Assembly: GCF_009931435.1 (NCBI RefSeq) | Contig: NZ_CP043414.1 | Length of the DNA: 64,000 nucleotides | From: Escherichia coli | Lineage (GTDB): Bacteria > Pseudomonadota > Gammaproteobacteria > Enterobacterales > Enterobacteriaceae | Strand: one strand, 5' to 3' | Translations under genes and position numbers: made by a program | The notes under the pieces: generated by a model | The model's database searches: none | Told to the model about the DNA's origin: nothing | The model's input: only the letters and a program-made list of their open reading frames with translations | In this document: positions 1-64,000 of the stretch, one piece after another | Numbering within the stretch: the stretch's first letter is position 1 | How the letters are laid out: every line of letters starts with the position of its first letter

Positions 1-952
<952 letters not shown>

Positions 953-1281
953 CTATTTGTTAGTGAATAAAAGGTTGCCTGTAAAATTACAAAAACCTTA
1001 CGCAGCGTCAAGCGGAATCGTGTCAATCATTGCGACAAATCAATCCTGTGCCTAAGCATTATGCGACTGACTCGCCTCACTCTTCCTTTGGGCTTGAGAC
1101 CACATGGGGTCGGCGCCCCGAATTTTAAAGGGCAATTACGATAAAAATGTGATTTTCATCACGATTTAGGTGCAGCCATTTCGTCGAGATCAAGTTTAGG
1201 ACAAAATTTTGCCAGTTGGTGTTAATGTTTTGTTAGAATCAGTCACGTAATGTGAGCACGATTAAAGTGAGATGTGAGCAA

Positions 1282-1695
1282 ATGGCTAATAAACCTTCGG
1301 CAGAAGAACTGAAAAAAAATTTGTCCGAGATGCAGTTCTACGTGACGCAGAATCATGGGACAGAGCCGCCATTTACGGGTCGTTTACTGCATAACAAGCG
1401 TGACGGCGTATATCACTGTTTGATCTGCGATGCCCCGCTGTTTCATTCCCAAACCAAGTATGATTCCGGCTGTGGCTGGCCCAGTTTCTACGAACCGGTG
1501 AGTGAAGAATCCATTCGTTATATCAAAGACTTGTCACATGGAATGCAGCGCATAGAAATTCGTTGCGGTAACTGTGATGCCCATCTGGGGCATGTCTTCC
1601 CCGACGGGCCACAGCCAACGGGTGAACGTTATTGTGTTAACTCAGCCTCTTTACGCTTTACCGATGGCGAAAACGGCGAAGAAATCAACGGTTGA
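1282..1695 (+). CDS. msrB: Peptide methionine sulfoxide reductase B
   Basis: ORF 1252-1695; internal Met gives 137 aa [12 protein letters not shown]..., CxxC zinc motifs. Confidence 0.93.
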
Positions 1696-1736
1696 AAAAA
1701 CGATTCAGCAACTTATTCCACAGGAGCGGAAAATTT

Positions 1737-2009
1737 ATGAATCTTGATGACATTATCAACAGCATGACGCCTGAGGTATACCAGCGTTTGTCGACAGCCG
1801 TTGAACTGGGTAAGTGGCCAGATGGCGTTGCGCTGACCGAGGAACAAAAAGAGAACTGCCTACAGCTGGTGATGCTGTGGCAAGCCCGCCATAATACCGA
1901 AGCACAGCATATGACAATTGACACACATGGTCAGATGGTTATGAAGAGCAAACAACAGTTAAAAGAAGATTTTGGTATCTCAGCAAAGCCTATTGCCATG
2001 TTTAAATGA
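1737..2009 (+). CDS. yeaC: DUF1315 family protein YeaC
   Basis: 90-aa product MNLDDIINSMTPEVYQRL...; GGAG-containing RBS upstream. Confidence 0.85.
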   Translation: MNLDDIINSMTPEVYQRLSTAVELGKWPDGVALTEEQKENCLQLVMLWQARHNTEAQHMTIDTHGQMVMKSKQQLKEDFGISAKPIAMFK

Positions 2010-2124
2010 TTGAATTATTCAGCTTTTTGAGTCTGTTATTAAGTGCGAACAAAAATACTTGTTTGACGTCTTGATTGTTCGATTTAGCGGTTGATAGGTT
2101 AAATGCAACACTGACGAGTATAAC

Positions 2125-2159
2125 CTGGCCTACGATGTCAATGAGGAAATGTAGGCCAG
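2125..2159. other. Perfect 9-bp inverted repeat (ctggcctac / gtaggccag) with 17-nt loop, between convergent yeaC and pncA
   Basis: Read directly from sequence; lies 19 bp past the pncA stop. Confidence 0.5.
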
Positions 2160-2177
2160 AGATGTATTCAACTAATA

Positions 2178-2819
2178 TTACTCCTGCGTCTCTTCCCAGT
2201 CTGCCAGCGTATATAGCGTTGCCCCAGCTGCTGACATCTCCATAAACGCGTGCGCACTGTCCTGTGGCTGGATATTCACGCCACGACAACCATCGGTAAT
2301 CACATTAACCTTATAACCTAACTGTAACGCGTCCAGCACGGTAAACTTCACGCAATAGTCAGTAGCCAGGCCCATAATGATCAATTCATCGATTTCATGA
2401 TCGCGTAACCAGTCATCGAGCGTGGTTTTCTGCCGACGGCCGTTATCAAAAAAGGCACTGTAACTGTCAACTAAAGGATTTTCGCCTTTATGGAACACCG
2501 CTGCGATCGCTTTTTGGTTCAGTAACGGATGTAATTGTGCGCCTTCACTGTTCTGCACACAGTGATCTGGCCAGAAGGTTTGTGGCAAACCGTCGAGTTG
2601 GCCTGGCGTATAAGGCTCTACACCGTGCTGACTGGCAAAACTGCCGTGATTCGCCGGGTGCCAGTCTTGACTGGCGATAACCGCTTCACCGCGCGACTGG
2701 CACCAGTCAATCAGGCGGTTAGCGACATCCACCGTACTGTCACCTTCCGGCACGGCGAGCGCGCCACCAGCACAGAAATCATTTTGTAAATCGACCAGTA
2801 ACAGGGCGCGAGGGGGCAT
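2178..2819 (-). CDS. pncA: Nicotinamidase / pyrazinamidase
   Basis: 213-aa product MPPRALLLVDLQNDFCAGG...; AGGAG RBS. Confidence 0.93.
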   Translation of the reverse strand: MPPRALLLVDLQNDFCAGGALAVPEGDSTVDVANRLIDWCQSRGEAVIASQDWHPANHGSFASQHGVEPYTPGQLDGLPQTFWPDHCVQNSEGAQLHPLLNQKAIAAVFHKGENPLVDSYSAFFDNGRRQKTTLDDWLRDHEIDELIIMGLATDYCVKFTVLDALQLGYKVNVITDGCRGVNIQPQDSAHAFMEMSAAGATLYTLADWEETQE

Positions 2820-2829
2820 TGCAGTCTCC

Positions 2830-3846
2830 TTAATCATCCGGCGTCAGTTCGCCGCGCAGGTTTTGGCTCATGGCCTTGCGAATGGTTTCAGTATCCAGTT
2901 CCTGGCTAAGCAGGTAATGCAGTTTGGTTAGCGTGGCTTCTACAGTCATATCTGCACCGCCAATAACGCCGGCATGGGCGAGGGCGTTACCAGTGGCATA
3001 ACCCCCCATGTTCACTTTGCCGGACATACATTGTGTCAGGTTGACTACCACAATTCCGCGATCGCTGGCTTCTTGTAATTCTTGCAGGAAGGCTTTGTTT
3101 TGTGGCGCATTACCCACGCCATATGAGCGCAGAATCAATGCCTTCACCGGTTGGCGCAGAAAATTGCGCACGACGTCAGCAGAAATCCCTGGATAAATCG
3201 TCACTACGCCAATCGGTTGTGGGGTGATTGGATGAACGATCAATTCCCCTTCACCGTGCGGGGCGGGTGGCGTATTCAAACGACGAATATGGATACCTGC
3301 TTCCAGTAACGGAGGAAGGTTTGGAGAGGCAAACGCATCAAAACCATCGGCATGGGCTTTGGTGGTACGGTTGCCACGATAAAGTCGATTATTAAAAAAG
3401 AGAGTTACTTCGTTGATAGGATAATTCGCCGCAACGTACAACGCATTCAGCAGATTAATTTGTCCGTCAGAGCGTAACTCAGCCAGCGGGATTTGTGACC
3501 CTGTCACAATGACCGGTTTACCGAGATTCTCGAGCATGAACGACAGCGCAGAGGCGGTATACGCCATCGTGTCGGTGCCGTGCAGAATGACAAAACCATC
3601 ATAGTCGTCATAATGCGCTTTAATATCTTCAGCAATATGCTGCCAGTCTTCTGGCGTCATATCTGAAGAGTCCATCAGCGGCGTATATTCATGAATGGTG
3701 AAATCTGGCATCTCCGGGCGATGGAATTCCGGCATCAGCGCCAGTTGGCGTTGTAGATGACCTGACACCGGAATATAACCCTGCTCGGAACGCTGCATCC
3801 CGATGGTCCCGCCCGTGTAGGCGACGTAAATTGATTTCTTTTGCAT
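2830..3846 (-). CDS. ansA: L-asparaginase I (cytoplasmic)
   Basis: 338-aa product MQKKSIYVAYTGGTIGMQ... Confidence 0.95.
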   Translation of the reverse strand: MQKKSIYVAYTGGTIGMQRSEQGYIPVSGHLQRQLALMPEFHRPEMPDFTIHEYTPLMDSSDMTPEDWQHIAEDIKAHYDDYDGFVILHGTDTMAYTASALSFMLENLGKPVIVTGSQIPLAELRSDGQINLLNALYVAANYPINEVTLFFNNRLYRGNRTTKAHADGFDAFASPNLPPLLEAGIHIRRLNTPPAPHGEGELIVHPITPQPIGVVTIYPGISADVVRNFLRQPVKALILRSYGVGNAPQNKAFLQELQEASDRGIVVVNLTQCMSGKVNMGGYATGNALAHAGVIGGADMTVEATLTKLHYLLSQELDTETIRKAMSQNLRGELTPDD

Positions 3847-3977
3847 GATATTGATATGAATGATATCGAAAGAGCAAAAGTATATACGTGAGGGGCAGCG
3901 AGCGCACCTGGATACTCTGTGGATATGAGAAAAGTCCGGCAGAACGGAGGGATTAGTGTCCCGCCGGAGAAAAGTGG

Positions 3978-4790
3978 TTAATCCTGCAACGCATAGGTTA
4001 CGGTGGTTACTACGCGTACCGTTTTATTAATCGCCGTAGGATCATCTTCATCACTGCCACTGGCGAAGATCTGGAACACGCCTTGTGAGGCATCGCTAAT
4101 TGACCCCACCTGGCTACCTGAGTCCGTTGCAAATTGTAATGCTGCGTTGCGTGCATCTTTGGTGGCGGCGGCAATCATCTCAGCGCGCAGTGCGCCAATA
4201 CCATTAAAGCGATAGGCGACTTTGCTCTCAGCGATAGCGCCCTCCGTAGCGACTTGCAGTTCGTTTAATTTCGCGACGACTTTTTCGACAGCAGCAACAT
4301 TATGGGTTTTTATCGTCACTGACCCGTCTGCGTTATAGCGTGGCATTGTGGGATCATCTTTCAGATAAAAGGAATCTGTTCGCTTGCTTGTCCATTGGCC
4401 CAGGGTTATCTCTTTCTCGTTAATCCCCTGAGCATTGAGTTCGGCAACAATTTTTTTCTGCGCGTCTTCCAGTTTCGGGAACAGTTCGCCGGGAATATTA
4501 CCCTTAAAGTTAATCGCAATTGTTAATTCTGCCGTATCTGCGCGAACTTCTTTTTCAGAAAGCCCACGCACATTTACATAACGGTTATTGGTTTTTAAAT
4601 GTTTAACACCATCGCCAACAAAATAACCACAGGCGCTAATCCCCAGTCCGAGGACGATAGCGGCAATTAAAGAGGGGGCCTTATTCACTGATGACTCCAT
4701 ATCAGATGCTAAATGAGCAAGGGAATGTAGTGGAGAGAGGGAGTGAAAGACAGTCCGATTCAGGAGTGTGGCCGACAGCATATCGGCCAC
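3978..4790 (-). CDS. SIMPL/DUF541-like putative lipoprotein (YggE-like); likely true start near 4701 (MESSVNK...)
   Basis: 270-aa ORF; hydrophobic leader with lipobox-like ISAC, then a fold pattern resembling the SIMPL family; no strong SD at either candidate start. Confidence 0.6.
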   Translation of the reverse strand: MADMLSATLLNRTVFHSLSPLHSLAHLASDMESSVNKAPSLIAAIVLGLGISACGYFVGDGVKHLKTNNRYVNVRGLSEKEVRADTAELTIAINFKGNIPGELFPKLEDAQKKIVAELNAQGINEKEITLGQWTSKRTDSFYLKDDPTMPRYNADGSVTIKTHNVAAVEKVVAKLNELQVATEGAIAESKVAYRFNGIGALRAEMIAAATKDARNAALQFATDSGSQVGSISDASQGVFQIFASGSDEDDPTAINKTVRVVTTVTYALQD

Positions 4791-4803
4791 ATTTTTGCAG
4801 GAT

Positions 4804-6660
4804 TTAACGCACGTTGGCGCAGGTCAGGCAAAACGCATAACGGTTTTGTGGGTCGTTAAACGCTGCCAGCTTGTCGCTTTCACTTTTAACGGTAGAGGCT
4901 ACCGAGGCCAGCGGTGCAGGTAACATGGCCTGGAACGCATCTGGCAACATTGCCCGGACAGAACCAGACATATTGTCCATCACTTTGTCGAAGAAGGTCG
5001 GTTCATCAACGTAGTATTCCAGATGCCACTGTTTCACTTTTGCCAGCTCTGCTGCTTTGGCAACCGCATCATCGAAATCTCCGAGACTATCGACCAGCCC
5101 GTTAGCTTTTGCATCCTGACCGGTCCAGACGTGGCCCTGGGCGATTTTATCAATCTGCTCCGGCGTCGAATGACGCGCATCAGCAACCAGCGTGATAAAG
5201 CGTTTATAGCCATTCTCAATGCTTAACTGCATCATCTGCTGCGCTTCCGGCGGCAGTGCCTTGGTGATAGAAACATCCGCCAGCGGTGAAGTTGAGACGC
5301 CATCGGTATGAACACCAATCGAATCCAAACTATTTTCTACGGTAGTGATCACGCCGAAGATACCGATAGAACCGGTCAGGGTGCTGGGGTTAGCCACAAT
5401 GTAATTAGCTGGCGTGGAAATCCAGTAACCACCAGATGCCGCCATGCCGCCCATCGATACAACCACAGGCTTACCCGCTGCCCTGGCGGCTGCCAGTTCA
5501 GCGCGAATCACTTCAGAGGCGGTAACGCTGCCGCCAGGGCTATTAACACGCAGAACAATCGCTTTCACTTTCGGGTCAAGGCGAGCGTCGCGGATTTGTG
5601 CCGCAGTGGTATCACCGCCAACATTCCCCTGAGTTTCCTCGCCATCCATAATTGCGCCATTCGCGAAGACGACACCGATGCTGTCACCGGTATCTGCCGG
5701 CGTTTTCAATGCGTAATCGTAATAACTGATGGCGCGATAATTTTTATCAGTCTTACTCCAGCCGAACTCTTTGGTCAGAGCTTTTTCGATTTCGGCACTT
5801 GATGCCAGTGCATCGACCAGCTTGTTTTCCAGCGCATATTTCGCGGTATCGCCACCTGTTTTGGTTAAACCCTCAAGCAACCCTTGCGCACCAGGGAATA
5901 CCTGCTGAGCAGGGATCTGCCGGTTAGCGGCAACAGTATTCAGATAGTTTTGCCACAGCTCACCGATCCAGCGGCTGTCAGCTTCGCGGGCTGCCGGTGA
6001 CATATCATCACGAATAAACGGTTCAACGGCAGATTTATACGTACCCACGCGGAACACATGGGTGGAGACTTTCAGCTTATCCAGTAACGATTTGTAGTAC
6101 AGACCGTTGGTAGCAAAACCGTGCAGATCCACCACGCCTTGTGGAGATAGCCAAATTTTGTTGGCGAAACTGGCGAGATAATATTGCCCCTGGCTGTAGT
6201 TCTCGCCTATGGCATAAACTGGCTTCCCGCTGTCACGAAACTCTTTCAGGGCTTTGCCGATGTACTGCATAGACGGCTGGTCGCCGCCTGCGAAGTTTTT
6301 CAGATCCATCACGATACCGGTGATATTGCGGTCGTCCTTCGCCTGGCGAATGGTGTTGACGATATCAAACAGTGAGTTTTCCTGCAGACGGTCGGAACTG
6401 GCACCAAGGAGCTGGCGGCTTAGCTTACTAAACCGCTGAGAACTGTCGGGTTTATCGACGATTACACCAGATATGTCCAGCAGCAGCGCGCCACGACTGG
6501 CCGTTTCTTTCGAATCACCACCTCTGACCTGCATCCAGATCCCCACACCAACCAGTACGAGAAAAATAAAGAACAGGTTAAGTACCATTTCACGGACGAA
6601 ATTCAGCAGACGCCACGTCCATTTAAAAAATCCGGCAATAAATCGCCAAAGGGTTCGCAT
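4804..6660 (-). CDS. sppA: Signal peptide peptidase A (protease IV)
   Basis: 618-aa product from internal Met [14 protein letters not shown]... Confidence 0.95.
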
Positions 6661-6820
6661 GTATTCTCCCAACTTAAGGTCACACCTGTCACAGGCGCAA
6701 TAGATGTGGTTATCGTAATGACCCAACCGGCACTTGTCAGCAGGAATTGCGGACTGTGCTGTAACAAAATCCACTCTCGTGTTAATTTTGTGAATAAATA
6801 TCATGACAGGAGTTAATCAA

Positions 6821-7372
6821 ATGGATGCACTCGAACTATTGATCAATCGCCGTAGCGCCTCCCGCCTGGCTGAACCTGCGCCAACGGGTGAACAACTGCA
6901 AAACATCCTGCGTGCGGGTATGCGTGCCCCGGACCATAAGTCCATGCAACCGTGGCATTTTTTTGTGATTGAAGGGGAAGGACGCGAGCGTTTCAGCGCA
7001 TTATTGGAACAGGGGGCGATTGCTGCCGGTAGTGATGACAAAGCTATCGACAAAGCGCGTAATGCGCCGTTCCGCGCACCGCTCATCATAACGGTGGTGG
7101 CAAAATGCGAAGAAAATCATAAAGTCCCGCGCTGGGAACAGGAAATGTCTGCGGGATGTGCGGTCATGGCGATGCAAATGGCAGCAGTTGCCCAGGGGTT
7201 TGGCGGTATCTGGCGCAGTGGCGCATTAACTGAAAGTCCGGTAGTGCGTGAAGCATTCGGTTGCCGTGAGCAGGATAAAATTGTCGGTTTTCTCTACCTT
7301 GGTACGCCGCAGTTGAAAGCATCTACGTCGATAAACGTCCCGGACCCGACGCCGTTTGTGACTTATTTCTGA
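6821..7372 (+). CDS. ydjA: Nitroreductase-family protein YdjA
   Basis: 183-aa product [16 protein letters not shown]...; divergent from sppA. Confidence 0.88.
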
Positions 7373-7488
7373 TAATTGTCGCGAAACTGTCTGGATTGTG
7401 AGCAAAGGCGCAGGAATTCAGACACTCTCACTTATCACTTCATGGAATGAGGGTTACCATACCCGGATTGCATTGACAGGAGATGTCC

Positions 7489-8532
7489 ATGAGCGAGAAC
7501 TCGATTCGTTTGACCCAATACAGCCACGGTGCAGGTTGCGGCTGTAAAATTTCCCCAAAAGTGTTGGAGACCATCCTGCACAGTGAGCAGGCGAAGTTTG
7601 TTGATCCGAATTTGCTTGTGGGTAATGAAACCCGCGACGATGCGGCGGTGTACGATCTGGGCAATGGCACCAGCGTTATCAGTACCACCGACTTCTTTAT
7701 GCCGATCGTTGATAATCCTTTCGATTTTGGCCGCATTGCGGCGACTAACGCCATCAGCGATATCTTCGCGATGGGTGGCAAACCGATTATGGCGATTGCG
7801 ATCCTCGGCTGGCCTATTAACAAACTTTCCCCTGAAATTGCCCGCGAAGTAACCGAAGGTGGACGCTATGCATGCCGTCAGGCGGGTATTGCGCTGGCTG
7901 GCGGTCACTCCATCGATGCGCCGGAGCCGATTTTTGGTCTGGCGGTAACGGGGATCGTACCGACCGAGCGGGTGAAGAAAAACAGTACTGCACAAGCCGG
8001 ATGCAAACTGTTCCTGACGAAACCGCTGGGAATTGGCGTTCTTACTACGGCTGAGAAAAAATCACTGCTGAAACCAGAACATCAGGGACTAGCGACGGAA
8101 GTGATGTGCCGGATGAATATTGCAGGCGCGTCCTTTGCCAACATCGAAGGCGTAAAAGCGATGACTGACGTGACTGGTTTTGGTCTGCTGGGGCATTTGA
8201 GCGAAATGTGTCAGGGTGCTGGTGTGCAGGCGCGAGTCGACTATGACGCGATCCCGAAACTGCCGGGGGTTGAAGAGTACATTAAGTTGGGCGCAGTGCC
8301 TGGCGGCACCGAACGTAACTTTGCCAGCTATGGGCATCTGATGGGTGAAATGCCGCGTGAAGTGCGCGATCTGCTGTGCGATCCGCAAACTTCTGGCGGT
8401 CTGCTGCTGGCGGTCATGCCGGAAGCAGAAAATGAGGTCAAAGCTACAGCCGCCGAGTTTGGCATTGAACTGACGGCGATTGGCGAACTGGTGCCAGCGC
8501 GCGGCGGTCGTGCCATGGTTGAGATCCGTTAA
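7489..8532 (+). CDS. selD: Selenide, water dikinase (selenophosphate synthetase)
   Basis: 347-aa product [23 protein letters not shown]... Confidence 0.95.
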
Positions 8533-8536
8533 TTCA

Positions 8537-10492
8537 ATGCGGTTGTTTATTGCCGAAAAACCGAGTCTGGCGCGCGCCATTGCTGATGTCCTGCCCAAAC
8601 CGCACCGGAAAGGCGATGGCTTTATCGAGTGCGGTAATGGCCAGGTGGTGACCTGGTGTATCGGTCACCTGCTTGAGCAGGCGCAGCCAGACGCCTACGA
8701 CAGTCGCTATGCGCGCTGGAACCTGGCCGATCTCCCCATTGTCCCGGAAAAGTGGCAATTACAGCCACGACCCTCCGTGACCAAACAACTTAATGTGATC
8801 AAACGCTTCCTGCATGAAGCCAGCGAAATCGTTCACGCCGGGGACCCGGATCGCGAAGGACAATTGCTGGTGGATGAAGTGCTGGACTACCTGCAACTGG
8901 CACCGGAAAAGCGCCAGCAGGTACAGCGTTGTTTGATAAACGACCTGAACCCGCAGGCGGTTGAGCGGGCGATCGATCGTCTTCGCTCCAATAGCGAGTT
9001 TGTACCACTGTGCGTTTCTGCGCTGGCGCGAGCACGAGCCGACTGGTTATACGGCATCAATATGACCCGCGCGTACACCATTCTCGGTCGTAATGCGGGT
9101 TATCAGGGCGTGCTTTCCGTGGGACGCGTGCAGACGCCCGTGCTCGGGCTGGTGGTGCGCCGCGATGAAGAAATTGAAAACTTCGTGGCTAAAGACTTCT
9201 TTGAAGTCAAAGCGCATATCGTGACACCTGCCGATGAGCGGTTTACCGCTATCTGGCAACCGAGCGAAGCGTGTGAACCGTACCAGGATGAAGAAGGGCG
9301 CTTGTTACATCGTCCGCTGGCGGAGCATGTAGTTAACCGCATTAGTGGTCAACCGGCTATTGTCACCAGCTATAACGATAAACGGGAATCAGAATCCGCG
9401 CCGCTGCCGTTTTCGCTTTCGGCGTTGCAGATTGAAGCGGCAAAACGCTTTGGTCTGAGCGCGCAGAATGTGCTTGATATTTGCCAGAAGCTGTACGAAA
9501 CGCACAAGCTAATCACTTATCCGCGTTCCGATTGTCGCTATTTGCCAGAAGAACATTTTGCCGGACGCCACGCGGTGATGAATGCTATCGGCGTCCATGC
9601 GCCGGATCTGTTGCCGCAACCAGTGGTAGATCCAGATATACGCAACCGCTGTTGGGATGACAAAAAGGTCGATGCGCACCACGCCATCATCCCGACCGCG
9701 AGGAGTTCTGCCATCAACCTGACGGAAAACGAGGCGAAGGTCTATAACCTGATTGCTCGTCAGTATTTGATGCAGTTCTGTCCGGACGCGGTGTTCCGCA
9801 AGTGTGTTATCGAACTGGAAATAGCCAAAGGCAAATTTGTCGCTAAAGCCCGTTTTCTAGCTGAAGCAGGCTGGCGCACGCTGTTAGGCAGCAAAGAGCG
9901 CGATGAAGAAAACGACGGCACGCCACTGCCTGTGGTGGCGAAAGGCGATGAGTTGCTGTGTGAAAAAGGTGAAGTGGTAGAGCGGCAAACCCAGCCGCCG
10001 CGCCATTTTACCGATGCAACACTGCTTTCGGCGATGACCGGGATCGCGCGCTTTGTGCAGGACAAAGATCTGAAAAAGATCCTTCGTGCCACCGATGGTC
10101 TGGGGACAGAAGCGACTCGCGCCGGGATTATTGAACTGCTGTTCAAGCGAGGCTTCCTGACCAAAAAAGGGCGCTATATCCACTCCACCGACGCCGGAAA
10201 AGCATTATTCCATTCGCTGCCAGAGATGGCGACGCGACCGGACATGACCGCGCACTGGGAATCGGTGCTGACGCAAATCAGCGAAAAGCAGTGTCGCTAT
10301 CAGGACTTTATGCAACCGTTGGTGGGGACGCTGTATCAGTTGATTGATCAGGCCAAACGTACGCCGGTGCGGCAGTTTCGCGGCATAGTGGCTCCAGATG
10401 GCGGAGAAGGAAATAAAAAGACTTCATCACGTAAGCGAGCAGCGAAAAAAAGCCCGCCATCAGCAGAGGCGGGCAGTGGAGTGATAATGTAA
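8537..10492 (+). CDS. topB: DNA topoisomerase III
   Basis: 651-aa product [19 protein letters not shown]... Confidence 0.95.
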
Positions 10493-10517
10493 TGCTCTGA
10501 TGCAGTCAGTTTTCGTA

Positions 10518-10548
10518 GGCCAGATAAGGCGTTCACGCCGCATCTGGC
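10518..10548. repeat. REP (repetitive extragenic palindrome) element
   Basis: ggccagataaggcgttcacgccgcatctggc matches the classic REP core; between convergent topB and gdhA. Confidence 0.6.
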
Positions 10549-10575
10549 ATAAACGCCTGAAACGGCGCTAATGAC

Positions 10576-11919
10576 TTAAATCACCCCCTGCGCCAGCATC
10601 GCATCGGCAACCTTCACAAAACCGGCAATGTTCGCGCCCTGCACGTAGTTGGTTTGCTCACCTTCACCACCATGCTCAACACAGGCATGGTGGATATCCA
10701 GCATGATGTGATGCAAACGTGCGTCAACTTTCTCGGCTTTCCAGCCCAGGCGCGCAGCGTTTTGCGCCATTTCCAGGCCGGATGTAGCTACGCCACCAGC
10801 ATTAGCCGCTTTACCCGGTGCAAACAGTACGCCTGCCTGCTGGAACAGTTCAGTCGCTTCGATGGTGGTCGGCATATTTGCCCCTTCGGCGACGGCTTTA
10901 ACGCCATTGGCGATAAGCTGATGCGCGGCGTCTACATCCAGTTCGTTCTGGGTGGCGCAAGGCAGGGCGATATCAACCGGTACAGACCACGGCTGTTGGC
11001 CTTCGAGATAGACCAGGCCAAATTCTTTGGCGTAATCTGCCACTCGACCATCGCGGCTGGCTTTGATTTCGATAAGACGTGCCAGTTTCTCTTTAGTGAA
11101 TCCGCTTTCATCAACGACAGTGCCACTGGAATCTGACGCAGTAATCACACGGGCACCAAATTCCATCGCTTTTTCGATAGCGTACTGAGCGACGTTGCCG
11201 GAGCCAGAAACGGAAACGCGCATCCCTTCAAAACCCATACCGTGGCGTTTTAGCATTGCTTCTGTGAAATAAACCAGACCGTAGCCGGTTGCTTCCGGGC
11301 GAATAAGACTGCCGCCAAAAGAAAGCCCCTTACCGGTGAAGACGCAGGCGGTATTGTTGGAGAGCTTTTTCATCATCCCCGCCATAAAGCCGACTTCACG
11401 ACCACCAACGCCGATATCACCTGCCGGAACGTCGGTATCCGCGCCCAGGTGGCGATACAGTTCAGTCATCAGGGCCTGGCAAAAACGCATCACTTCACCT
11501 TCGCTTTTTCCTTTCGGATCGAAATCGCTGCCACCTTTACCACCGCCCATCGGCAGGGTAGTCAGGGCATTTTTGAAGGTTTGCTCGAAGCCGAGAAATT
11601 TGAGAATGGAGAGGTTAACTGACGGATGGAAACGCATACCGCCTTTGTACGGGCCGATGGCGGAGCTGAACTGCACGCGCCATGCACGGTTGACCTGTAC
11701 CTGGTTGCGATCGTCAACCCATACCACGCGAAACTGGATCACGCGCTCCGGTTCAACCAGACGCTCCAGTAATGACATTTGGCGATATTTTGGATTTTGT
11801 TCAAGAAAAGGCCAGAGTGTGGTCATTACTTCACGAACGGCTTGCGCGAACTCGGTTTGATTCGGGTCGCGCTTTTGGACATGGTTGAGGAATGACTCCA
11901 GAGAATATGTCTGATCCAT
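10576..11919 (-). CDS. gdhA: NADP-specific glutamate dehydrogenase
   Basis: 447-aa product MDQTYSLESFLNHVQKRDP... Confidence 0.97.
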   Translation of the reverse strand: MDQTYSLESFLNHVQKRDPNQTEFAQAVREVMTTLWPFLEQNPKYRQMSLLERLVEPERVIQFRVVWVDDRNQVQVNRAWRVQFSSAIGPYKGGMRFHPSVNLSILKFLGFEQTFKNALTTLPMGGGKGGSDFDPKGKSEGEVMRFCQALMTELYRHLGADTDVPAGDIGVGGREVGFMAGMMKKLSNNTACVFTGKGLSFGGSLIRPEATGYGLVYFTEAMLKRHGMGFEGMRVSVSGSGNVAQYAIEKAMEFGARVITASDSSGTVVDESGFTKEKLARLIEIKASRDGRVADYAKEFGLVYLEGQQPWSVPVDIALPCATQNELDVDAAHQLIANGVKAVAEGANMPTTIEATELFQQAGVLFAPGKAANAGGVATSGLEMAQNAARLGWKAEKVDARLHHIMLDIHHACVEHGGEGEQTNYVQGANIAGFVKVADAMLAQGVI

Positions 11920-12154
11920 AGATATAAAACCCTTATATATTAATACGATTATGCTTATGTTGTTTATGTCATGTGCTTTTGCAGTTTTCGACTATACCAT
12001 CAAGAATGTGACGGTAAGCAAGAAAAAAATGACTCACGAAAGCAAATTAATAACGGGAGAAATCTCATAACCAAAAGCGATAACTCAGACGCTAAAGTTT
12101 TGCCGCCAGGCTACCGTTATCAGTAACAGAGACAAAAACGTTAAGGAGTTCCCT

Positions 12155-12427
12155 GTGAGTCGAGCATTGTTCGCCCTAGCATTGGCATTTCCATTCATTG
12201 CACTGGCTAACCCGCATTATCGTCCGGACGTGGAGGTAAACGTACCGCCTGAAGTATTCAGTTCAGGCGGGCAGTCAGCGCAGCCCTGTAATCAGTGCTG
12301 CGTCTATCAGGATCAAAACTATTCTGAAGGGGCGGTAATTAAAGCCGAAGGAATACTGCTGCAATGCCAGCGGGATGACAAAACTCTTGGCACTAATCCG
12401 CTGGTCTGGCGGCGCGTAAAGCCATAA
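12155..12427 (+). CDS. ynjH: DUF1496 small protein YnjH
   Basis: 90-aa product with signal-like N-terminus; GTG start after AAGGAG. Confidence 0.8.
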   Translation: MSRALFALALAFPFIALANPHYRPDVEVNVPPEVFSSGGQSAQPCNQCCVYQDQNYSEGAVIKAEGILLQCQRDDKTLGTNPLVWRRVKP

Positions 12428-12800
12428 ACGCCTTTAATAGTGGAATGTCAGCAGGGGCCAGCGGATATTGCAGCGCCTCTTCAGGTGAGCACCAGACCAG
12501 CGCCTGATGTTCATGTGCCTGTAACGTCCCGTGGAAGTGGGGTATGTGCCAGGCATGAAGATGGATAATCCGCCCCGAAACTTCTCGCTGATGGCTGGCA
12601 ACATACTCACCCACAGTTGCTTCGATGCCCAATTCTTCGCGTAACTCACGCACCAGCGCCTGCCGCTGGCTTTCATCCGGTTCGACTTTACCACCAGCAA
12701 ATTCCCATAATCCCGCTTGATCGCTATGCGTAGGGCGTTGCGCGATTAAAATTTTGTCATCCTGTTCGATGATGGCGGCAACAACATCAATCATTTTCAT
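12393..12800 (-). CDS. nudG: Nudix hydrolase (CTP pyrophosphohydrolase)
   Basis: 135-aa product with Nudix box GGKVEPDESQRQALVRELREELG; 3' end overlaps ynjH. Confidence 0.9.
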   Translation of the reverse strand: MKMIDVVAAIIEQDDKILIAQRPTHSDQAGLWEFAGGKVEPDESQRQALVRELREELGIEATVGEYVASHQREVSGRIIHLHAWHIPHFHGTLQAHEHQALVWCSPEEALQYPLAPADIPLLKAFMALRAARPAD

Positions 12801-12886
12801 AAATTACACACGGTCGAATACAGGAAAAATGCCATAATATCCGCAGTGTTGCTCAATCAGAAAGGCTTTATATTTAAGGAGTGCCT

Positions 12887-13507
12887 GTGTTAGACCGCCA
12901 TCTTCATCCCCGAATTAAACCTTTGTTGCATCAGTGTGTGAAGGTGCTGGATAAACCCGGCATTACGCCAGATGGTTTAACATTAGTGGGATTTGCCATC
13001 GGCGTGCTGGCACTGCCGTTTCTGGCGCTGGGCTGGTATCTGGCGGCGCTAATCGTCATTTTGTTGAACAGGCTGCTTGATGGTCTGGACGGCGCGTTGG
13101 CGCGGCGAAGAGGACTTACCGACGCGGGTGGCTTTCTCGATATTTCTCTCGATTTTCTTTTTTACGCACTGGTGCCTTTTGGGTTTATCCTCGCCGCACC
13201 GGAGCAAAACGCGCTGGCAGGCGGCTGGCTGCTGTTTGCGTTTATCGGCACGGGCAGCAGTTTTCTCGCTTTTGCTGCGCTGGCGGCGAAACATCAGATT
13301 GATAATCCCGGTTATGCGCATAAATCGTTTTATTATCTGGGCGGGTTAACCGAAGGCAGCGAGACGATTTTGCTGTTTGTTCTGAGTTGCCTCTTGCCAG
13401 CTTATTTTCCGTGGTTTGCGTGGGTATTTGGTGCGTTGTGCTGGATGACGACCTTTACGCGGGTGTGGAGTGGGTATCTGACGCTGAAGTCGCTCCAGCG
13501 CCAGTAA
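12887..13507 (+). CDS. ynjF: CDP-alcohol phosphatidyltransferase family membrane protein
   Basis: About 206-aa hydrophobic product, DGxxAR motif; GTG start 6 nt after AAGGAG. Confidence 0.85.
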   Translation: MLDRHLHPRIKPLLHQCVKVLDKPGITPDGLTLVGFAIGVLALPFLALGWYLAALIVILLNRLLDGLDGALARRRGLTDAGGFLDISLDFLFYALVPFGFILAAPEQNALAGGWLLFAFIGTGSSFLAFAALAAKHQIDNPGYAHKSFYYLGGLTEGSETILLFVLSCLLPAYFPWFAWVFGALCWMTTFTRVWSGYLTLKSLQRQ

Positions 13508-13515
13508 TTGCAATG

Positions 13516-14823
13516 TTATTTGCTGCTGTCCGGGCCGCGCTCACCGGTTGCTACGGGATTTTTCGGATCGCTGCTCCATTCGTACCAGCCGCCGTCGTAA
13601 ACGGAGACGTTATTCCAGCCCATTGCTCGTGCGTACATAAAGGTTTCGGACGCGCGCCAGCCGGTGCCGCAGTAGAATGAAACTTGCTGATCTGGTTTGA
13701 TATTCCATGCTTTCCACATAGCGGCAATATCATCGGCGCTACGCATGGTGCCATCCGGGTTATGGAAATCCTCCATATGCGTCGAGTCGCTACCAGCGTG
13801 TCCCCAACGGGCTCCGGCTATTTCACCTTTTGGCTTAATATAGCTGTAACCACTGGTCGTACCGATAAATTCTGGCCACGAACGAATGCTCACCAGCGAT
13901 GCATCCTGGCGATGCAGCAGCCCACGGGCCTGTTCCATATCAAGCATCAACTGCGGTTGCGCCGGGATCTTCACGCCGAAATCCGGTTCAGCTTTCACTT
14001 TCGGTGGCGTTCCGCGCTCAACAGGCAGTCCCGCGTCGGACCAGGTTTGCCAGCCGCCGTCCAGCAGGCGCACATCTTTCACCCCTGCATAGAGCATAAT
14101 CTGTGCTACACGCGCTGCTGCGTATACATCACGACCATATAGAATCACCGTGGTGTCATGACGAATGCCATGCTTTGCCAGCATCGCTTTCAGTTGTTCA
14201 TCAGAGACTTTATTCCACAGCGGTTCGCTTTCCACTTCATTGGTATCGATGTAATCCGCGCCGGGAATATGGCTGATAAGGTAAAGCTTAGGAGCGCCCC
14301 AGGCCGCTTCAATGACTTTCCAGTCACCGGCAGGTTTCGCCGTAACCTCTTTACCCTGTTGCAGGTCATGCAGCCATTGCGGATAAACCAGCTGCTCAAA
14401 GTGCGGCAGTTTTTGCAGACGGGAAGGTTCGCTTAGCGCGTCACTCAGGATGGAGATATGCGTAAAACCTGCTTTTTGCAGTCGCGTTTTGACGGCGTCG
14501 ACATCTTTGTCATTACCGTACAGCGCCACCGGAGCGTCGGTTTTCAGGTTATGTTGCTTGATCCACGCGTTGAGCTGTTCGGTGCTCATTTTGTCGAGCC
14601 AGCTAGCAGAGAGGTTTAAGGCGGCAGGTTCATGACCGGAAGGGCCATTTAAGGTTTGTGGCCAGCCGTTATAAAACGCGCTGGGGCGAGTATCTATCGC
14701 TTTGCCATTTTGTTGTTGAAGCTGGTCAAGAGTAAGAGGCTTCGCCAGTTCAGCGGCCCACGAAGAAGCGCAAGCCAGCCCTAAAGCCATTGCCAGCGCG
14801 GTCATTTGAGAAACACGTTTCAT
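13516..14823 (-). CDS. ynjE: Thiosulfate sulfurtransferase (rhodanese-domain protein)
   Basis: 435-aa product from MKRVSQMTALAMALGL... (signal peptide). Confidence 0.9.
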   Translation of the reverse strand: MKRVSQMTALAMALGLACASSWAAELAKPLTLDQLQQQNGKAIDTRPSAFYNGWPQTLNGPSGHEPAALNLSASWLDKMSTEQLNAWIKQHNLKTDAPVALYGNDKDVDAVKTRLQKAGFTHISILSDALSEPSRLQKLPHFEQLVYPQWLHDLQQGKEVTAKPAGDWKVIEAAWGAPKLYLISHIPGADYIDTNEVESEPLWNKVSDEQLKAMLAKHGIRHDTTVILYGRDVYAAARVAQIMLYAGVKDVRLLDGGWQTWSDAGLPVERGTPPKVKAEPDFGVKIPAQPQLMLDMEQARGLLHRQDASLVSIRSWPEFIGTTSGYSYIKPKGEIAGARWGHAGSDSTHMEDFHNPDGTMRSADDIAAMWKAWNIKPDQQVSFYCGTGWRASETFMYARAMGWNNVSVYDGGWYEWSSDPKNPVATGERGPDSSK

Positions 14824-14889
14824 CGAAAATCCCGACATTGTAGTTTTGAGTGCGCCATTCTGAACTGACACATTGGGAAAAACTTTGCG

Positions 14890-15543
14890 TTATCGCAGTT
14901 TGTTGTAATTTTCTGACCACTGCGCCATATCCAGAACAGAACTATCAGCAGGAACATCCTGGAGATCGTGCGTTACCTGAACGACGGGGATCGCCAGTTC
15001 GCGAACTTCGCTGAACACCCACTGGCGAAAATTATCGCGCAGAGCCACATCAAGACGGCTGAACGGCTCATCCAGGAGTAACGCTTTTGGCTGGGCGAGA
15101 AGGGCGCGTAGCAGAGCAACGCGCGCTCGCTGACCGCCAGACAAAGTGGCAGGATCCTGATGGAAAGCTCCGTCAAGGCCTGAACGCTCAAGTGCATCAT
15201 TCACGGCATTACGTCGGGCATTCCCCTTAAGTGTCTCCGGTAGCGCCAGCAGTAAATTTTGCCCGACGCTGAACTGGTCAAATAACAGTGCATCCTGGAA
15301 AAGAATGCCAATCTGACGCTGTGCGGTGGGTAGCATGTCAATCCGTTGCTCATTGAGCCATAGCTCACCTGCACAAGAAAACTGTCCGGCCAGCGCACCA
15401 ATCATCCATGAAAACAGTGTAGATTTTCCACAGCCAGACGGCCCCATTAACGTGACAATGTCACCTTTATCCACCGTAAAGTTAACGTTTGTCAGCAAGC
15501 GGCTTTCTGGTAAACGTAGCGAAACATTTTTCACGCAGAGCAT
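14890..15543 (-). CDS. ynjD: ABC transporter ATP-binding protein
   Basis: 217-aa product with Walker A GPSGCGKST; start overlaps ynjC stop (TAATG). Confidence 0.9.
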   Translation of the reverse strand: MLCVKNVSLRLPESRLLTNVNFTVDKGDIVTLMGPSGCGKSTLFSWMIGALAGQFSCAGELWLNEQRIDMLPTAQRQIGILFQDALLFDQFSVGQNLLLALPETLKGNARRNAVNDALERSGLDGAFHQDPATLSGGQRARVALLRALLAQPKALLLDEPFSRLDVALRDNFRQWVFSEVRELAIPVVQVTHDLQDVPADSSVLDMAQWSENYNKLR

Positions 15544-17078
15544 TAGCGGAGTCCTTGTCTGACATAACCTACCCATTTTGCGACTAACGCGGTCAGGGCA
15601 AAAATAATAAGCGGCAACAGTAGTTGCCATAAAGCCTGGGCGGCGAGAATGCCGTTGCTGCCGCCGCTGCTTAATGCCACCGCTTCAGTGGTGAGTGTCG
15701 GAAAACGCCCCGCGCCCAGCCACAGCGTCGGCATATACTGCGCAATACTGACTGAAAATCCCACCGCGAAGGTAATCAGCGCAGGGCGCAACATGAGTGG
15801 GCATTTCACGTAAAAGAAGATTTTGGCCCGCGACCAGCCCAGTGTTTGCGCAATCAAAATTAACCGTGAATCAATGCGCTGCCAGGCGGGTTGCAGGATA
15901 AACAGCATCCACGGCATTACCCACAGCAGATGCCCCCAGACCACCGCTGTCCAGTTCCCATCTATGTTCAGCCATAGCGCCAGCATGTACTGGCCCGCCA
16001 CCAGCGGCAGAGCGGGTAATAAAATGGGCAACCAGAGCCACAACTGGCGACGCTTTGCCCCCCATTCCAGCCACAGCAGTAACAGGACCAAAGCGATAAA
16101 CGTCGCCACCAGCCCCATTGTCAGGCTGTTGATGAGCGCTTCACTATTGATCGTCGACTGATCCGCGAGGATCGCCAGCAGAGCCACACAGAGCACACCG
16201 GTTAAGGGTAAAAAAATCGCCAGTGTATTACCGGGTAATAAAGGAGTGGCGTGCTTACGAACGCCATCTTCCTGGGGGATCGTGCGTCGCCAGGCGCGCC
16301 ATAACAGATAACCAAGCAAAACGTAGGCGGCGAGTAACAGCATCAGCAGCAGACTGGCAAGCGCGCCTTTTGTCTGTTGGTCAATGCCACCCTGGGTTAG
16401 CCACTGCCAGCTAATTACCGCCAGCGTCGGTGGATTACCCGGCCCGAGAATAATTGCCACATCCACGACCGACAACGACCATGCCACAATAGCCAGCATC
16501 GCCATTGCCAGTGCAGGCGCGACGGAGGGCAACAACAACCAGTTCAGACATTGCCAGCGGCTGTAGCCCAGCGAATCCAGTACAATAACCTGCTGCAACA
16601 GCCGTTTCTCGCTCAATACTGCCGCTAAGATCCACAGCAGAAATGCGCTTTCTTTCACCGCCAGGGTAAGGCCCAGCCCAATACCCAATTTATCCATCGG
16701 CGGAGTGAGAAAAGGAAAAACCTGATAAACCAGGCCACCTTCAGCAAACAGCAACAGGGCGCTGGTGGCAAAAGCCACATGGGGAATGGCGAGCAGCCAC
16801 GGCAGACGGGCGCACATACGCTGCCATTTCGGCCCAGGCCACAGCGCCATAACTACCAGCAGGGCAATCGTCAATGCGCCGAGCGCCGCGATGGTTGTTG
16901 ACACCAGCGTCGCCAGTAATGCCTGCGGTAGCTGCGGATCGGCAAATAACGCCTGCCAGTGTGCCAACGACAAAGCAGGCGATATCAGCGTGAACGCCGC
17001 CGGGATCAGCGGTGCATAAATCACCGCCACCATCGCCCACAGCAACAAGATTAATGCGTACCGTAACGGTGTAGCCAT
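15543..17078 (-). CDS. ynjC: ABC transporter permease
   Basis: About 511-aa polytopic membrane protein. Confidence 0.88.
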   Translation of the reverse strand: MATPLRYALILLLWAMVAVIYAPLIPAAFTLISPALSLAHWQALFADPQLPQALLATLVSTTIAALGALTIALLVVMALWPGPKWQRMCARLPWLLAIPHVAFATSALLLFAEGGLVYQVFPFLTPPMDKLGIGLGLTLAVKESAFLLWILAAVLSEKRLLQQVIVLDSLGYSRWQCLNWLLLPSVAPALAMAMLAIVAWSLSVVDVAIILGPGNPPTLAVISWQWLTQGGIDQQTKGALASLLLMLLLAAYVLLGYLLWRAWRRTIPQEDGVRKHATPLLPGNTLAIFLPLTGVLCVALLAILADQSTINSEALINSLTMGLVATFIALVLLLLWLEWGAKRRQLWLWLPILLPALPLVAGQYMLALWLNIDGNWTAVVWGHLLWVMPWMLFILQPAWQRIDSRLILIAQTLGWSRAKIFFYVKCPLMLRPALITFAVGFSVSIAQYMPTLWLGAGRFPTLTTEAVALSSGGSNGILAAQALWQLLLPLIIFALTALVAKWVGYVRQGLR

Positions 17079-18217
17079 TCTTGTTCCAGCGCATTTACCC
17101 AACCTGCGTGCGGTTCAGCCAGTACCGGCGGCAGATCCTGCGGCATTCTTGATTGCAATATTTCGCGCTGCCCGTCAGGCAGTTTTTGTGGATCGAGAAC
17201 CGATGGATCGCCCCAGACAGCAGGGTCTGCTTTACGTAGCTGTGCATCAGGTGAGAGCAGGAAATTGGCAACCACCTTCGCCGCAGCACTGGCATTCGCG
17301 TTGGCAGGAACGGTGACGAAATGCACGTTGCCAATCATCCCCTCGCGAAAGCCAAAACTGTAACTGCTTGCCGGCAAATCGCCACTGGCGATTTTTTGCT
17401 GGGCATGTGCAGGATTAAAGGTCAGCGACAGGCGCAATGTGCCAGTTTTCAGCAGAGCATCCATCCGCGCGGGCGAAGGTGGGAAATCCTTTCCTTCGCG
17501 CCATAGATACGGATGCAGCGCATCAAGATATTGCCACAAGGGCGCAGTGATACGGGCGAAAGTCGCATCGTTCGGCGCTTCTTTTAATGCTGCGGGATCT
17601 GGCGTCAGCATAATCAGTAACTGTTCAAGAAATGCGGTGCCAGTAAAGTCTGGCGGGCGCGGATAGGTAACCGTGCCAGGATTGGCTTTAGCGAATTCCA
17701 GTAAGGCTTGCGGTGTTTGTGGTGGCAGTGGCGTAACATCGCGGCGGGCGATAAACGTCAGTTGTGCGCCGCCCCACGGCGATTCTGCGCCTTCGACAGG
17801 TACAGAAAAATCTTCCCGTACCGGCAGTTGTGTATCGACATAACGCCAGTTTGGCAGAGTCTCAGCCCAGCCGGTTTGCAGTAAATTGGCCTCTTTTAAG
17901 GTGCGGAAGTTTTCGCCGTTCACCCAGAGCAGATCCACCGAACCGCCTGTCTCGCGCCCGGCTGCGGCTTCGGTCTGAATGCGCTTCACCGCGTCTGCGG
18001 CATCCGCCAGGCGGACAATCTTCAGGTTTATATCATAATGGGTTTTCATCTCGCCGCTAACCCAGTCGAGATAGCGGTTAATTGCGGTATCGCCGCCCCA
18101 GGCGTTAAACCAGACGGTTTGCCCTTTGGCCTCATTTTTAACTTCCTGCCAGTCACTGGCATGTGTTGCCAGAGAAAACAGCGATAACAATCCCAGCAAC
18201 CACCCACAATGGCGCAT
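17051..18217 (-). CDS. ynjB: ABC transporter periplasmic substrate-binding protein
   Basis: 388-aa product with signal peptide; overlaps ynjC start. Confidence 0.88.
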   Translation of the reverse strand: MRHCGWLLGLLSLFSLATHASDWQEVKNEAKGQTVWFNAWGGDTAINRYLDWVSGEMKTHYDINLKIVRLADAADAVKRIQTEAAAGRETGGSVDLLWVNGENFRTLKEANLLQTGWAETLPNWRYVDTQLPVREDFSVPVEGAESPWGGAQLTFIARRDVTPLPPQTPQALLEFAKANPGTVTYPRPPDFTGTAFLEQLLIMLTPDPAALKEAPNDATFARITAPLWQYLDALHPYLWREGKDFPPSPARMDALLKTGTLRLSLTFNPAHAQQKIASGDLPASSYSFGFREGMIGNVHFVTVPANANASAAAKVVANFLLSPDAQLRKADPAVWGDPSVLDPQKLPDGQREILQSRMPQDLPPVLAEPHAGWVNALEQEWLHRYGTH

Positions 18218-18226
18218 CATCTCTCC

Positions 18227-18775
18227 TTAAGAACGTTTTTCAGGAATACGGCACAGCCCCTGAGCGGGAATGTCCATGGCAGAATTAAAACGGGCTGACA
18301 GATTTTGCAGGCCGATCAATGCCGTCAGTTCGGTGAGCGCCTGGGCGTCAAAATGCGTAGCCAGTCGGGTACGCAGGGCTGCATCGACTGTTGGCGGCGT
18401 TACGCTTGCGGCTTCGGCGTACTCCAGCGCCAGCCGTTCTTCATCGCTAAAGAGCGGGCTTTGCCGCCAGTCAGCCACTGCCAGCAGTTTATCGGTGCTG
18501 CCAGTGCGCTCGGCGACTTTCATACTGGTGATATCCACGCAAAACTCACACAGGCACATTTGCGCAATGCGCGCGCTGACAAGCGATCGCACTACCGGAT
18601 CGAGCGGTGAGCGTTTACGCTCCAGCCAACCGACAAACATCGACACCAGATAAAAGATAAACGGGATCCGTCCCCACCAGCGAATTGGACTTAGCACCTC
18701 GCCGTAATGGCGACGATGCAGCCACGCCTGCGGACGTAAACTTAAAGGAATTTTGCTAAGCGGTGGTAAACCCAT
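18227..18775 (-). CDS. ynjA: Carboxymuconolactone decarboxylase (AhpD-like) family protein
   Basis: 182-aa product; start overlaps ydjZ stop. Confidence 0.85.
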   Translation of the reverse strand: MGLPPLSKIPLSLRPQAWLHRRHYGEVLSPIRWWGRIPFIFYLVSMFVGWLERKRSPLDPVVRSLVSARIAQMCLCEFCVDITSMKVAERTGSTDKLLAVADWRQSPLFSDEERLALEYAEAASVTPPTVDAALRTRLATHFDAQALTELTALIGLQNLSARFNSAMDIPAQGLCRIPEKRS

Positions 18776-19482
18776 CAGGCATTCCTCTTCTGGCGTTCAA
18801 GCCATATTTTTTTCGCCATAAAAATCACCACGGTCAGGGCAAACAGAATAAACAGTCCGGTGACAAACCAGAAGGTACCGCCCGTTAACATACTGCCCGC
18901 CCAGGAATAAACAATAGTCGCCGGTAACTGACCAAGCCCGGTGGCGATAAAAAACGAGCGAAAACGTATTGACGTCAAACCGGCAGCATAGCTGATTGGA
19001 TCGAAAGGGACAAAAGGCAATAACCGGCATACCAGGATAGTGTGTTTGCCGTAGCGAGTGAAAAAGCCGTCCATACTGTCAAGCACGGTTTTACCGGTTA
19101 ATTTTTCCACCACTTCGCGGCCCATCACTCTGGCAATAAAAAAGCATAGCGCCGCGCCCGCCATAGAACTGGTCCACGACAGCAAGCCACCCCAGAACGC
19201 ACCGAACAGCGAGGCATTGGCAAAGGTGATCAAAAATGCAGGCAGCGGTGCAGCAATGGCCTGTAAAATCATCAACATGAACGAGACAACTGCTGCCAGT
19301 GCGCCGTAAGACTGAATAAAGCGTTCTATACCCTGTTGGTCCACGGCGGCAAACGCCGCAACGCTGCGATTGATAAACTGATGGACGCCGGGAAGCAGTG
19401 CCCATGCCAGCAGCATAGCGAACAACAGGATGATGAGGGTTATACGGTAGTACCAGATTTTACGCGATTGCATCTTCATCAT
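18775..19482 (-). CDS. ydjZ: TVP38/TMEM64 (DedA-like) inner membrane protein
   Basis: 235-aa hydrophobic product. Confidence 0.85.
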   Translation of the reverse strand: MMKMQSRKIWYYRITLIILLFAMLLAWALLPGVHQFINRSVAAFAAVDQQGIERFIQSYGALAAVVSFMLMILQAIAAPLPAFLITFANASLFGAFWGGLLSWTSSMAGAALCFFIARVMGREVVEKLTGKTVLDSMDGFFTRYGKHTILVCRLLPFVPFDPISYAAGLTSIRFRSFFIATGLGQLPATIVYSWAGSMLTGGTFWFVTGLFILFALTVVIFMAKKIWLERQKRNA

Positions 19483-19496
19483 CCTTTATCGTGGCT

Positions 19497-20174
19497 TTAT
19501 TCGGTGATTTTAAAGGTAACCGTAGCCAGCGTGTTATCTGCCGGGAGAACCGAGGCATTGCCTTTGAATTGCACTTCACCACGTTTTTCCACCGCACCAT
19601 AAGTGTATGTTGCATTGCTGACGATGCCGACCGGGCAGCTATCCAGACATACCAGGCAGCCCGTTTTCTTCTCTTCTGCGGCGGCTAAATTACCGCCAAA
19701 GCGCATGTCCAGTTTTTTACCGTTATTGTCGACAATCACCTCATCGAATGAATACGCTTTTGCTGCCCCTTGCCAGTTGACCGAAATATCCAGTTTGCTG
19801 CCCGCTACATGAGTCGTTTCTTTATTCTCCATGGTCATGTTTTCGCCCGGGATACCACCGGCTTGTTTCAGTGCTTCATAAAATGCTTTCGGGGTCGCAT
19901 AACCCATAAACAGCGATTTATGTCCGTTGGAGCCATCTTTAAACACTATGCCGTGTCGAGTGTCGTCTGTCAGGAAACGGCCATTAATTTGTACCAGCAT
20001 GGTGACCGTATGGTTATTGTTATCGACACGCAGTGGTTGGCTGTCTGAAAGCCCGTCGTATTCCACTTTTGCTGCCGCATTCTCTTTTTGATCGCAGCCA
20101 CTAAGCCCGGCAACGGCCAGTAAACACAGTGCAGCCAGTCCTTTTTTCCATGACGCTGAATAATGTTGCAACAT
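19497..20174 (-). CDS. ydjY: Putative lipoprotein YdjY
   Basis: 225-aa product MLQHYSASWKKGLAALCLLAVAGLSGC (lipobox); AAGGA RBS inside ydjX 3' end. Confidence 0.82.
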   Translation of the reverse strand: MLQHYSASWKKGLAALCLLAVAGLSGCDQKENAAAKVEYDGLSDSQPLRVDNNNHTVTMLVQINGRFLTDDTRHGIVFKDGSNGHKSLFMGYATPKAFYEALKQAGGIPGENMTMENKETTHVAGSKLDISVNWQGAAKAYSFDEVIVDNNGKKLDMRFGGNLAAAEEKKTGCLVCLDSCPVGIVSNATYTYGAVEKRGEVQFKGNASVLPADNTLATVTFKITE

Positions 20175-20178
20175 CGTT

Positions 20179-20889
20179 CTATCCTTCATTTTTGGGGTGA
20201 GTAAGTGGGCTGCGGCGCGAAGCAGACAGATCCACGTGTTTGTGTCGGGCGTAGAGTTTGGCAAGCTGGACGAGAATAAACAGTGCCAGGCCCGCCAGAC
20301 AGAGTTGTAAAATAAAGCGCAGCGTAATGCCTTCACTGGCGAGATCGCTGGCCATCACGGTATAAATAACGATACCGGGCAGGGTAGTGAGTGCCGAAAT
20401 AAAGGTATAAGGCCAGAAGGCGATAGTGGTTAATCCGTAGGCGTAATTTTGAATATTGTAAGGAAACAGCGGGATTAAGCGGGTAAGAATTAAAAAATCG
20501 ATACCGTTATGTGCAATGCCTTTTTCAATGGCCTGGAAGGTATGGCTGTGACCAACGTATTTCAGCAATAAATCGCGCCCCAAAAAGCGTGCCAACAGGA
20601 ATGAACTCGAGGAGGCCAGCGTGGCGGCAATTAATGATAGTAGTGTCCCTAAGATCGGGCCAAAAACTATGCCTCCAGCGATCACCAGTATGCTTCCTGG
20701 TAACAGAAAGAGGGTGGCAATGATGAATAACACAATATAAAGGCAATAACCGAACAATCCGCTCTGGCGAATGAGAGTTTGTAAGTGGGGTAAATCGGTG
20801 AGCAGATCGAATAAACCGCAAGCGTGGATAGCGTAAATGACCAGCGCAAAAATAAAACAGGCAAAAAGAAATTTACGCTCAGCGTTCAT
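20179..20889 (-). CDS. ydjX: TVP38/TMEM64 (DedA-like) inner membrane protein
   Basis: 236-aa product from MNAERKFLFACFIF... Confidence 0.85.
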   Translation of the reverse strand: MNAERKFLFACFIFALVIYAIHACGLFDLLTDLPHLQTLIRQSGLFGYCLYIVLFIIATLFLLPGSILVIAGGIVFGPILGTLLSLIAATLASSSSFLLARFLGRDLLLKYVGHSHTFQAIEKGIAHNGIDFLILTRLIPLFPYNIQNYAYGLTTIAFWPYTFISALTTLPGIVIYTVMASDLASEGITLRFILQLCLAGLALFILVQLAKLYARHKHVDLSASRRSPLTHPKNEG

Positions 20890-21020
20890 TGTGGAGTTTC
20901 CTATATCAAACTTGATAATAGAGAAGTGGTCAGACAACTAAAAACGCAGTGACGGTATAACAAAGGACGGCAGGCAACAAATCATTACTGACAGTTTGTT
21001 GATTTTTCTCAAGGTTAATT

Positions 21021-21045
21021 CTCCTGACTCCGTTTGAGTCAGGAG
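21021..21045. other. Perfect 10-bp inverted repeat (ctcctgactc cgttt gagtcaggag) just past the xthA stop; possible terminator hairpin
   Basis: Read from sequence; no clear U-tract on either strand. Confidence 0.4.
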
Positions 21046-21055
21046 AGCAGCTAAA

Positions 21056-21862
21056 TTAGCGGCGGAAGGTCGCCCAGACGGGGGCGTGATCGGACGGTTT
21101 TTCCATGCTGCGAATTTCATAGTCGATGCCGGTTTCTACGCAACATTCTGCCAGCGGTTGGCTGGCGAGAAGCAGGTCGATGCGCAGACCACGGTTATCG
21201 TCAAAACCTTTTGAGCGGTAATCAAACCATGAGAAACGATCTGCTGTTTGCGGATTCGCATGGCGGAAGGTATCGACCAACCCCCAGCTCATCAGTCTCT
21301 CCATCCATTCGCGTTCCTCCGGAAGGAAAGAACATTTTCCGGTACGCAGCCAGCGCTTACGGTTCTCTTCGCCAATGCCAATATCCAGGTCGGTAGGACT
21401 GATATTCATATCGCCCATAATCAGCACCGGATTTTCACGCTTGAGTTCGGTTTCCAAATAATTTTGCAGATTCTGATAAAACTGCGCCTTCGCCGGGAAT
21501 TTTATCGGATGGTCGCGGCTTTCACCCTGCGGGAAGTAACCGTTGATCACGGTGACATTGCCCAGCGGCGAGGGGATTTCCGCCATAATAATTCGCCGTT
21601 GTGCCTCTTCGCCGTCGTCAGGGAAGCCGCGACGCACAGCAATCGGCGTCTCTTTGGTCAACAATGCCACGCCGTAATGGCCTTTCTGCCCGTGATAAAA
21701 CACGTTGTAGCCGAGCTTTGCCACCTCTTCGAGCGGAAACATATCGTCATGAACTTTTGTCTCCTGCAGGCCAATCACATCCGGCTGGTGCTTTTCGACA
21801 ATGGCTTCAAGCTGGTGAGGTCTGGCGCGCAGGCCGTTGATATTAAAAGAGACAAATTTCAT
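21056..21862 (-). CDS. xthA: Exodeoxyribonuclease III
   Basis: 268-aa product [21 protein letters not shown]... Confidence 0.95.
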
Positions 21863-22129
21863 AGTCGCTGCCATTTATTCAGATAAAGAGTGCGTGGATG
21901 GTAGCAGAATTTCGCTTTGCTTACCGCCTGTTGTTAAGTGATTTGATCGATGGTTGTTAATGATGTCAACGATGGCGCAAAAATTGCCCGCTTTTGGTGC
22001 GCGCTGCGTCAGAATGGCGCAGTAATTTCCAGTAAATTTCGTCAATGATCACAATTCCAGAATTATATTTTACTTTTGCATAATATTGCGTTTTTTATTC
22101 TTTCTATTCACCATCATCGCAAACATATT

Positions 22130-22216
22130 CACTTTTTATGCACTTTAAATGCATAGCGTACAGTTATAACTCCTTGATTATCAGTTAATCGCCCCCTTTT
22201 ATGCACTTTTATCACT
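22130..22216 (+). promoter_or_regulatory. Putative ArgR operator region (two repeats of ttatgcactttwa) upstream of astC
   Basis: Repeated TGCA..TGCA palindromic motifs seen; ast operon is known to be ArgR-dependent. Confidence 0.3.
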
Positions 22217-22218
22217 GG

Positions 22219-22235
22219 CTGGCACGAACCCTGCA
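22219..22235 (+). promoter_or_regulatory. Sigma-54-type promoter (-24 GG / -12 GC) for astCADBE
   Basis: ctGGcacgaaccctGCa matches TGGCAC-N5-TTGCA spacing; about 70 bp upstream of the astC ATG. Confidence 0.55.
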
Positions 22236-22271
22236 ATCTACATTTACAGCGCAAACATTACTTATTATTAA

Positions 22272-28335
<6,064 letters not shown>

Positions 28336-28340
28336 TACTT

Positions 28341-28372
28341 ACCCGCAGAAATCATTCTGCGGGTATTAAGTT
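28341..28372 (+). terminator. Putative ast operon terminator hairpin (acccgcag...ctgcgggt)
   Basis: 8-bp stem directly after the astE stop, followed by a T-rich stretch. Confidence 0.5.
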
Positions 28373-28664
28373 ACTTTCTTATAAATTAATACAGATTAAT
28401 CCTGGTTATTTGCTTTATTTATCACCAGTCATCCGGTATAGTTCTTCATAATCTCTGCAAAATCATCATGTTGTAATATTCTCTCATCACTCTCCATCAA
28501 ATTTTCTTTTTTTCTCCATAATTGGCGCAAAAGTGTTTTTTACACTTTCATTGTTTTACCGTTGCTCTGATTAATTGACGCTAAAATCAGTAAAGTTAAT
28601 CTCGTCAACACGGCACGCTACTTAAGAAAGCCGTAATAAATAACTGAAAGGAAGGATATAGAAT

Positions 28665-29150
28665 ATGCGTAAATTAACTGCACTGTTTGTTGCCTCTACC
28701 CTGGCTCTTGGCGCGGCTAACCTGGCCCATGCCGCAGACACCACTACCGCAGCACCGGCTGACGCGAAGCCGATGATGCACCACAAAGGCAAGTTCGGTC
28801 CGCATCAAGACATGATGTTCAAAGACCTTAACCTGACCGACGCGCAGAAACAGCAGATCCGCGAAATCATGAAAGGCCAGCGTGACCAGATGAAACGTCC
28901 GCCGCTGGAAGAACGCCGCGCAATGCATGACATCATTGCCAGCGATACCTTCGATAAAGCAAAAGCTGAAGCGCAGATCGCAAAAATGGAAGAACAGCGC
29001 AAAGCTAACATGCTGGCGCACATGGAAACCCAGAACAAGATTTACAACATCCTGACGCCGGAACAGAAAAAGCAATTTAATGCTAATTTTGAGAAGCGTC
29101 TGACAGAACGTCCAGCGGCAAAAGGTAAAATGCCTGCAACTGCTGAATAA
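28665..29150 (+). CDS. spy: Periplasmic chaperone Spy
   Basis: 161-aa product MRKLTALFVASTLALGAANLAHA... Confidence 0.95.
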   Translation: MRKLTALFVASTLALGAANLAHAADTTTAAPADAKPMMHHKGKFGPHQDMMFKDLNLTDAQKQQIREIMKGQRDQMKRPPLEERRAMHDIIASDTFDKAKAEAQIAKMEEQRKANMLAHMETQNKIYNILTPEQKKQFNANFEKRLTERPAAKGKMPATAE

Positions 29151-29170
29151 TCTTTCAGCCAAAAAACTTA

Positions 29171-29236
29171 AGACCGCCGGTCTTGTCCACTACCTTGCAG
29201 TAATGCGGTGGACAGGATCGGCGGTTTTCTTTTTTG
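29171..29236 (+). terminator. Intrinsic terminator downstream of spy
   Basis: Long imperfect stem (agaccgccggtcttgtccac ... gtggacaggatcggcggtt) followed by ttttcttttttg. Confidence 0.7.
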
Positions 29237-29274
29237 TTCTCAAACAGATGCAAAAAAAGCCTGATCGCCACTAA

Positions 29275-30775
<1,501 letters not shown>

Positions 30776-30790
30776 TGTTGACTCCGAGTG

Positions 30791-30806
30791 CTGGTTATCT
30801 ATCCAG
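30791..30806. promoter_or_regulatory. Non-canonical LexA (SOS) box CTGG-N8-CCAG upstream of cho
   Basis: ctggttatctatccag lies 16-31 bp upstream of the cho start; cho is a known SOS gene with a degenerate box. Confidence 0.5.
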
Positions 30807-30932
30807 TGTAACAGGCGGGGAGCGATTAAAAAAGAGGCGGGTCGATGACAAAGGTTACACCATGAGACGTGCTACGCCTGTCAGGCCTATTCGACTCCTG
30901 CAATGTATTGAATTTGCATAGTTTTGTAGGTT

Positions 30933-30965
30933 GAATAAGGCGTTCACGCCGCATCCGGCGTGAAC
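30933..30965. repeat. REP element
   Basis: gaataaggcgttcacgccgcatccggcgtgaac matches the REP core; between cho and nadE. Confidence 0.6.
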
Positions 30966-31003
30966 AAAGTACTCTTTTTCGCACAAACCAAATGTGCAAA
31001 TTA

Positions 31004-31831
31004 TTACTTTTTCCAGAAATCATCGAAAACGGTAATTGGCGGACGGCGTTTATGTTCGGTTTTCAGATACCAGTTCTCTATTGTTCTGGCGACCTGTTCA
31101 GGTAGGTTTTTCCCTTCCAGATAGTCGTCGATATTGTCATAGGTCACGCCGAGTGCCACTTCATCTGGCAGAGAAGGGCGATCATCTTCCAGATCGGCCG
31201 TTGGGGCTTTCTTATAAAGATGTTCCGGACAACCTAATGCCGCCAGTAACTGTTTACCCTGACGTTTGTTGAGGCGATACAGCGGATTAATGTCCGTACC
31301 GCCGTCACCATATTTAGTGAAGAATCCGGTAATGGCTTCTGCTGCATGATCGGTGCCCACCACGACACCGCTGGTCATACCCGCAATGCTATATTGTGCT
31401 TTCATCCGCTCACGCGCTTTTTCATTGCCACGGACAAAATCACTTAATTCAACACCCGCTTCGCGCAGCGCCTGTTCGCTGGCCAATACCGCGCCCTTGA
31501 TATTAACGGTTAATACGCGATCCGGTTGAATAAAGGCAATGGCATCCTGACAATCTTGTTCGTCGGCCTGAACACCATAGGGCAGGCGTACGGCAATAAA
31601 TTGCAGCGATTCGTTGCCGGTTTCCTGGCGCAGCTCATTAATCGCCATCTGGCACAGCTTACCGGCAAGCGTGGAGTCCTGACCGCCGCTGATCCCGAGC
31701 ACCAGTGATTTAATGAACGGATAAGTTTGCAGGTAGCTTTTCAGAAAATCGACACTACGACGAATTTCCTCTTCAGCATTAATCTGCGGTTTTGCGCCCA
31801 GCGCCTTTATTATTTGTTGTTGCAATGTCAT
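31004..31831 (-). CDS. nadE: NH3-dependent NAD+ synthetase
   Basis: 275-aa product [31 protein letters not shown]... Confidence 0.95.
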
Positions 31832-32032
31832 TGAACCCCTCCAGACAGAAAAGACAAAACGTCCTTAAAGCTAACCCGTTGCTACTGAAACGACAAGCGA
31901 CAGCGGGCTGAATGGTGGTTAAAACGTCATACAGGAATCCTCTGAAAGCGGAGCCGTTTCGTTCACGGGCTTGAAAAAGCGCCCAATGTATTCCAGGCTT
32001 ATCTAACACGCTGATAAACAAGAGGACGGAAT

Positions 32033-32371
32033 ATGAACAAGAATATGGCAGGAATTCTGAGTGCAGCGGCGGTATTAACCATGCTGGCGGGTTGTACGGC
32101 TTATGATCGTACCAAAGACCAGTTTGTACAGCCTGTGGTGAAAGACGTCAAAAAAGGCATGAGCCGGGCGCAGGTTGCACAAATTGCGGGTAAACCTTCG
32201 TCTGAAGTGAGCATGATTCATGCTCGTGGTACTTGCCAGACCTACATCCTGGGTCAACGTGATGGTAAAGCAGAAACCTACTTTGTCGCGTTAGATGATA
32301 CCGGACATGTCATCAACTCCGGTTATCAGACCTGTGCTGAATACGACACTGATCCACAGGCTGCGAAGTAA
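32033..32371 (+). CDS. osmE: Osmotically inducible lipoprotein E
   Basis: 112-aa product with lipobox LAGC. Confidence 0.9.
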
Positions 32372-32402
32372 TCACTTCGTCTGAAAGCTTGAGTAACAAC
32401 GG

Positions 32403-32429
32403 AAACCGGCCATTGCGCCGGTTTTTTTT
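32403..32429 (+). terminator. Intrinsic terminator of osmE
   Basis: aaccggccattgcgccggtt followed by eight T's. Confidence 0.8.
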
Positions 32430-32439
32430 GGCCTGTGTT

Positions 32440-32669
32440 CTTAATTATCTTCGCGAATTATTTGCCCGAAATGTGAAGAGGGTCATAACCACAGGTCAAG
32501 GAGAGACAATTTATAAGGTCAAAGAAATACTATTGCTCAGGTCTATACCGTATACTCCTTTCAGCCACAAAAAAAGTCATGTTGGTTTCGCAAGTTACCC
32601 AGAGCATGGAAGCAGGTTAAGGCTTGCGGAGTGTCTGGCTGACAGATAATCGTCGATGAGGGCAGTTTT
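32440..32669 (+). promoter_or_regulatory. chb operon control region (individual sites not resolved)
   Basis: Position upstream of chbB; NagC/ChbR/CRP control is known for this operon; no motif verified here. Confidence 0.35.
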
Positions 32670-32990
32670 ATGGAAAAGAAACACATTTATCTGTTTTGTT
32701 CTGCGGGCATGTCTACCTCTTTACTGGTATCAAAAATGCGCGCACAGGCAGAAAAATATGAAGTTCCGGTCATTATTGAAGCATTTCCGGAAACACTGGC
32801 TGGTGAAAAAGGTCAGAATGCCGATGTCGTGTTATTAGGGCCGCAGATTGCTTATATGTTGCCCGAAATCCAGCGTTTGTTACCCAACAAACCGGTTGAA
32901 GTAATTGACTCGCTGCTTTATGGCAAAGTCGATGGTTTAGGCGTGCTTAAGGCTGCGGTTGCAGCGATTAAAAAAGCCGCAGCAAATTAA
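32670..32990 (+). CDS. chbB: PTS chitobiose-specific EIIB
   Basis: 106-aa product [23 protein letters not shown]... Confidence 0.93.
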
Positions 32991-33074
32991 TTTATTTTAA
33001 ATTTTCCCGTCAAAGAGTTATTTCATAAATCAATACCGCAATATTTAAATTGCGGTTTTTAAGGGTATTTTTCT

Positions 33075-34433
33075 ATGAGTAATGTTATTGCATCGCTTGA
33101 AAAGGTACTCCTCCCTTTTGCAGTTAAAATAGGAAAGCAGCCACACGTTAATGCAATCAAAAATGGCTTTATTCGCTTAATGCCGTTAACCCTTGCGGGG
33201 GCCATGTTTGTATTAATTAACAACGTTTTTCTAAGCTTTGGGGAGGGGTCGTTTTTTTATTCCTTAGGTATTCGCCTGGATGCCTCAACCATTGAAACAC
33301 TTAATGGTCTGAAAGGTATTGGCGGCAACGTATATAACGGAACATTAGGGATAATGTCTTTAATGGCACCGTTCTTTATTGGCATGGCACTGGCAGAAGA
33401 GCGTAAAGTCGATGCGCTGGCGGCTGGGTTGTTATCCGTTGCAGCATTTATGACCGTCACCCCATATAGTGTCGGTGAGGCCTATGCGGTTGGCGCAAAC
33501 TGGTTAGGTGGGGCGAATATCATCTCCGGGATTATTATTGGCCTGGTGGTGGCAGAAATGTTTACCTTTATTGTCCGCCGTAATTGGGTCATTAAATTGC
33601 CCGACAGCGTACCTGCTTCAGTATCGCGTTCCTTTTCGGCATTAATTCCCGGCTTTATTATTCTTTCCGTGATGGGGATTATTGCCTGGGCGTTGAATAC
33701 CTGGGGTACCAATTTCCATCAGATCATTATGGATACCATCTCAACCCCGCTGGCATCGTTGGGTAGCGTGGTGGGCTGGGCCTATGTGATCTTTGTTCCA
33801 CTGCTCTGGTTCTTTGGTATTCACGGCGCGCTGGCGCTGACCGCACTGGACAACGGCATTATGACGCCGTGGGCGCTGGAAAATATCGCGACCTATCAGC
33901 AATATGGTTCCGTCGAAGCGGCGCTGGCAGCCGGTAAGACCTTCCATATCTGGGCCAAGCCGATGCTGGACTCCTTTATTTTCCTCGGTGGCAGTGGTGC
34001 GACGTTAGGTCTAATTCTGGCTATCTTTATCGCTTCTCGCCGTGCTGATTATCGTCAGGTGGCAAAACTGGCGCTGCCGTCCGGCATCTTCCAGATTAAC
34101 GAACCGATTCTGTTTGGTCTGCCAATTATCATGAACCCGGTGATGTTTATTCCGTTTGTACTGGTACAACCGATTCTGGCGGCAATCACCCTCGCAGCGT
34201 ACTACATGGGCATTATTCCTCCGGTGACCAATATTGCACCGTGGACCATGCCAACCGGTCTGGGAGCCTTCTTTAACACCAACGGTAGCGTCGCTGCATT
34301 GCTGGTCGCACTCTTCAACCTTGGTATCGCAACGTTAATTTATCTGCCCTTTGTTGTGGTGGCTAACAAAGCACAAAACGCGATTGATAAAGAAGAGAGT
34401 GAAGAAGATATTGCTAATGCCCTGAAATTTTAA
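33075..34433 (+). CDS. chbC: PTS chitobiose-specific EIIC
   Basis: 452-aa polytopic membrane protein. Confidence 0.93.
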
Positions 34434-34483
34434 TCGATACCGGTACGGGTAACGCTGTACCGGGAATAAATGAGGAACGATAT

Positions 34484-34834
34484 ATGATGGATCTTGACAA
34501 TATTCCTGATACGCAAACAGAAGCTGAAGAGCTGGAAGAAGTGGTGATGGGACTTATCATCAACTCCGGACAAGCGCGCAGCCTGGCGTATGCCGCACTG
34601 AAACAGGCGAAGCAGGGCGATTTTGCCGCAGCAAAAGCCATGATGGATCAGTCACGGATGGCATTGAATGAAGCGCATCTGGTACAGACGAAACTGATTG
34701 AAGGCGATGCGGGCGAAGGTAAGATGAAAGTGAGTCTGGTGCTGGTCCACGCTCAGGATCATTTAATGACGTCCATGCTTGCGCGTGAACTGATTACTGA
34801 ATTAATTGAGCTTCATGAAAAACTGAAGGCATAA
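34484..34834 (+). CDS. chbA: PTS chitobiose-specific EIIA
   Basis: 116-aa product. Confidence 0.93.
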
Positions 34835-34841
34835 GGAGTCG

Positions 34842-35683
34842 ATGATGCAGCCAGTGATTAACGCGCCGGAAATTGCCACTGCCCGAGAACAGCAGTTGTT
34901 TAATGGCAAAACTTCCATGTGTTTATCTACAACAAAACTGAGAGTATCAGCGGACTGCATCAGCACGACTATTATGAATTTACTCTGGTATTAACCGGGC
35001 GTTATTTCCAGGAGATTAACGGTAAGCGCGTGTTACTGGAACGGGGCGATTTTGTTTTTATTCCGTTAGGTTCGCACCATCAAAGTTTTTATGAGTTTGG
35101 TGCCACGCGCATATTGAACGTTGGGATCAGTAAACGCTTTTTTGAGCAGCATTACCTGCCGTTGTTGCCTTATTGCTTTGTTGCTTCACAGGTATACCGG
35201 ACCAATAATGCTTTTCTCACCTATGTGGAAACAGTGATTTCTTCATTGAATTTCCGTGAAACAGGGCTGGAAGAGTTTGTTGAGATGGTTACTTTTTATG
35301 TCATTAACCGTTTACGTCATTACCGCGAAGAACAGGTGATTGATGATGTACCGCAGTGGCTGAAAAGTACGGTAGAAAAGATGCATGATAAAGAGCAGTT
35401 TAGTGAATCGGCGCTGGAGAATATGGTGACGTTGTCAGCCAAATCACAGGAATATTTGACGCGAGCGACCCAACGATATTATGGCAAAACGCCAATGCAG
35501 ATTATTAATGAAATCCGTATTAATTTTGCCAAAAAACAACTGGAAATGACTAACTATTCAGTGACAGACATTGCGTTTGAGGCCGGTTATAGTAGCCCGA
35601 GTTTGTTTATTAAAACGTTTAAGAAATTAACGTCCTTTACGCCTAAGAGCTATCGTAAGAAATTGACTGAATTTAATCAGTAA
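34842..35683 (+). pseudogene. chbR: chbR (AraC-family chb regulator) with an apparent -1 frameshift in an A-run at 34908-34911
   Basis: Frame A from ATG 34842 (AGGAG RBS) gives [23 protein letters not shown] and stops after 49 codons; the ChbR-like body ([25 protein letters not shown]... with C-terminal HTH) continues in the -1 frame from 34919. Confidence 0.7.
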
Positions 35684-35785
35684 GTCGTTATACCTGACAA
35701 TTAACATATCTGTCCTGTTGCTGGATTATTTATGTCCGGGGGCAGATATGCCAGATATCAGTATTCTGTACTGAAGGGAGAAATT

Positions 35786-37138
35786 ATGAGCCAGAAATTA
35801 AAAGTCGTCACTATTGGTGGCGGGAGCAGCTATACCCCGGAGTTACTGGAAGGATTTATTAAGCGTTATCACGAATTACCTGTCAGCGAATTATGGCTGG
35901 TGGATGTTGAAGGTGGTAAAGCTAAACTTGATATTATTTTTGATCTCTGCCAACGGATGATTGATAACGCTGGCGTCCCGATGAAGCTTTATAAAACGCT
36001 GGATCGCCGCGAAGCATTGAAAGATGCTGATTTCGTTACTACCCAACTGCGCGTAGGCCAATTACCGGCGCGCGAACTGGATGAACGTATTCCATTAAGT
36101 CATGGTTATCTTGGTCAGGAAACTAACGGTGCGGGCGGTTTGTTTAAAGGTCTGCGTACCATTCCGGTGATTTTTGACATCGTAAAAGATGTCGAAGAAC
36201 TTTGTCCGAATGCATGGGTGATTAACTTTACTAACCCGGCGGGAATGGTCACTGAAGCCGTCTATCGTCATACCGGATTTAAACGCTTTATCGGCGTGTG
36301 TAATATTCCGATCGGCATGAAGATGTTTATTCGCGATGTTCTGACTCTGAAAGACAGCGATGATTTATCTATCGATTTGTTCGGCCTCAACCATATGGTG
36401 TTCATTAAGGATGTGCTGGTAAATGGCAAATCACGCTTTTCCGAATTGCTTGATGGTGTGGCATCCGGGCAGTTAAAAGCATCTGGCGTTAAAAATATTT
36501 TCGATCTGCCATTTAGCGAAGGCTTAATTCGTTCTCTGAATCTGTTGCCGTGTTCTTATTTGCTTTATTACTTCAAGCAAAAAGAGATGCTGGCTATTGA
36601 AATGGGCGAATACTACAAAGGCGGCGCACGTGCGCAGGTAGTACAGAAAGTCGAGAAACAACTTTTTGAGCTATATAAAAACCCGGAGTTGAATGTTAAG
36701 CCGAAAGAGCTGGAACAGCGCGGTGGGGCTTATTACTCTGATGCAGCGTGCGAAGTGATCAACGCTATCTACAACGACAAGCAAGCAGAACATTACGTTA
36801 ATATCCCGCATCATGGGCATATTGATAATATTCCGGCAGACTGGGCGGTAGAAATGACCTGTACGCTGGGGCGCGATGGCGCGACGCCACATCCGCGCAT
36901 TACGCATTTCGATGATAAAGTGATGGGGCTGATTCACACCATCAAAGGTTTCGAGATTGCTGCCAGCAACGCCGCACTTAGCGGGGAATTTAACGATGTG
37001 TTACTGGCGCTAAACCTTAGTCCGTTGGTGCATTCCGATCGCGATGCTGAGCTGCTGGCACGCGAGATGATTCTGGCGCACGAGAAATGGCTGCCAAATT
37101 TTGCCGACTGCATCGCAGAGCTTAAAAAAGCACATTAA
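35786..37138 (+). CDS. chbF: 6-phospho-beta-glucosidase (GH4)
   Basis: 450-aa product MSQKLKVVTIGGGSSYTPELL... Confidence 0.95.
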   Translation: MSQKLKVVTIGGGSSYTPELLEGFIKRYHELPVSELWLVDVEGGKAKLDIIFDLCQRMIDNAGVPMKLYKTLDRREALKDADFVTTQLRVGQLPARELDERIPLSHGYLGQETNGAGGLFKGLRTIPVIFDIVKDVEELCPNAWVINFTNPAGMVTEAVYRHTGFKRFIGVCNIPIGMKMFIRDVLTLKDSDDLSIDLFGLNHMVFIKDVLVNGKSRFSELLDGVASGQLKASGVKNIFDLPFSEGLIRSLNLLPCSYLLYYFKQKEMLAIEMGEYYKGGARAQVVQKVEKQLFELYKNPELNVKPKELEQRGGAYYSDAACEVINAIYNDKQAEHYVNIPHHGHIDNIPADWAVEMTCTLGRDGATPHPRITHFDDKVMGLIHTIKGFEIAASNAALSGEFNDVLLALNLSPLVHSDRDAELLAREMILAHEKWLPNFADCIAELKKAH

Positions 37139-37909
<771 letters not shown>

Positions 37910-37919
37910 GTAAGGTGGT

Positions 37920-37947
37920 AAGGTCACTCCCCAGGGGGCGTGACCTT
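37920..37947. terminator. Hairpin between convergent chbG and katE (aggtcac tccccagggggc gtgacct)
   Basis: Read from sequence; palindromic loop. Confidence 0.55.
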
Positions 37948-37955
37948 ATCCATAT

Positions 37956-40217
37956 TTACGCCGGGATTTTGTCAATCTTAGGAATGCGTGACCACACGCG
38001 GTGTGCTGCCATCAGCGTTAACAGTTCATCCATAAAACTACCATCGGCGCTGTCAGCTTCCACCATCCCTTCTTCACCCTGGTCAGCGACCTTGATTGTT
38101 GCTTTAAACTTGCGCGCGTCTCCCGCCAGCGCAATCGGTTTAAGGTGTTTGTAGGCTTCCATCAGGTAGTAGTTGGCATCGCCGTTGTCAGCGATATCCG
38201 CGATATTGCCGCAAGGGACAATAACCGCATCGACCGTCAGCGAAGGCGCTCCGGCAAATGTAGCGGCTATAGGCAGCACCGTACCGTCATCCGCAGTCAC
38301 TTCACCCATTCGGGAGTAGAGCAGTTTGGCATGAACGCCTTTGGCCTTCAGCGCCTTGAGAATGGTCAGAAGGTCTGCCGATCTCACTTCACCATTAAGC
38401 AAAATCGCTACCACGCGACCTTTTACATCACCGTCAGGAATGGCGTACAGACTTAAGGATGGATCCTTTTTCAGACCGTTGACGTCCGGAGGCGGGGTGA
38501 TATTCAGCTGGTCGTCAGTCAGTTCGATACCGAGATTTTTCGCCACCGCCTGGGCCAGAGTGAGATCAATATGCGCCAGCTGGTCAACAACGCGCTCACG
38601 AATATACGGACGAACTACTTTGCTTAACTCAAAGCTGAAACCATCGACAATATGGCGCTGCTCGAATGGCGTCTGACTTAGCCAGAACAGGCGCGGATGG
38701 GAATAATATTCGCCAAACGATGGACTGCGCTCGCGAACTTTATTTCCTTCCATGCGTTCCTGGTATGATTCAAAACCGCCACGTTTCGGCCCTGGCGGTG
38801 TTTCGCGCGGCCAGTTATCGTTGATCGAGTTCGGTTCGTAATTCGCCGGGTTAGTGTCGATCCCCATACGATGCATGCCGTCACGCTGGAAATTATGGTA
38901 AGGGCAGGTCGGGCGGTTAATCGGAATCTCATGGAAATTTGGTCCGCCAAGACGACTGATTTGTGTATCGGTATAAGAGAACAAACGCCCCTGCAACAGC
39001 GGATCGTTGGTGAAATCCAGACCGGGGACAATATGCCCAGGATGGAAAGCCGCCTGTTCGTTTTCGGCAAAGAAGTTATCCGGATTACGATTAAGCACCA
39101 TTTTGCCAACACGCTGAACGGGCACCAGTTCTTCCGGGATAAGTTTAGTTGGATCAAGAAGGTCGAAGTCGAACTTAAATTCATCTTCTTCAGGAATCAA
39201 CTGGAAGCCCAGTTCGTATTCCGGGAAATCGCCTGCTTCGATGGCTTCCCACAACTCGCGGCGGTGGAAGTCCGGGTCACGTCCGGTTAGTTTTTGTGCT
39301 TCATCCCAAACCAGTGAGGCTTTACCGGCCAATGGTTTCCAGTGGAAACGTACGAACGTCGCTTTCCCTTCGGCATTAATCAGGCGGAAGGTGTGAATAC
39401 CGAAGCCTTCCATGGTGCGATAGCTGCGCGGGATACCACGATCCGACATGGCCCACATCACGTTATGCAGAGTTTCAGGTTGCAGAGAAACATAATCCCA
39501 GAAAGTATCGTGGGCGCTTTGCCCTTGTGGAATTGCCCAGTGTGGTTCTGGTTTTACCGCATGAACAAAATCGGGGAATTTATGCGCATCCTGGATAAAG
39601 AAGATTGGCGTGTTATTGCCAACAAGGTCAAAAATACCCTCTTCGGTATAGAACTTGGTGGCAAAGCCACGGATATCACGCACGGTATCGGCAGAGCCAG
39701 CACCACCCTGAACGGTAGAGAAACGTACAAATACTGGGGTGATTTTGTTCGGATCTGAGAGGAAATCCGCTTTGGTAATATCGCTTAAGCTTTTATATGG
39801 CTGGAAATAACCGTGAGCGGCTGATCCGCGTGCATGAACAATACGTTCCGGGATGCGCTCATGGTCAAAGTGAGTGATTTTCTCGCGCAGAATAAAATCT
39901 TCCAGCAGTGTTGGGCCACGGCTACCGGCGCGTAGGGAGTTTTGATCATCGGCGATGCGTACACCCTGGTTGGTGGTCAGTGCATAATTTTCACTGCCTT
40001 TACGCACGTCCTCCAGGGAGTTCAGCTTTTCATTACGTGTATCAGGGGCTTTCAGACTCCCTGGCGCGGTTGGCTGCGCTCCCGGTGGCGTCGGTTCAGC
40101 CGCTGGACGATGGGAACCGTCCTCAGGTGCCAGTGAGTCCATCCCCGGTTTCGCTTCGCTGGAATCGTGTAGTGGTGACTGGTGCTGATGTGGGTTCTTT
40201 TCGTTATGTTGCGACAT
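37956..40217 (-). CDS. katE: Catalase HPII
   Basis: 753-aa product [36 protein letters not shown]... Confidence 0.97.
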
Positions 40218-40420
40218 TGAACTCGTCTCCTTAATGTATTACTGAAAGGGCCGCTGTTTTGGTCAAAAAACTCTCTAACTATAGACCACCAGCCAGATCC
40301 CGCTTCGGAGACTATTCTGGAAACGGTGTTATGAAATACACGCAAAGCGGGACGTACAGGGGCTAAATCGGCTAAACTACAGTTTTTCTGATTTTTAATA
40401 TGCGTTTAGTGAAGCCAGTA

Positions 40421-40663
40421 ATGAAGAAACCGCTCCGTCAGCAAAACCGCCAGATTATTAGCTATGTCCCACGCACGGAACCCGCGCCGCCAGAACATGC
40501 GATAAAGATGGATTCGTTTCGTGATGTCTGGATGCTGCGTGGCAAATATGTTGCGTTTGTACTGATGGGAGAGTCATTTCTGCGCTCACCGGCGTTTACT
40601 GTGCCTGAATCCGCCCAGCGTTGGGCAAATCAGATCCGCCAGGAAGGGGAAGTGACTGAGTAA
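40421..40663 (+). CDS. cedA: Cell division modulator CedA
   Basis: 80-aa product MKKPLRQQNRQIISYVPRTEPAPPEH... Confidence 0.85.
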   Translation: MKKPLRQQNRQIISYVPRTEPAPPEHAIKMDSFRDVWMLRGKYVAFVLMGESFLRSPAFTVPESAQRWANQIRQEGEVTE

Positions 40664-40938
40664 GGATTACGTACCTCCCGGTTTTGCCGGGTGGTACATG
40701 GCCTGAAATTCTGTATTTCGATGCTACATTCATTCAAATCACCTGTAACAAAAAGCTGCCTTTGACGATCTATTGCTATAAATAAGTGATCTTTTTTCTT
40801 TAATTGTTTATTTATTTTATAATAGTTAAGTTTAGCTAATCAGAATGAGCTATTTTTGATAGTTCATCCTGTGGCGTTGCCATTAAACTTATATTGTAAA
40901 TTGCTTAGATTCAAATGAGATAATAATTTTGTTGAAAT

Positions 40939-41754
40939 ATGAGGTGGGAGATGTTTTCTACAAACTTAATACAGAGTGATTATGGTAATTTAAATATTAA
41001 AAACCTTGCCTTCGACTCTTTTAAAGAAAGGCTGCAGTCTACCATGACAGCACTCACTTTCTTTATATCAACGGGTCAATGTGCCTGCGATGAAATAGCA
41101 GAATCAAACTTCAATTATATGATTACCTATATGTCTAACATTAACTATGATGCCTCAAAGCCAGGAGCGCCAGCACTTAGTTTTGATACATATCTGCAGG
41201 ACAATGTTAAATATAGAGTGATAATTAATAATCTTTATGGTAGTGAAATTAGGATAAGAGGTATTAATGAGAATTTTGTTGGGATGGATTTTACCTGTGA
41301 ATTCCGACCAGAAAAAATGACCAATTTGATCAATATAAAAAACAGGTTGGTTATTCAGTATTTAAGAACGATATACTATGAACAAAATTATATACATCCT
41401 GTTGGGAGCATTTTTGCTGCGATTCAAAAAAATGAGAGTCTCCTAAAGTTTCCTTCGGTAATATCAATGCTTAATGTCAATCTTCTTTTTAATCCACTGA
41501 ATCTTCCGGGAATGGGAAGTGGTGTGCTTGAAGAGATTATGAGTATTTCAGATAGTTCACTTAGAAAACGTCTTGGGTATGAGGTTTTAAGTTTCTCACT
41601 ACAAGCACATTCATTGAGTCAGGAATGTATTGATAAGTTAGCCATTTTTTTCGCTGACGATCTGTTTAAATATGAGTCAGTATGCATCGCCGCGATGGAA
41701 CATTTAAAAAGTAAGGCAACGGCCCCTATACAAAACGGACCGTTGCCAGCATAA
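40939..41754 (+). CDS. ydjO: Uncharacterised protein YdjO (AT-rich gene)
   Basis: 271-aa ORF; visibly AT-rich with AT-rich upstream region. Confidence 0.8.
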   Translation: MRWEMFSTNLIQSDYGNLNIKNLAFDSFKERLQSTMTALTFFISTGQCACDEIAESNFNYMITYMSNINYDASKPGAPALSFDTYLQDNVKYRVIINNLYGSEIRIRGINENFVGMDFTCEFRPEKMTNLINIKNRLVIQYLRTIYYEQNYIHPVGSIFAAIQKNESLLKFPSVISMLNVNLLFNPLNLPGMGSGVLEEIMSISDSSLRKRLGYEVLSFSLQAHSLSQECIDKLAIFFADDLFKYESVCIAAMEHLKSKATAPIQNGPLPA

Positions 41755-41757
41755 GAA

Positions 41758-64000: not shown

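Follow-up and report, generated by a model that had tools for sequence, protein, structure and literature searches.

The 64-kb stretch of Escherichia coli DNA analysed here (the window) raises two questions: how its chromosome came to lack the eight ydj genes that separate yeaC from pncA in K-12, and what the inverted repeat in the remaining gap represents. The overall account that we consider very likely is that the gap is an empty allele of a variable locus, swapped by recombination, and that the hairpin formed by the inverted repeat is REP-derived and was not produced by the swap.

Gene layout and comparison with K-12

In agreement with the initial annotation, yeaC and pncA are convergent and lie 168 bp apart, yeaC ending at 2009 and the stop codon of pncA starting at 2178. 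The features of the region, in window coordinates, are:

Start of the window to about 940, minus strand: gapA
1282–1695, plus strand: msrB
1737–2009, plus strand: yeaC, encoding a DUF1315 protein (annotation of identical or near-identical genomes; Pfam DUF1315, E = 1.7e-27)
1862–2205: minimal extent of the putative recombination patch, with a maximal extent of 1834–2991 (from variable-site tables)
2010–2177: uninterrupted yeaC–pncA spacer, the 'type A' empty ydj allele (100% identical in RMDEC465, 97.8% in N96)
2045–2090: approximate site of the ydjL–ydjE segment, with the best alignment near 2049/2050; the position is alignment-dependent
2098–2133, minus strand: degenerate REP-like element, whose GTAG head is the hairpin arm farther from pncA
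2125–2159: 9-bp inverted repeat with a 17-nt loop (arms 2125–2133 and 2151–2159)
2178–2819, minus strand: pncA, encoding nicotinamidase/pyrazinamidase (annotation of identical or near-identical genomes)
2830–3846, minus strand: ansA
3978–4688, minus strand: gene for a SIMPL-domain (DUF541) protein, between ansA and sppA

Positions 1900–2300 match the complete RMDEC465 genome at 100% identity, and the yeaC–pncA junction is therefore not an assembly artefact. The MG1655 annotation places eight ydj genes between pncA and yeaC, in the order pncA (b1768), ydjE (b1769), ydjF, ydjG, ydjH, ydjI, ydjJ, ydjK, ydjL (b1776) and yeaC (b1777), just as the initial annotation had it. The possibility that K-12 has the same short spacer can be discarded, as the stop codons of its yeaC and pncA genes are 9,173 bp apart. 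The GC content of the ydj cluster is 43–47% over most of its length, compared with about 50–53% for the flanks, and the products of the eight MG1655 genes are without exception metabolic, transport or regulatory proteins. The cluster is an operon for an unusual sugar acid; its pathway includes YdjH as L-glycero-L-galacto-octuluronate kinase and YdjI as aldolase. Judged from its gene content, the window strain would be unable to use whatever substrate the ydj pathway handles.

Distribution of the empty state in E. coli

The junction was surveyed in 5,426 complete E. coli genomes with window positions 1900–2300 as query, a single uninterrupted match being scored as empty; otherwise the two halves of the query match separately. 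An uninterrupted junction is found in 1,088 genomes, ydjI is carried by 4,243, and about 95 have neither. Both states thus occur at one site within the species and have homologous flanks, which bears out the proposal that ydjE–ydjL is a presence/absence polymorphism. At least one of the roughly 95 genomes with neither state, strain 2017-01-4CC, retains just 51 nt of ydjI, and strain CUVET20-1667 carries an IS1 inside ydjI. As these two strains illustrate, the operon is also eroding in place.

The empty genomes contain two versions of the spacer. Besides the window, the type A version is present only in RMDEC465 (100% identity) and N96 (97.8%), i.e. in 2 of the 5,426 genomes. The other approximately 1,086 empty genomes have a type B spacer, which is about 90% identical to that of the window and 8 bp shorter; strains of serogroups O26, O103 and O111 are among the empty matches. 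Variation at this locus is already known, since the prevalence of ydjI has been tabulated per phylogroup: 96.6% in A, 29.9% in B1, 100% in B2, 50% in C, 100% in D and 100% in E (Yang et al. 2022, Table 2, PMC9602453). The polymorphism is therefore real but ordinary, its variable presence across phylogroups having been published.

A neighbouring gene is polymorphic as well. The SIMPL-domain gene at 3978–4688 is present in 943 of the 5,426 complete genomes, K-12 and the type B strain 06-00048 lack it and have about 166 bp at that position, and in strain E200086 an IS200/IS605 tnpA gene adjoins it.

Anatomy of the operon site

To locate the borders of the operon, empty spacers were aligned by MAFFT with the corresponding regions of K-12 and of strain 2020CK-00188, from which the operon had been removed computationally. 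With a segment of 9,041 bp (K-12) or 9,042 bp (2020CK-00188) removed, what is left can be aligned with the empty spacers from one end to the other. This segment lies between GGGGATA and AATCTTT, and spans from just past a hairpin downstream of yeaC to the stop codon of ydjE. Across the operon position of K-12, the empty allele of the genome E69 reads GGGGATAATCTTT. The operon-removed remainder is 65–66% identical to the spacer of the window and 74–75% identical to that of E69. The flanks of E69 are only about 92% identical to those of the window, and this species representative, although labelled E. coli, probably belongs to another Escherichia species.

The spacers form two deeply diverged classes. 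Class I, which is empty throughout, consists of the type A spacer of the window, the type B spacer and the spacer of representative L009. Class II consists of the empty spacer of E69 and the spacers of all operon-carrying E. coli examined. An earlier view of the 168-bp spacer as unique empty-site DNA, based on a megablast search that gave no K-12 counterpart, was rejected when Smith-Waterman and MAFFT alignments showed full-length homology to the flanks of the operon-carrying allele.

No target duplication is present at GGGGATA | AATCTTT, no more than 2 nt are common to the two borders (GGGGATA|G... and ...TTA|AATCTTT), and the gene content of the MG1655 ydj cluster includes no integrase, transposase or tRNA.

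Mosaic structure of the window

The genome most similar to the window over 20 kb is that of 2020CK-00188 (99.4%), which carries the ydj operon. The two are identical at 1200–1861, and between 2178 and 16182 they differ by two mismatches only, at 2205 and 10460. Between these tracts the window follows a different genome: it is identical to RMDEC465 at 1862–2991, and to the left and right of this tract the two genomes differ at many sites. Six linked SNPs in yeaC (1862–1926) change haplotype along with the spacer. The private left-flank alleles of the window (1611A, 1734T, 1796A, 1811T, 1814G and 1820A) are found in strain R32_14_1F joined to an operon-carrying allele, and the window must therefore be a mosaic. 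The patch-type 3′ end of yeaC, in turn, is joined to a different left flank in RMDEC465 and E200086. On the pattern of variable sites, the window is thus a chromosome of the 2020CK-00188 type with a patch of the RMDEC465 type that contains the empty junction.

Given this mosaic structure, homologous recombination within yeaC and pncA is the most likely way in which the operon was swapped out. In the proposed course of events, the yeaC–pncA gap of the window would be the operon-free allele of a long-lived variable locus, which in most E. coli holds a 9.04-kb ydjL-K-J-I-H-G-F-E segment and in about one fifth of the genomes an uninterrupted spacer. Ordinary homologous recombination in the flanking core genes would exchange both states between strains. 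A donor of the RMDEC465 type would have supplied a patch of 0.35–1.2 kb bearing the empty spacer, with the left crossover in yeaC (1834–1861) and the right crossover in pncA or ansA (2206–2991), and this patch would have replaced the operon-carrying allele that the near-clonal 2020CK-00188 still holds.

The direction of the swap rests on parsimony among three related genomes. Had the common ancestor been empty and the 9-kb operon been acquired by 2020CK-00188 through recombination, a single recombination event would likewise separate this strain from the window, as it does for either direction. However, the left flank of the window occurs together with the operon in both R32_14_1F and 2020CK-00188, such that an empty common ancestor requires two events with the same crossover interval and loss of the operon requires only one. 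Gain by 2020CK-00188 is accordingly unlikely, and it is probable that the operon was lost from the lineage of the window by allelic replacement.

A fresh illegitimate deletion of the cluster, involving no import of an existing empty allele, would also leave yeaC and pncA adjacent, and deletions of some kind are suggested by the approximately 95 genomes with neither junction nor ydjI, including 2017-01-4CC with its short ydjI remnant. For the window such an origin is highly improbable. Its spacer is not only identical to that of RMDEC465, but also homologous over its full length to the empty spacers of some 1,086 other E. coli and of two other Escherichia species representatives, whereas it differs by about 35% from what remains in 2020CK-00188 after removal of the operon; moreover, the six yeaC SNPs switch together with the spacer. 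A spacer composed solely of 2020CK-00188-type flanks, as expected after such a deletion, is not observed.

Within the lineage marked by the SIMPL gene the operon-carrying, type A and type B states are all found, so recombination at this locus is evidently frequent. Two further mosaics were observed: strain 2013C-4282 has the operon, yet carries a window-type yeaC stop region (AAATGAT; 2000–2012), and E200086 combines a window-type yeaC 3′ end with a type B spacer (1862–2010). It appears that crossovers within yeaC or shortly after its end have taken place repeatedly. Elsewhere in the window, about 100 mismatches to 2020CK-00188 cluster from 16183 to about 18572 and beyond, in the ynjC/ynjB region, which looks like another recombination tract separating the two genomes.

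The inverted repeat in both alleles

The inverted repeat described in the initial annotation is indeed perfect over 9 bp: the arms CTGGCCTAC (2125–2133) and GTAGGCCAG (2151–2159) are fully complementary, and a 17-nt loop separates them. A perfect 9-bp inverted repeat with a loop of 3–30 nt arises in about 2% of spacer shuffles (98 of 5,000), and the block-shuffled 64-kb window as a whole contains 3–7 of them; by these frequencies the repeat alone is just modestly non-random.

The suggestion that the hairpin marks the empty site did not hold, as the same arms are present in the ydjE–pncA spacer of operon-carrying genomes. In 2020CK-00188 this spacer contains CTGGCCTAC-N17-GTAGGCCAG, with a different loop sequence and a stem that reaches 12 bp. 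The K-12 arms, TTGGCCTAC and GTAGGCCAG, form an 11-bp version of the stem in which the outermost pair of the arms is a T-G wobble. Window positions 2103–2159 align with the 2020CK-00188 spacer at a score of 49, where shuffled sequences reach 14.6 ± 2.0. When the window is compared with the operon-carrying allele, none of the 18 arm positions is mismatched, as against 13 of the 39 surrounding aligned columns (Fisher p = 0.005). In every Escherichia allele examined, of either operon state, the hairpin lies 7–18 nt past the pncA stop codon. The hairpin thus belongs to the 3′ flank of pncA, is REP-derived, and was not produced by the operon swap.

These observations also bear on a reading of the hairpin as the scar or attachment site of a mobile ydj island. 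Its location in a gap that lacks the cluster and the scarcity of perfect 9-bp repeats among the shuffles would fit such a role. Yet the arms accompany the operon where it is present, the boundary of the cargo lies approximately 35–75 bp away from the hairpin, and the arms are not present at the yeaC-side junction, so there is no duplicated attachment site; with neither mobility genes or a tRNA in the cluster nor a target duplication at GGGGATA | AATCTTT, this reading is almost certainly wrong.

Relationship of the hairpin to REP and BIME elements

A REP has a GTAG head and, after it, an imperfect palindrome that is rich in GC and about 35 nt long; BIMEs are inverted REP pairs with a short linker. 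These elements are extragenic, usually located at 3′ ends or between convergent genes, are recognised or cleaved by RAYT (TnpA-REP) transposases, and are bound by gyrase, IHF or Pol I. The window contains a genuine REP at 10515–10548, GTAGGCCAGATAAGGCGTTCACGCCGCATCTGGC, and the hairpin arm read on the minus strand from 2133 to 2125 (GTAGGCCAG) is identical to its first 9 nt. The element also has an extragenic, 3′-end location, between pncA and the convergent yeaC or, in operon carriers, ydjE.

The 36 nt starting at the head were aligned globally to the REP at 10515–10548 and compared with 2000 shuffles in which the head was kept fixed and the body was shuffled. The observed score is reached by 0 of 2000 shuffles for K-12, by 2 for 2020CK-00188, by 1 for the type B spacer and by 1 for E69. 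For the window's own, more decayed copy 118 of 2000 shuffles reach the score, which is borderline. A strict local alignment to the genuine REP recovers the 13-nt head alone. In the REP-like element of 2020CK-00188 the outer stem GCCAGAT...ATCTGGC is intact, while in the window the body is decayed. Of the partner nearer to pncA, only 9–12 nt of a REP head are left. Enterobacter, Lelliottia and Pseudescherichia have complete inverted REP pairs after the stop codon of pncA (...CCCGGCCTAC - 8 to 16 nt - GTAGGCCGGG...), and a BIME in the ynjI–gdhA spacer of K-12 has the same GGCCTAC-linker-GTAGGCC centre. NC_000913.3 has no annotated REP between pncA and ydjE. Because of the alignment to the REP and the BIMEs found after pncA in other genera, the hairpin is, on sequence grounds, assigned as the head of a decaying REP together with a short inverted copy of that head.

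REPs also occur elsewhere. In the empty spacer of Salmonella enterica subsp. diarizonae a REP (GTAGGCCGGAGAGGGCGTAGCCGCCATCCGGC) adjoins yeaC rather than pncA. The topB–gdhA spacer of the window and its relatives (10493–10575) is 83 bp long and contains the single REP at 10515–10548, and in K-12 this interval holds ynjI, a DUF1266 gene of about 1 kb, and a full BIME. The topB–gdhA interval is thus a second presence/absence polymorphism adjoining a REP.

Possible roles of the hairpin

The hairpin region folds more stably than its shuffles, with z = -3.0 for the minus strand and z = -3.9 for the plus strand, and in the window it begins 18 nt past the pncA stop codon. Both properties would suit a canonical Rho-independent terminator of pncA or yeaC. 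Such a terminator, however, has a short loop and a U-tract, and the hairpin has a loop of 17 nt and a T-run on neither strand. A scan of 1650–2350 returned no terminator-like sites and a promoter scan gave nothing useful; a search of 1000–5000 against Rfam at E ≤ 1 yielded a spurious IRES match alone. The fold of 2005–2110, where a terminator of yeaC might lie, is not significant (z = -1.35). A terminator function is therefore quite improbable. REP stem-loops elsewhere slow 3′-to-5′ exonucleases, and the hairpin probably acts likewise at the 3′ ends of the pncA transcript and of the convergent transcript.

An inverted repeat that is due to chance, or is a decaying relic with no present function, would be in keeping with the strongly decayed REP body of the window allele, with the lack of an annotated REP at the hairpin in MG1655, and with the state of the arms themselves, in which no compensatory substitutions were observed and pairing at the outermost positions is broken in K-12 and E69. 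Against it stands the 7-bp core GGCCTAC / GTAGGCC, which stays unchanged between two spacer classes with an overall divergence of about 35% and in three Escherichia lineages at species level. On balance a lack of function appears somewhat unlikely, and a stem-loop that slows exonucleases is preferred. A more far-reaching proposal, that the pair of REP heads is selected as a regulatory stem-loop in the pncA 3′ UTR or as a protein-bound site, and maybe serves as a crossover or breakpoint for the exchange of cargo, is very doubtful. If it were true, the hairpin might also be a preferred crossover or breakpoint aiding the swaps of cargo in Enterobacterales, i.e. of the ydj operon, the GH18 chitinase gene and the HNH nuclease gene described below.

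The pncA–yeaC gap across Enterobacterales

A scan anchored on PncA, with one genome per species, gave 80 loci, which were analysed by tblastn, ORF calling and Pfam searches. The ydj operon, a GH18 chitinase gene and an HNH nuclease gene occur in the gap in different combinations:

Nothing in the gap, convergent neighbours: two other Escherichia representatives, Salmonella diarizonae, Kosakonia, Phytobacter, Shimwellia, Mixta and Rahnella
GH18 chitinase gene: Enterobacter, Lelliottia, Leclercia, Buttiauxella, Cedecea and Serratia
Chitinase gene and YajD-like HNH nuclease gene: Citrobacter werkmanii and Raoultella terrigena; the chitinase gene of Klebsiella pneumoniae is fragmented
HNH nuclease gene only: C. 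amalonaticus and others
ydjE–ydjL and chitinase gene: Citrobacter youngae, C. gillenii, Citrobacter sp. FP75, Klebsiella michiganensis, K. spallanzanii, Raoultella planticola and Yokenella
About 8 kb of other genes: Kluyvera
DDE transposase gene (Pfam DDE_Tnp_1) directly after pncA: E. albertii

The chitinase was assigned by its match to Pfam Glyco_hydro_18 (E = 4e-63; loci including L012, L021, L039, L061 and L079). Where Citrobacter and Klebsiella species carry the ydj operon, the chitinase gene is located beyond ydjL. The notion that the empty state is ancestral for the whole order was rejected as too simple, given the GH18 chitinase at this site from Serratia to Klebsiella. The ydj proteins of other genera are 82–96% identical to those of E. 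coli, similar to the values for the flanking core proteins. The history of the operon may possibly be one of ancient presence with repeated loss, or of transfer by flanking homology. E. albertii NBRC 107761 has a different sequence directly after pncA (2049–4007 of locus L007, not of the window), with a terminator-like hairpin and a gene matching DDE_Tnp_1 and DDE_Tnp_1_assoc, and no yeaC is found within the 1.9 kb of contig that remain after pncA.

Comparison with known systems

The findings all fall within known categories, namely an accessory operon of published variable presence, its exchange by homologous recombination and a degenerate REP/BIME. The locus shares with the published accessory variation of the ydj operon the same eight genes and the same chromosomal site, and absence is concentrated in part of phylogroup B1, in agreement with the published ydjI prevalence (PMC9602453). 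That study gives gene presence only, and not the junction; the window differs from the published cases in its rare version of the empty spacer and in the near-clonal relative of its lineage that has the operon.

Like an integrative genomic island, the ydj cluster is a discrete accessory block of low GC content that is present or absent at a fixed site. In contrast to such islands, which have an integrase or recombinase and repeats or an attachment site at both borders, the ydj locus is devoid of an integrase, a tRNA, direct repeats and a target duplication.

The hairpin has in common with REPs and BIMEs the GTAG head, the extragenic location between convergent genes and the head-to-head GGCCTAC-linker-GTAGGCC arrangement; the GC-rich imperfect palindrome after the head retains its outer stem in 2020CK-00188. 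It differs from them in that the pncA-side partner is reduced to the head and the other copy has a decayed body, the decay being greatest in the window. Stem-loops of the REP type are common between convergent genes.

The exchange itself closely parallels the replacement of flanking genes known from E. coli, with the same short imported tract and crossovers in conserved flanks; gene content is changed without mobile-element machinery, and nothing about the process is unusual. The patch of the window is small (0.35–1.2 kb), yet it removes 9 kb, and the locus may serve as a clean textbook case of a sub-kilobase patch of homologous recombination that removes a 9-kb operon.

Follow-up and report, generated by a model that had tools for sequence, protein, structure and literature searches.

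An accessory gene between sppA and ansA of Escherichia coli encoding a predicted envelope protein of the SIMPL/DUF541 superfamily

INTRODUCTION

Of the described proteins with a SIMPL (DUF541) domain, Brucella BP26 (Omp28) carries a cleavable signal peptide and no retained anchor and has reportedly been published as a 16-mer. In E. coli, yggE is a core gene that is present in K-12 too, whereas the SIMPL gene described here is accessory. BP26 is called a periplasmic protein in one report (PMC3311636) and, according to another, self-assembles into a barrel-like particle (PMC12915080). It has also been reported to bind host extracellular matrix, an activity with no known counterpart for the protein described here (PMC6884894). 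The available portion of a further report gives YggE as the only E. coli SIMPL protein with a proposed role, namely, protection against oxidative stress (PMC12489995). A different DUF541 protein is given as "likely not a lipoprotein" in a Bacteroides LolB preprint, and a flagellar-motor preprint (PMC11870540) makes no mention of SIMPL.

The gene studied here lies in a 64,000-nucleotide stretch of E. coli contig NZ_CP043414.1 (assembly GCF_009931435.1), referred to below as the window. We regard it with good confidence as an accessory gene that is intact and expressed and whose 236-aa product is an envelope protein belonging to the SIMPL/DUF541 superfamily.

RESULTS AND DISCUSSION

Locus layout and comparison with K-12

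The minus strand of the window carries, in order, sppA (4804-6660), an open reading frame (3978-4790), ansA (2830-3846), and pncA.

4804..6660, minus strand: sppA, signal peptide peptidase, 618 aa, upstream flank (RefSeq annotation of the identical locus)
2830..3846, minus strand: ansA, asparaginase I, downstream flank (ORF call and RefSeq annotation)
approximately 3970..4766, no strand: stretch absent in K-12-type E. coli, net 791 bp (pairwise and multispecies alignments), its exact ends ambiguous within a few T-rich bases

The sppA-ansA spacer is 957 bp long in the window versus 166 bp, with no gene, in K-12 MG1655. Pairwise alignment leaves K-12 a net 791 bp shorter, with the whole open reading frame and its leader missing. 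The first-pass annotation, made from the letters of the window, had given a K-12 gap of about 0.2 kb and reported an extra open reading frame on the same strand. Both statements agree with these measurements: nothing lies within the 166 bp of K-12, and the frame at 3978-4790 (minus strand) has no counterpart in MG1655. The K-12 position was checked for the same gene and lacks it.

Gene model and translation start

3978..4688, minus strand: gene for the 236-aa SIMPL/DUF541 protein, stop codon included (ORF, RefSeq CDS, PF04402, dN/dS of 0.06 to 0.12)
4686..4698, minus strand: translation start, GTG at 4686-4688 with a 6-nt spacer and the Shine-Dalgarno sequence GGAG at 4695-4698 (conservation in Escherichia)

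The longest frame encodes 270 aa and, as had been pointed out, begins 13 nt past the sppA stop. Its GTG (4788-4790) forms part of the post-sppA hairpin stem. The 34 codons that this frame adds are broken by a stop in E. albertii and have an unrelated sequence in their place in E. fergusonii; in a Citrobacter-type copy the frame is already closed one codon upstream. The ATG at 4700 occurs only in E. coli, with AAG in its place in the other Escherichia species of the leader alignment. That alignment covers five lineages (E. coli, O157, E. whittamii, E. albertii, and E. fergusonii), in all of which the GTG and (A)AGGAG/GGAA are invariant; in all three species other than E. coli the Shine-Dalgarno sequence reads AAGGAG, and GATA(A/T)GGAGTCATCA-GTG is essentially invariant across the five leaders. 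RefSeq calls the identical 236-aa product, WP_001030438.1, from a strain that is identical over the locus. Because the GTG at 4688 and its GGAG are conserved, the upstream extension is not, and RefSeq gives the same product, the start is not ambiguous, and comparison among the lineages places the predicted start of translation at GTG 4688 behind GGAG. An ambiguous start with no strong Shine-Dalgarno sequence at any candidate, as had been described, is thus replaced by a single conserved one, and the 270-aa model, whose GTG at 4790 lies inside the post-sppA hairpin and whose extension is not conserved, gives way to one of 236 aa.

Transcription signals

4767..4791, minus strand: post-sppA hairpin, 11-bp stem, no U-tract in this allele, holding the spurious GTG 4788-4790 (fold of -21 kcal/mol, z of -3.9)
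4743..4766, minus strand: 24-nt conserved noncoding block (CTCCTGAATCGGACTGTCTTTCAC) directly past the hairpin (alignment)
3925..3968, minus strand: terminator-like hairpin past the SIMPL stop, 11-bp stem, 12-nt loop (3935-3968), tail CUUUUCUCAU (fold)

The post-sppA hairpin is conserved throughout, in K-12 as in every Escherichia copy. Only E. fergusonii and the K-12-type alleles have a T-run behind it, which completes a canonical terminator; gene-bearing E. coli, E. albertii, and E. whittamii lack the T-run. Since the hairpin has no U-tract in this allele, at least partial read-through is probable, and transcription would probably enter the SIMPL gene at least partly from sppA. The missing U-tract and coinduction in one microarray condition (see below) suggest such read-through, and a hairpin of -21 kcal/mol still separates the two genes; read-through into the SIMPL gene is plausible but unproven. 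The long frame, which had been offered as evidence for cotranscription with sppA, does not bear on the question, being an artefact of the GTG in the post-sppA hairpin.

The 24-nt block at 4743-4766 differs by 0 to 4 substitutions over the five Escherichia lineages, with 3 of 24 positions changed in E. fergusonii, where the spacer around it is poorly conserved. The block does not occur in K-12, nor at the Citrobacter-type and other loci. A sigma-E-like promoter within it, sought by hand, was unconvincing and was dropped. A scan of positions 3700-5000 found no sigma-70 consensus promoter, and no Rfam family matched within 3600-5000 at an E value of 1 or better.

At the other end of the gene, a hairpin with a U-rich tail had been proposed at 3928-3965, before the ansA promoter. 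It was recovered close by, at about 3935-3968, upstream of the conserved ansA promoter region. With its tail CUUUUCUC it folds at -21 kcal/mol (z of -3.9), and none of 200 shuffles folds as well; its 12-nt loop and interrupted U-run place it below a strict terminator consensus in the scan of 3700-5000. A diverged counterpart is retained in K-12. Transcription of the SIMPL gene probably ends at this hairpin.

Existing annotation and expression

The gene is already known as a publicly annotated accessory gene of O157:H7 and other E. coli. The window product is identical to WP_001030438.1, "SIMPL domain-containing protein," and the database entries Z2800 (EDL933), ECs2473 (Sakai), WP_001030438.1, and WP_001030441.1 represent the same gene. 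The Z2800/ECs2473 alleles of O157:H7 differ from the window allele by about 2.4% at the DNA level. AAG56753.1 of EDL933 ("orf; hypothetical protein") is a 267-aa form of the O157 allele; its model starts upstream, at an ATG three codons into the 270-aa frame, whereas the conserved start gives 236 aa. Residue 68 of AAG56753.1 is a tyrosine and corresponds to Tyr37 of the 236-aa protein. This agrees with the phosphotyrosine peptide, with site Y68, that has been reported for Z2800 in enterohemorrhagic E. coli (PMC3681748).

For strain Sakai, ECs2472 is given as protease IV, ECs2473 as a "hypothetical lipoprotein," and ECs2474 as ansA, and ECs2473 is listed as absent from MG1655, with its nearest outside match in E. 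albertii (PMC4940412). On lettuce cell-wall polysaccharide, ECs2473 was upregulated 11.7-fold, sppA 4.2-fold, and ansA 3.9-fold; with spinach root exudate, sppA was downregulated 4.8-fold and ECs2473 was unchanged (PMC4940412). The database entries, the microarray mRNA, and the phosphopeptide together indicate that the gene is annotated, transcribed, and translated.

Distribution in E. coli and the deletion

The gene was found in 943 of 5426 complete E. coli genomes as a single chromosomal copy, each of the 943 matches covering 80% or more of the query with an identity of 95% or higher. The match is at least 99% identical in 585 genomes (ST131 and relatives) and about 97.6% identical in 358 (O157:H7, O55:H7, and O145). 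The K-12 junction was recovered at an identity of at least 93% from 4481 of the 5426 genomes (about 83%), including K-12, UTI89, and O26 and O111 strains. We take UTI89 and ST131 to belong to phylogroup B2 and the O26/O111 strains to B1. The recurrence of the same junction in K-12, O26/O111, and UTI89 points to one shared deletion allele. The gene was lost through a single deletion of about 0.8 kb, today present in about 83% of complete E. coli genomes. The K-12-type deletion allele keeps a diverged copy of the sequence directly past the SIMPL stop. IS1 splits the gene in some genomes, and the other matches listed are annotated as one full-length CDS. A search of plasmids returned only distant homologues of less than 40% identity (Borrelia, Vibrio, Azospirillum, and others), so nothing pointed to the gene being carried on plasmids.

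Together, the shared deletion junction and the corrected 236-aa model could provide an easy marker for scoring the presence or absence of the gene. Many uncharacterized accessory envelope genes, this one among them, set clinically important lineages (ST131 and O157:H7) apart from K-12; its significance beyond such bookkeeping is small, and it opens no long-standing question.

Relatives at the same site and history of the gene

The order sppA-SIMPL-ansA is shared by E. albertii (86% amino acid identity), E. fergusonii (70%), and E. whittamii (92%). E. whittamii was among the matches listed by the contig search, which was no exhaustive census; E. albertii and E. fergusonii were not. The same 90% cluster includes members named E. 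marmotae and Shigella flexneri. The same order was present on a short contig whose SppA is 97 to 98% identical to that of the Citrobacter freundii complex, and on two more contigs from more divergent enterobacteria. Comparative evidence of this kind shows the gene to be ancestral at the sppA-ansA site in Escherichia and at least one Citrobacter.

The dS values of the SIMPL gene against O157, E. whittamii, E. albertii, and E. fergusonii were 0.08, 0.57, 1.20, and 1.61, respectively, and those of sppA in the same four comparisons were 0.10, 0.57, 0.73, and 1.63; the gene exceeds its sppA flank for E. albertii only. Against its orthologues, dN/dS was 0.06 to 0.12, a substitution pattern that shows purifying selection acting on the predicted protein.

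These results were weighed against the alternative that ST131 and O157 acquired the gene recently as an islet, instead of keeping an ancestral gene lost elsewhere. The GC content of the SIMPL gene is 47.7% versus 50.7 to 52.1% in the flanks, so that base composition is slightly lower than that of the flanks and not equal to it, as had been stated; GC3 is 45.6% versus 52 to 55%, which would favor import. The patchy presence within E. coli, with the gene in ST131 but not in UTI89 (both of which we take to be B2), would favor it too, as would the nearest relatives outside Enterobacteriaceae, which among the matches listed are just 46 to 58% identical and mostly metagenomic proteins from environmental samples; the named ones among them are from a Phycisphaerales, an Alphaproteobacteria, and a Rickettsiales metagenome-assembled genome. 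However, the gene occupies the identical site in four other Escherichia species and on Citrobacter-like contigs, and in three of the four comparisons, those with O157, E. whittamii, and E. fergusonii, its dS is near that of the flanks. No genomic-island features (mobility ORFs or integrase, repeats, or a tRNA site) were found adjacent to the gene, and at the one junction common to all genomes that lack it, a diverged form of the terminator of the gene itself persists. Recent import is close to refuted and, in our estimate, exceedingly improbable. The first-pass annotation had judged the gene not to be a recent import, and the shared site in other Escherichia and on the Citrobacter contig, with dS roughly tracking that of the flanks, bears this out. 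Distribution, synteny, and dS taken together argue for a long-resident gene since lost by most E. coli.

Loss from most E. coli and the splitting by IS1 in some genomes could also be read as signs of a decaying relic without function. Against this, dN/dS stays at 0.06 to 0.12 over divergences up to saturation, all 943 carriers match at least 80% of the query at no less than 95% identity, and the matches listed are full length except for the IS1-split cases. The start codon and Shine-Dalgarno sequence are conserved, and both mRNA and a peptide have been detected. We give the relic explanation hardly any weight.

Family and fold

3993..4577, minus strand: SIMPL domain, residues 38-232 (Pfam 72-266 of the 270-aa frame; AlphaFold; Foldseek)

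The protein matches Pfam SIMPL (PF04402) with an E value of 4.8e-18 and 66.6 bits over positions 1-205 of the 205-position model. The proposed membership in SIMPL/DUF541, for which a missing SIMPL match would have been telling, is confirmed by this significant full-length match. The accompanying description as YggE-like is right at the superfamily level only. As an orthologue of YggE the protein was rejected: it scores 18.9 bits (E value of 7.8e-4) against the NCBIfam equivalog NF008299, whose cutoff is 249, and because of this score we regard it as a distant paralogue of YggE.

The AlphaFold model, built on 107 homologues, has a mean pLDDT of 90.2, with one helix at residues 4-33 followed by an alpha/beta domain. 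The protein thus has an N-terminal hydrophobic segment of about 23 residues and then a two-lobed SIMPL fold. Foldseek returned 7c50 of Campylobacter jejuni first (E value of 4.4e-18, 32% identity, target TM-score of 0.80) and Brucella BP26 (4hvz) second (E value of 6.3e-13). By phmmer, the closest solved sequences were PDB 10am, "Periplasmic protein" (nine chains; E value of 1e-27), and 7c50/7c51, "SIMPL domain-containing protein" (E value of 4e-26), the alignment to 10am running from residue 9 through the hydrophobic segment to the C terminus.

Most of the invariant residues belong to the core or are structural (R36, V38, V40, G42, E45, the helix M171-A187, Q202, G203, and R225), and no catalytic constellation was evident among the conserved residues of the 26- and 107-sequence alignments. 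None of the PADLOC defense models matched the protein at an E value of 0.01 or better. The layout of the C. jejuni-type helix-anchored subfamily was found, in that the segment with G16, G21, and G25 is joined directly to the domain via R36-x-V38-x-V40-x-G42, and R36, V38, V40, and G42 are invariant in both alignments.

Membrane anchor

4611..4679, minus strand: hydrophobic anchor, residues 4-26 (SLIAAIVLGLGISACGYFVGD), with the lipobox I-S-A-C and G16, G21, and G25

The lipoprotein-type leader ending in LGLGISAC that had been noticed in the window does satisfy a PROSITE-style rule, with Cys20 of the 236-aa form (codon at 4629-4631) as its cysteine. The rule asks for [LVI][ASTVI][GAS]C, a Cys at position 15 to 35, a basic residue in the first seven, and an uncharged hydrophobic region, and MNKAPSLIAAIVLGLGISAC conforms to it with the Cys at position 20. 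Sequences of E. coli, E. whittamii, E. albertii, and the Citrobacter-type copy all conform. The Cys is not conserved among orthologues, the same-locus copies P0009 and P0010 having Gly and Ala, respectively, and E. fergusonii has at -1 a Val that the rule disallows. Among the distant homologues of the 26-sequence alignment, none has a Cys at position 20, and Cys20 is confined to Escherichia and one Citrobacter-type copy.

G16, G21, and G25 are invariant in the 26 sequences and at least 90% conserved in the 107. The hydrophobic segment is conserved across phyla, including G16 before the putative cleavage site and G21xxxG25 after it. This family-wide conserved segment behaves, to judge from the alignments, like a retained, packing transmembrane helix and not like a discarded signal peptide. 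Because the Cys is absent in relatives and the glycine-rich segment is conserved family-wide, we place an uncleaved anchor slightly above lipidation; a transmembrane helix that stays uncleaved and packs through G21xxxG25 is, on balance, the somewhat favored prediction.

If the protein were instead a genuine lipoprotein, Lgt would lipidate Cys20, LspA would remove residues 1-19, and Lol, given the Gly at +2, would deliver the product to the outer membrane, on its inner leaflet. The n-region MNK, a hydrophobic region of 13 to 16 residues, and I-S-A-C with Cys20 are what such a protein would have, and the rule holds in four lineages; ECs2473 is named "hypothetical lipoprotein," and one UniRef cluster is named "Lipoprotein." However, P0009 and P0010 carry Gly and Ala for the Cys, E. 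fergusonii has Val at -1, and the Cys occurs in no distant homologue of the 26-sequence alignment, while G16 upstream is conserved family-wide. Moreover, the residues GYFVG after the Cys are hydrophobic, and the AlphaFold helix is continuous through the site. We consider lipidation a serious possibility that falls short of an even chance. It would also imply that the Escherichia/Citrobacter branch swapped an inner-membrane helix anchor for a lipid anchor, to which we extend the same tentative credence.

Basic residues after the hydrophobic segment (K29, K32, R36, and R41) outnumber those before it (K3). This charge bias and the reported phosphotyrosine at Tyr37 fit awkwardly with a periplasmic domain, and they are comfortable with neither the helix anchor nor the lipoprotein.

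An extended scenario is that a Gly/Ala-to-Cys change in the conserved helix made a working lipobox, so that the protein would be anchored in the inner membrane in some enterobacteria and be an outer-membrane lipoprotein in ST131 and O157, perhaps working with SppA, whose transcript reads in. We regard this combination as unlikely. If true, the anchor switch would be a natural example of relocation across the periplasm within one orthologous group at one site. The Cys20 question is a small testable case of helix anchor versus lipid anchor.

Possible function and partners

The protein would be inserted in a Sec-dependent manner and stay tethered to a membrane, with its SIMPL domain in the periplasm. 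The domain has no conserved catalytic constellation. The protein would most likely form an oligomer that serves, without enzymatic activity, as a scaffold or binding module and is of use during envelope or oxidative stress. The stress-protection part of this proposal is borrowed by analogy from YggE, a distant paralogue (18.9 bits versus 249). Self-association may be expected, given the GxxxG motif and the particle formed by BP26; the nine chains of PDB 10am are suggestive of an oligomer too. The gene is probably dispensable.

A partnership with SppA was considered, in which a tethered periplasmic protein made from the sppA transcript would modulate signal-peptide clearance or protect or regulate protease IV. 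The order sppA then SIMPL on the same strand recurs in at least seven enterobacterial lineages, the post-sppA U-tract is lost in gene-bearing E. coli, and sppA and ECs2473 were both induced on lettuce cell-wall polysaccharide. However, vertical descent within one family explains the synteny. When ORFs within 4 kb were compared at 80 loci of other phyla, the only recurring neighbor families reflected lineage-specific synteny (Acidobacteria), and sppA was never among them. A T-run hairpin lies between the two genes in E. fergusonii and on the P0009 contig, 83% of E. coli manage without the gene, and with spinach root exudate sppA fell 4.8-fold while ECs2473 did not change. The neighborhood is uninformative on function, since the 80 distant loci have only lineage-specific synteny, and an obligate partner, SppA included, is unlikely because distant homologues have no conserved neighbors. 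We therefore rate the specific role with SppA as quite improbable.

Comparison with known systems

YggE, the E. coli "oxidative stress defense protein" (NF008299), belongs to the same Pfam superfamily and the same organism as the window protein but is encoded at a different locus. Brucella BP26/Omp28 (4hvz) shares the SIMPL fold (Foldseek E value of 6.3e-13, probability of 1.00), with 18% identity, a root mean square deviation of 7.7 Å, and a TM-score of about 0.5 to the window protein; both are envelope or periplasmic proteins, the window protein by prediction. The C. jejuni SIMPL-like protein (7c50/7c51) is just about 32% identical and, in the aligned part, has no Cys at the Cys20 position. 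Nevertheless, it and the near-identical full-length 10am chain are of the same length class as the window protein and have the same arrangement of a hydrophobic N terminus followed by one SIMPL domain.

Possible mosaic structure around the SIMPL gene

The closest match to positions 1-12000 of the window in the complete-genome set was strain RMDEC465, with 99.1% identity over 12 kb; in that strain, the matched stretch includes ltrA, a group II intron gene. The complete-genome set lacks the window's own lineage. Identity at the yeaC-pncA junction fell to 93.9% in most other genomes, whereas the segment carrying the SIMPL gene, which encodes a 236-aa SIMPL/DUF541 protein between sppA and ansA, was 100% identical to that of an ST131-like strain. 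This disparity between sequence segments suggests that region 1-12000 is a mosaic.

In the window, yeaC (1692-2009) adjoins pncA (2178-2819) across a spacer at 2010-2177. K-12 has an eight-gene cluster, ydjE-ydjL, between pncA and yeaC; the window lacks it, and pncA therefore abuts yeaC and msrB. The same adjacency without ydjE-ydjL was found in 1089 of 5426 complete E. coli genomes, and pncA also adjoins yeaC in L005, an E. fergusonii contig with the same sppA-SIMPL-ansA order. Strain 2020CK-00188 has a SIMPL gene identical to that of the window, yet it retains ydjE and ydjF.

When L005 was compared with the window, sppA, pncA, and ydjA gave dS values of 1.6 to 2.4 and ansA was past saturation, but selD, next to ydjA, reached just 0.21. 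Along the selD-to-pncA stretch of L005, divergence changes sharply between ydjA and selD. Judged by these substitution levels, it is as if part of the region had had a separate history in the E. fergusonii lineage.

The SIMPL gene is cut into two annotated pieces by IS1 in NZ_OX030701.1, NZ_AP022032.1, and NZ_AP021998.1, indicating that it is still undergoing inactivation in lineages that retained it.

Features of the SIMPL gene and its product

Two short features on the minus strand were examined:
4743-4766, minus strand: 24-nt non-coding block CTCCTGAATCGGACTGTCTTTCAC, directly after the sppA hairpin (the conserved stem following the sppA stop)
4578-4580, minus strand: Tyr37 codon of the SIMPL gene

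The 24-nt block is changed at 3 of 24 positions in E. fergusonii, where the surrounding spacer is poorly conserved; copies of the Citrobacter type and those from other enterobacteria lack it. Neither a promoter consensus nor an Rfam match accounts for it.

Phosphotyrosine has been reported in EHEC at Y68 of Z2800, the EDL933 allele, which corresponds to Tyr37 (PMC3681748). Tyr37 lies four residues past the predicted membrane helix, within the invariant R-Y-V-x-V-R-G motif; a phosphotyrosine there sits oddly with the periplasmic exposure expected of this residue.

In the plasmid collection, 22 plasmids from Borrelia and 15 Vibrio replicons carried distant homologues of the helix-anchored SIMPL subfamily, with about 30 to 36% identity among the matches listed. 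The closest solved sequence to the SIMPL gene product was PDB 10am (entry name "Periplasmic protein"; full-length, 231 residues, nine chains). This entry was not among the Foldseek PDB results (library entries with release dates no later than 8 April 2026), and the literature search found no publication for it. PDB 10am is nearly identical to a C. jejuni SIMPL-like protein and may reveal the assembly mode of the helix-anchored subfamily.

Follow-up and report, generated by a model that had tools for sequence, protein, structure and literature searches.

A compact topB-gdhA junction with a REP hairpin at the position of ynjI in Escherichia coli: a probably ancestral arrangement with a predicted gdhA terminator inside topB

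In Escherichia coli K-12 the gene ynjI lies between topB and gdhA, whereas in the 64,000-nucleotide stretch of E. coli DNA analysed here (the window; contig NZ_CP043414.1) the two genes converge on a short spacer that contains a REP element. This difference raises the question of which of the two states is the older, and of how transcription of the two genes would end when nothing else lies between them. From the list of open reading frames, the annotation of a near-identical locus and tblastn, topB (DNA topoisomerase III, 651 aa) was placed at 8537-10492 on the plus strand and gdhA (NADP-specific glutamate dehydrogenase, 447 aa) at 10576-11919 on the minus strand. As the preliminary description of this DNA had stated, the open reading frame coordinates and tblastn leave exactly 83 bp (10493-10575) between the convergent stop codons, with the stops at 10492 and 10576; this spacer is the 3' flank of topB and forms part of the predicted gdhA 3' UTR. 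The statement in that description that K-12 carries ynjI at this site was also correct. In MG1655, ynjI (b1762, 1,041 bp) is encoded on the topB strand within a stop-to-stop spacer of 1,284 bp, and the compact junction, which was looked for there, is not present. The window has no open reading frame between topB and gdhA, and tblastn with YnjI gave zero matches anywhere in its 64 kb, confirming that the gene is absent. Absence of ynjI is an ordinary accessory-gene polymorphism, a known kind of difference between strains.

The spacer holds a single REP (palindromic unit) at 10515-10549 on the plus strand, GTAGGCCAGATAAGGCGTTCACGCCGCATCTGGCA, with a GTAG head, which was assigned by consensus matching, folding, Rfam and comparison with orthologues. 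Positions 10519-10548 agree at 27 of 30 positions with GCCGGATAAGGCGTTTACGCCGCATCCGGC, the E. coli REP consensus, which we take to be that of the Y-type palindromic unit; none of 100 shuffles of the window matched to this degree. On folding, the REP hairpin was formed on both strands. Its three differences from the consensus include a compensatory change of a G-C to an A-T pair in the stem (GCCAGAT...ATCTGGC against GCCGGAT...ATCCGGC), which is fixed in the haplotype of the window. The GTAG tetranucleotide (10515-10518) directly adjoins the stem on its 5' side; GTAG at the foot of the hairpin is presumably the recognition site of RAYT/TnpA-REP. An Rfam search at a permissive threshold returned just a chance match to Hrs1 and a sub-threshold match of naRNA4 (RF02564) to the REP (36 bits against a gathering score of 59.5, E 7e-5), and no small RNA family. 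The resemblance to naRNA4, a REP-derived nucleoid-associated RNA, extends to sequence and structure across one REP hairpin; however, with a single hairpin matched below the gathering score, the spacer is not a member of that family, and the match reflects recognition of the REP.

A collapsed or misjoined assembly could create a compact junction, and a chance inverted repeat could be mistaken for a REP. Both explanations were rejected, and their probability is negligible: the 83-bp spacer is identical base for base in the window and in seven sampled, independently assembled genomes, and the palindrome combines a consensus match that shuffling did not reach with recognition by a REP-derived Rfam model.

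Between the REP and the gdhA stop, judging from the fold and the sequences of relatives, lies what looks like a degenerate fragment of a second, inverted REP (10550-10575). The fragment forms a small hairpin from CGCC (10554-10557) and GGCG (10564-10567). At this position relatives carry GCCTGA(C/T)GCG(A/G)CGCT, with which a second REP begins; the unit is complete in E. albertii. The earlier statement that most of the spacer is REP was therefore roughly right, in that the REP proper accounts for 35 of the 83 bp and a further stretch of about 20 bp (10550-10569) resembles the second unit, although only as a degenerate fragment. As a 35-nt imperfect palindrome with a GTAG head, located outside genes between two convergent stop codons, the element resembles the REPs and BIMEs of E. 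coli. A BIME comprises at least two alternating REPs with a linker; in the window, by contrast, the REP is solitary and accompanied by a degenerate stub of a second unit, and its stem carries the pair change described above.

Within the 64-kb window, one copy of the REP was found at three or fewer mismatches. A copy of 10514-10548 with 100% identity was found elsewhere in another genome (H30), in an unannotated stretch, and a 483-bp junction query (10293-10775) matched a median of 4 places per genome in related genomes. At the junction itself, an orthologous REP with the same left flank was present in E. albertii, two other Escherichia species representatives and B2 E. coli. An alternative fold is possible in RNA of gdhA sense (10519-10562, minus strand): the flank GGCATAAACGCCT, specific to the window, can form a 13-bp helix, two of its pairs G.U, with the inner half of the REP. 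There the helix is a competitor of the canonical REP hairpin, whereas the topB-sense strand prefers the canonical hairpin.

The distribution of the alternative junctions was surveyed in 5,426 complete E. coli genomes. ynjI encodes a DUF1266 inner-membrane protein (YnjI matches PF06889), and its DNA was detected in 3,506 of these genomes; it occupies exactly the topB-gdhA position in K-12 and in 65% of the complete genomes. The compact junction was found in 1,512. Among the matches listed, 17 genomes carry the allele of the window (>98% identity), and 1,497 records fall into an 80-90% identity band that represents a second compact allele, carried by about 1,495 genomes. The latter is about 84% identical to the window and has a 76-bp spacer with its own REP, as in strain 81009; we refer to it as B2-type, a presumed phylogroup label. 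Most of the remaining genomes, about 400, appear to carry at the same position a 4.4-kb island of Hsp70-family, SEL1-repeat and TPR genes, which was found at full length in 61 genomes and, with partial matches of at least 95% identity, in about 345.

These alleles differ by more than a clean indel: an entire haplotype block is involved, including the last ~100 nt of topB. When the window was aligned with K-12 and a B2 strain, identity collapsed from 10393 to the topB stop, defining a hypervariable 3' tail of topB (10393-10492, plus strand; last ~33 codons). The K-12-type topB tail with its downstream flank occurs in 3,507 of the 5,426 genomes, against 3,506 with ynjI, so that the gene and this tail are in near-complete linkage. 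The last ~20 nt of gdhA also differ in the B2 and island alleles. Given these block-wide differences and the linkage of tail and ynjI, the junction behaves as a cassette that is exchanged by homologous recombination within topB and gdhA. The gene-content difference from K-12 that had been noted is real, and it is accompanied by a different topB tail. For annotation and pan-genome work, the useful view of ynjI is that of an accessory gene, inserted and silenced by H-NS, which is linked to a topB tail allele of its own.

The position of the cassette can be given closely. The ynjI segment of K-12 lies between a left flank TTTCGT and a right flank CATAAACGCCTGAAA; in the window the REP lies between the same two sequences, the match on the left being 6 nt only. 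Because these flanks are shared, the cassette sits where the REP sits, and the description of the REP as standing in place of ynjI proved nearly literal. The right-hand 15-mer, located by alignment at 10548-10562 (plus strand), equals the sequence that spans the ynjI stop codon in K-12. Most simply, it is a shared ancestral right flank of the REP or ynjI-cassette position, itself probably derived from a REP.

Several observations bear on which state came first. ynjI has a GC content of 41%, compared with 53-55% for the flanking topB and gdhA. Its regulators in K-12 are H-NS/StpA, which repress it, and the activator BglJ-RcsB (PMC3950696); the literature on ynjI was found to deal with regulation or to consist of gene lists. 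AT-richness and regulation by H-NS/StpA are typical of acquired genes. The topB neighbourhood was also retrieved with TopB from 80 species representatives, and the interval between the stop codons of topB and gdhA was measured. Convergent topB and gdhA with a 3-190-bp spacer, often filled with REPs or BIMEs, were found in most syntenic genera of Enterobacteriaceae, including Citrobacter, Salmonella, Enterobacter, Kosakonia, Kluyvera and Pseudocitrobacter. Only one of the 80 representatives, Escherichia sp. MOD1-EC7003, had ynjI at this site, and the gene was absent from the site in every outgroup genus examined. Within Escherichia, three of the four representatives lack it: the record titled E. 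coli SCPM-O-B-8794 has an 81-bp spacer, Escherichia sp. E1V33 a 95-bp spacer and E. albertii a REP-filled spacer of 260 bp. On the strength of outgroup synteny, the contrast in GC content and the H-NS/StpA regulation, ynjI is best regarded as acquired. The compact junction is thus probably the older and widespread state and the K-12 gene a derived insertion, and ynjI being absent from the window does not mean that it was lost. This inverts the framing of the preliminary description, since K-12 becomes the strain with the insertion.

The homologue in MOD1-EC7003 (91% amino acid identity to YnjI) occupies the same site in a second Escherichia species, which counts against simple retention of the compact state. 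The insertion must therefore be old, and the lack of ynjI in other Escherichia could partly reflect later replacement or loss. It is conceivable that ynjI was once present in the lineage of the window itself and was removed later, with illegitimate or REP-associated recombination as one possible route and the REP remaining or being re-seeded at the scar. The age of the gene in the genus would allow this, REPs are known substrates of recombination and transposition (PMC1525189), and both the 15-mer CATAAACGCCTGAAA and the left 6-mer common to the window and K-12 are also what a deletion of ynjI would leave. However, orthologues of the REP together with its flank occur in E. albertii, the other Escherichia representatives and B2 strains, and the absence of the gene from the site in the outgroups also argues against a deletion. 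No intermediate haplotype was found among the 5,426 genomes; a chimeric query joining the 3' end of ynjI directly to the right flank of the window matched no genome, and its best matches fell into two pieces with the K-12 BIME between them. Furthermore, the topB tail of the window is deeply diverged from the ynjI-linked tail and keeps an ancestral hairpin, described below, that the tails of K-12 and MOD1-EC7003 lack; the window allele is therefore no simple deletion derivative of the K-12 allele. We consider secondary loss in this lineage improbable. The preferred reading is of an ancestral-type compact junction with one old REP hairpin and the stub of a second REP, in a haplotype into which ynjI would never have been inserted or from which recombination would have excluded the ynjI-bearing block. 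Taken jointly with the mode of termination proposed below, this reading, as opposed to recent deletion from a K-12-like sequence, seems likely to us.

A promoter and terminator scan of 10300-10800 found no hairpin with a U-tract on either strand of the spacer; the sole site was inside topB. This predicted Rho-independent terminator of gdhA (10445-10474, minus strand), identified by terminator scan, folding and conservation, is made up on the gdhA-sense strand of a stem GCCCGCC (10474-10468), a 9-nt loop UCUGCUGAU, a stem GGCGGGC (10458-10452) and U7 (10451-10445). The same nucleotides are read in topB as AAA AAA AGC CCG CCA TCA GCA GAG GCG GGC. The 7-bp all-G/C stem folds with -17.5 kcal/mol (z -4.2) and lies about 100-130 nt past the gdhA stop, within the last ~50 nt of topB. 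Its sequence has the form of an intrinsic terminator, a GC stem-loop followed by a U-tract on the gdhA-sense strand downstream of gdhA. No description of a gdhA/topB terminator was found in the literature.

The structure was recovered in 20 taxa, comprising the window, B2 E. coli, two other Escherichia representatives, eleven Citrobacter, Pseudocitrobacter faecalis, Intestinirhabdus and three Kosakonia. Across these taxa the core 7-bp stem is paired in 139 of 140 cells. All eight one-sided changes in the stem give a G.U pair on the gdhA-sense strand and an A.C mismatch on the topB-sense strand. The stem and U-tract include seven third positions that could change synonymously, of which five show no variation and two hardly any; elsewhere in topB of these taxa, invariance is seen at 4% of four-fold columns and 8-10% of Lys/Glu columns. 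GAG, a non-preferred codon, is used here without exception, while the loop codons vary freely. Four lines in this pattern of conservation point to selection on the nucleic acid and not on the protein alone.

The hairpin and its A/U-tract might nevertheless have nothing to do with gdhA termination, and reflect instead a constraint on the basic tail of TopB (KKSPP...EAG) or on codon usage, or a role in topB mRNA, with gdhA transcripts terminated by Rho or ending at the REP. At the protein level the KKSPP..EAG motif is conserved too, and in the window the hairpin is equally stable on the topB-sense strand (-17.2 kcal/mol). A simple terminator scan gave 1 site where 0.6 is expected in shuffles, which alone is not significant. 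Covariation shuffles were not significant either; the stem barely varies, with about 3-4 independent wobble events. Because a stem that hardly varies makes covariation statistics uninformative, we relied on synonymous-site conservation, and it is here that the alternative fares poorly: the invariance of third positions stands far above the background, GAG is constant, the loop codons are free to vary, and the one-sided changes preserve pairing in the gdhA sense only. In addition, the hairpin is degenerate in both ynjI-bearing alleles that were folded (-7.2 kcal/mol in K-12 and -8.8 kcal/mol in MOD1-EC7003, against -17.5 in the window) and in two species representatives whose spacers hold BIMEs and measure 133-188 bp, a Pseudocitrobacter MAG and a Citrobacter sp. 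We regard a role unrelated to gdhA termination as unlikely.

We infer from sequence that in compact alleles gdhA would terminate inside the end of topB, the roles given here to the terminator and the REP and in topB termination all being predictions. Transcription of gdhA would run through the spacer, placing the REP hairpin in the gdhA 3' UTR, and would then stop at the hairpin and U7 within the end of topB. A REP in a 3' UTR is a textbook barrier to 3' exonucleases, and the one in the gdhA 3' UTR could act in this way. For topB, with no U-tract terminator of its own in the spacer, termination would probably depend on the REP hairpin, on Rho or on head-on interference. Insertion of ynjI would have relaxed the constraint on the terminator. 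In its fuller form, the proposal is that the last ~50 nt of topB have a dual use, encoding the KKSPP..EAG basic tail of TopB and the gdhA terminator, and that this arrangement has been kept from Escherichia to Citrobacter/Kosakonia and decays once ynjI or long BIMEs intervene; we judge the arguments for and against this fuller form to be evenly balanced.

If the dual use is real, the C-terminal sequence of TopB is partly shaped by the transcription signal of its neighbour, and insertion of ynjI rewired 3'-end formation of gdhA in two thirds of E. coli. An embedded gdhA terminator, if confirmed, would be a tidy overlap of protein coding and RNA signal between convergent genes and would show how an insertion relaxes such a constraint. 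With a 7-bp GC stem and U7 downstream of gdhA and inside the opposing reading frame, the predicted element resembles intrinsic terminators that overlap a convergent coding end. It differs from them in not being bidirectional, the topB strand having no U-tract after the hairpin, and in being kept across genera as both protein tail and predicted terminator.

Other topB tails gave further observations. In E. albertii NBRC 107761 (retrieved locus L010) a premature TAG in topB (6151-6153) removes the last ~30 codons, including the part that encodes the terminator, and the 260-bp spacer (6154-6413) contains a duplicated REP-plus-flank unit around the complete second REP. In Serratia (L077, L084, L086) and Klebsiella michiganensis (L049), where gdhA is not beside topB, the topB tail has A-rich Lys codons followed by a GC hairpin, which on the opposite strand reads as a hairpin and T-tract. 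The tail of topB may generally host the terminator of whatever convergent gene follows.

The junction has received cargo other than ynjI. The 4.4-kb island, located at 1640-6088 of the retrieved locus of E. coli Z1323HEC0355 (L007) and present also in two further loci (L005, L006), encodes an Hsp70-family protein, a SEL1-like repeat protein and a truncated TPR protein. In the island allele topB ends in yet another tail (...KKAAKPQKDNTDSAN), the fourth and unrelated to the others, and no REP adjoins gdhA. The TPR pseudogene was considered as a relative of YnjI and rejected, there being no tblastn match between them; the island and ynjI are unrelated cargo. A segment of ~128 bp between topB and the Hsp70 gene of the island (L007, ~5902-6029) is a dispersed repeat, with matches of 90-92% in 5,398 of the 5,426 E. 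coli genomes at a median of 3 places and with copies in unannotated stretches.

Two mobile elements were also found at the REP. Chromosomal integration hot spots between conserved core genes are known from E. coli comparative genomics. In one genome, strain CE2050 (L004, ~2056-3492), IS1397 has inserted into the B2-type REP at its loop, and a short duplication (GTTT/TTT) accompanies it. The REP of an allele related to that of the window is thus used, like other REPs of E. coli, as a target of IS1397, for which targeting of REPs is a known preference (PMC1525189). Strain RMDEC465 carries a 2,359-bp group II intron (L095, 10513-12871) with a 562-aa ltrA on the gdhA-sense strand. Its insertion point corresponds to 10512|10513 of the window; read in the gdhA sense, this is 4 nt beyond the REP hairpin. 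Terminator-like motifs are the targets of some group II introns (PMC4424553), and the REP hairpin may have been used as a target of this kind.

ynjI, IS1397, the Hsp70/SEL1/TPR island and the group II intron therefore all occur between the same core flanks. Like the integration hot spots of E. coli, topB and gdhA flank alternative contents (nothing, ynjI, the island, IS1397 or the group II intron). Unlike them, the site takes up small cargo (0-4.4 kb) and has no tRNA, integrase or att site, and its alleles replace the 3' tail of topB as well, which points to homologous recombination in the flanks. We propose that the site is multi-allelic in E. coli because the hairpin-rich spacer would serve as a landing site for structure-seeking mobile DNA. 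The topB-gdhA spacer is best handled as a small hot spot with several alleles, its REP hairpin drawing IS1397 and a group II intron. None of its components is of a new kind: they are a lone REP with the remnant of a BIME, a variably present accessory gene silenced by H-NS, a small hot spot, mobile elements that target hairpins and a predicted terminator overlapping a convergent reading frame. The one element with some novelty is the conserved combination of predicted terminator and TopB tail.

The window itself represents a divergent lineage. Over 24 kb its identity is 99.3% with strain 2020CK-00188, ~98.3% with a dozen others (98.3% with RMDEC465) and only ~95.5% with ordinary E. coli; over 13 kb the values are 95.35% for K-12 and 94.9% for a B2 strain. 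The lineage is possibly one such as cryptic clade I, a placement judged from identity levels only. A junction of the window type, at 98.8-99.2% identity, is also present in MFDS1022581, MFDS1019527, 24A16CRGN010, N96 and 2017-02-2CC. None of these appears in the set with at least 98% identity to the window across 24 kb; this junction haplotype may have moved between lineages by recombination.

Two further differences in gene content were observed in the window. Between yeaC and pncA (2006-2172), 167 bp take the place of the 9.17-kb ydjL-ydjK-ydjJ-ydjI-ydjH-ydjG-ydjF-ydjE cluster. The cluster is absent in sister strains such as RMDEC465 and present in the closest relative, 2020CK-00188, and ydjE is annotated beside pncA in Z1323HEC0355. 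The interval between ansA and sppA, in which no gene is annotated in K-12 or Z1323HEC0355, contains in the window a gene for a SIMPL-domain protein at ~3978-4688 (minus strand), as placed by correspondence with the RMDEC465 locus.

Follow-up and report, generated by a model that had tools for sequence, protein, structure and literature searches.

The conserved convergent overlap of ynjH and nudG in Escherichia coli: constraint from one reading frame and asymmetric antisense transcription

The convergent genes ynjH and nudG share 35 nt of coding sequence (12393..12427, both strands) in the window, that is, the whole 64,000-nucleotide stretch of Escherichia coli DNA analysed here. The arrangement is a genuine overlap, most probably ancient and passive but obligatory, shaped by one-sided constraint and accompanied by transcriptional read-through, with no dedicated function and an effect on NudG that is modest at most. 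The overlap itself is already known, annotated and published: Fig. 1 of the GWIPS-viz 2018 paper shows the "overlapping genes nudG and ynjH", with Ribo-seq signal on both strands. The present analysis adds its conservation across the family, the restriction of the constraint to the ynjH frame, the codon-level cause of the 35-nt and 41-nt variants, and the link between a FliA promoter and asymmetric antisense transcription.

The plus-strand gene ynjH (12155..12427; GTG start, TAA stop at 12425-12427, 90 aa) encodes a DUF1496 protein (Pfam match over residues 33-89, E 3e-24) and is FliA (sigma-28)-dependent according to the literature; its product has a hydrophobic N-terminus that may represent a putative signal peptide. 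The minus-strand gene nudG (12393..12800; ATG start, TAG stop at 12393-12395, 135 aa) encodes the CTP / 5-hydroxy-CTP pyrophosphohydrolase, a NUDIX hydrolase (Pfam match with E 1e-21, residues 5-124). NudG aligns from end to end, over all 135 residues and with the overlap-encoded tail included, with PDB 2RRK, the solved CTP pyrophosphohydrolase of E. coli. The shared segment specifies YnjH residues 80-90 and the stop on the plus strand, and NudG residues 125 (in part) to 135 and the stop on the minus strand, so that in both the sequence and the list of open reading frames each stop lies inside the opposite coding region. The placement of the ynjH stop 35 nt inside nudG, proposed by the first-pass annotation, is exact by coordinates and agrees with RefSeq, which annotates the same overlap in strain 2020CK-00188 (100% identical to the window) and an identical 35-nt overlap between b1759 and b1760 in K-12 MG1655. 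A reassigned start or stop that would remove the overlap, named there as the refuting case, is not possible: both C-termini are set by frame and homology, and the overlap survives any change of the ynjH start because it is the frame that determines the stop. Support for both frames as real genes comes from Pfam matches above the cut-offs, from 2RRK and from orthologues in 80 loci.

Convergent coding overlaps of this kind are not rare, as indicated by two overlapping pairs among the nine convergent pairs of the window (spacings of -41, +8, -35, +83, +92, +52, +40, +3 and +46 nt) and by the 75 or so convergent overlapping pairs annotated in E. coli (75 in Huvet & Stumpf 2014, PMC4161906). The ynjH/nudG pair resembles those pairs in consisting of real opposite-strand genes whose stops are mutually internal by tens of nucleotides, and nothing essential differs; it is set apart by the family-wide documentation of the overlap and by a constraint that comes from one frame, which makes it a clean teaching example in which one frame carries all constraint.

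The conservation of the overlap was assessed in one genome per species, scanned with NudG as the query, which yielded 80 loci; the frames were extended to their stops before the overlap was measured. A ynjH homologue converges on nudG in 77 of the 80 Enterobacterales loci, and the two genes overlap in every one of the 57 Enterobacteriaceae loci that carry both. The length ranges from 23 to 44 nt, with 41 nt in 29 loci, 35 nt in 18, 38, 44 and 26 nt in three each, and 23 nt in a single locus. Outside this family, in Serratia, Yersinia and Erwinia, most loci have either 3-30 nt between the two stops or an overlap of 8-12 nt, with Y. ruckeri (50-nt overlap) as an outlier. In the three loci without ynjH, NudG stops 6-9 residues past the conserved (A/S)(F/Y)I motif, and a different gene converges there. 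The flanks are considerably more variable: the Buttiauxella and Cedecea loci lack gdhA beside ynjH, nudG has no neighbouring ynjF in Salmonella, Kosakonia and Atlantibacter, and both are missing from the flanks in the Serratia, Yersinia, Erwinia and Mangrovibacter loci. Since the flanks change and the pair persists, the tail-to-tail pair predates its neighbourhood and is the more stable of the two. Collectively, the conservation of the overlap is far above chance, and its mere existence is statistically ordinary. Distant DUF1496 homologues, sought to date the pairing outside Enterobacterales, did not appear among the matches listed, which comprised close relatives only.

The one locus with a sizeable gap between nudG and ynjH is that of Serratia sp. 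H1w (L058, ~2948..3047), where 100 nt separate the genes. This gap holds an apparent G+C-rich hairpin, judged by eye (…cccctctcccggtgggagaggg…), which could be an inserted repeat or a terminator; such an element would mean that the pair tolerates a spacer.

The selective pressure on the shared bases is readily apparent from the column entropies over the 57 loci. Within the overlap, positions 1, 2 and 3 of the ynjH codons have values of 0.33, 0.23 and 1.01, the same pattern as in the ynjH-only flank (0.48, 0.44 and 1.33), while the nudG-only flank shows the nudG periodicity and reaches 1.53 at the third positions of nudG. In the shared segment, conservation is highest at the nudG third-position sites and variability highest at the nudG second-position sites, which is the opposite of what nudG coding would predict. 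At the protein level, the loci carry 16 variants of YnjH residues 80-90 (TNPLVWRRVKP), compared with 45 of NudG residues 125-135. The C-terminal YnjH motif GTNPL(V/I)W (GTNPL[VI]W.R...), which lies inside DUF1496, is kept out to Yersinia and Erwinia. The constraint on the overlap is thus one-sided: it is exerted through the ynjH frame, as the end of DUF1496, and the NudG tail is loosely constrained.

In the AlphaFold model of NudG (41 orthologues, pLDDT 92.9), the final helix spans residues 118-130 and residues 131-135 have low pLDDT; past the last helix NudG ends in a short, variable and probably disordered tail. Its sole highly conserved residue, A131, is encoded by the reverse complement of parts of the YnjH Trp85 and Arg86 codons. 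The nudG stop itself is read from the ynjH Thr80-Asn81 codons (ACT AAT; 12392..12397, plus strand), whose reverse complement contains the TAG. Thr80 is encoded by ACT in 18 of 18 loci with a 35-nt overlap and by ACC, ACG or ACA in 29 of 29 loci with a 41-nt overlap, where NudG is two codons longer. Because the reverse complement of ACT together with the next base gives TAG, the position of the nudG stop is set by a synonymous codon choice in ynjH.

These features suggest the simplest route by which the overlap most likely arose. Stop-codon movement has been proposed as an origin of convergent overlaps (PMC4161906), and in the ancestor of the Enterobacteriaceae the spacer and the ancestral NudG tail would have been lost, with the nudG frame running on to the next available stop. 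The nudG stop would thereby have been displaced into ynjH, and the run-on would have added the end of the last NudG helix and a short tail. The 35 bp are held by ynjH as the conserved end of DUF1496, and the nudG frame reads their reverse complement until a stop is met.

The absence of any space for terminators between the two genes, noted in the first-pass annotation, is borne out: the spacer is zero, and no terminator-like hairpin is present in 11800-13000 on either strand, with none on the plus strand before 13041. Consequently, since the stops are mutually internal and no intrinsic terminator is nearby, transcription of either gene has to pass through the shared segment. The predicted RNA folding around the overlap is no better than that of shuffled sequences on both strands (z -0.5 and -0.2), and Rfam gives no match for the overlap region at E<=1; a structured RNA or terminator at the overlap is ruled out by the terminator scan, the fold z-scores and the Rfam search. 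The pair can be compared with the bidirectional intrinsic terminators described by SEnd-seq (bioRxiv 10.1101/2022.10.23.513370), which likewise end convergent units, and polymerase collision is a candidate contributor at nudG-ynjH. Those terminators, however, are stem-loops between genes, G+C-rich and with A/U tracts, whereas nudG-ynjH has neither intergenic space nor a terminator-like hairpin. A separate feature, spotted by eye, is a putative 11-nt inverted repeat (~12399-12410 and ~12492-12505).

Further downstream, the ynjH-sense RNA is C-rich and G-poor at 12568-12727 (C/G 1.9-2.5), and this composition suggests a stretch that could serve as a candidate Rho loading site on untranslated RNA. 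The ynjH RNA is probably ended by Rho-dependent termination or by processing. The supplements of Adams 2021 and TRS 2023 contain no mapped nudG or ynjH 3' ends, and the proposed Rho-dependent end is read from the base composition.

With regard to initiation, a candidate sigma-28 promoter of ynjH is located at 12093..12120 on the plus strand, with TAAAGTTT at 12093-12100, a 12-nt spacer and ACCGTTAT at 12113-12120. It ends 34 nt upstream of the GTG and matches the class 3 sigma-28 promoter (TAAAGTTT-N11/12-GCCGATAA-like) in orientation and spacing and at 13 of 16 positions. The sense-strand motif TAAAGTTT-N12-ACCGTTAT is conserved at the same position across the loci of Escherichia, Citrobacter and Salmonella, and variants of it can still be recognised in Kluyvera and Kosakonia. 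A different FliA motif had been assigned to ynjH in Table 2 of Fitzgerald 2014 (12116..12143, minus strand). The sense-strand motif is preferred because it is conserved, whereas the published one is antisense to ynjH, directed toward gdhA and restricted to close E. coli relatives. FliA dependence is consistent with published measurements: the RNA-seq signal of ynjH falls from 29 units in motile wild-type MG1655 to 2 in the delta-fliA strain, and FliA ChIP places ynjH among the targets with a ChIP score of 1 (PMC4183435). The Salmonella orthologue STM1300 is also transcribed by FliA.

Antisense read-through, as expected by the first-pass annotation, is seen in published strand-specific RNA-seq (Huang et al. 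2020, PMC7373196 Table S1c), and the pair is listed as a convergent excludon (PMC12288877). Its mutual character stands only in part: read-through is present, but it is far greater from ynjH into nudG than from nudG into ynjH, and "mutual" is too strong a word. In the wild type, nudG has 8.99 RPM sense and 45.36 RPM antisense, a five-fold excess of antisense, and ynjH has 79.97 RPM sense and 2.69 RPM antisense (PMC7373196). The corresponding sense/antisense values in the RNase III mutants are 3.81/29.19 (rnc-14) and 5.58/16.99 (rnc-38) for nudG, and 78.97/0.94 (rnc-14) and 27.40/2.48 (rnc-38) for ynjH. At the full ynjH density the 35 shared bases would account for ~10 RPM of the antisense signal; the ~35 RPM that remain fall on the 373 nt of nudG outside the overlap, about a third of the per-base density of ynjH. 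These values indicate that ynjH RNA extends far into nudG, and that nudG RNA enters ynjH weakly. The predicted untranslated 3' extension of the ynjH transcript (12428..12800, plus strand) would be antisense to the body of nudG, where the published antisense reads fall; part of this signal could also come from an internal promoter. Furthermore, p19-captured dsRNA, composed of RNase III fragments, was recovered on nudG at 6-35 RPM (PMC7373196), which indicates that sense-antisense duplexes form.

The passive reading accommodates these observations as follows. Transcribed harder from its conserved sigma-28 (FliA) promoter, ynjH would yield an RNA running for hundreds of nucleotides antisense to nudG, and read-through from nudG into ynjH is weak. 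The sense-antisense duplexes form and are then cut by RNase III. It is plausible that NudG is lowered by this antisense read-through, though any such effect would probably be modest. As most reads over nudG are antisense, estimates of nudG expression need strand-specific data.

The excludon concept reportedly derives from the mogR/flagellar-gene excludon of Listeria, associated with the names Toledo-Arana (2009) and Sesto (2013), and the nudG-ynjH pair is similar in that one partner belongs to the flagellar regulon. It also resembles the convergent excludons catalogued more recently, in which the transcripts of opposite-strand neighbours overlap and the dsRNA is cleaved by RNase III; ExcludonFinder (2025) reports 165 of them in MG1655, in at least half of 58 transcriptomes, including nudG-ynjH, ynjE-ynjF and cho-ves (PMC12288877). 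For nudG-ynjH the transcript overlap follows from the coding overlap, and antisense reads are published. Classical excludons differ in that they combine overlapping UTRs with reciprocal expression and opposed functions, whereas nudG-ynjH overlaps in its coding sequences with no evident functional opposition and is described here as a candidate regulatory excludon. The mscL-arfA pair of E. coli is likewise convergent, with complementary 3' regions, and is on the excludon list; a regulatory effect of its antisense RNA has been reported (PMC10070815), and nothing comparable was found for nudG-ynjH.

On this basis, the strongest alternative to a passive overlap is a selected one, in which FliA-driven antisense RNA from ynjH lowers NudG, through collision and/or RNase III, and thereby links nucleotide-pool sanitation to the late flagellar programme. 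We regard this as possible but unlikely. The listing of the pair in the MG1655 convergent excludome, the five-fold antisense excess and the capture of dsRNA fragments on nudG all speak for it, as does the likewise overlapping pair of a second sigma-28 gene, ves, and the repair gene cho, with the same read asymmetry. The persistence of the pair and of its sigma-28 motif despite changing neighbours may also mean that the arrangement is selected and not neutral, and excludons as a class, on whose list the pair stands, show higher synteny than other neighbours. However, the neutral expectation is also that an abutting pair is kept, because it offers almost no target for a rearrangement breakpoint. 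In addition, nudG sense reads do not increase in either of the two RNase III mutants, rnc-14 and rnc-38 (PMC7373196), among FliA targets ynjH is expressed weakly (29 units versus 2319 for fliC) and its deletion has no motility phenotype (PMC4183435), and nudG is not mentioned in the text and examined supplements of the FliA regulon study (PMC4183435). A passive overlap is therefore preferred to a selected one.

The second overlapping pair of the window, cho (minus strand) and ves (plus strand), shares 41 nt of coding sequence at 29887..29927, ~17 kb from nudG-ynjH. According to published reads, cho has 7.9 RPM sense and 19.2 RPM antisense, and ves, which is FliA-dependent, has 156.7 RPM sense and 4.7 RPM antisense. 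Although the proteins differ, the two pairs are alike in that the stronger partner is FliA-dependent and the weaker one carries more antisense than sense signal. In each case the gene with the weaker expression serves mutation avoidance or repair. An improbable generalisation would be that FliA read-through from small "non-flagellar" sigma-28 genes restrains mutation-avoidance genes by a conserved antisense effect (ynjH on nudG, ves on cho); it is suggested by the overlap in both pairs, by the excess of antisense over sense reads on the repair gene and by the survival of nudG-ynjH beyond its neighbours. If true, nucleotide-pool sanitation and repair would be lowered in the late flagellar programme. 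The overlap would gain in importance only with proof that nudG is silenced in a FliA-dependent way, and cho likewise by ves.

A much less likely possibility is a noncontiguous operon, in which the ynjH transcript would continue through nudG and the 86-nt spacer into ynjF (12887..13507, plus strand) and the two plus-strand genes would be co-transcribed. The +/-/+ topology of ynjH, nudG and ynjF would permit this, and so would the plus strand, which has no terminator-like site before 13041 and gives substantial antisense coverage over nudG. Nevertheless, this arrangement is absent from the three noncontiguous operons reported by ExcludonFinder (PMC12288877), ynjF is not next to nudG in many genera that retain the overlap, the main text of the FliA study contains no mention of ynjF, and the C-rich stretch at 12568-12727 suggests that Rho would stop the untranslated RNA earlier. 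Finally, an annotation artefact, in which one frame is mis-called or truly ends elsewhere, could be suspected from the small size, unknown function and GTG start of ynjH, yet it is ruled out for practical purposes by a stop codon that no start change moves, by the YnjH C-terminus conserved to Yersinia and Erwinia within DUF1496, by the full-length match of NudG to 2RRK and by the Ribo-seq signal that GWIPS-viz shows on both strands.

The overlap calls for a practical caution: any change engineered into the 3' end of ynjH also changes NudG, and the reverse holds too. The primers of the published ynjH::thyA deletion end within the overlap.

Several minor features of the surrounding region were also observed. 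The genes gdhA, ynjH, nudG, ynjF and ynjE are five single genes on alternating strands, and ynjF (plus) and ynjE (minus) converge with an 8-nt gap (13507..13516), this pair being a listed convergent excludon. Tight packing is found elsewhere in the window as well, where tcyP and a gene for a hypothetical protein converge 3 nt apart (41754..41758 region; record 297325/297329). K-12 carries ynjI between gdhA and topB; this gene is missing from the window, where the gdhA-topB spacer measures only 83 nt (10493..10575). For an E. coli allele, the adjoining block, 10576..14823, is unusually divergent: only one of 5426 complete genomes has at least 99% identity over 11900-12900. The nucleotide identity to K-12 is 97.5% for gdhA, 95.3% for the spacer with ynjH, 94.9% for nudG, 90.5% for ynjF and 95.6% for ynjE. 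None of the representatives of other Escherichia species is closer to the block, so the allele may be either old or imported.

Follow-up and report, generated by a model that had tools for sequence, protein, structure and literature searches.

Closest described systems

The cluster is ydjXYZ-ynjABCD, an operon already known and annotated in Escherichia, followed by the rhodanese gene ynjE. In K-12, FNR ChIP and RNA-seq data listed two directly FNR-activated units: the operon ydjXYZ-ynjABCD, with a site at -60.5, and, separately, ynjE, with a site at -41.5 (PMC3688515). DedA proteins of the COG0398 subfamily are predicted phospholipid scramblases; the description of this subfamily names only YdjZ (PMC10127716), and YdjX is named in the subfamily placement of another study (bioRxiv 2020.12.18.423352). 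A 2022 paper states that the substrate of YnjC had not been studied directly (PMC9184624), and a 2023 paper termed the physiological substrate of YnjE unclear (PMC10215317).

Parts of the gene set recall other systems. In the Pcs/ChoXWV-type route, an ABC importer takes up a head-group alcohol and a CDP-alcohol phosphatidyltransferase joins it to CDP-diacylglycerol. The likeness is the genomic coupling of a binding-protein-dependent importer to an enzyme of this family. However, the sequence of YnjF gave no support for a phosphatidylcholine synthase, and the ydjX-ynjE module adds DedA, rhodanese and thiol-redox components. The chalcogen uptake systems YedE/YedF and TsuA/TsuB are likewise co-located with selD and TusA-like or rhodanese sulfur carriers, but their YeeE/YedE membrane family is unrelated to the DedA and ABC proteins of the module and is absent from the cluster studied here.

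Layout and conservation of the locus

The window is the whole analysed stretch of 64,000 nt of Escherichia coli contig NZ_CP043414.1. A first-pass annotation, made from the sequence alone, had described a tightly packed seven-gene cluster. All seven genes were found at positions 14890-20889, on the minus strand (which it had not mentioned), in the order ydjX, ydjY, ydjZ, ynjA, ynjB, ynjC, ynjD (Table 1). Its gene identifications were all correct according to family profile matches and RefSeq annotation. The junctions from ydjX to ynjD lay between a 28-nt overlap and a 14-nt gap, and ynjE followed on the same strand.

Table 1. Features of the ydjX-ynjF region in the window
Feature	Position	Strand	Description	Junction to next gene
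FNR-box-like site TTGAGAAAAATCAA	20999..21012	-	xthA-ydjX intergenic; one mismatch to TTGAT-N4-ATCAA	
TATACC	20959..20954	-	-10-like hexamer; own reading, as is the transcription start	
ydjX	20179..20889	-	DedA-superfamily inner-membrane protein, 236 aa; TMEM41/Tvp38 or COG0398 type	4-nt gap
ydjY	19497..20174	-	exported lipoprotein, 225 aa	
ydjZ	18775..19482	-	second DedA/VTT protein, 235 aa	1-nt overlap (ATGA)
ynjA	18227..18775	-	AhpD-like (carboxymuconolactone decarboxylase family), 182 aa; predicted cytoplasmic	9-nt gap
ynjB	17051..18217	-	periplasmic substrate-binding protein, 388 aa	28-nt overlap
ynjC	15543..17078	-	fused double-domain ABC permease, 511 aa; Pfam BPD_transp_1	1-nt overlap
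ynjD	14890..15543	-	ABC ATPase, 217 aa; Pfam ABC_tran, 104 bits	66-nt gap
sigma-70-like promoter	14837..14864	-	before ynjE; TTCAGA, 16-nt spacer, TACAAT; consensus scan	
ynjE	13516..14823	-	periplasmic three-domain rhodanese, 435 aa	
ynjF	12887..13507	+	CDP-alcohol phosphatidyltransferase family membrane protein; convergent with ynjE	

The comparison showed that K-12 ydjXYZ-ynjABCD (b1750-b1756) plus ynjE (b1757) has its orthologue here, in a divergent lineage of Escherichia. Gene order was the same, all eight genes had the same lengths as their K-12 counterparts, and the flanks were alike (xthA upstream; ynjF, nudG, ynjH and gdhA downstream). Nucleotide divergence was about 4-8% (dS about 0.1-0.3), with a protein identity of 93-99% (YnjE: 98.9%). 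The FNR box and the promoter regions were near-identical. Further downstream, the window lacked ynjI between gdhA and topB, but the cluster itself showed no functional difference to K-12.

The genes were shown to be intact and part of the core genome: of 5426 complete E. coli genomes, 5424 contained the 8-kb region. This agrees with the earlier description of the cluster as conserved rather than novel. All eight genes were under purifying selection (dN/dS 0.03-0.22), and ydjZ was the most conserved member of the module (dN/dS 0.034). The equal gene lengths, the dN/dS values and the presence in nearly all genomes are evidence that the cluster is real and not a chance arrangement.

Promoters and FNR control

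The FNR-box-like site upstream of ydjX was identical in K-12, and its placement agrees with the published site at -60.5 (PMC3688515). As the operon is intact, belongs to the core genome and carries the K-12 FNR box, it is an anaerobically induced unit. The ynjD-ynjE intergenic region was 99% identical to K-12. The operon mapping suggested by the first-pass annotation was already published: in K-12, ydjXYZ-ynjABCD is one operon, but ynjE is transcribed from its own promoter, meaning that it is co-regulated and not co-transcribed with the rest.

Gene products

Both DedA proteins exceeded the cut-off of the Pfam model VTT_dom (PF09335; 33.9 bits), YdjX with 90.8 and YdjZ with 87.2 bits. The identity of ydjX was also given by the RefSeq annotation of a 98.7%-identical locus. 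YdjY matched the NCBIfam model ydjY_domain with 139.5 bits (cut-off 50). Its lipobox, read from the sequence, was LSG|C with Asp at +2, so that retention in the inner membrane is predicted. The invariant motif TGCLxCLDSCPVG contained three cysteines. A search for structural relatives of YdjY found no informative one.

YnjA matched Pfam CMD (36.9 bits, cut-off 23) and carried the motif CLCEFC; its PDB relatives were AhpD-like proteins. The top NCBIfam match was a YciW-related (seleno)protein, below the cut-off of that model. YnjE had Pfam Rhodanese matches in three stretches, a cleavable signal peptide and the active-site loop CGTGWRAS, in line with its earlier description as a periplasmic protein of three rhodanese domains. 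It matched the PDB entries 3ipo and 2wlr (E = 9e-288).

YnjB also had a cleavable signal peptide and belonged to Pfam SBP_bac_8 (NCBIfam PRK11622, 556 bits). YnjD carried the Walker A motif GPSGCGKST, the signature LSGGQ and the Walker B motif LLLDEP. Two stretches of YnjC matched PhnU2, far below the cut-off. The structure prediction proposed earlier for YnjB yielded an AlphaFold2 model (pLDDT 86) with a binding-protein fold. Its Foldseek neighbours were of the PhnS, PotD, FbpA, MctA and TbpA types (TM about 0.6, identity ≤18%). The modelled fold does not narrow the ligand class.

One explanation is that YnjBCD imports thiamine or sulfate/thiosulfate, that YnjE acts as a thiosulfate sulfurtransferase giving sulfur, e.g. 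for molybdopterin, and that ydjXYZ and ynjA are unrelated passengers. YnjD is akin to ThiQ and CysA, YnjC weakly to CysT and ModB, and TbpA was among the structural neighbours of YnjB. Moreover, the RefSeq name of YnjE is "thiosulfate sulfurtransferase" or "molybdopterin synthase sulfurtransferase", and PMC9184624 mentions that the complex has been annotated as a thiamine ABC transporter, with sulfate, thiosulfate or thiamine given as its cargo. However, all equivalog scores were far below the cut-offs (ThiQ 133 vs 245, CysA 113 vs 502, CysT 24 vs 246), and a search of the window and of 14 related loci for riboswitches, TPP or other, gave none. The thiosulfate:GSH activity of YnjE was not apparent, and its 3-mercaptopyruvate activity, cited there from the literature, was poor (PMC10215317). 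YnjE resides in the periplasm, but Moco is made in the cytoplasm. As the DedA, redox and YnjBCD genes remain associated across phyla, ydjXYZ and ynjA are not passengers. We regard this explanation as very unlikely, the least probable of those considered. A published substrate for ydjXYZ-ynjABCD was not found in the searchable literature, so the earlier statement that the substrate is unassigned holds there, including for YnjC (PMC9184624) and YnjE (PMC10215317).

The same gene set in distant anaerobes

What is new here is that the module is ancient and that its gene set recurs in distant anaerobes. Across all 80 YdjY loci, 75 had a DedA gene; the median gap was 22 nt, and 91% lay on the same strand. 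Outside the enterobacteria, a DedA gene lay within ±10 kb of YdjY in 69 of 74 loci (33 of 38 genus-level groups). The identity of YdjZ to its Firmicute, Sulfurospirillum and Campylobacter counterparts was 45-61% (mostly 50-60%). In Desulfobacterota, the identity was about 30-36%, and the single DedA protein there was of the YdjX type.

Four Firmicute operons (L059, L054, L091, L092) had the order DedA, DedA, CCG, CDP-alcohol phosphatidyltransferase, YnjB, YnjC, YnjD, which is nearly that of E. coli; a rhodanese may be included or absent in operons of this form. Identities were 54-61% for YdjZ, 29-36% for YnjB, 32-37% for YnjD and up to 41% for the rhodanese. The full order in L059 was YdjY, small TM protein, YdjX-type DedA, YdjZ-type DedA, CCG protein, YnjF-like, YnjB, YnjC, YnjC, YnjD. 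The differences are in the slot of YnjA, which is filled by an HdrD-like CCG protein; in the permease, which is encoded by two genes and not by a fused ynjC; in an extra small membrane protein (125-150 aa) that E. coli lacks; and in YdjY, which is optional. Contexts seeded independently with YnjB gave VTT, (rhodanese), VTT, CCG, CDP-OH_P_transf, YnjB, YnjC, YnjC, YnjD, with identities of 59-61% for YdjZ and 41% for a YnjE-like rhodanese.

The phosphatidyltransferase is in line in the Firmicute operons and convergent in E. coli. YnjF matched Pfam CDP-OH_P_transf with 44.5 bits, and its homologues lay inside seven DedA-CCG-YnjBCD operons (L034, L037, L054, L059, L072, L091, L092). From this sequence comparison, ynjF is a probable functional partner of the module. 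It lies beyond the coordinates of the first-pass annotation, which missed it.

Rhodaneses occurred in at least eight genus-level groups. Related clusters also held CCG, C_GCAxxG_C_C, CcdA/TlpA and YedE-TusA genes, as well as genes for ChoK/MtnK-fold kinases, CofC-like nucleotidyltransferases, GT2 glycosyltransferases and flippase-like proteins. Other versions contained ArsS-type radical SAM and TIGR04282/04283 genes, or adjoined selD, yedF or tRNA-Sec. The window lacked four kinds of gene found in the larger clusters, namely those for the kinase, the nucleotidyltransferase, the glycosyltransferase and ArsS. This recurrence beside lipid-head-group, thiol-redox and selenium genes gives testable leads on function.

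Proposed function

We tentatively favour, at rather less than an even chance, an anaerobic envelope module including ynjF that would join import with phospholipid head-group handling and with thiol or sulfane-sulfur/selenium chemistry in the periplasm. YnjBCD would take up a small polar compound that may be cationic or bear an alcohol group, and YnjF would attach it, or a related alcohol, to a phospholipid. YdjX and YdjZ (COG0398/TMEM41-type DedA) may then shift this lipid between membrane leaflets. On the periplasmic face, the inner-membrane-anchored YdjY and YnjE would transfer thiol or sulfane-sulfur/selenium, while the CxxC of cytoplasmic YnjA may supply or resolve disulfide chemistry. In other phyla, the role of YnjA would fall to the HdrD-like CCG protein, often fused to a DedA protein.

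The link to lipids is suggested by the YnjF-like genes in operons, the predicted COG0398 scramblases, the neighbouring kinase, nucleotidyltransferase, glycosyltransferase and flippase-like genes, and the ynjC mutation P213S, which led to a fitness gain under colistin (PMC9184624). The link to thiol or chalcogen chemistry is suggested by the rhodaneses, the CCG, C_GCAxxG_C_C, CcdA/TlpA and YedE-TusA genes, and the proximity of selD, yedF and tRNA-Sec. Several observations run counter to the proposed module. The role of YnjE in cytoplasmic Moco sulfuration, published and reflected in its RefSeq product name, does not fit periplasmic lipid chemistry; ynjF is on the opposite strand and only 23-31% identical to its in-operon homologues; and E. 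coli, at least within the window, lacks the additional genes of the larger clusters named above. The first-pass annotation had suggested a single periplasm-facing sulfur or redox module. The three exported products (YdjY, YnjB, YnjE) and the recurrence of the gene set as single operons in Firmicutes and other anaerobes favour a single module, but the support for selenium or a lipid head group is no weaker than that for sulfur.

Arsenic and selenium

Alternatively, the module could be the envelope part of an arsenosugar or arsenolipid system, with As(III) bound at the three-cysteine site of YdjY. A cluster of three cysteines is a classical binding site for As(III). YdjY-DedA operons of Campylobacter, Facklamia, Thermincola, Sulfurospirillum and Syntrophia included ArsS (TIGR04167, 336.6 vs 300) and "arsenosugar biosynthesis" glycosyltransferases (TIGR04282, TIGR04283), all above the cut-offs. 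A nucleoside hydrolase, an MtnK-fold kinase and a CDP-alcohol phosphatidyltransferase would suit an arsenosugar phospholipid route. However, arsM, arsR, arsB/acr3 and arsC were not recognised among the inspected neighbours of YdjY, the hosts were mostly commensal or fermentative anaerobes, and to our knowledge an arsenic function is established for a cyanobacterial ArsS only. Metalloid handling is very unlikely. In the ArsS-type sets of Campylobacter, Facklamia, Thermincola and Syntrophia, a single operon unites YdjY with the DedA pair, a rhodanese and redox partners. The window cluster lacks genes for radical SAM, glycosyltransferase, kinase and nucleosidase proteins and would at most be a salvage or handling version of them. 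ArsS and YnjBCD did not co-occur in the sampled loci (0 vs 1.5 expected), which was not significant (hypergeometric, p ~0.2).

Selenium acquisition is a less doubtful alternative, but still unlikely. Here, periplasmic YnjE and YdjY would capture perselenide or selenotrisulfide, the DedA pair and/or YnjBCD would import it, and YnjA would reduce it, feeding SelD for the anaerobic selenoprotein formate dehydrogenases. FNR activation of the module coincides with the synthesis of these enzymes. According to a review, no high-affinity selenium transporter is known (PMC9312934), and a DedA protein has been tied to selenite resistance (Ledgham 2005, as cited in PMC3836016). Ten loci had selD or yedF within 10 kb of YdjY. 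In all seven with selD, the gene was on the ydjY strand, at 0.5-7 kb (Syntrophaceae, Desulfobacterales, Desulfocapsaceae, a delta-proteobacterial genome bin and three Facklamia species); yedF occurred in three further loci. The order in Facklamia was YdjY, rhodanese, tRNA-Sec, one gene, SelD, YedF, SelB, SelA. With a chance of ~0.005 per genome, 5 of 38 groups gives P ~2e-6, or ~0.02 when just two lineages are taken to be independent.

Most YdjY loci, however, had no selenium gene within 10 kb. The clusters of Facklamia and B. benzoevorans contained a PrdB-like ORF stopping at the expected selenocysteine position, which could alone account for the nearby selenocysteine machinery. The conserved CDP-alcohol phosphatidyltransferase, kinase and glycosyltransferase genes are left unexplained, and literature searches combining ynjE or ydjZ with selenium terms returned no paper with a relevant title or abstract. 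The distance between selD and ynjE was 5 kb in the window and 6 kb in K-12, which speaks for this alternative; as five unrelated genes lie between them in Escherichia, this nearness could be chance. In Caloranaerobacter, a YedE-TusA-YedE set was located immediately upstream of YnjBCD.

Operon layout and conservation

The seven genes from ydjX to ynjD run in the same direction and are tightly packed at 14890–20889, as the first-pass annotation had described; the ORF list and the sequence bear this out and gave exact coordinates. From ydjX to ynjD, the first two junctions are gaps of 4 and 14 nt, the third is a 1-nt overlap, the fourth a 9-nt gap, and the last two are overlaps of 28 and 1 nt. 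Four points of that description are corrected or extended here: the strand is minus, the promoter of ynjE is separate, the neighbouring CDP-alcohol phosphatidyltransferase family gene ynjF belongs with the set, and lipid and selenium associations are added.

Coordinates of the operon genes and of ynjE
Gene	Position	Strand	Basis or remark
ydjX	20889..20179	minus	ORF list and sequence
ydjY	20174..19497	minus	ORF list and sequence
ydjZ	19482..18775	minus	ORF list and sequence
ynjA	18775..18227	minus	ORF list and sequence
ynjB	18217..17051	minus	ORF list and sequence
ynjC	17078..15543	minus	ORF list and sequence
ynjD	15543..14890	minus	ORF list and sequence
ynjE	14823..13516	minus	66 nt beyond ynjD

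The region 14500–22500 was matched by megablast in 5424 of 5426 complete E. coli genomes. The identities were mostly 90–95% (top value: 98.7%), pointing to a divergent Escherichia lineage as the source of the window. Gene names and lengths were the same in the RefSeq annotations of the best match and of K-12. All eight genes were equal in length to their K-12 counterparts, with amino acid identities of 93.4–98.9% and dN/dS values of 0.03–0.22, and the gene order and flanks corresponded to b1749–b1758. The locus is real, intact and under selection. Pseudogenisation and recent horizontal transfer were both rejected, given the intact reading frames, the dN/dS values and the presence in the core genome.

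For ydjY, ynjD and ynjE, we adopted the predicted RefSeq starts, which result in proper signal peptides and tight junctions. The longest mechanical ORFs exceeded the annotation: 279 vs 225 aa for ydjY (19497–20336), 246 vs 217 aa for ynjD (14890–15630) and 451 vs 435 aa for ynjE. The GC content within the operon was uneven (47–48.5% in ydjX and ydjY, 55–56% in ynjA, ynjB and ynjC, 50% in the whole window), and the dS of ynjD with respect to K-12 was unusually low (0.06). Both may reflect a mosaic history or recombination.

Regulation

An FNR-box-like sequence, TTGAGAAAAATCAA, was found at 21012..20999 in the xthA–ydjX spacer, about −60 of ydjX. It has one mismatch to the FNR consensus, is identical in K-12 and agrees with the published site at −60.5, from which ydjXYZ-ynjABCD is directly activated as one operon (Myers et al. 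2013, PMC3688515). The same study lists ynjE as a separately FNR-activated unit with a site at −41.5. The operon mapping proposed in the first-pass annotation had already been published; the locus, its operon structure and its FNR control are known. The window carries an intact core-genome operon with a conserved FNR box, and the FNR activation itself was published for K-12.

No match to the FNR consensus with ≤2 mismatches was found upstream of ynjE. As this region is 99% identical to K-12, the published ynjE site probably matches the consensus only weakly. A consensus scan predicted a sigma-70-like promoter in the ynjD–ynjE spacer. The xthA–ydjX (20890–21055) and ynjD–ynjE (14824–14889) spacers were 98–99% identical to K-12 despite a synonymous divergence of ~0.2 in the adjacent genes, which implies that putative regulatory sequence is conserved beyond the single FNR box. 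Taken together, the published FNR units, the predicted promoter and the conserved spacers indicate that the seven genes are an operon and that ynjE is co-regulated from its own promoter. ynjE does follow the cluster on the same strand, but it is not part of one transcript with it. Mild induction of ynjABCD by BaeR overproduction was also reported (PMC2731931).

A hairpin, CTCCTGACTC-AAACG-GAGTCAGGAG, lies directly past the xthA stop codon (21021–21045, minus strand), with a perfect 10 bp stem and no T-run. The K-12 version differs at four positions, and pairing is kept via G-U wobbles. The hairpin is probably an xthA 3′ structure insulating ydjX.

Gene products

YnjB, YnjC and YnjD have the parts of an ABC importer: a binding protein of the SBP_bac_8 type that is predicted to be exported, a fused permease (BPD_transp_1) and an ATPase with Walker A, signature and Walker B motifs. 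The equivalog cut-offs for importers of thiamine, sulfate, molybdate, polyamine and phosphonate were all missed widely. The thiamine importer ThiBPQ (ThiQ: 133 vs 245 bits) and the sulfate/thiosulfate importer CysPUWA (CysT: 23.9 vs 246.1; CysA: 112.8 vs 502) were rejected as identities. TPP, SAM, cobalamin and Moco riboswitches were found neither at 12000–23000 of the window (Rfam, E up to 1; the sole match was a chance tmRNA match) nor in 14 related Firmicute loci (Rfam, gathering score).

A sequence search of YnjB against the PDB gave no match. Structure prediction, suggested in the first-pass annotation as a way to the ligand class, delivered the fold but not the ligand: the model (pLDDT 86) falls within the PhnS/PotD/FbpA/TbpA group of binding proteins (TM ~0.6, identity ≤18%), and its neighbours bind polyamine, Fe3+, thiamine, 2-aminoethylphosphonate, metal-citrate or sugar. 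Among the invariant residues of YnjB, Trp, Phe, Tyr, Asp, Glu and Asn are frequent, which could fit a cationic or polyhydroxy ligand. The view that the substrate is unassigned holds: no published substrate was found in the searchable literature for any of the genes, nor for ynjE or ydjZ in connection with selenium, and a 2022 paper states that little is known about ynjC and that its substrate has had no direct studies (PMC9184624). In that work, ynjC P213S strongly raised fitness under colistin.

YnjE has three rhodanese domains, a catalytic Cys loop and a signal peptide, and it matched the solved YnjE structures 3ipo (E = 9e-288) and 2wlr. The nearest solved relatives thereafter were 6h98 and 6ktv, 'Sulfurtransferase' chains of 441–460 residues (E ~1e-88). 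We take these to be the anaerobic ergothioneine synthase EanB; if so, a YnjE-type scaffold can form C-S bonds on small molecules. Periplasmic YnjE showed no apparent thiosulfate:GSH sulfurtransferase activity and reportedly poor activity with 3-mercaptopyruvate, and its physiological substrate was called unclear (PMC10215317, 2023). The database reading of the locus, a thiamine or sulfate importer with a thiosulfate sulfurtransferase, clashes with this poor thiosulfate activity and with the cross-phylum linkage of the genes, in addition to the missed cut-offs and the lack of a riboswitch. We consider it highly improbable.

VTT (DedA) domains were detected in YdjX (90.8 bits) and YdjZ (87.2 bits), with a Pfam gathering score of 33.9. 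Both proteins were placed in the TMEM41/Tvp38 (COG0398) branch of the DedA superfamily (bioRxiv 2020.12.18.423352; PMC10127716), whose members are predicted to be phospholipid scramblases and not UndP flippases (PMC10127716). The UndP flippase UptA (COG0586 DedA) was rejected as an identity (25.1 and 38.2 bits, equivalog cut-off 250). The yqjA yghB mutant BC202 was not complemented by YdjX or YdjZ (PMC3836016).

YdjY matched only the NCBIfam 'YdjY domain' model. Its lipobox, of the L-[AS]-[GA]-C type, reads LAVAGLSG-C-D and has Asp at +2. In E. coli lipoprotein sorting, Asp at +2 leads to retention in the inner membrane. YdjY is therefore predicted to be an inner-membrane lipoprotein facing the periplasm. 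YnjA has an AhpD-like CMD domain (36.9 bits vs 23) and a CLCEFC motif containing a CxxC (CEFC). It missed the cut-off of the peroxidase-related model TIGR01926 (22 vs 81.8 bits).

Related loci in other genomes

YdjY homologues are rare: when 100,044 species were scanned, each by one genome, 95 stretches encoding a relative were confirmed. The best 80 of the 95 loci were analysed, and their ORFs were clustered. At ~50% identity between phyla, the homologues are strongly conserved; they have signal peptides or lipoboxes, and their motifs TRH, GxNMT, FGGN and TGCLxCLDSCPVGIxSN are invariant. The enterobacterial hosts among these best 80 were Escherichia, one Citrobacter and [Enterobacter] lignolyticus. 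YdjY also occurred in anaerobic Firmicutes (Finegoldia, Peptostreptococcus, Gemella, Facklamia, Catonella, Clostridium), Sulfurospirillum, Campylobacter, Desulfobacterota and Syntrophia.

Within the best 80 of the 95 loci, a DedA gene was near YdjY in 75 (median gap: 22 nt; 91% on the same strand); outside the enterobacteria, this held for 69 of 74 loci, or 33 of 38 genus-level groups. In the same 80 loci, YnjB/C/D homologues lay beside YdjY in 7–8 genus-level groups and YnjF-like CDP-alcohol phosphatidyltransferases in 5, and YnjA was confined to enterobacteria. Rhodaneses accompanied YdjY in at least 8 genus-level groups, including an exported single-domain form identified by eye. YdjZ-type DedA proteins from Firmicutes, Sulfurospirillum and Campylobacter loci were 45–60% identical to YdjZ of the window. 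The best synteny was found in locus L059: YdjY, a small TM protein, YdjX-type DedA, YdjZ-type DedA, an HdrD-like CCG protein, YnjF-like, YnjB, YnjC, YnjC and YnjD.

Desulfobacterota loci had a single DedA of the YdjX type. In several of them (L018, L045, L051, L078 and others), a Fer4 plus CCG (heterodisulfide-reductase-like) domain was fused to its N-terminus (~570–650 aa). COG0398 DedA proteins were linked to aerobic metabolism in the literature (PMC10127716). The hosts of these fusions are strict anaerobes, and FNR activates the pair of E. coli. In two loci from Finegoldia and Peptoniphilaceae (L019 and L022, ~2800–8800), a corrinoid-methyltransferase-like set lies directly 5′ of YdjY-DedA on the same strand. 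By eye, its genes resemble those for a CobW GTPase, a pair of MtaA/uroporphyrinogen-decarboxylase-like methyltransferases, a corrinoid protein and a RamA-like activator.

The YnjB family is far larger (>3900 clusters). The three contexts opened from YnjB (L090, L091 and L092) all had the same partners. L091 and L092 lack YdjY and have the order VTT, (rhodanese), VTT, CCG, CDP-OH_P_transf, YnjB, YnjC, YnjC, YnjD; their YdjZ was 59–61% and their YnjE-like rhodanese 41% identical. The Caloranaerobacter locus L090 carries YedE-like, TusA, YedE-like, YnjBCD, GT2, CofC/DUF2064 and an APH-fold kinase; next to them is a nucleoside hydrolase. The YdjY- and YnjB-seeded contexts together account for all E. 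coli genes between ydjX and ynjF, these two included: each is matched by a counterpart in a single conserved supra-operon. YnjA, at the position of the HdrD-like CCG protein, is likely a non-orthologous replacement of the thiol-redox partner.

ArsS and selenium associations

In Campylobacter, Facklamia, Thermincola, Sulfurospirillum and Syntrophia, YdjY-DedA share an operon with ArsS (TIGR04167), TIGR04282 and TIGR04283, all above cut-off. TIGR04282 was often fused to a ChoK/MtnK-fold kinase, and these operons further carry C_GCAxxG_C_C, flippase-like, CcdA/TlpA and PrdB-like (probable selenoprotein) genes. These neighbours would fit an arsenic-type metalloid system. We regard such a system as very unlikely for the operon; no ORF for ArsS, TIGR04282 or TIGR04283 was found at 12.9–21.9 kb of the window, and they were seen only in related loci of other phyla. 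A 'make or take' exclusivity between ArsS and YnjBCD was not significant and is not relied on (8 ArsS and 7 YnjB groups of 38; overlap 0, 1.5 expected, p ~0.2).

Among the best 80 of the 95 YdjY loci, selD was found on the same strand, 0.5–7 kb from YdjY, in four Desulfobacterota/Syntrophia groups and three Facklamia species, and yedF was near YdjY in three further loci. In Facklamia, tRNA-Sec lies directly 3′ of YdjY-rhodanese, followed by SelD, YedF, SelB and SelA. The link to selenium genes is strong in Facklamia and several Desulfobacterota. By our own arithmetic, the chance of selD proximity is ~0.005 per genome, giving P ~2e-6 for five groups or ~0.02 if there are two independent lineages. 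A non-chance association is thus suggested, not proven. In the window, as in K-12, selD (7483–8532 of the window) lies beyond ynjE, here at ~5 kb and separated from it by ynjF, nudG, ynjH, gdhA and topB. A dedicated selenium supply route to SelD is a rival reading of the operon, which we consider unlikely.

A compact 'selenium island' was observed in Facklamia lactis (L070, 10001–18300; tRNA-Sec at 11659–11751). Its order is ArsS, CcdA, TlpA-like, DedA, DedA, nucleoside hydrolase-like, small TM protein, YdjY, rhodanese, tRNA-Sec, one gene, SelD, YedF, SelB and SelA. In the window, topB is at 8480–10492, and ynjI, which lies between gdhA and topB in K-12, is absent.

Proposed function

The module is conserved across phyla, and three of the products are predicted from their signal sequences to be exported. 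Both support the cautious reading of the cluster as a single module. The general picture of an envelope module that combines import, lipid and periplasmic thiol/chalcogen chemistry is our tentative preference, held with somewhat less than even confidence; each single step is less certain than the whole. YnjBCD would bring in a small polar compound, and YnjF would join it, or a related alcohol, to a phospholipid. The resulting lipid would be redistributed across the membrane by YdjX/YdjZ. On the periplasmic side, YdjY and YnjE would act on thiols or on sulfane sulfur/selenium, and YnjA would provide CxxC redox chemistry in the cytoplasm.

A more specific version of the envelope module is speculative and, in our judgement, improbable: ydjX–ynjF would be the biosynthesis-less ('salvage or handling') form of a widespread, uncharacterised anaerobe pathway that builds or takes up a 5-deoxyribosyl-type chalcogen/metalloid head group, attached to phospholipid and flipped by the DedA pair. 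Elsewhere, this pathway would comprise an ArsS-type radical SAM enzyme, a nucleosidase, an MtnK-fold kinase, a nucleotidyltransferase, a GT2 glycosyltransferase and a CDP-alcohol phosphatidyltransferase, beside selD, yedF and tRNA-Sec. If the salvage version were true, the locus could be a new selenium-utilisation trait or supply selenium for anaerobic selenoenzymes, and bacterial DedA proteins of the COG0398/TMEM41 type would gain their first physiological substrate.

The locus is textbook-annotated and no new element was discovered; what it offers is a point of entry. Within the searchable literature, neither the synteny across phyla nor the association with ArsS and selD has been described for this operon. 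The nine neighbouring E. coli genes encode a pair of TMEM41-like DedA proteins, a lipoprotein with a Cys triad, an AhpD-like protein, an orphan ABC importer, a rhodanese of solved structure and a CDP-alcohol phosphatidyltransferase; they are a tractable model-organism copy of a module conserved in Firmicutes, Campylobacterota and Desulfobacterota. The synteny turns an 'under-characterised' locus into concrete experiments, which bear on the cargo of bacterial COG0398 DedA proteins and on the existence of a dedicated bacterial selenium acquisition route.

Probable selenoprotein signals in related loci

PrdB-like ORFs in six related loci (cluster c27; L070, L073, L076, L080, L085 and L086) were ~155 aa long, covered the first 146 of 238 profile positions and ended in '...LLSPG'. 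They are probably selenoproteins in which UGA was read as stop by the ORF caller. In a Tissierellia locus (L014), a SECIS_4 element (40.6 bits vs a gathering score of 38) was found at 3699–3736, ~6 kb upstream of YdjY.

Follow-up and report, generated by a model that had tools for sequence, protein, structure and literature searches.

The 17-mer CTGGCACGAACCCTGCA (that is, ctGGcacgaaccctGCa), read at positions 22219-22235 on the plus strand of the window, is almost certainly astCp2, the promoter at which transcription of the arginine succinyltransferase operon astCADBE depends on sigma-54 (RpoN). Throughout, the window is the whole stretch of 64,000 nucleotides of Escherichia coli DNA that was analysed. 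The sequence is identical to a site bound by sigma-54 in E. coli K-12 and its conservation across the Enterobacteriaceae follows the pattern of a sigma-54 promoter. The promoter has already been characterised and its recovery here is, in that respect, an ordinary finding.

Identification of the promoter and its genomic setting

On the plus strand the 17-mer stands in the context ...tatcactggCTGGCACGAACCCTGCAatctacattt..., with the GG dinucleotide at 22221-22222 (-25/-24) and the GC dinucleotide at 22233-22234 (-13/-12), and the 10 bp between the two dinucleotides are the canonical spacing. A preliminary description of this DNA had claimed a sigma-54 signature with correctly spaced -24 and -12 elements at these positions, about 70 bp upstream of astC; both the string and the 10-bp gap are confirmed, and the distance to the astC ATG (22308) measures 74 nt from the C of the -12 element and 72 nt from the end of the 17-mer. 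Compared with the consensus TGGCAC-N5-TTGCW, the sequence TGGCACGAACCCTGCA has a single mismatch, a C for T at -15. The motif lies in the 433-bp intergenic region (21875-22307) between a divergent open reading frame, which ends at 21874, and a plus-strand open reading frame that begins at 22308; four more open reading frames, overlapping or adjacent, come after it. In the annotation of a RefSeq genome with 100% identity in this region, the divergent gene is xthA and the plus-strand genes are astC, astA, astD, astB and astE, followed by spy. The transcription start (Table 1) was predicted with a published rule that places it 19 bp downstream of the motif centre (PMC4591121), and its position was transferred from K-12 to the window; the A at the predicted position is invariant in 80/80 sequences of the comparative set described below.

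Folding of the leader RNA revealed no structure (z = +1.48) and an Rfam scan of 21800-22400 gave no match, and on these two grounds a riboswitch or leader-RNA reading of the region was rejected. A scan of 21850-22350 for promoters of the sigma-70 type found none.

Table 1. Features of the xthA-astC intergenic region and the ast operon, in window coordinates (negative numbers are relative to the predicted transcription start)
Feature	Position	Strand	Remarks
NtrC-like enhancer site 1, TGCCCGCTTTTGGTGCG	21985..22001		Centre about -253; 3 mismatches to TGCACCN5GGTGCA; putative assignment
NtrC-like enhancer site 2, TGCGTCAGAATGGCGCA	22005..22021		Centre about -233; 20 bp from site 1; 3 mismatches; putative assignment
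Strongly conserved 37-bp block, AAATTTCG-N5-GATCACAATTCCAGAATTATATTT	22034..22070		-212 to -176; almost invariant
ARG-box-like site, TTTGCATAATATTGCGTT	22075..22092		10.6-10.9 bits; TG.ATA core invariant; median 7.5 bits across genera
ARG-box-like pair, 3-bp spacer	22116..22154		22116-22133 + TTT + 22137-22154; invariant core TATTCACTTT.TATGCA
Putative IHF site, AATCAAGGAGTTA (consensus WATCAANNNNTTR)	22167..22179	-	Exact match; centre -73, inside the enhancer-promoter loop
Promoter-proximal copy of TTTTATGCACTTT	22197..22217		-49 to -29, abuts the -24 element; TTTATGCA invariant
Sigma-54 core promoter (astCp2), CTGGCACGAACCCTGCA	22219..22235	+	Top PWM match; invariance in 80 genomes; identity to K-12 OS17
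Candidate sigma-S-type extended -10, TCTACATTT	22237..22245	+	1 mismatch to TCTAYRCTT; nearly invariant
Predicted sigma-54 transcription start, A	22246	+	62 nt before the astC ATG; rule of PMC4591121
5' untranslated leader	22246..22307	+	AT-rich, unstructured; Shine-Dalgarno GAGG at 22299-22302
astCADBE operon	22308..28335	+	astC at 22308-23528; RefSeq annotation of a 100% identical genome

Identity with astCp2 of E. coli K-12

The intergenic region of the window is 96% identical to that of K-12 MG1655, and from 22198 to the ATG a single base differs (22288); the K-12 experiments can therefore be transferred to the window sequence. The identical 17-mer is the K-12 sigma-54 ChIP-seq site OS17, whose downstream gene is astC, whose peak and motif centres are 1 bp apart, which is listed with a 'Distance 62' to the gene and which carries the flag 'C' for experimentally confirmed in EcoCyc (PMC4591121). 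The astC site is also among the known sigma-54 promoters in Zhao et al. (PMC2831329), and sigma-54 binding to the Salmonella orthologue has been observed by ChIP-chip (PMC3844500). The Salmonella Typhimurium astC promoter (TGGCACGAATGCTGCAAT) shares the orthologous position and the -24 and -12 elements with the promoter of the window and differs from it in the spacer, which reads GAATG as opposed to GAACC. With K-12 the window shares, in addition to the 17-mer, the flanking xthA and astCADBE genes and all of the conserved upstream elements, which are intact, whereas about 20 substitutions set the two 433-bp intergenic regions apart. These substitutions fall mostly in non-conserved segments of the loop (22156-22197), with a few at degenerate positions of the ARG-box-like sites.

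The control of the operon has likewise been documented. Several papers summarise RpoN, NtrC, ArgR and RpoS as its regulators, and one published paper cites binding sites of ArgR, CpxR and NtrC for astCADBE from RegulonDB. An NtrC ChIP-seq peak at astCADBE in nitrogen-starved cells has been annotated as direct binding (PMC4066584), and ArgR is described as an accessory factor or activator at this promoter (PMC3037356; bioRxiv 10.1101/086108), itself referred to as a weak sigma-54 promoter that is naturally bound by ArgR (bioRxiv 10.1101/086108). These reports bear out the view of the preliminary description that the motif fits the nitrogen- and arginine-controlled expression of the AST pathway. 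A full-text literature search for the sequences of the candidate NtrC and ArgR sites found nothing, looking up the predicted start by its K-12 coordinates brought up unrelated papers only, and astC is absent from the main text of the ArgR ChIP-exo paper.

Within E. coli, the window represents one of the less common lineages. Its intergenic region (21875-22310) is 100% identical to that of strain 2017-02-2CC (human faeces, Viet Nam) and only 90-95% identical to those of 5352 of 5424 complete E. coli genomes.

Statistical weight of the motif

Matches to the consensus TGGCACN5TTGCW with at most one mismatch number 5 in the 64-kb window against 3.5 expected, which is not significant. The preliminary description had proposed a PWM scan as a check, and a matrix was built from 41 E. 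coli K-12 ChIP-seq motifs (Table 1 of PMC4591121) with astC left out. Across both strands of the window this matrix ranks the astC site first, with 17.9 bits; at the same time, an equal or better match occurs somewhere in 14 of 100 Markov-simulated 64-kb windows. Thus, the sequence of the 17-mer taken alone is suggestive and not proof. The decisive points are that it stands directly ahead of the operon in the correct orientation and that it is conserved across 80 genomes, which put the match far beyond chance.

In our judgement it is extremely unlikely that the 17-mer matches by chance, or that sigma-54 binds it without ever initiating transcription. Equally good matches in the simulated windows would allow for the former, and many K-12 sigma-54 sites being transcriptionally silent (PMC4591121) for the latter, but the motif is correctly oriented, with a predicted start 62 nt from the gene start, its -24 and -12 elements are invariant in all 80 genomes and a conserved NtrC-like enhancer lies upstream of it. 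Moreover, the promoter has the EcoCyc confirmation flag (PMC4591121) and expression changes that depend on NtrC and sigma-54 have been reported (PMC4066584, PMC2831329, PMC3844500).

The second-best PWM match in the window, TTGGCATGATTTTAGCA at 62247-62263 on the minus strand (15.5 bits), is antisense within ydiV; it could be an intragenic sigma-54 site of the kind reported for K-12, or a match by chance.

Conservation of the core promoter and the sigma-S-type element

The comparative set contained one genome per species and yielded 80 astC upstream regions (the window and 79 further loci), all from Enterobacteriaceae and spanning Escherichia, Citrobacter, Salmonella, Enterobacter, Klebsiella, Raoultella, Kosakonia, Buttiauxella, Cedecea, Pluralibacter, Kluyvera and others. 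The alignment of these 80 sequences shows sharp conserved islands within an otherwise variable spacer. The sigma-54 motif is present in every one of them, 73-78 nt before the ATG, and T-26, G-25, G-24, C-23, A-22, G-20, T-14, G-13, C-12 and A-11 are invariant (80/80), while -21 is a C in 77 sequences and a T, an allowed variant, in the remaining 3. Positions -18 to -15 vary freely, giving rise to 19 distinct 16-mers, and yet there are zero indels over 22218-22250. Invariant GG and GC elements, free spacer letters and a fixed spacer length are what a sigma-54 promoter would be expected to show.

At -15 (22231) a C or a G is found in 80/80 sequences and the consensus T is never seen. The promoter is thus suboptimal, which agrees with the literature, where astCp2 is called a weak sigma-54 promoter, and it appears from these sequences that a deliberately weak sigma-54 promoter has been conserved.

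The distance between xthA and astC is also nearly constant: it is 411-444 bp, mostly 421 or 432 bp, in 67 of the 72 loci with a divergent xthA. This constancy in the face of heavy turnover between the conserved islands suggests constrained spacing and helical phasing.

Just downstream of the -12 element and next to the predicted start at 22246 lies the nearly invariant sequence TCTACATTT, a near-consensus candidate for a sigma-S -10 element, which is consistent with published reports of a strong dependence of the operon on RpoS in stationary phase. The quality and conservation of this extended -10, along with that RpoS dependence, raise the question of whether the block owes its conservation to a sigma-S (or sigma-70) promoter, its resemblance to a sigma-54 promoter being incidental. 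We consider this highly improbable, given that sigma-54 occupies exactly this 17-mer in vivo in K-12 (PMC4591121) and that the invariant GG (-25/-24) and TGCA (-14 to -11), separated by a spacer of variable sequence and fixed length, form a sigma-54 signature for which a sigma-S promoter would have no need. Most likely, the sigma-54 and sigma-S promoters coexist at this locus rather than compete as explanations of it.

NtrC-like enhancer

Two tandem sites upstream of the sigma-54 promoter resemble the NtrC consensus TGCACCN5GGTGCA (Table 1). With up to 3 mismatches allowed, this consensus has 28 matches in the window against 33.5 expected, so such matches are common by chance. Across the alignment the tandem is invariant precisely at the GC core of each half-site, and the sequence in other genera is TGCACC. 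We infer from this arrangement that the tandem at 21985-22021 is an NtrC enhancer.

Overlapping the NtrC-like enhancer is a further match to the sigma-54 PWM, ATGGCGCAAAAATTGCC at 21972-21988 on the plus strand (13.1 bits). Other genera read GGTGCA-N5-TGCACC at these positions, and the match probably reflects the likeness of NtrC half-sites to sigma-54 elements.

ARG-box-like sites between the enhancer and the promoter

The preliminary description had reported palindromic repeats of the TGCA type at 22130-22216 and likened them to ArgR boxes. The repeats are real: this range holds a 13-nt exact direct repeat, TTTTATGCACTTT, at 22134-22146 and 22197-22209, with the copies 63 bp (six helical turns) apart, and an imperfect 19-bp palindrome, TATGCACTTTAAATGCATA, at 22137-22155. 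Their likeness to ArgR boxes was assessed with a symmetrised ARG matrix made from 14 boxes re-extracted from the K-12 operators of carAB, argF, argA, argG, argD, argECBH and argI, leaving out the autoregulatory operator of argR. The box so modelled is the 18-bp imperfect palindrome WNTGAATWWWWATTCANW, two of which, 3 bp apart, make up an operator, and the training boxes of these biosynthetic operators score 10.7-21.5 bits.

The distal copy of the repeat is part of weak ARG-box-like sites that are conserved across genera. Boxes starting at 22075, 22116 and 22127 have 3-4 mismatches and score about 9-12 bits; the best single register is 22127-22144 (11.2-11.8 bits) and the box at 22116-22133 scores 8.6-9.3 bits. 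The first of these, at 22075-22092, lies upstream of the range that had been described. The boxes at 22116-22133 and 22137-22154, with TTT between them, form a pair of canonical geometry with a score of 11.8; it is one of only 7 pairs in the window that exceed 10, but its score is far below those of the biosynthetic operators. In a scan of the aligned positions in 75 sequences (the window and 74 non-Escherichia genomes), the registers of the ARG-box-like sites have medians of 7.5, 8.6, 11.0 and 5.4 bits against a profile median of -13.9 bits. In other genera, the right-hand TGCAT of the distal repeat reads TGAAT, which is the canonical half-site.

The promoter-proximal copy does not bear out the earlier likening to ArgR boxes. 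Taken as a full ARG box, 22200-22217 scores about -1 bit in the window, with a median of 1.0 across genera, and its conserved part is the left half, TATGCA, only; this copy is thus a half-site at best.

These properties leave some room for another reading, in which the TGCAC repeats (22134-22155 and 22197-22217) are NtrC half-sites or the sites of another protein and not ArgR boxes. TGCAC is also an NtrC half-site, the proximal copy scores poorly as an ARG box and the palindrome, of the form TATGCA-N7-TGCATA, has its half-sites 1 bp wider apart than in the canonical ARG box. Neither repeat, however, is among the matches to TGCACCN5GGTGCA at up to 3 mismatches, on account of which the repeats were rejected as NtrC sites; the distal repeat falls in the best-conserved ARG-like registers (medians of 8.6-11.0 bits), with TGAAT as its second half in other genera, and the literature places ArgR at this promoter (PMC3037356; bioRxiv 10.1101/086108). 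We therefore regard this reading as rather unlikely, and the reading of the weak conserved ARG-box-like sites as ArgR sites, which fits the literature, as plausible.

A second direct repeat, CATCGCAAACAT / CAGCGCAAACAT, occurs at 22115-22126 and 22247-22258, 132 bp apart. The first copy falls in an ARG-box-like site and the second covers +2 to +13 of the transcript, and the repetition is possibly due to chance.

A conserved IHF consensus and a conserved block at -212 to -176

Two further islands of conservation lie within the loop. The first is the putative IHF site at 22167-22179, one of 2 exact matches to WATCAANNNNTTR in the 64 kb; among the 79 other genomes, 76 match the consensus exactly and 3 with 1 mismatch. 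The second is the 37-bp block at 22034-22070. In Kosakonia (L063) and Phytobacter (L065), 2 of the 8 loci that do not have xthA upstream, the block is still found with astC, and it thus belongs to ast; its reading as an element of xthA (a minus-strand TATAAT) was rejected on the same observation. It resembles a CRP site in the right half only, with 5 mismatches over the 16 specified positions of the 22-bp CRP consensus. It also contains an Lrp-like sequence, CAGAATTATATTTTA, which by our own count agrees at 12 of 15 positions with the Lrp consensus. An Lrp ChIP study lists astC as a direct, Lrp-activated sigma-54 target.

It is conceivable, though on balance doubtful, that the astCp2 loop is more densely occupied than by ArgR, NtrC and CpxR, such that IHF would really bind the sequence at -73, in cooperation with ArgR, and CRP or Lrp the block at -212 to -176. 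In the accessible literature, which does not extend to the primary papers and the databases, there is no mention of the IHF consensus or of this block for astC. Both elements are only mildly new material and may already have been described.

Proposed mechanism and implications

Based on the above, we propose that sigma-54 RNA polymerase would bind the GG (-25/-24) and GC (-13/-12) elements as a closed complex that is unable to open the DNA by itself, a step that rests on the published binding data for the identical sequence and on the conservation analysis. Under nitrogen limitation, phosphorylated NtrC on the putative tandem enhancer, some 230-255 bp upstream, would contact the polymerase via DNA looping and use ATP to open the promoter, giving transcription from about 22246. 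Arginine-loaded ArgR on the weak ARG-box-like sites of the loop would boost this activation, probably by shaping the loop in the manner of IHF at other sigma-54 promoters. The term 'superinduction', which reportedly appears in the title of a paper by Kiupakis and Reitzer, is taken here to refer to this raising of activity by ArgR and arginine. The conserved IHF consensus at -73 may assist the bending of the loop, and the overlapping sigma-S-type -10 would provide for expression in stationary phase. The exact sites of NtrC, ArgR, IHF and sigma-S in this scheme are putative assignments made by sequence comparison.

The closest parallel is glnHp2, a weak NtrC/sigma-54 promoter that needs IHF for the bending of its loop. 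Like astCp2, it combines a weak sigma-54 promoter and a distant NtrC enhancer with a site for an architectural protein in the loop. In contrast to glnHp2, the architectural role at astC has been attributed to ArgR, which makes activation responsive to arginine; the astC enhancer is farther away, at about -233/-253 if the sites are assigned as proposed here, and a conserved putative IHF consensus is present as well.

The finding carries little weight beyond a correct annotation, as the promoter is a textbook case of NtrC/sigma-54 control with ArgR as a co-activator. The comparative footprint confirms, cleanly and independently, that all of the regulatory elements are intact in a less common lineage of E. 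coli. The two conserved elements, namely the IHF consensus and the block at -212 to -176, could refine models of signal integration (nitrogen, arginine and growth phase) at weak sigma-54 promoters.

Follow-up and report, generated by a model that had tools for sequence, protein, structure and literature searches.

The LexA box upstream of the excinuclease gene cho in Escherichia coli: an already described SOS operator conserved across the Enterobacteriaceae

The LexA operator, or SOS box, of the Gammaproteobacteria follows the consensus TACTG(TA)5CAGTA, and the box of the Escherichia coli K-12 gene cho (ydjQ) was reportedly described first by Fernandez De Henestrosa et al. in 2000. Among the LexA motifs upstream of UV-induced E. 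coli K-12 genes, the 25-mer TACACTGGATAGATAACCAGCATTC is given for cho (PMC3009722 Table 4), and in a review, cho (ydjQ) is placed under 'Known SOS box', with Fernandez De Henestrosa 2000 and Courcelle 2001 as sources (PMC6590174). According to the literature, Cho is damage-inducible and carries out the 3' incision at lesions on which UvrC acts less efficiently. A single box (heterology index, HI, 6.69) has been reported for ydjQ of Salmonella Typhimurium; nalidixic acid induced this gene 3.33-fold, and a ydjQ-gfp fusion gave no detectable fluorescence, pointing to low expression (PMC8072944). The box of Salmonella enterica ydjQ lies at the orthologous place, 13 nt before the GTG start codon, and has CTGG...CCAG ends like those of the cho box, although it is nearer to the consensus at the outer positions (TACTG...CAGTT; 21.9 bits with the matrix described below); in the subspecies arizonae and diarizonae, it reads TACTGGATGAATAACCAGTT.

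The window, i.e., the whole 64-kb stretch of E. coli DNA analysed here, contains cho on the minus strand at positions 29888–30775, as an open reading frame (ORF) of 295 amino acids with a GTG start. This ORF, taken from the ORF list, matched the NCBIfam equivalog for excinuclease Cho (NF007833) over residues 1–287, with 578 bits against a cut-off of 367, and showed weaker matches to UvrC N-terminal regions; judged by these matches, the product is the UvrC-homologous GIY-YIG nuclease responsible for 3' incision in nucleotide excision repair. It shares 98% identity with the Cho of a K-12-like strain. RefSeq annotates osmE, nadE, cho, and ves at the matching E. coli locus, and from their translations, we take the window ORFs around cho to be spy, ves, osmE, and chbB. 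The ves gene, which lies on the plus strand and is convergent with cho, has a TGA at about 29824–29826 where the K-12-like strain has TGG (GCGTGCTGATTCG vs. GCGTGCTGGTTCG). Compared with K-12 Ves, this codon presumably cuts the protein about 34 codons short; the sequence after the TGA is otherwise intact, and the TGA could be either a nonsense allele peculiar to this strain or an error of sequencing. In K-12, the 3' ends of ves and cho overlap by 41 nt.

The plus strand reads as the palindrome ctggttatctatccag at positions 30791–30806. On the gene strand, the full 20-bp box, CACTGGATAGATAACCAGCA, extends over positions 30789–30808 (minus strand), and its 16-mer core, CTGGATAGATAACCAG (30806–30791), consists of an inverted CTG and CAG 10 bp apart. 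Because the ORF starts at 30775, the palindrome is located 16–31 nt upstream of the GTG, as had been noted in an earlier reading made from the letters of the window (the sequence-only reading). In gene-strand order, the box is followed by 3 nt, the Shine–Dalgarno sequence GGAG (30782–30785, minus strand; read from the sequence and kept in the orthologues), 6 nt, and the GTG, so that 13 nt separate the box from the start codon. No second LexA box was found near cho, the next-best matrix score in 30700–31010 being 1.3 bits.

When the locus is set against that of E. coli K-12 (cho, b1741), no difference is seen in the 20-mer or its 5' flank, the box stands equally far from the GTG, and nadE lies upstream and ves convergently downstream, as in the window. 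The sole difference in the published 25-mer is directly 3' of the box, at position 30788, where the window has C and K-12 has T. A few more single-nucleotide polymorphisms occur elsewhere in the nadE–cho spacer in the alignment with a K-12-derived genome, but none of them falls in the operator. The proposal of the sequence-only reading that this is the LexA box of the SOS gene cho is borne out by the same sequence having been published for the UV-induced K-12 gene and by the listing as a known SOS box in the review. By its sequence, the site is thus the already described LexA operator of cho, real and conserved, and not a new one. The damage induction of cho and its status as a gene with a known SOS box come from the literature on the identical K-12 site, and would hold for the present strain by analogy.

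To score the site, we used a symmetrised LexA weight matrix built from 17 E. coli K-12 boxes (those of PMC3009722 Table 4, n = 18, minus cho). Such scoring had been suggested as a check in the sequence-only reading, and it gave the cho 20-mer 19.4 bits, inside the range of accepted sites and the highest value among the 63,981 positions of the window. From the exact score distribution, the probability of this score is 1.6e-7 per position, which corresponds to about 0.01 expected occurrences per 64 kb and about 0.8 per 5-Mb genome. These values bear on the idea that the palindrome arose by chance, CTG and CAG being very common in E. coli DNA. The bare CTG-N10-CAG pattern occurred 32 times in the window, against 13.6 times expected from shuffles, mostly in coding sequence and with poor matrix scores, and this geometry by itself is therefore no proof of a LexA site. 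However, a chance origin does not account for the score of the full 20-mer, nor for a box that is in place at all of the 79 orthologous loci described below, with invariant arms, a variable spacer, and control stretches scoring no higher than 5.7 bits. Chance is effectively refuted by these data, and we regard it as extremely improbable.

The second- and third-best matrix scores in the window (15.5 and 13.2 bits) belonged to the boxes of ydjM, which served as an internal positive control. These two overlapping LexA boxes, TACTGTACGTATCGACAGTT at 43887–43906 and CACTGTATAAAAATCCTATA at 43905–43924 (as read on the gene strand), immediately precede the ydjM ORF (43282–43884, minus strand). We take TACTGTACGTATCGACAGTT to be the known ydjM SOS operator sequence. 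CACTGTATAAAAATCCTATA matches a published ydjM box (PMC4576408 Table 2). Like the cho box, the ydjM boxes are SOS operators that were known before and that adjoin their gene on its upstream side, but they form an overlapping pair, one member of which lacks the CAG arm, whereas cho has a single box. A further candidate, CACTGGATAGATTATTAGCA at 45433–45452 (minus strand), was rejected: its first 12 nt are the same as in the cho box, but the CAG arm is replaced by TAG, and the score was 6.5 bits. This look-alike, which probably reflects chance similarity, is located at the 3' end of the ORF at 45427–46287, presumably yniA.

In terms of strength, the cho box ranked 11th among the 18 known boxes in leave-one-out scoring, below those of umuD, sbmC, recN, recA, and sulA and above lexA box 1 and the boxes of ruvA, ftsK, uvrD, dinG, dinB, and polB. 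Its heterology index is about 8 by our own calculation, compared with a range of 2–17 for accepted sites. The closest counterpart in sequence ends is the ruvAB box, CGCTGGATATCTATCCAGCA, which agrees with the cho box in its CTGG...CCAG ends and its GCA 3' flank and scored 18.4 bits against 19.4 for cho (leave-one-out), although it belongs to a different gene and has a different spacer and a greater distance to the start codon (PMC3009722 table offsets). Moreover, of the 34 half-sites in the other 17 boxes, 8 have G at core position 4, among them the two halves of ruvA, and G/C at positions 4/13 is the natural deviation seen most often. The description of the box as degenerate, weak, and non-canonical in the sequence-only reading was therefore overstated: the CTG and CAG arms are intact, the rank is 11 of 18, and the CTGG/CCAG ends are shared with ruvA. 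Judged by its sequence, the cho box is an ordinary, middling operator rather than a degenerate one.

The same scores bear on the view that the site is a true LexA site but too weak to matter, with cho being essentially constitutive or leaky in this strain, a view that carries the weak operator of the sequence-only reading to its extreme. The box falls about 8 bits short of the best boxes, has G/C at core positions 4/13 and C at position 1 of the 20-mer, and the induction of the Salmonella orthologue, at 3.33-fold, is modest (PMC8072944). Nevertheless, it outscores the accepted lexA box 1 and the accepted sites of ruvA, uvrD, ftsK, dinG, dinB, and polB, cho is among the UV-induced genes of K-12 (PMC3009722), and the box has been kept across the family, as shown next. 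We consider a site without functional consequence very unlikely.

The nadE–cho spacer was found in 5,425 of 5,426 complete E. coli genomes, and in 4,874 of the 5,426, at least 28 of the 30 nt of a query comprising the −10 element and the box (30789–30818) were matched exactly. In one divergent E. coli strain, the box begins with TACTGG... instead of CACTGG..., which is nearer to the LexA consensus. A search of species-representative genomes with the Cho protein identified 80 loci in more than 20 named genera of the Enterobacteriaceae (including Salmonella, Citrobacter, Klebsiella, Enterobacter, Kosakonia, Cedecea, and Buttiauxella), 79 of which had upstream sequence. At all 79 loci, the best matrix match in the 200 nt before the start codon was a CTG-N10-CAG box. 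These boxes scored 13.2–24.9 bits (median 20.4, n = 79) and ended 11–16 nt before the start codon, which was nearly always GTG, whereas control stretches at the same loci reached at most 5.7 bits (upstream) and 4.1 bits (inside cho). Among the 46 distinct boxes, positions 2–5 (ACTG) and 16–18 (CAG) were invariant and the spacer positions were variable. Core position 4 was G in 27 and T in 19 of the distinct boxes, and core position 13 was A in 32 and C in 13.

Two of the assemblies that contributed loci were unusual. In a metagenome-assembled genome (MAG) labelled 'Citrobacter sp.', the contig DXKH01000113.1 encodes a Cho that is 99% identical to the E. coli Cho of the window, and another contig of the same MAG has a Citrobacter-type cho; because one MAG contains both types, the bin appears to be mixed. 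The contig CACSKA010000006.1, assigned to 'Chryseobacterium sp. 18061', has an enterobacterial cho locus with 75% protein identity to the Cho of the window and a 20-mer LexA box identical to that of 'Citrobacter sp. 18056', which suggests that the assembly is mislabelled or contaminated.

The distribution of bases at core positions 4 and 13 also addresses the explanation that the palindrome is a hairpin in the cho leader RNA, or a DNA cruciform, rather than a protein site. The arms are able to form a 4-bp stem with an 8-nt loop, but this hairpin is marginal, with −2.4 kcal/mol and z scores of −2.0 (28-mer) and −0.8 (longer context). Furthermore, the two positions do not covary: the combinations were G/A in 18, G/C in 9, T/A in 14, T/C in 4, and T/T in 1 of the 46 distinct boxes, so that the G/A, T/C, and T/T boxes break the symmetry. 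The half-sites therefore drift independently, as is predicted for the site of a dimeric protein but not for a hairpin. In addition, the 5' arm is probably not transcribed, because the predicted transcription start site (TSS) lies inside the box, and an Rfam search to E = 1 found no match at the box itself and two matches elsewhere in the spacer. The probability that the palindrome acts as a hairpin or cruciform is, in our judgement, minimal.

A predicted extended −10 element, TGtTACACT, occupies positions 30805–30813 (minus strand), with the TG at 30813–30812 and the hexamer TACACT at 30810–30805; the 4 nt at its end are also those with which the LexA box begins. In the orthologues, the hexamer was TAyACT or TAGACT at 79 of 79 loci and the TG one base upstream was found at 75 of 79, and in an anchored alignment of 78 loci, the information content of the columns peaked at TGnTA. 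This conservation suggests that TGnTAyACT is an extended −10 promoter element, from which a TSS near 30798, inside the LexA box, is predicted. A simple scan of 30600–31100 with the −35/−10 consensus found no sigma-70 promoter, which an extended −10 promoter would explain; a terminator scan of the same interval yielded just one irrelevant, intragenic terminator-like site, and the Shigella TSS tables had no entry for cho, nadE, or ves.

The overlap of the two elements raises the alternative that the conserved block is only a promoter (−10 element plus start), or the site of another regulator, and that its resemblance to a LexA box is incidental. The 5' end of the box does coincide with the conserved TGnTAyACT, and the spacer, GATAGATAAC, is in our own reading loosely like the AT-rich sites of other regulators. 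However, all 46 distinct boxes have the distal CAG (positions 16–18) at 11–13 nt downstream of the −10 hexamer, an invariance that a promoter by itself does not explain, and the spacer, where another regulator's motif would be expected to sit, is the variable part of the box. Damage induction is also documented (PMC8072944, PMC3009722). A promoter or foreign regulator site without LexA is thus very unlikely, and the LexA operator remains the preferred reading of the block.

A second conserved element, CCGCCTCTTTTTT, was found in the anchored alignment of the 78 loci at positions 30828–30840 (minus strand), 20–32 nt upstream of the box, where it occupies the place expected for a −35 element. 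In other genera, a clear nadE terminator hairpin has this element as its 3' arm and T-tail; Escherichia lacks the 5' arm partner and has a REP-type hairpin upstream, but CCGCCTCTTTTTT is still kept. An identical string has been published under the name 'Motif 2' from the regions preceding UV-induced genes (PMC3009722). The element could be no more than a terminator remnant, or could provide A/T-rich upstream contacts for the cho promoter. Folding of the nadE–cho spacer of the window predicted no canonical terminator, and only the REP-type hairpin and a second hairpin. The former, a GC-rich hairpin at 30929–30965 (GTTCACGCCGGATGCGGCGTGAAC) just downstream of nadE, gave a sub-threshold match to the Rfam family naRNA4 (23.5 vs. 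59.5 bits). It is present in Escherichia, whereas most other genera lack it and have a simple nadE terminator hairpin adjoining the cho promoter. Between the REP element and the cho promoter, positions 30883–30925 (minus strand) matched the candidate sRNA ES036 (CssrF; Rfam RF02751) with 42.9 bits against a gathering threshold of 37.6 (E = 1.9e-7). This match is in the nadE–cho spacer on the strand of both genes and may be a fragment of the nadE 3'-UTR.

When these features are combined, cho may be transcribed across the Enterobacteriaceae from a −35-independent extended −10 promoter (TGnTAyACT), the hexamer of which is dual-coded with the first four bases of the LexA box and the −35 place of which is taken by the T-tail of the nadE terminator; we give this architecture an even chance of being correct. 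If it is, a single 30-bp block serves as terminator tail, promoter, and operator. The frequent G at position 4 of the box (27 of 46) might then reflect a constraint on the start site rather than LexA affinity. Our literature search found no description of this extended −10, operator, and terminator-tail architecture for cho, which would be a detail of a known system and may be recorded in RegulonDB or EcoCyc.

Taking these lines of evidence together, CACTGGATAGATAACCAGCA is very probably the LexA operator (SOS box) that controls cho in this E. coli strain, and chance, a promoter or other factor, a hairpin, and a non-functional weak site are unlikely even jointly. In undamaged cells, a LexA dimer would occupy the 20-bp site at 30808–30789 and cover the end of the −10 element and the predicted start, and RNA polymerase would be kept off the cho promoter because the box overlaps both. 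After DNA damage, as in classical SOS control, RecA on single-stranded DNA would stimulate the self-cleavage of LexA; the operator would be emptied, cho transcribed, and Cho made. At lesions that are poor substrates for UvrC, the 3' incision would then be made by the UvrC-like Cho.

Beyond correct annotation, the significance of the site is small. With cho and the two ydjM boxes, the window contains three bona fide SOS operators, which can be used to calibrate motif scans of this genome, and the CTGG/CCAG ends of LexA boxes represent normal variation rather than degeneracy. The footprint found at 79 of 79 loci across genera indicates what LexA needs (ACTG and CAG) and what can drift. For the organism, the site would explain why Cho, which serves nucleotide excision repair as the back-up 3' nuclease, is not produced until the DNA has been damaged.
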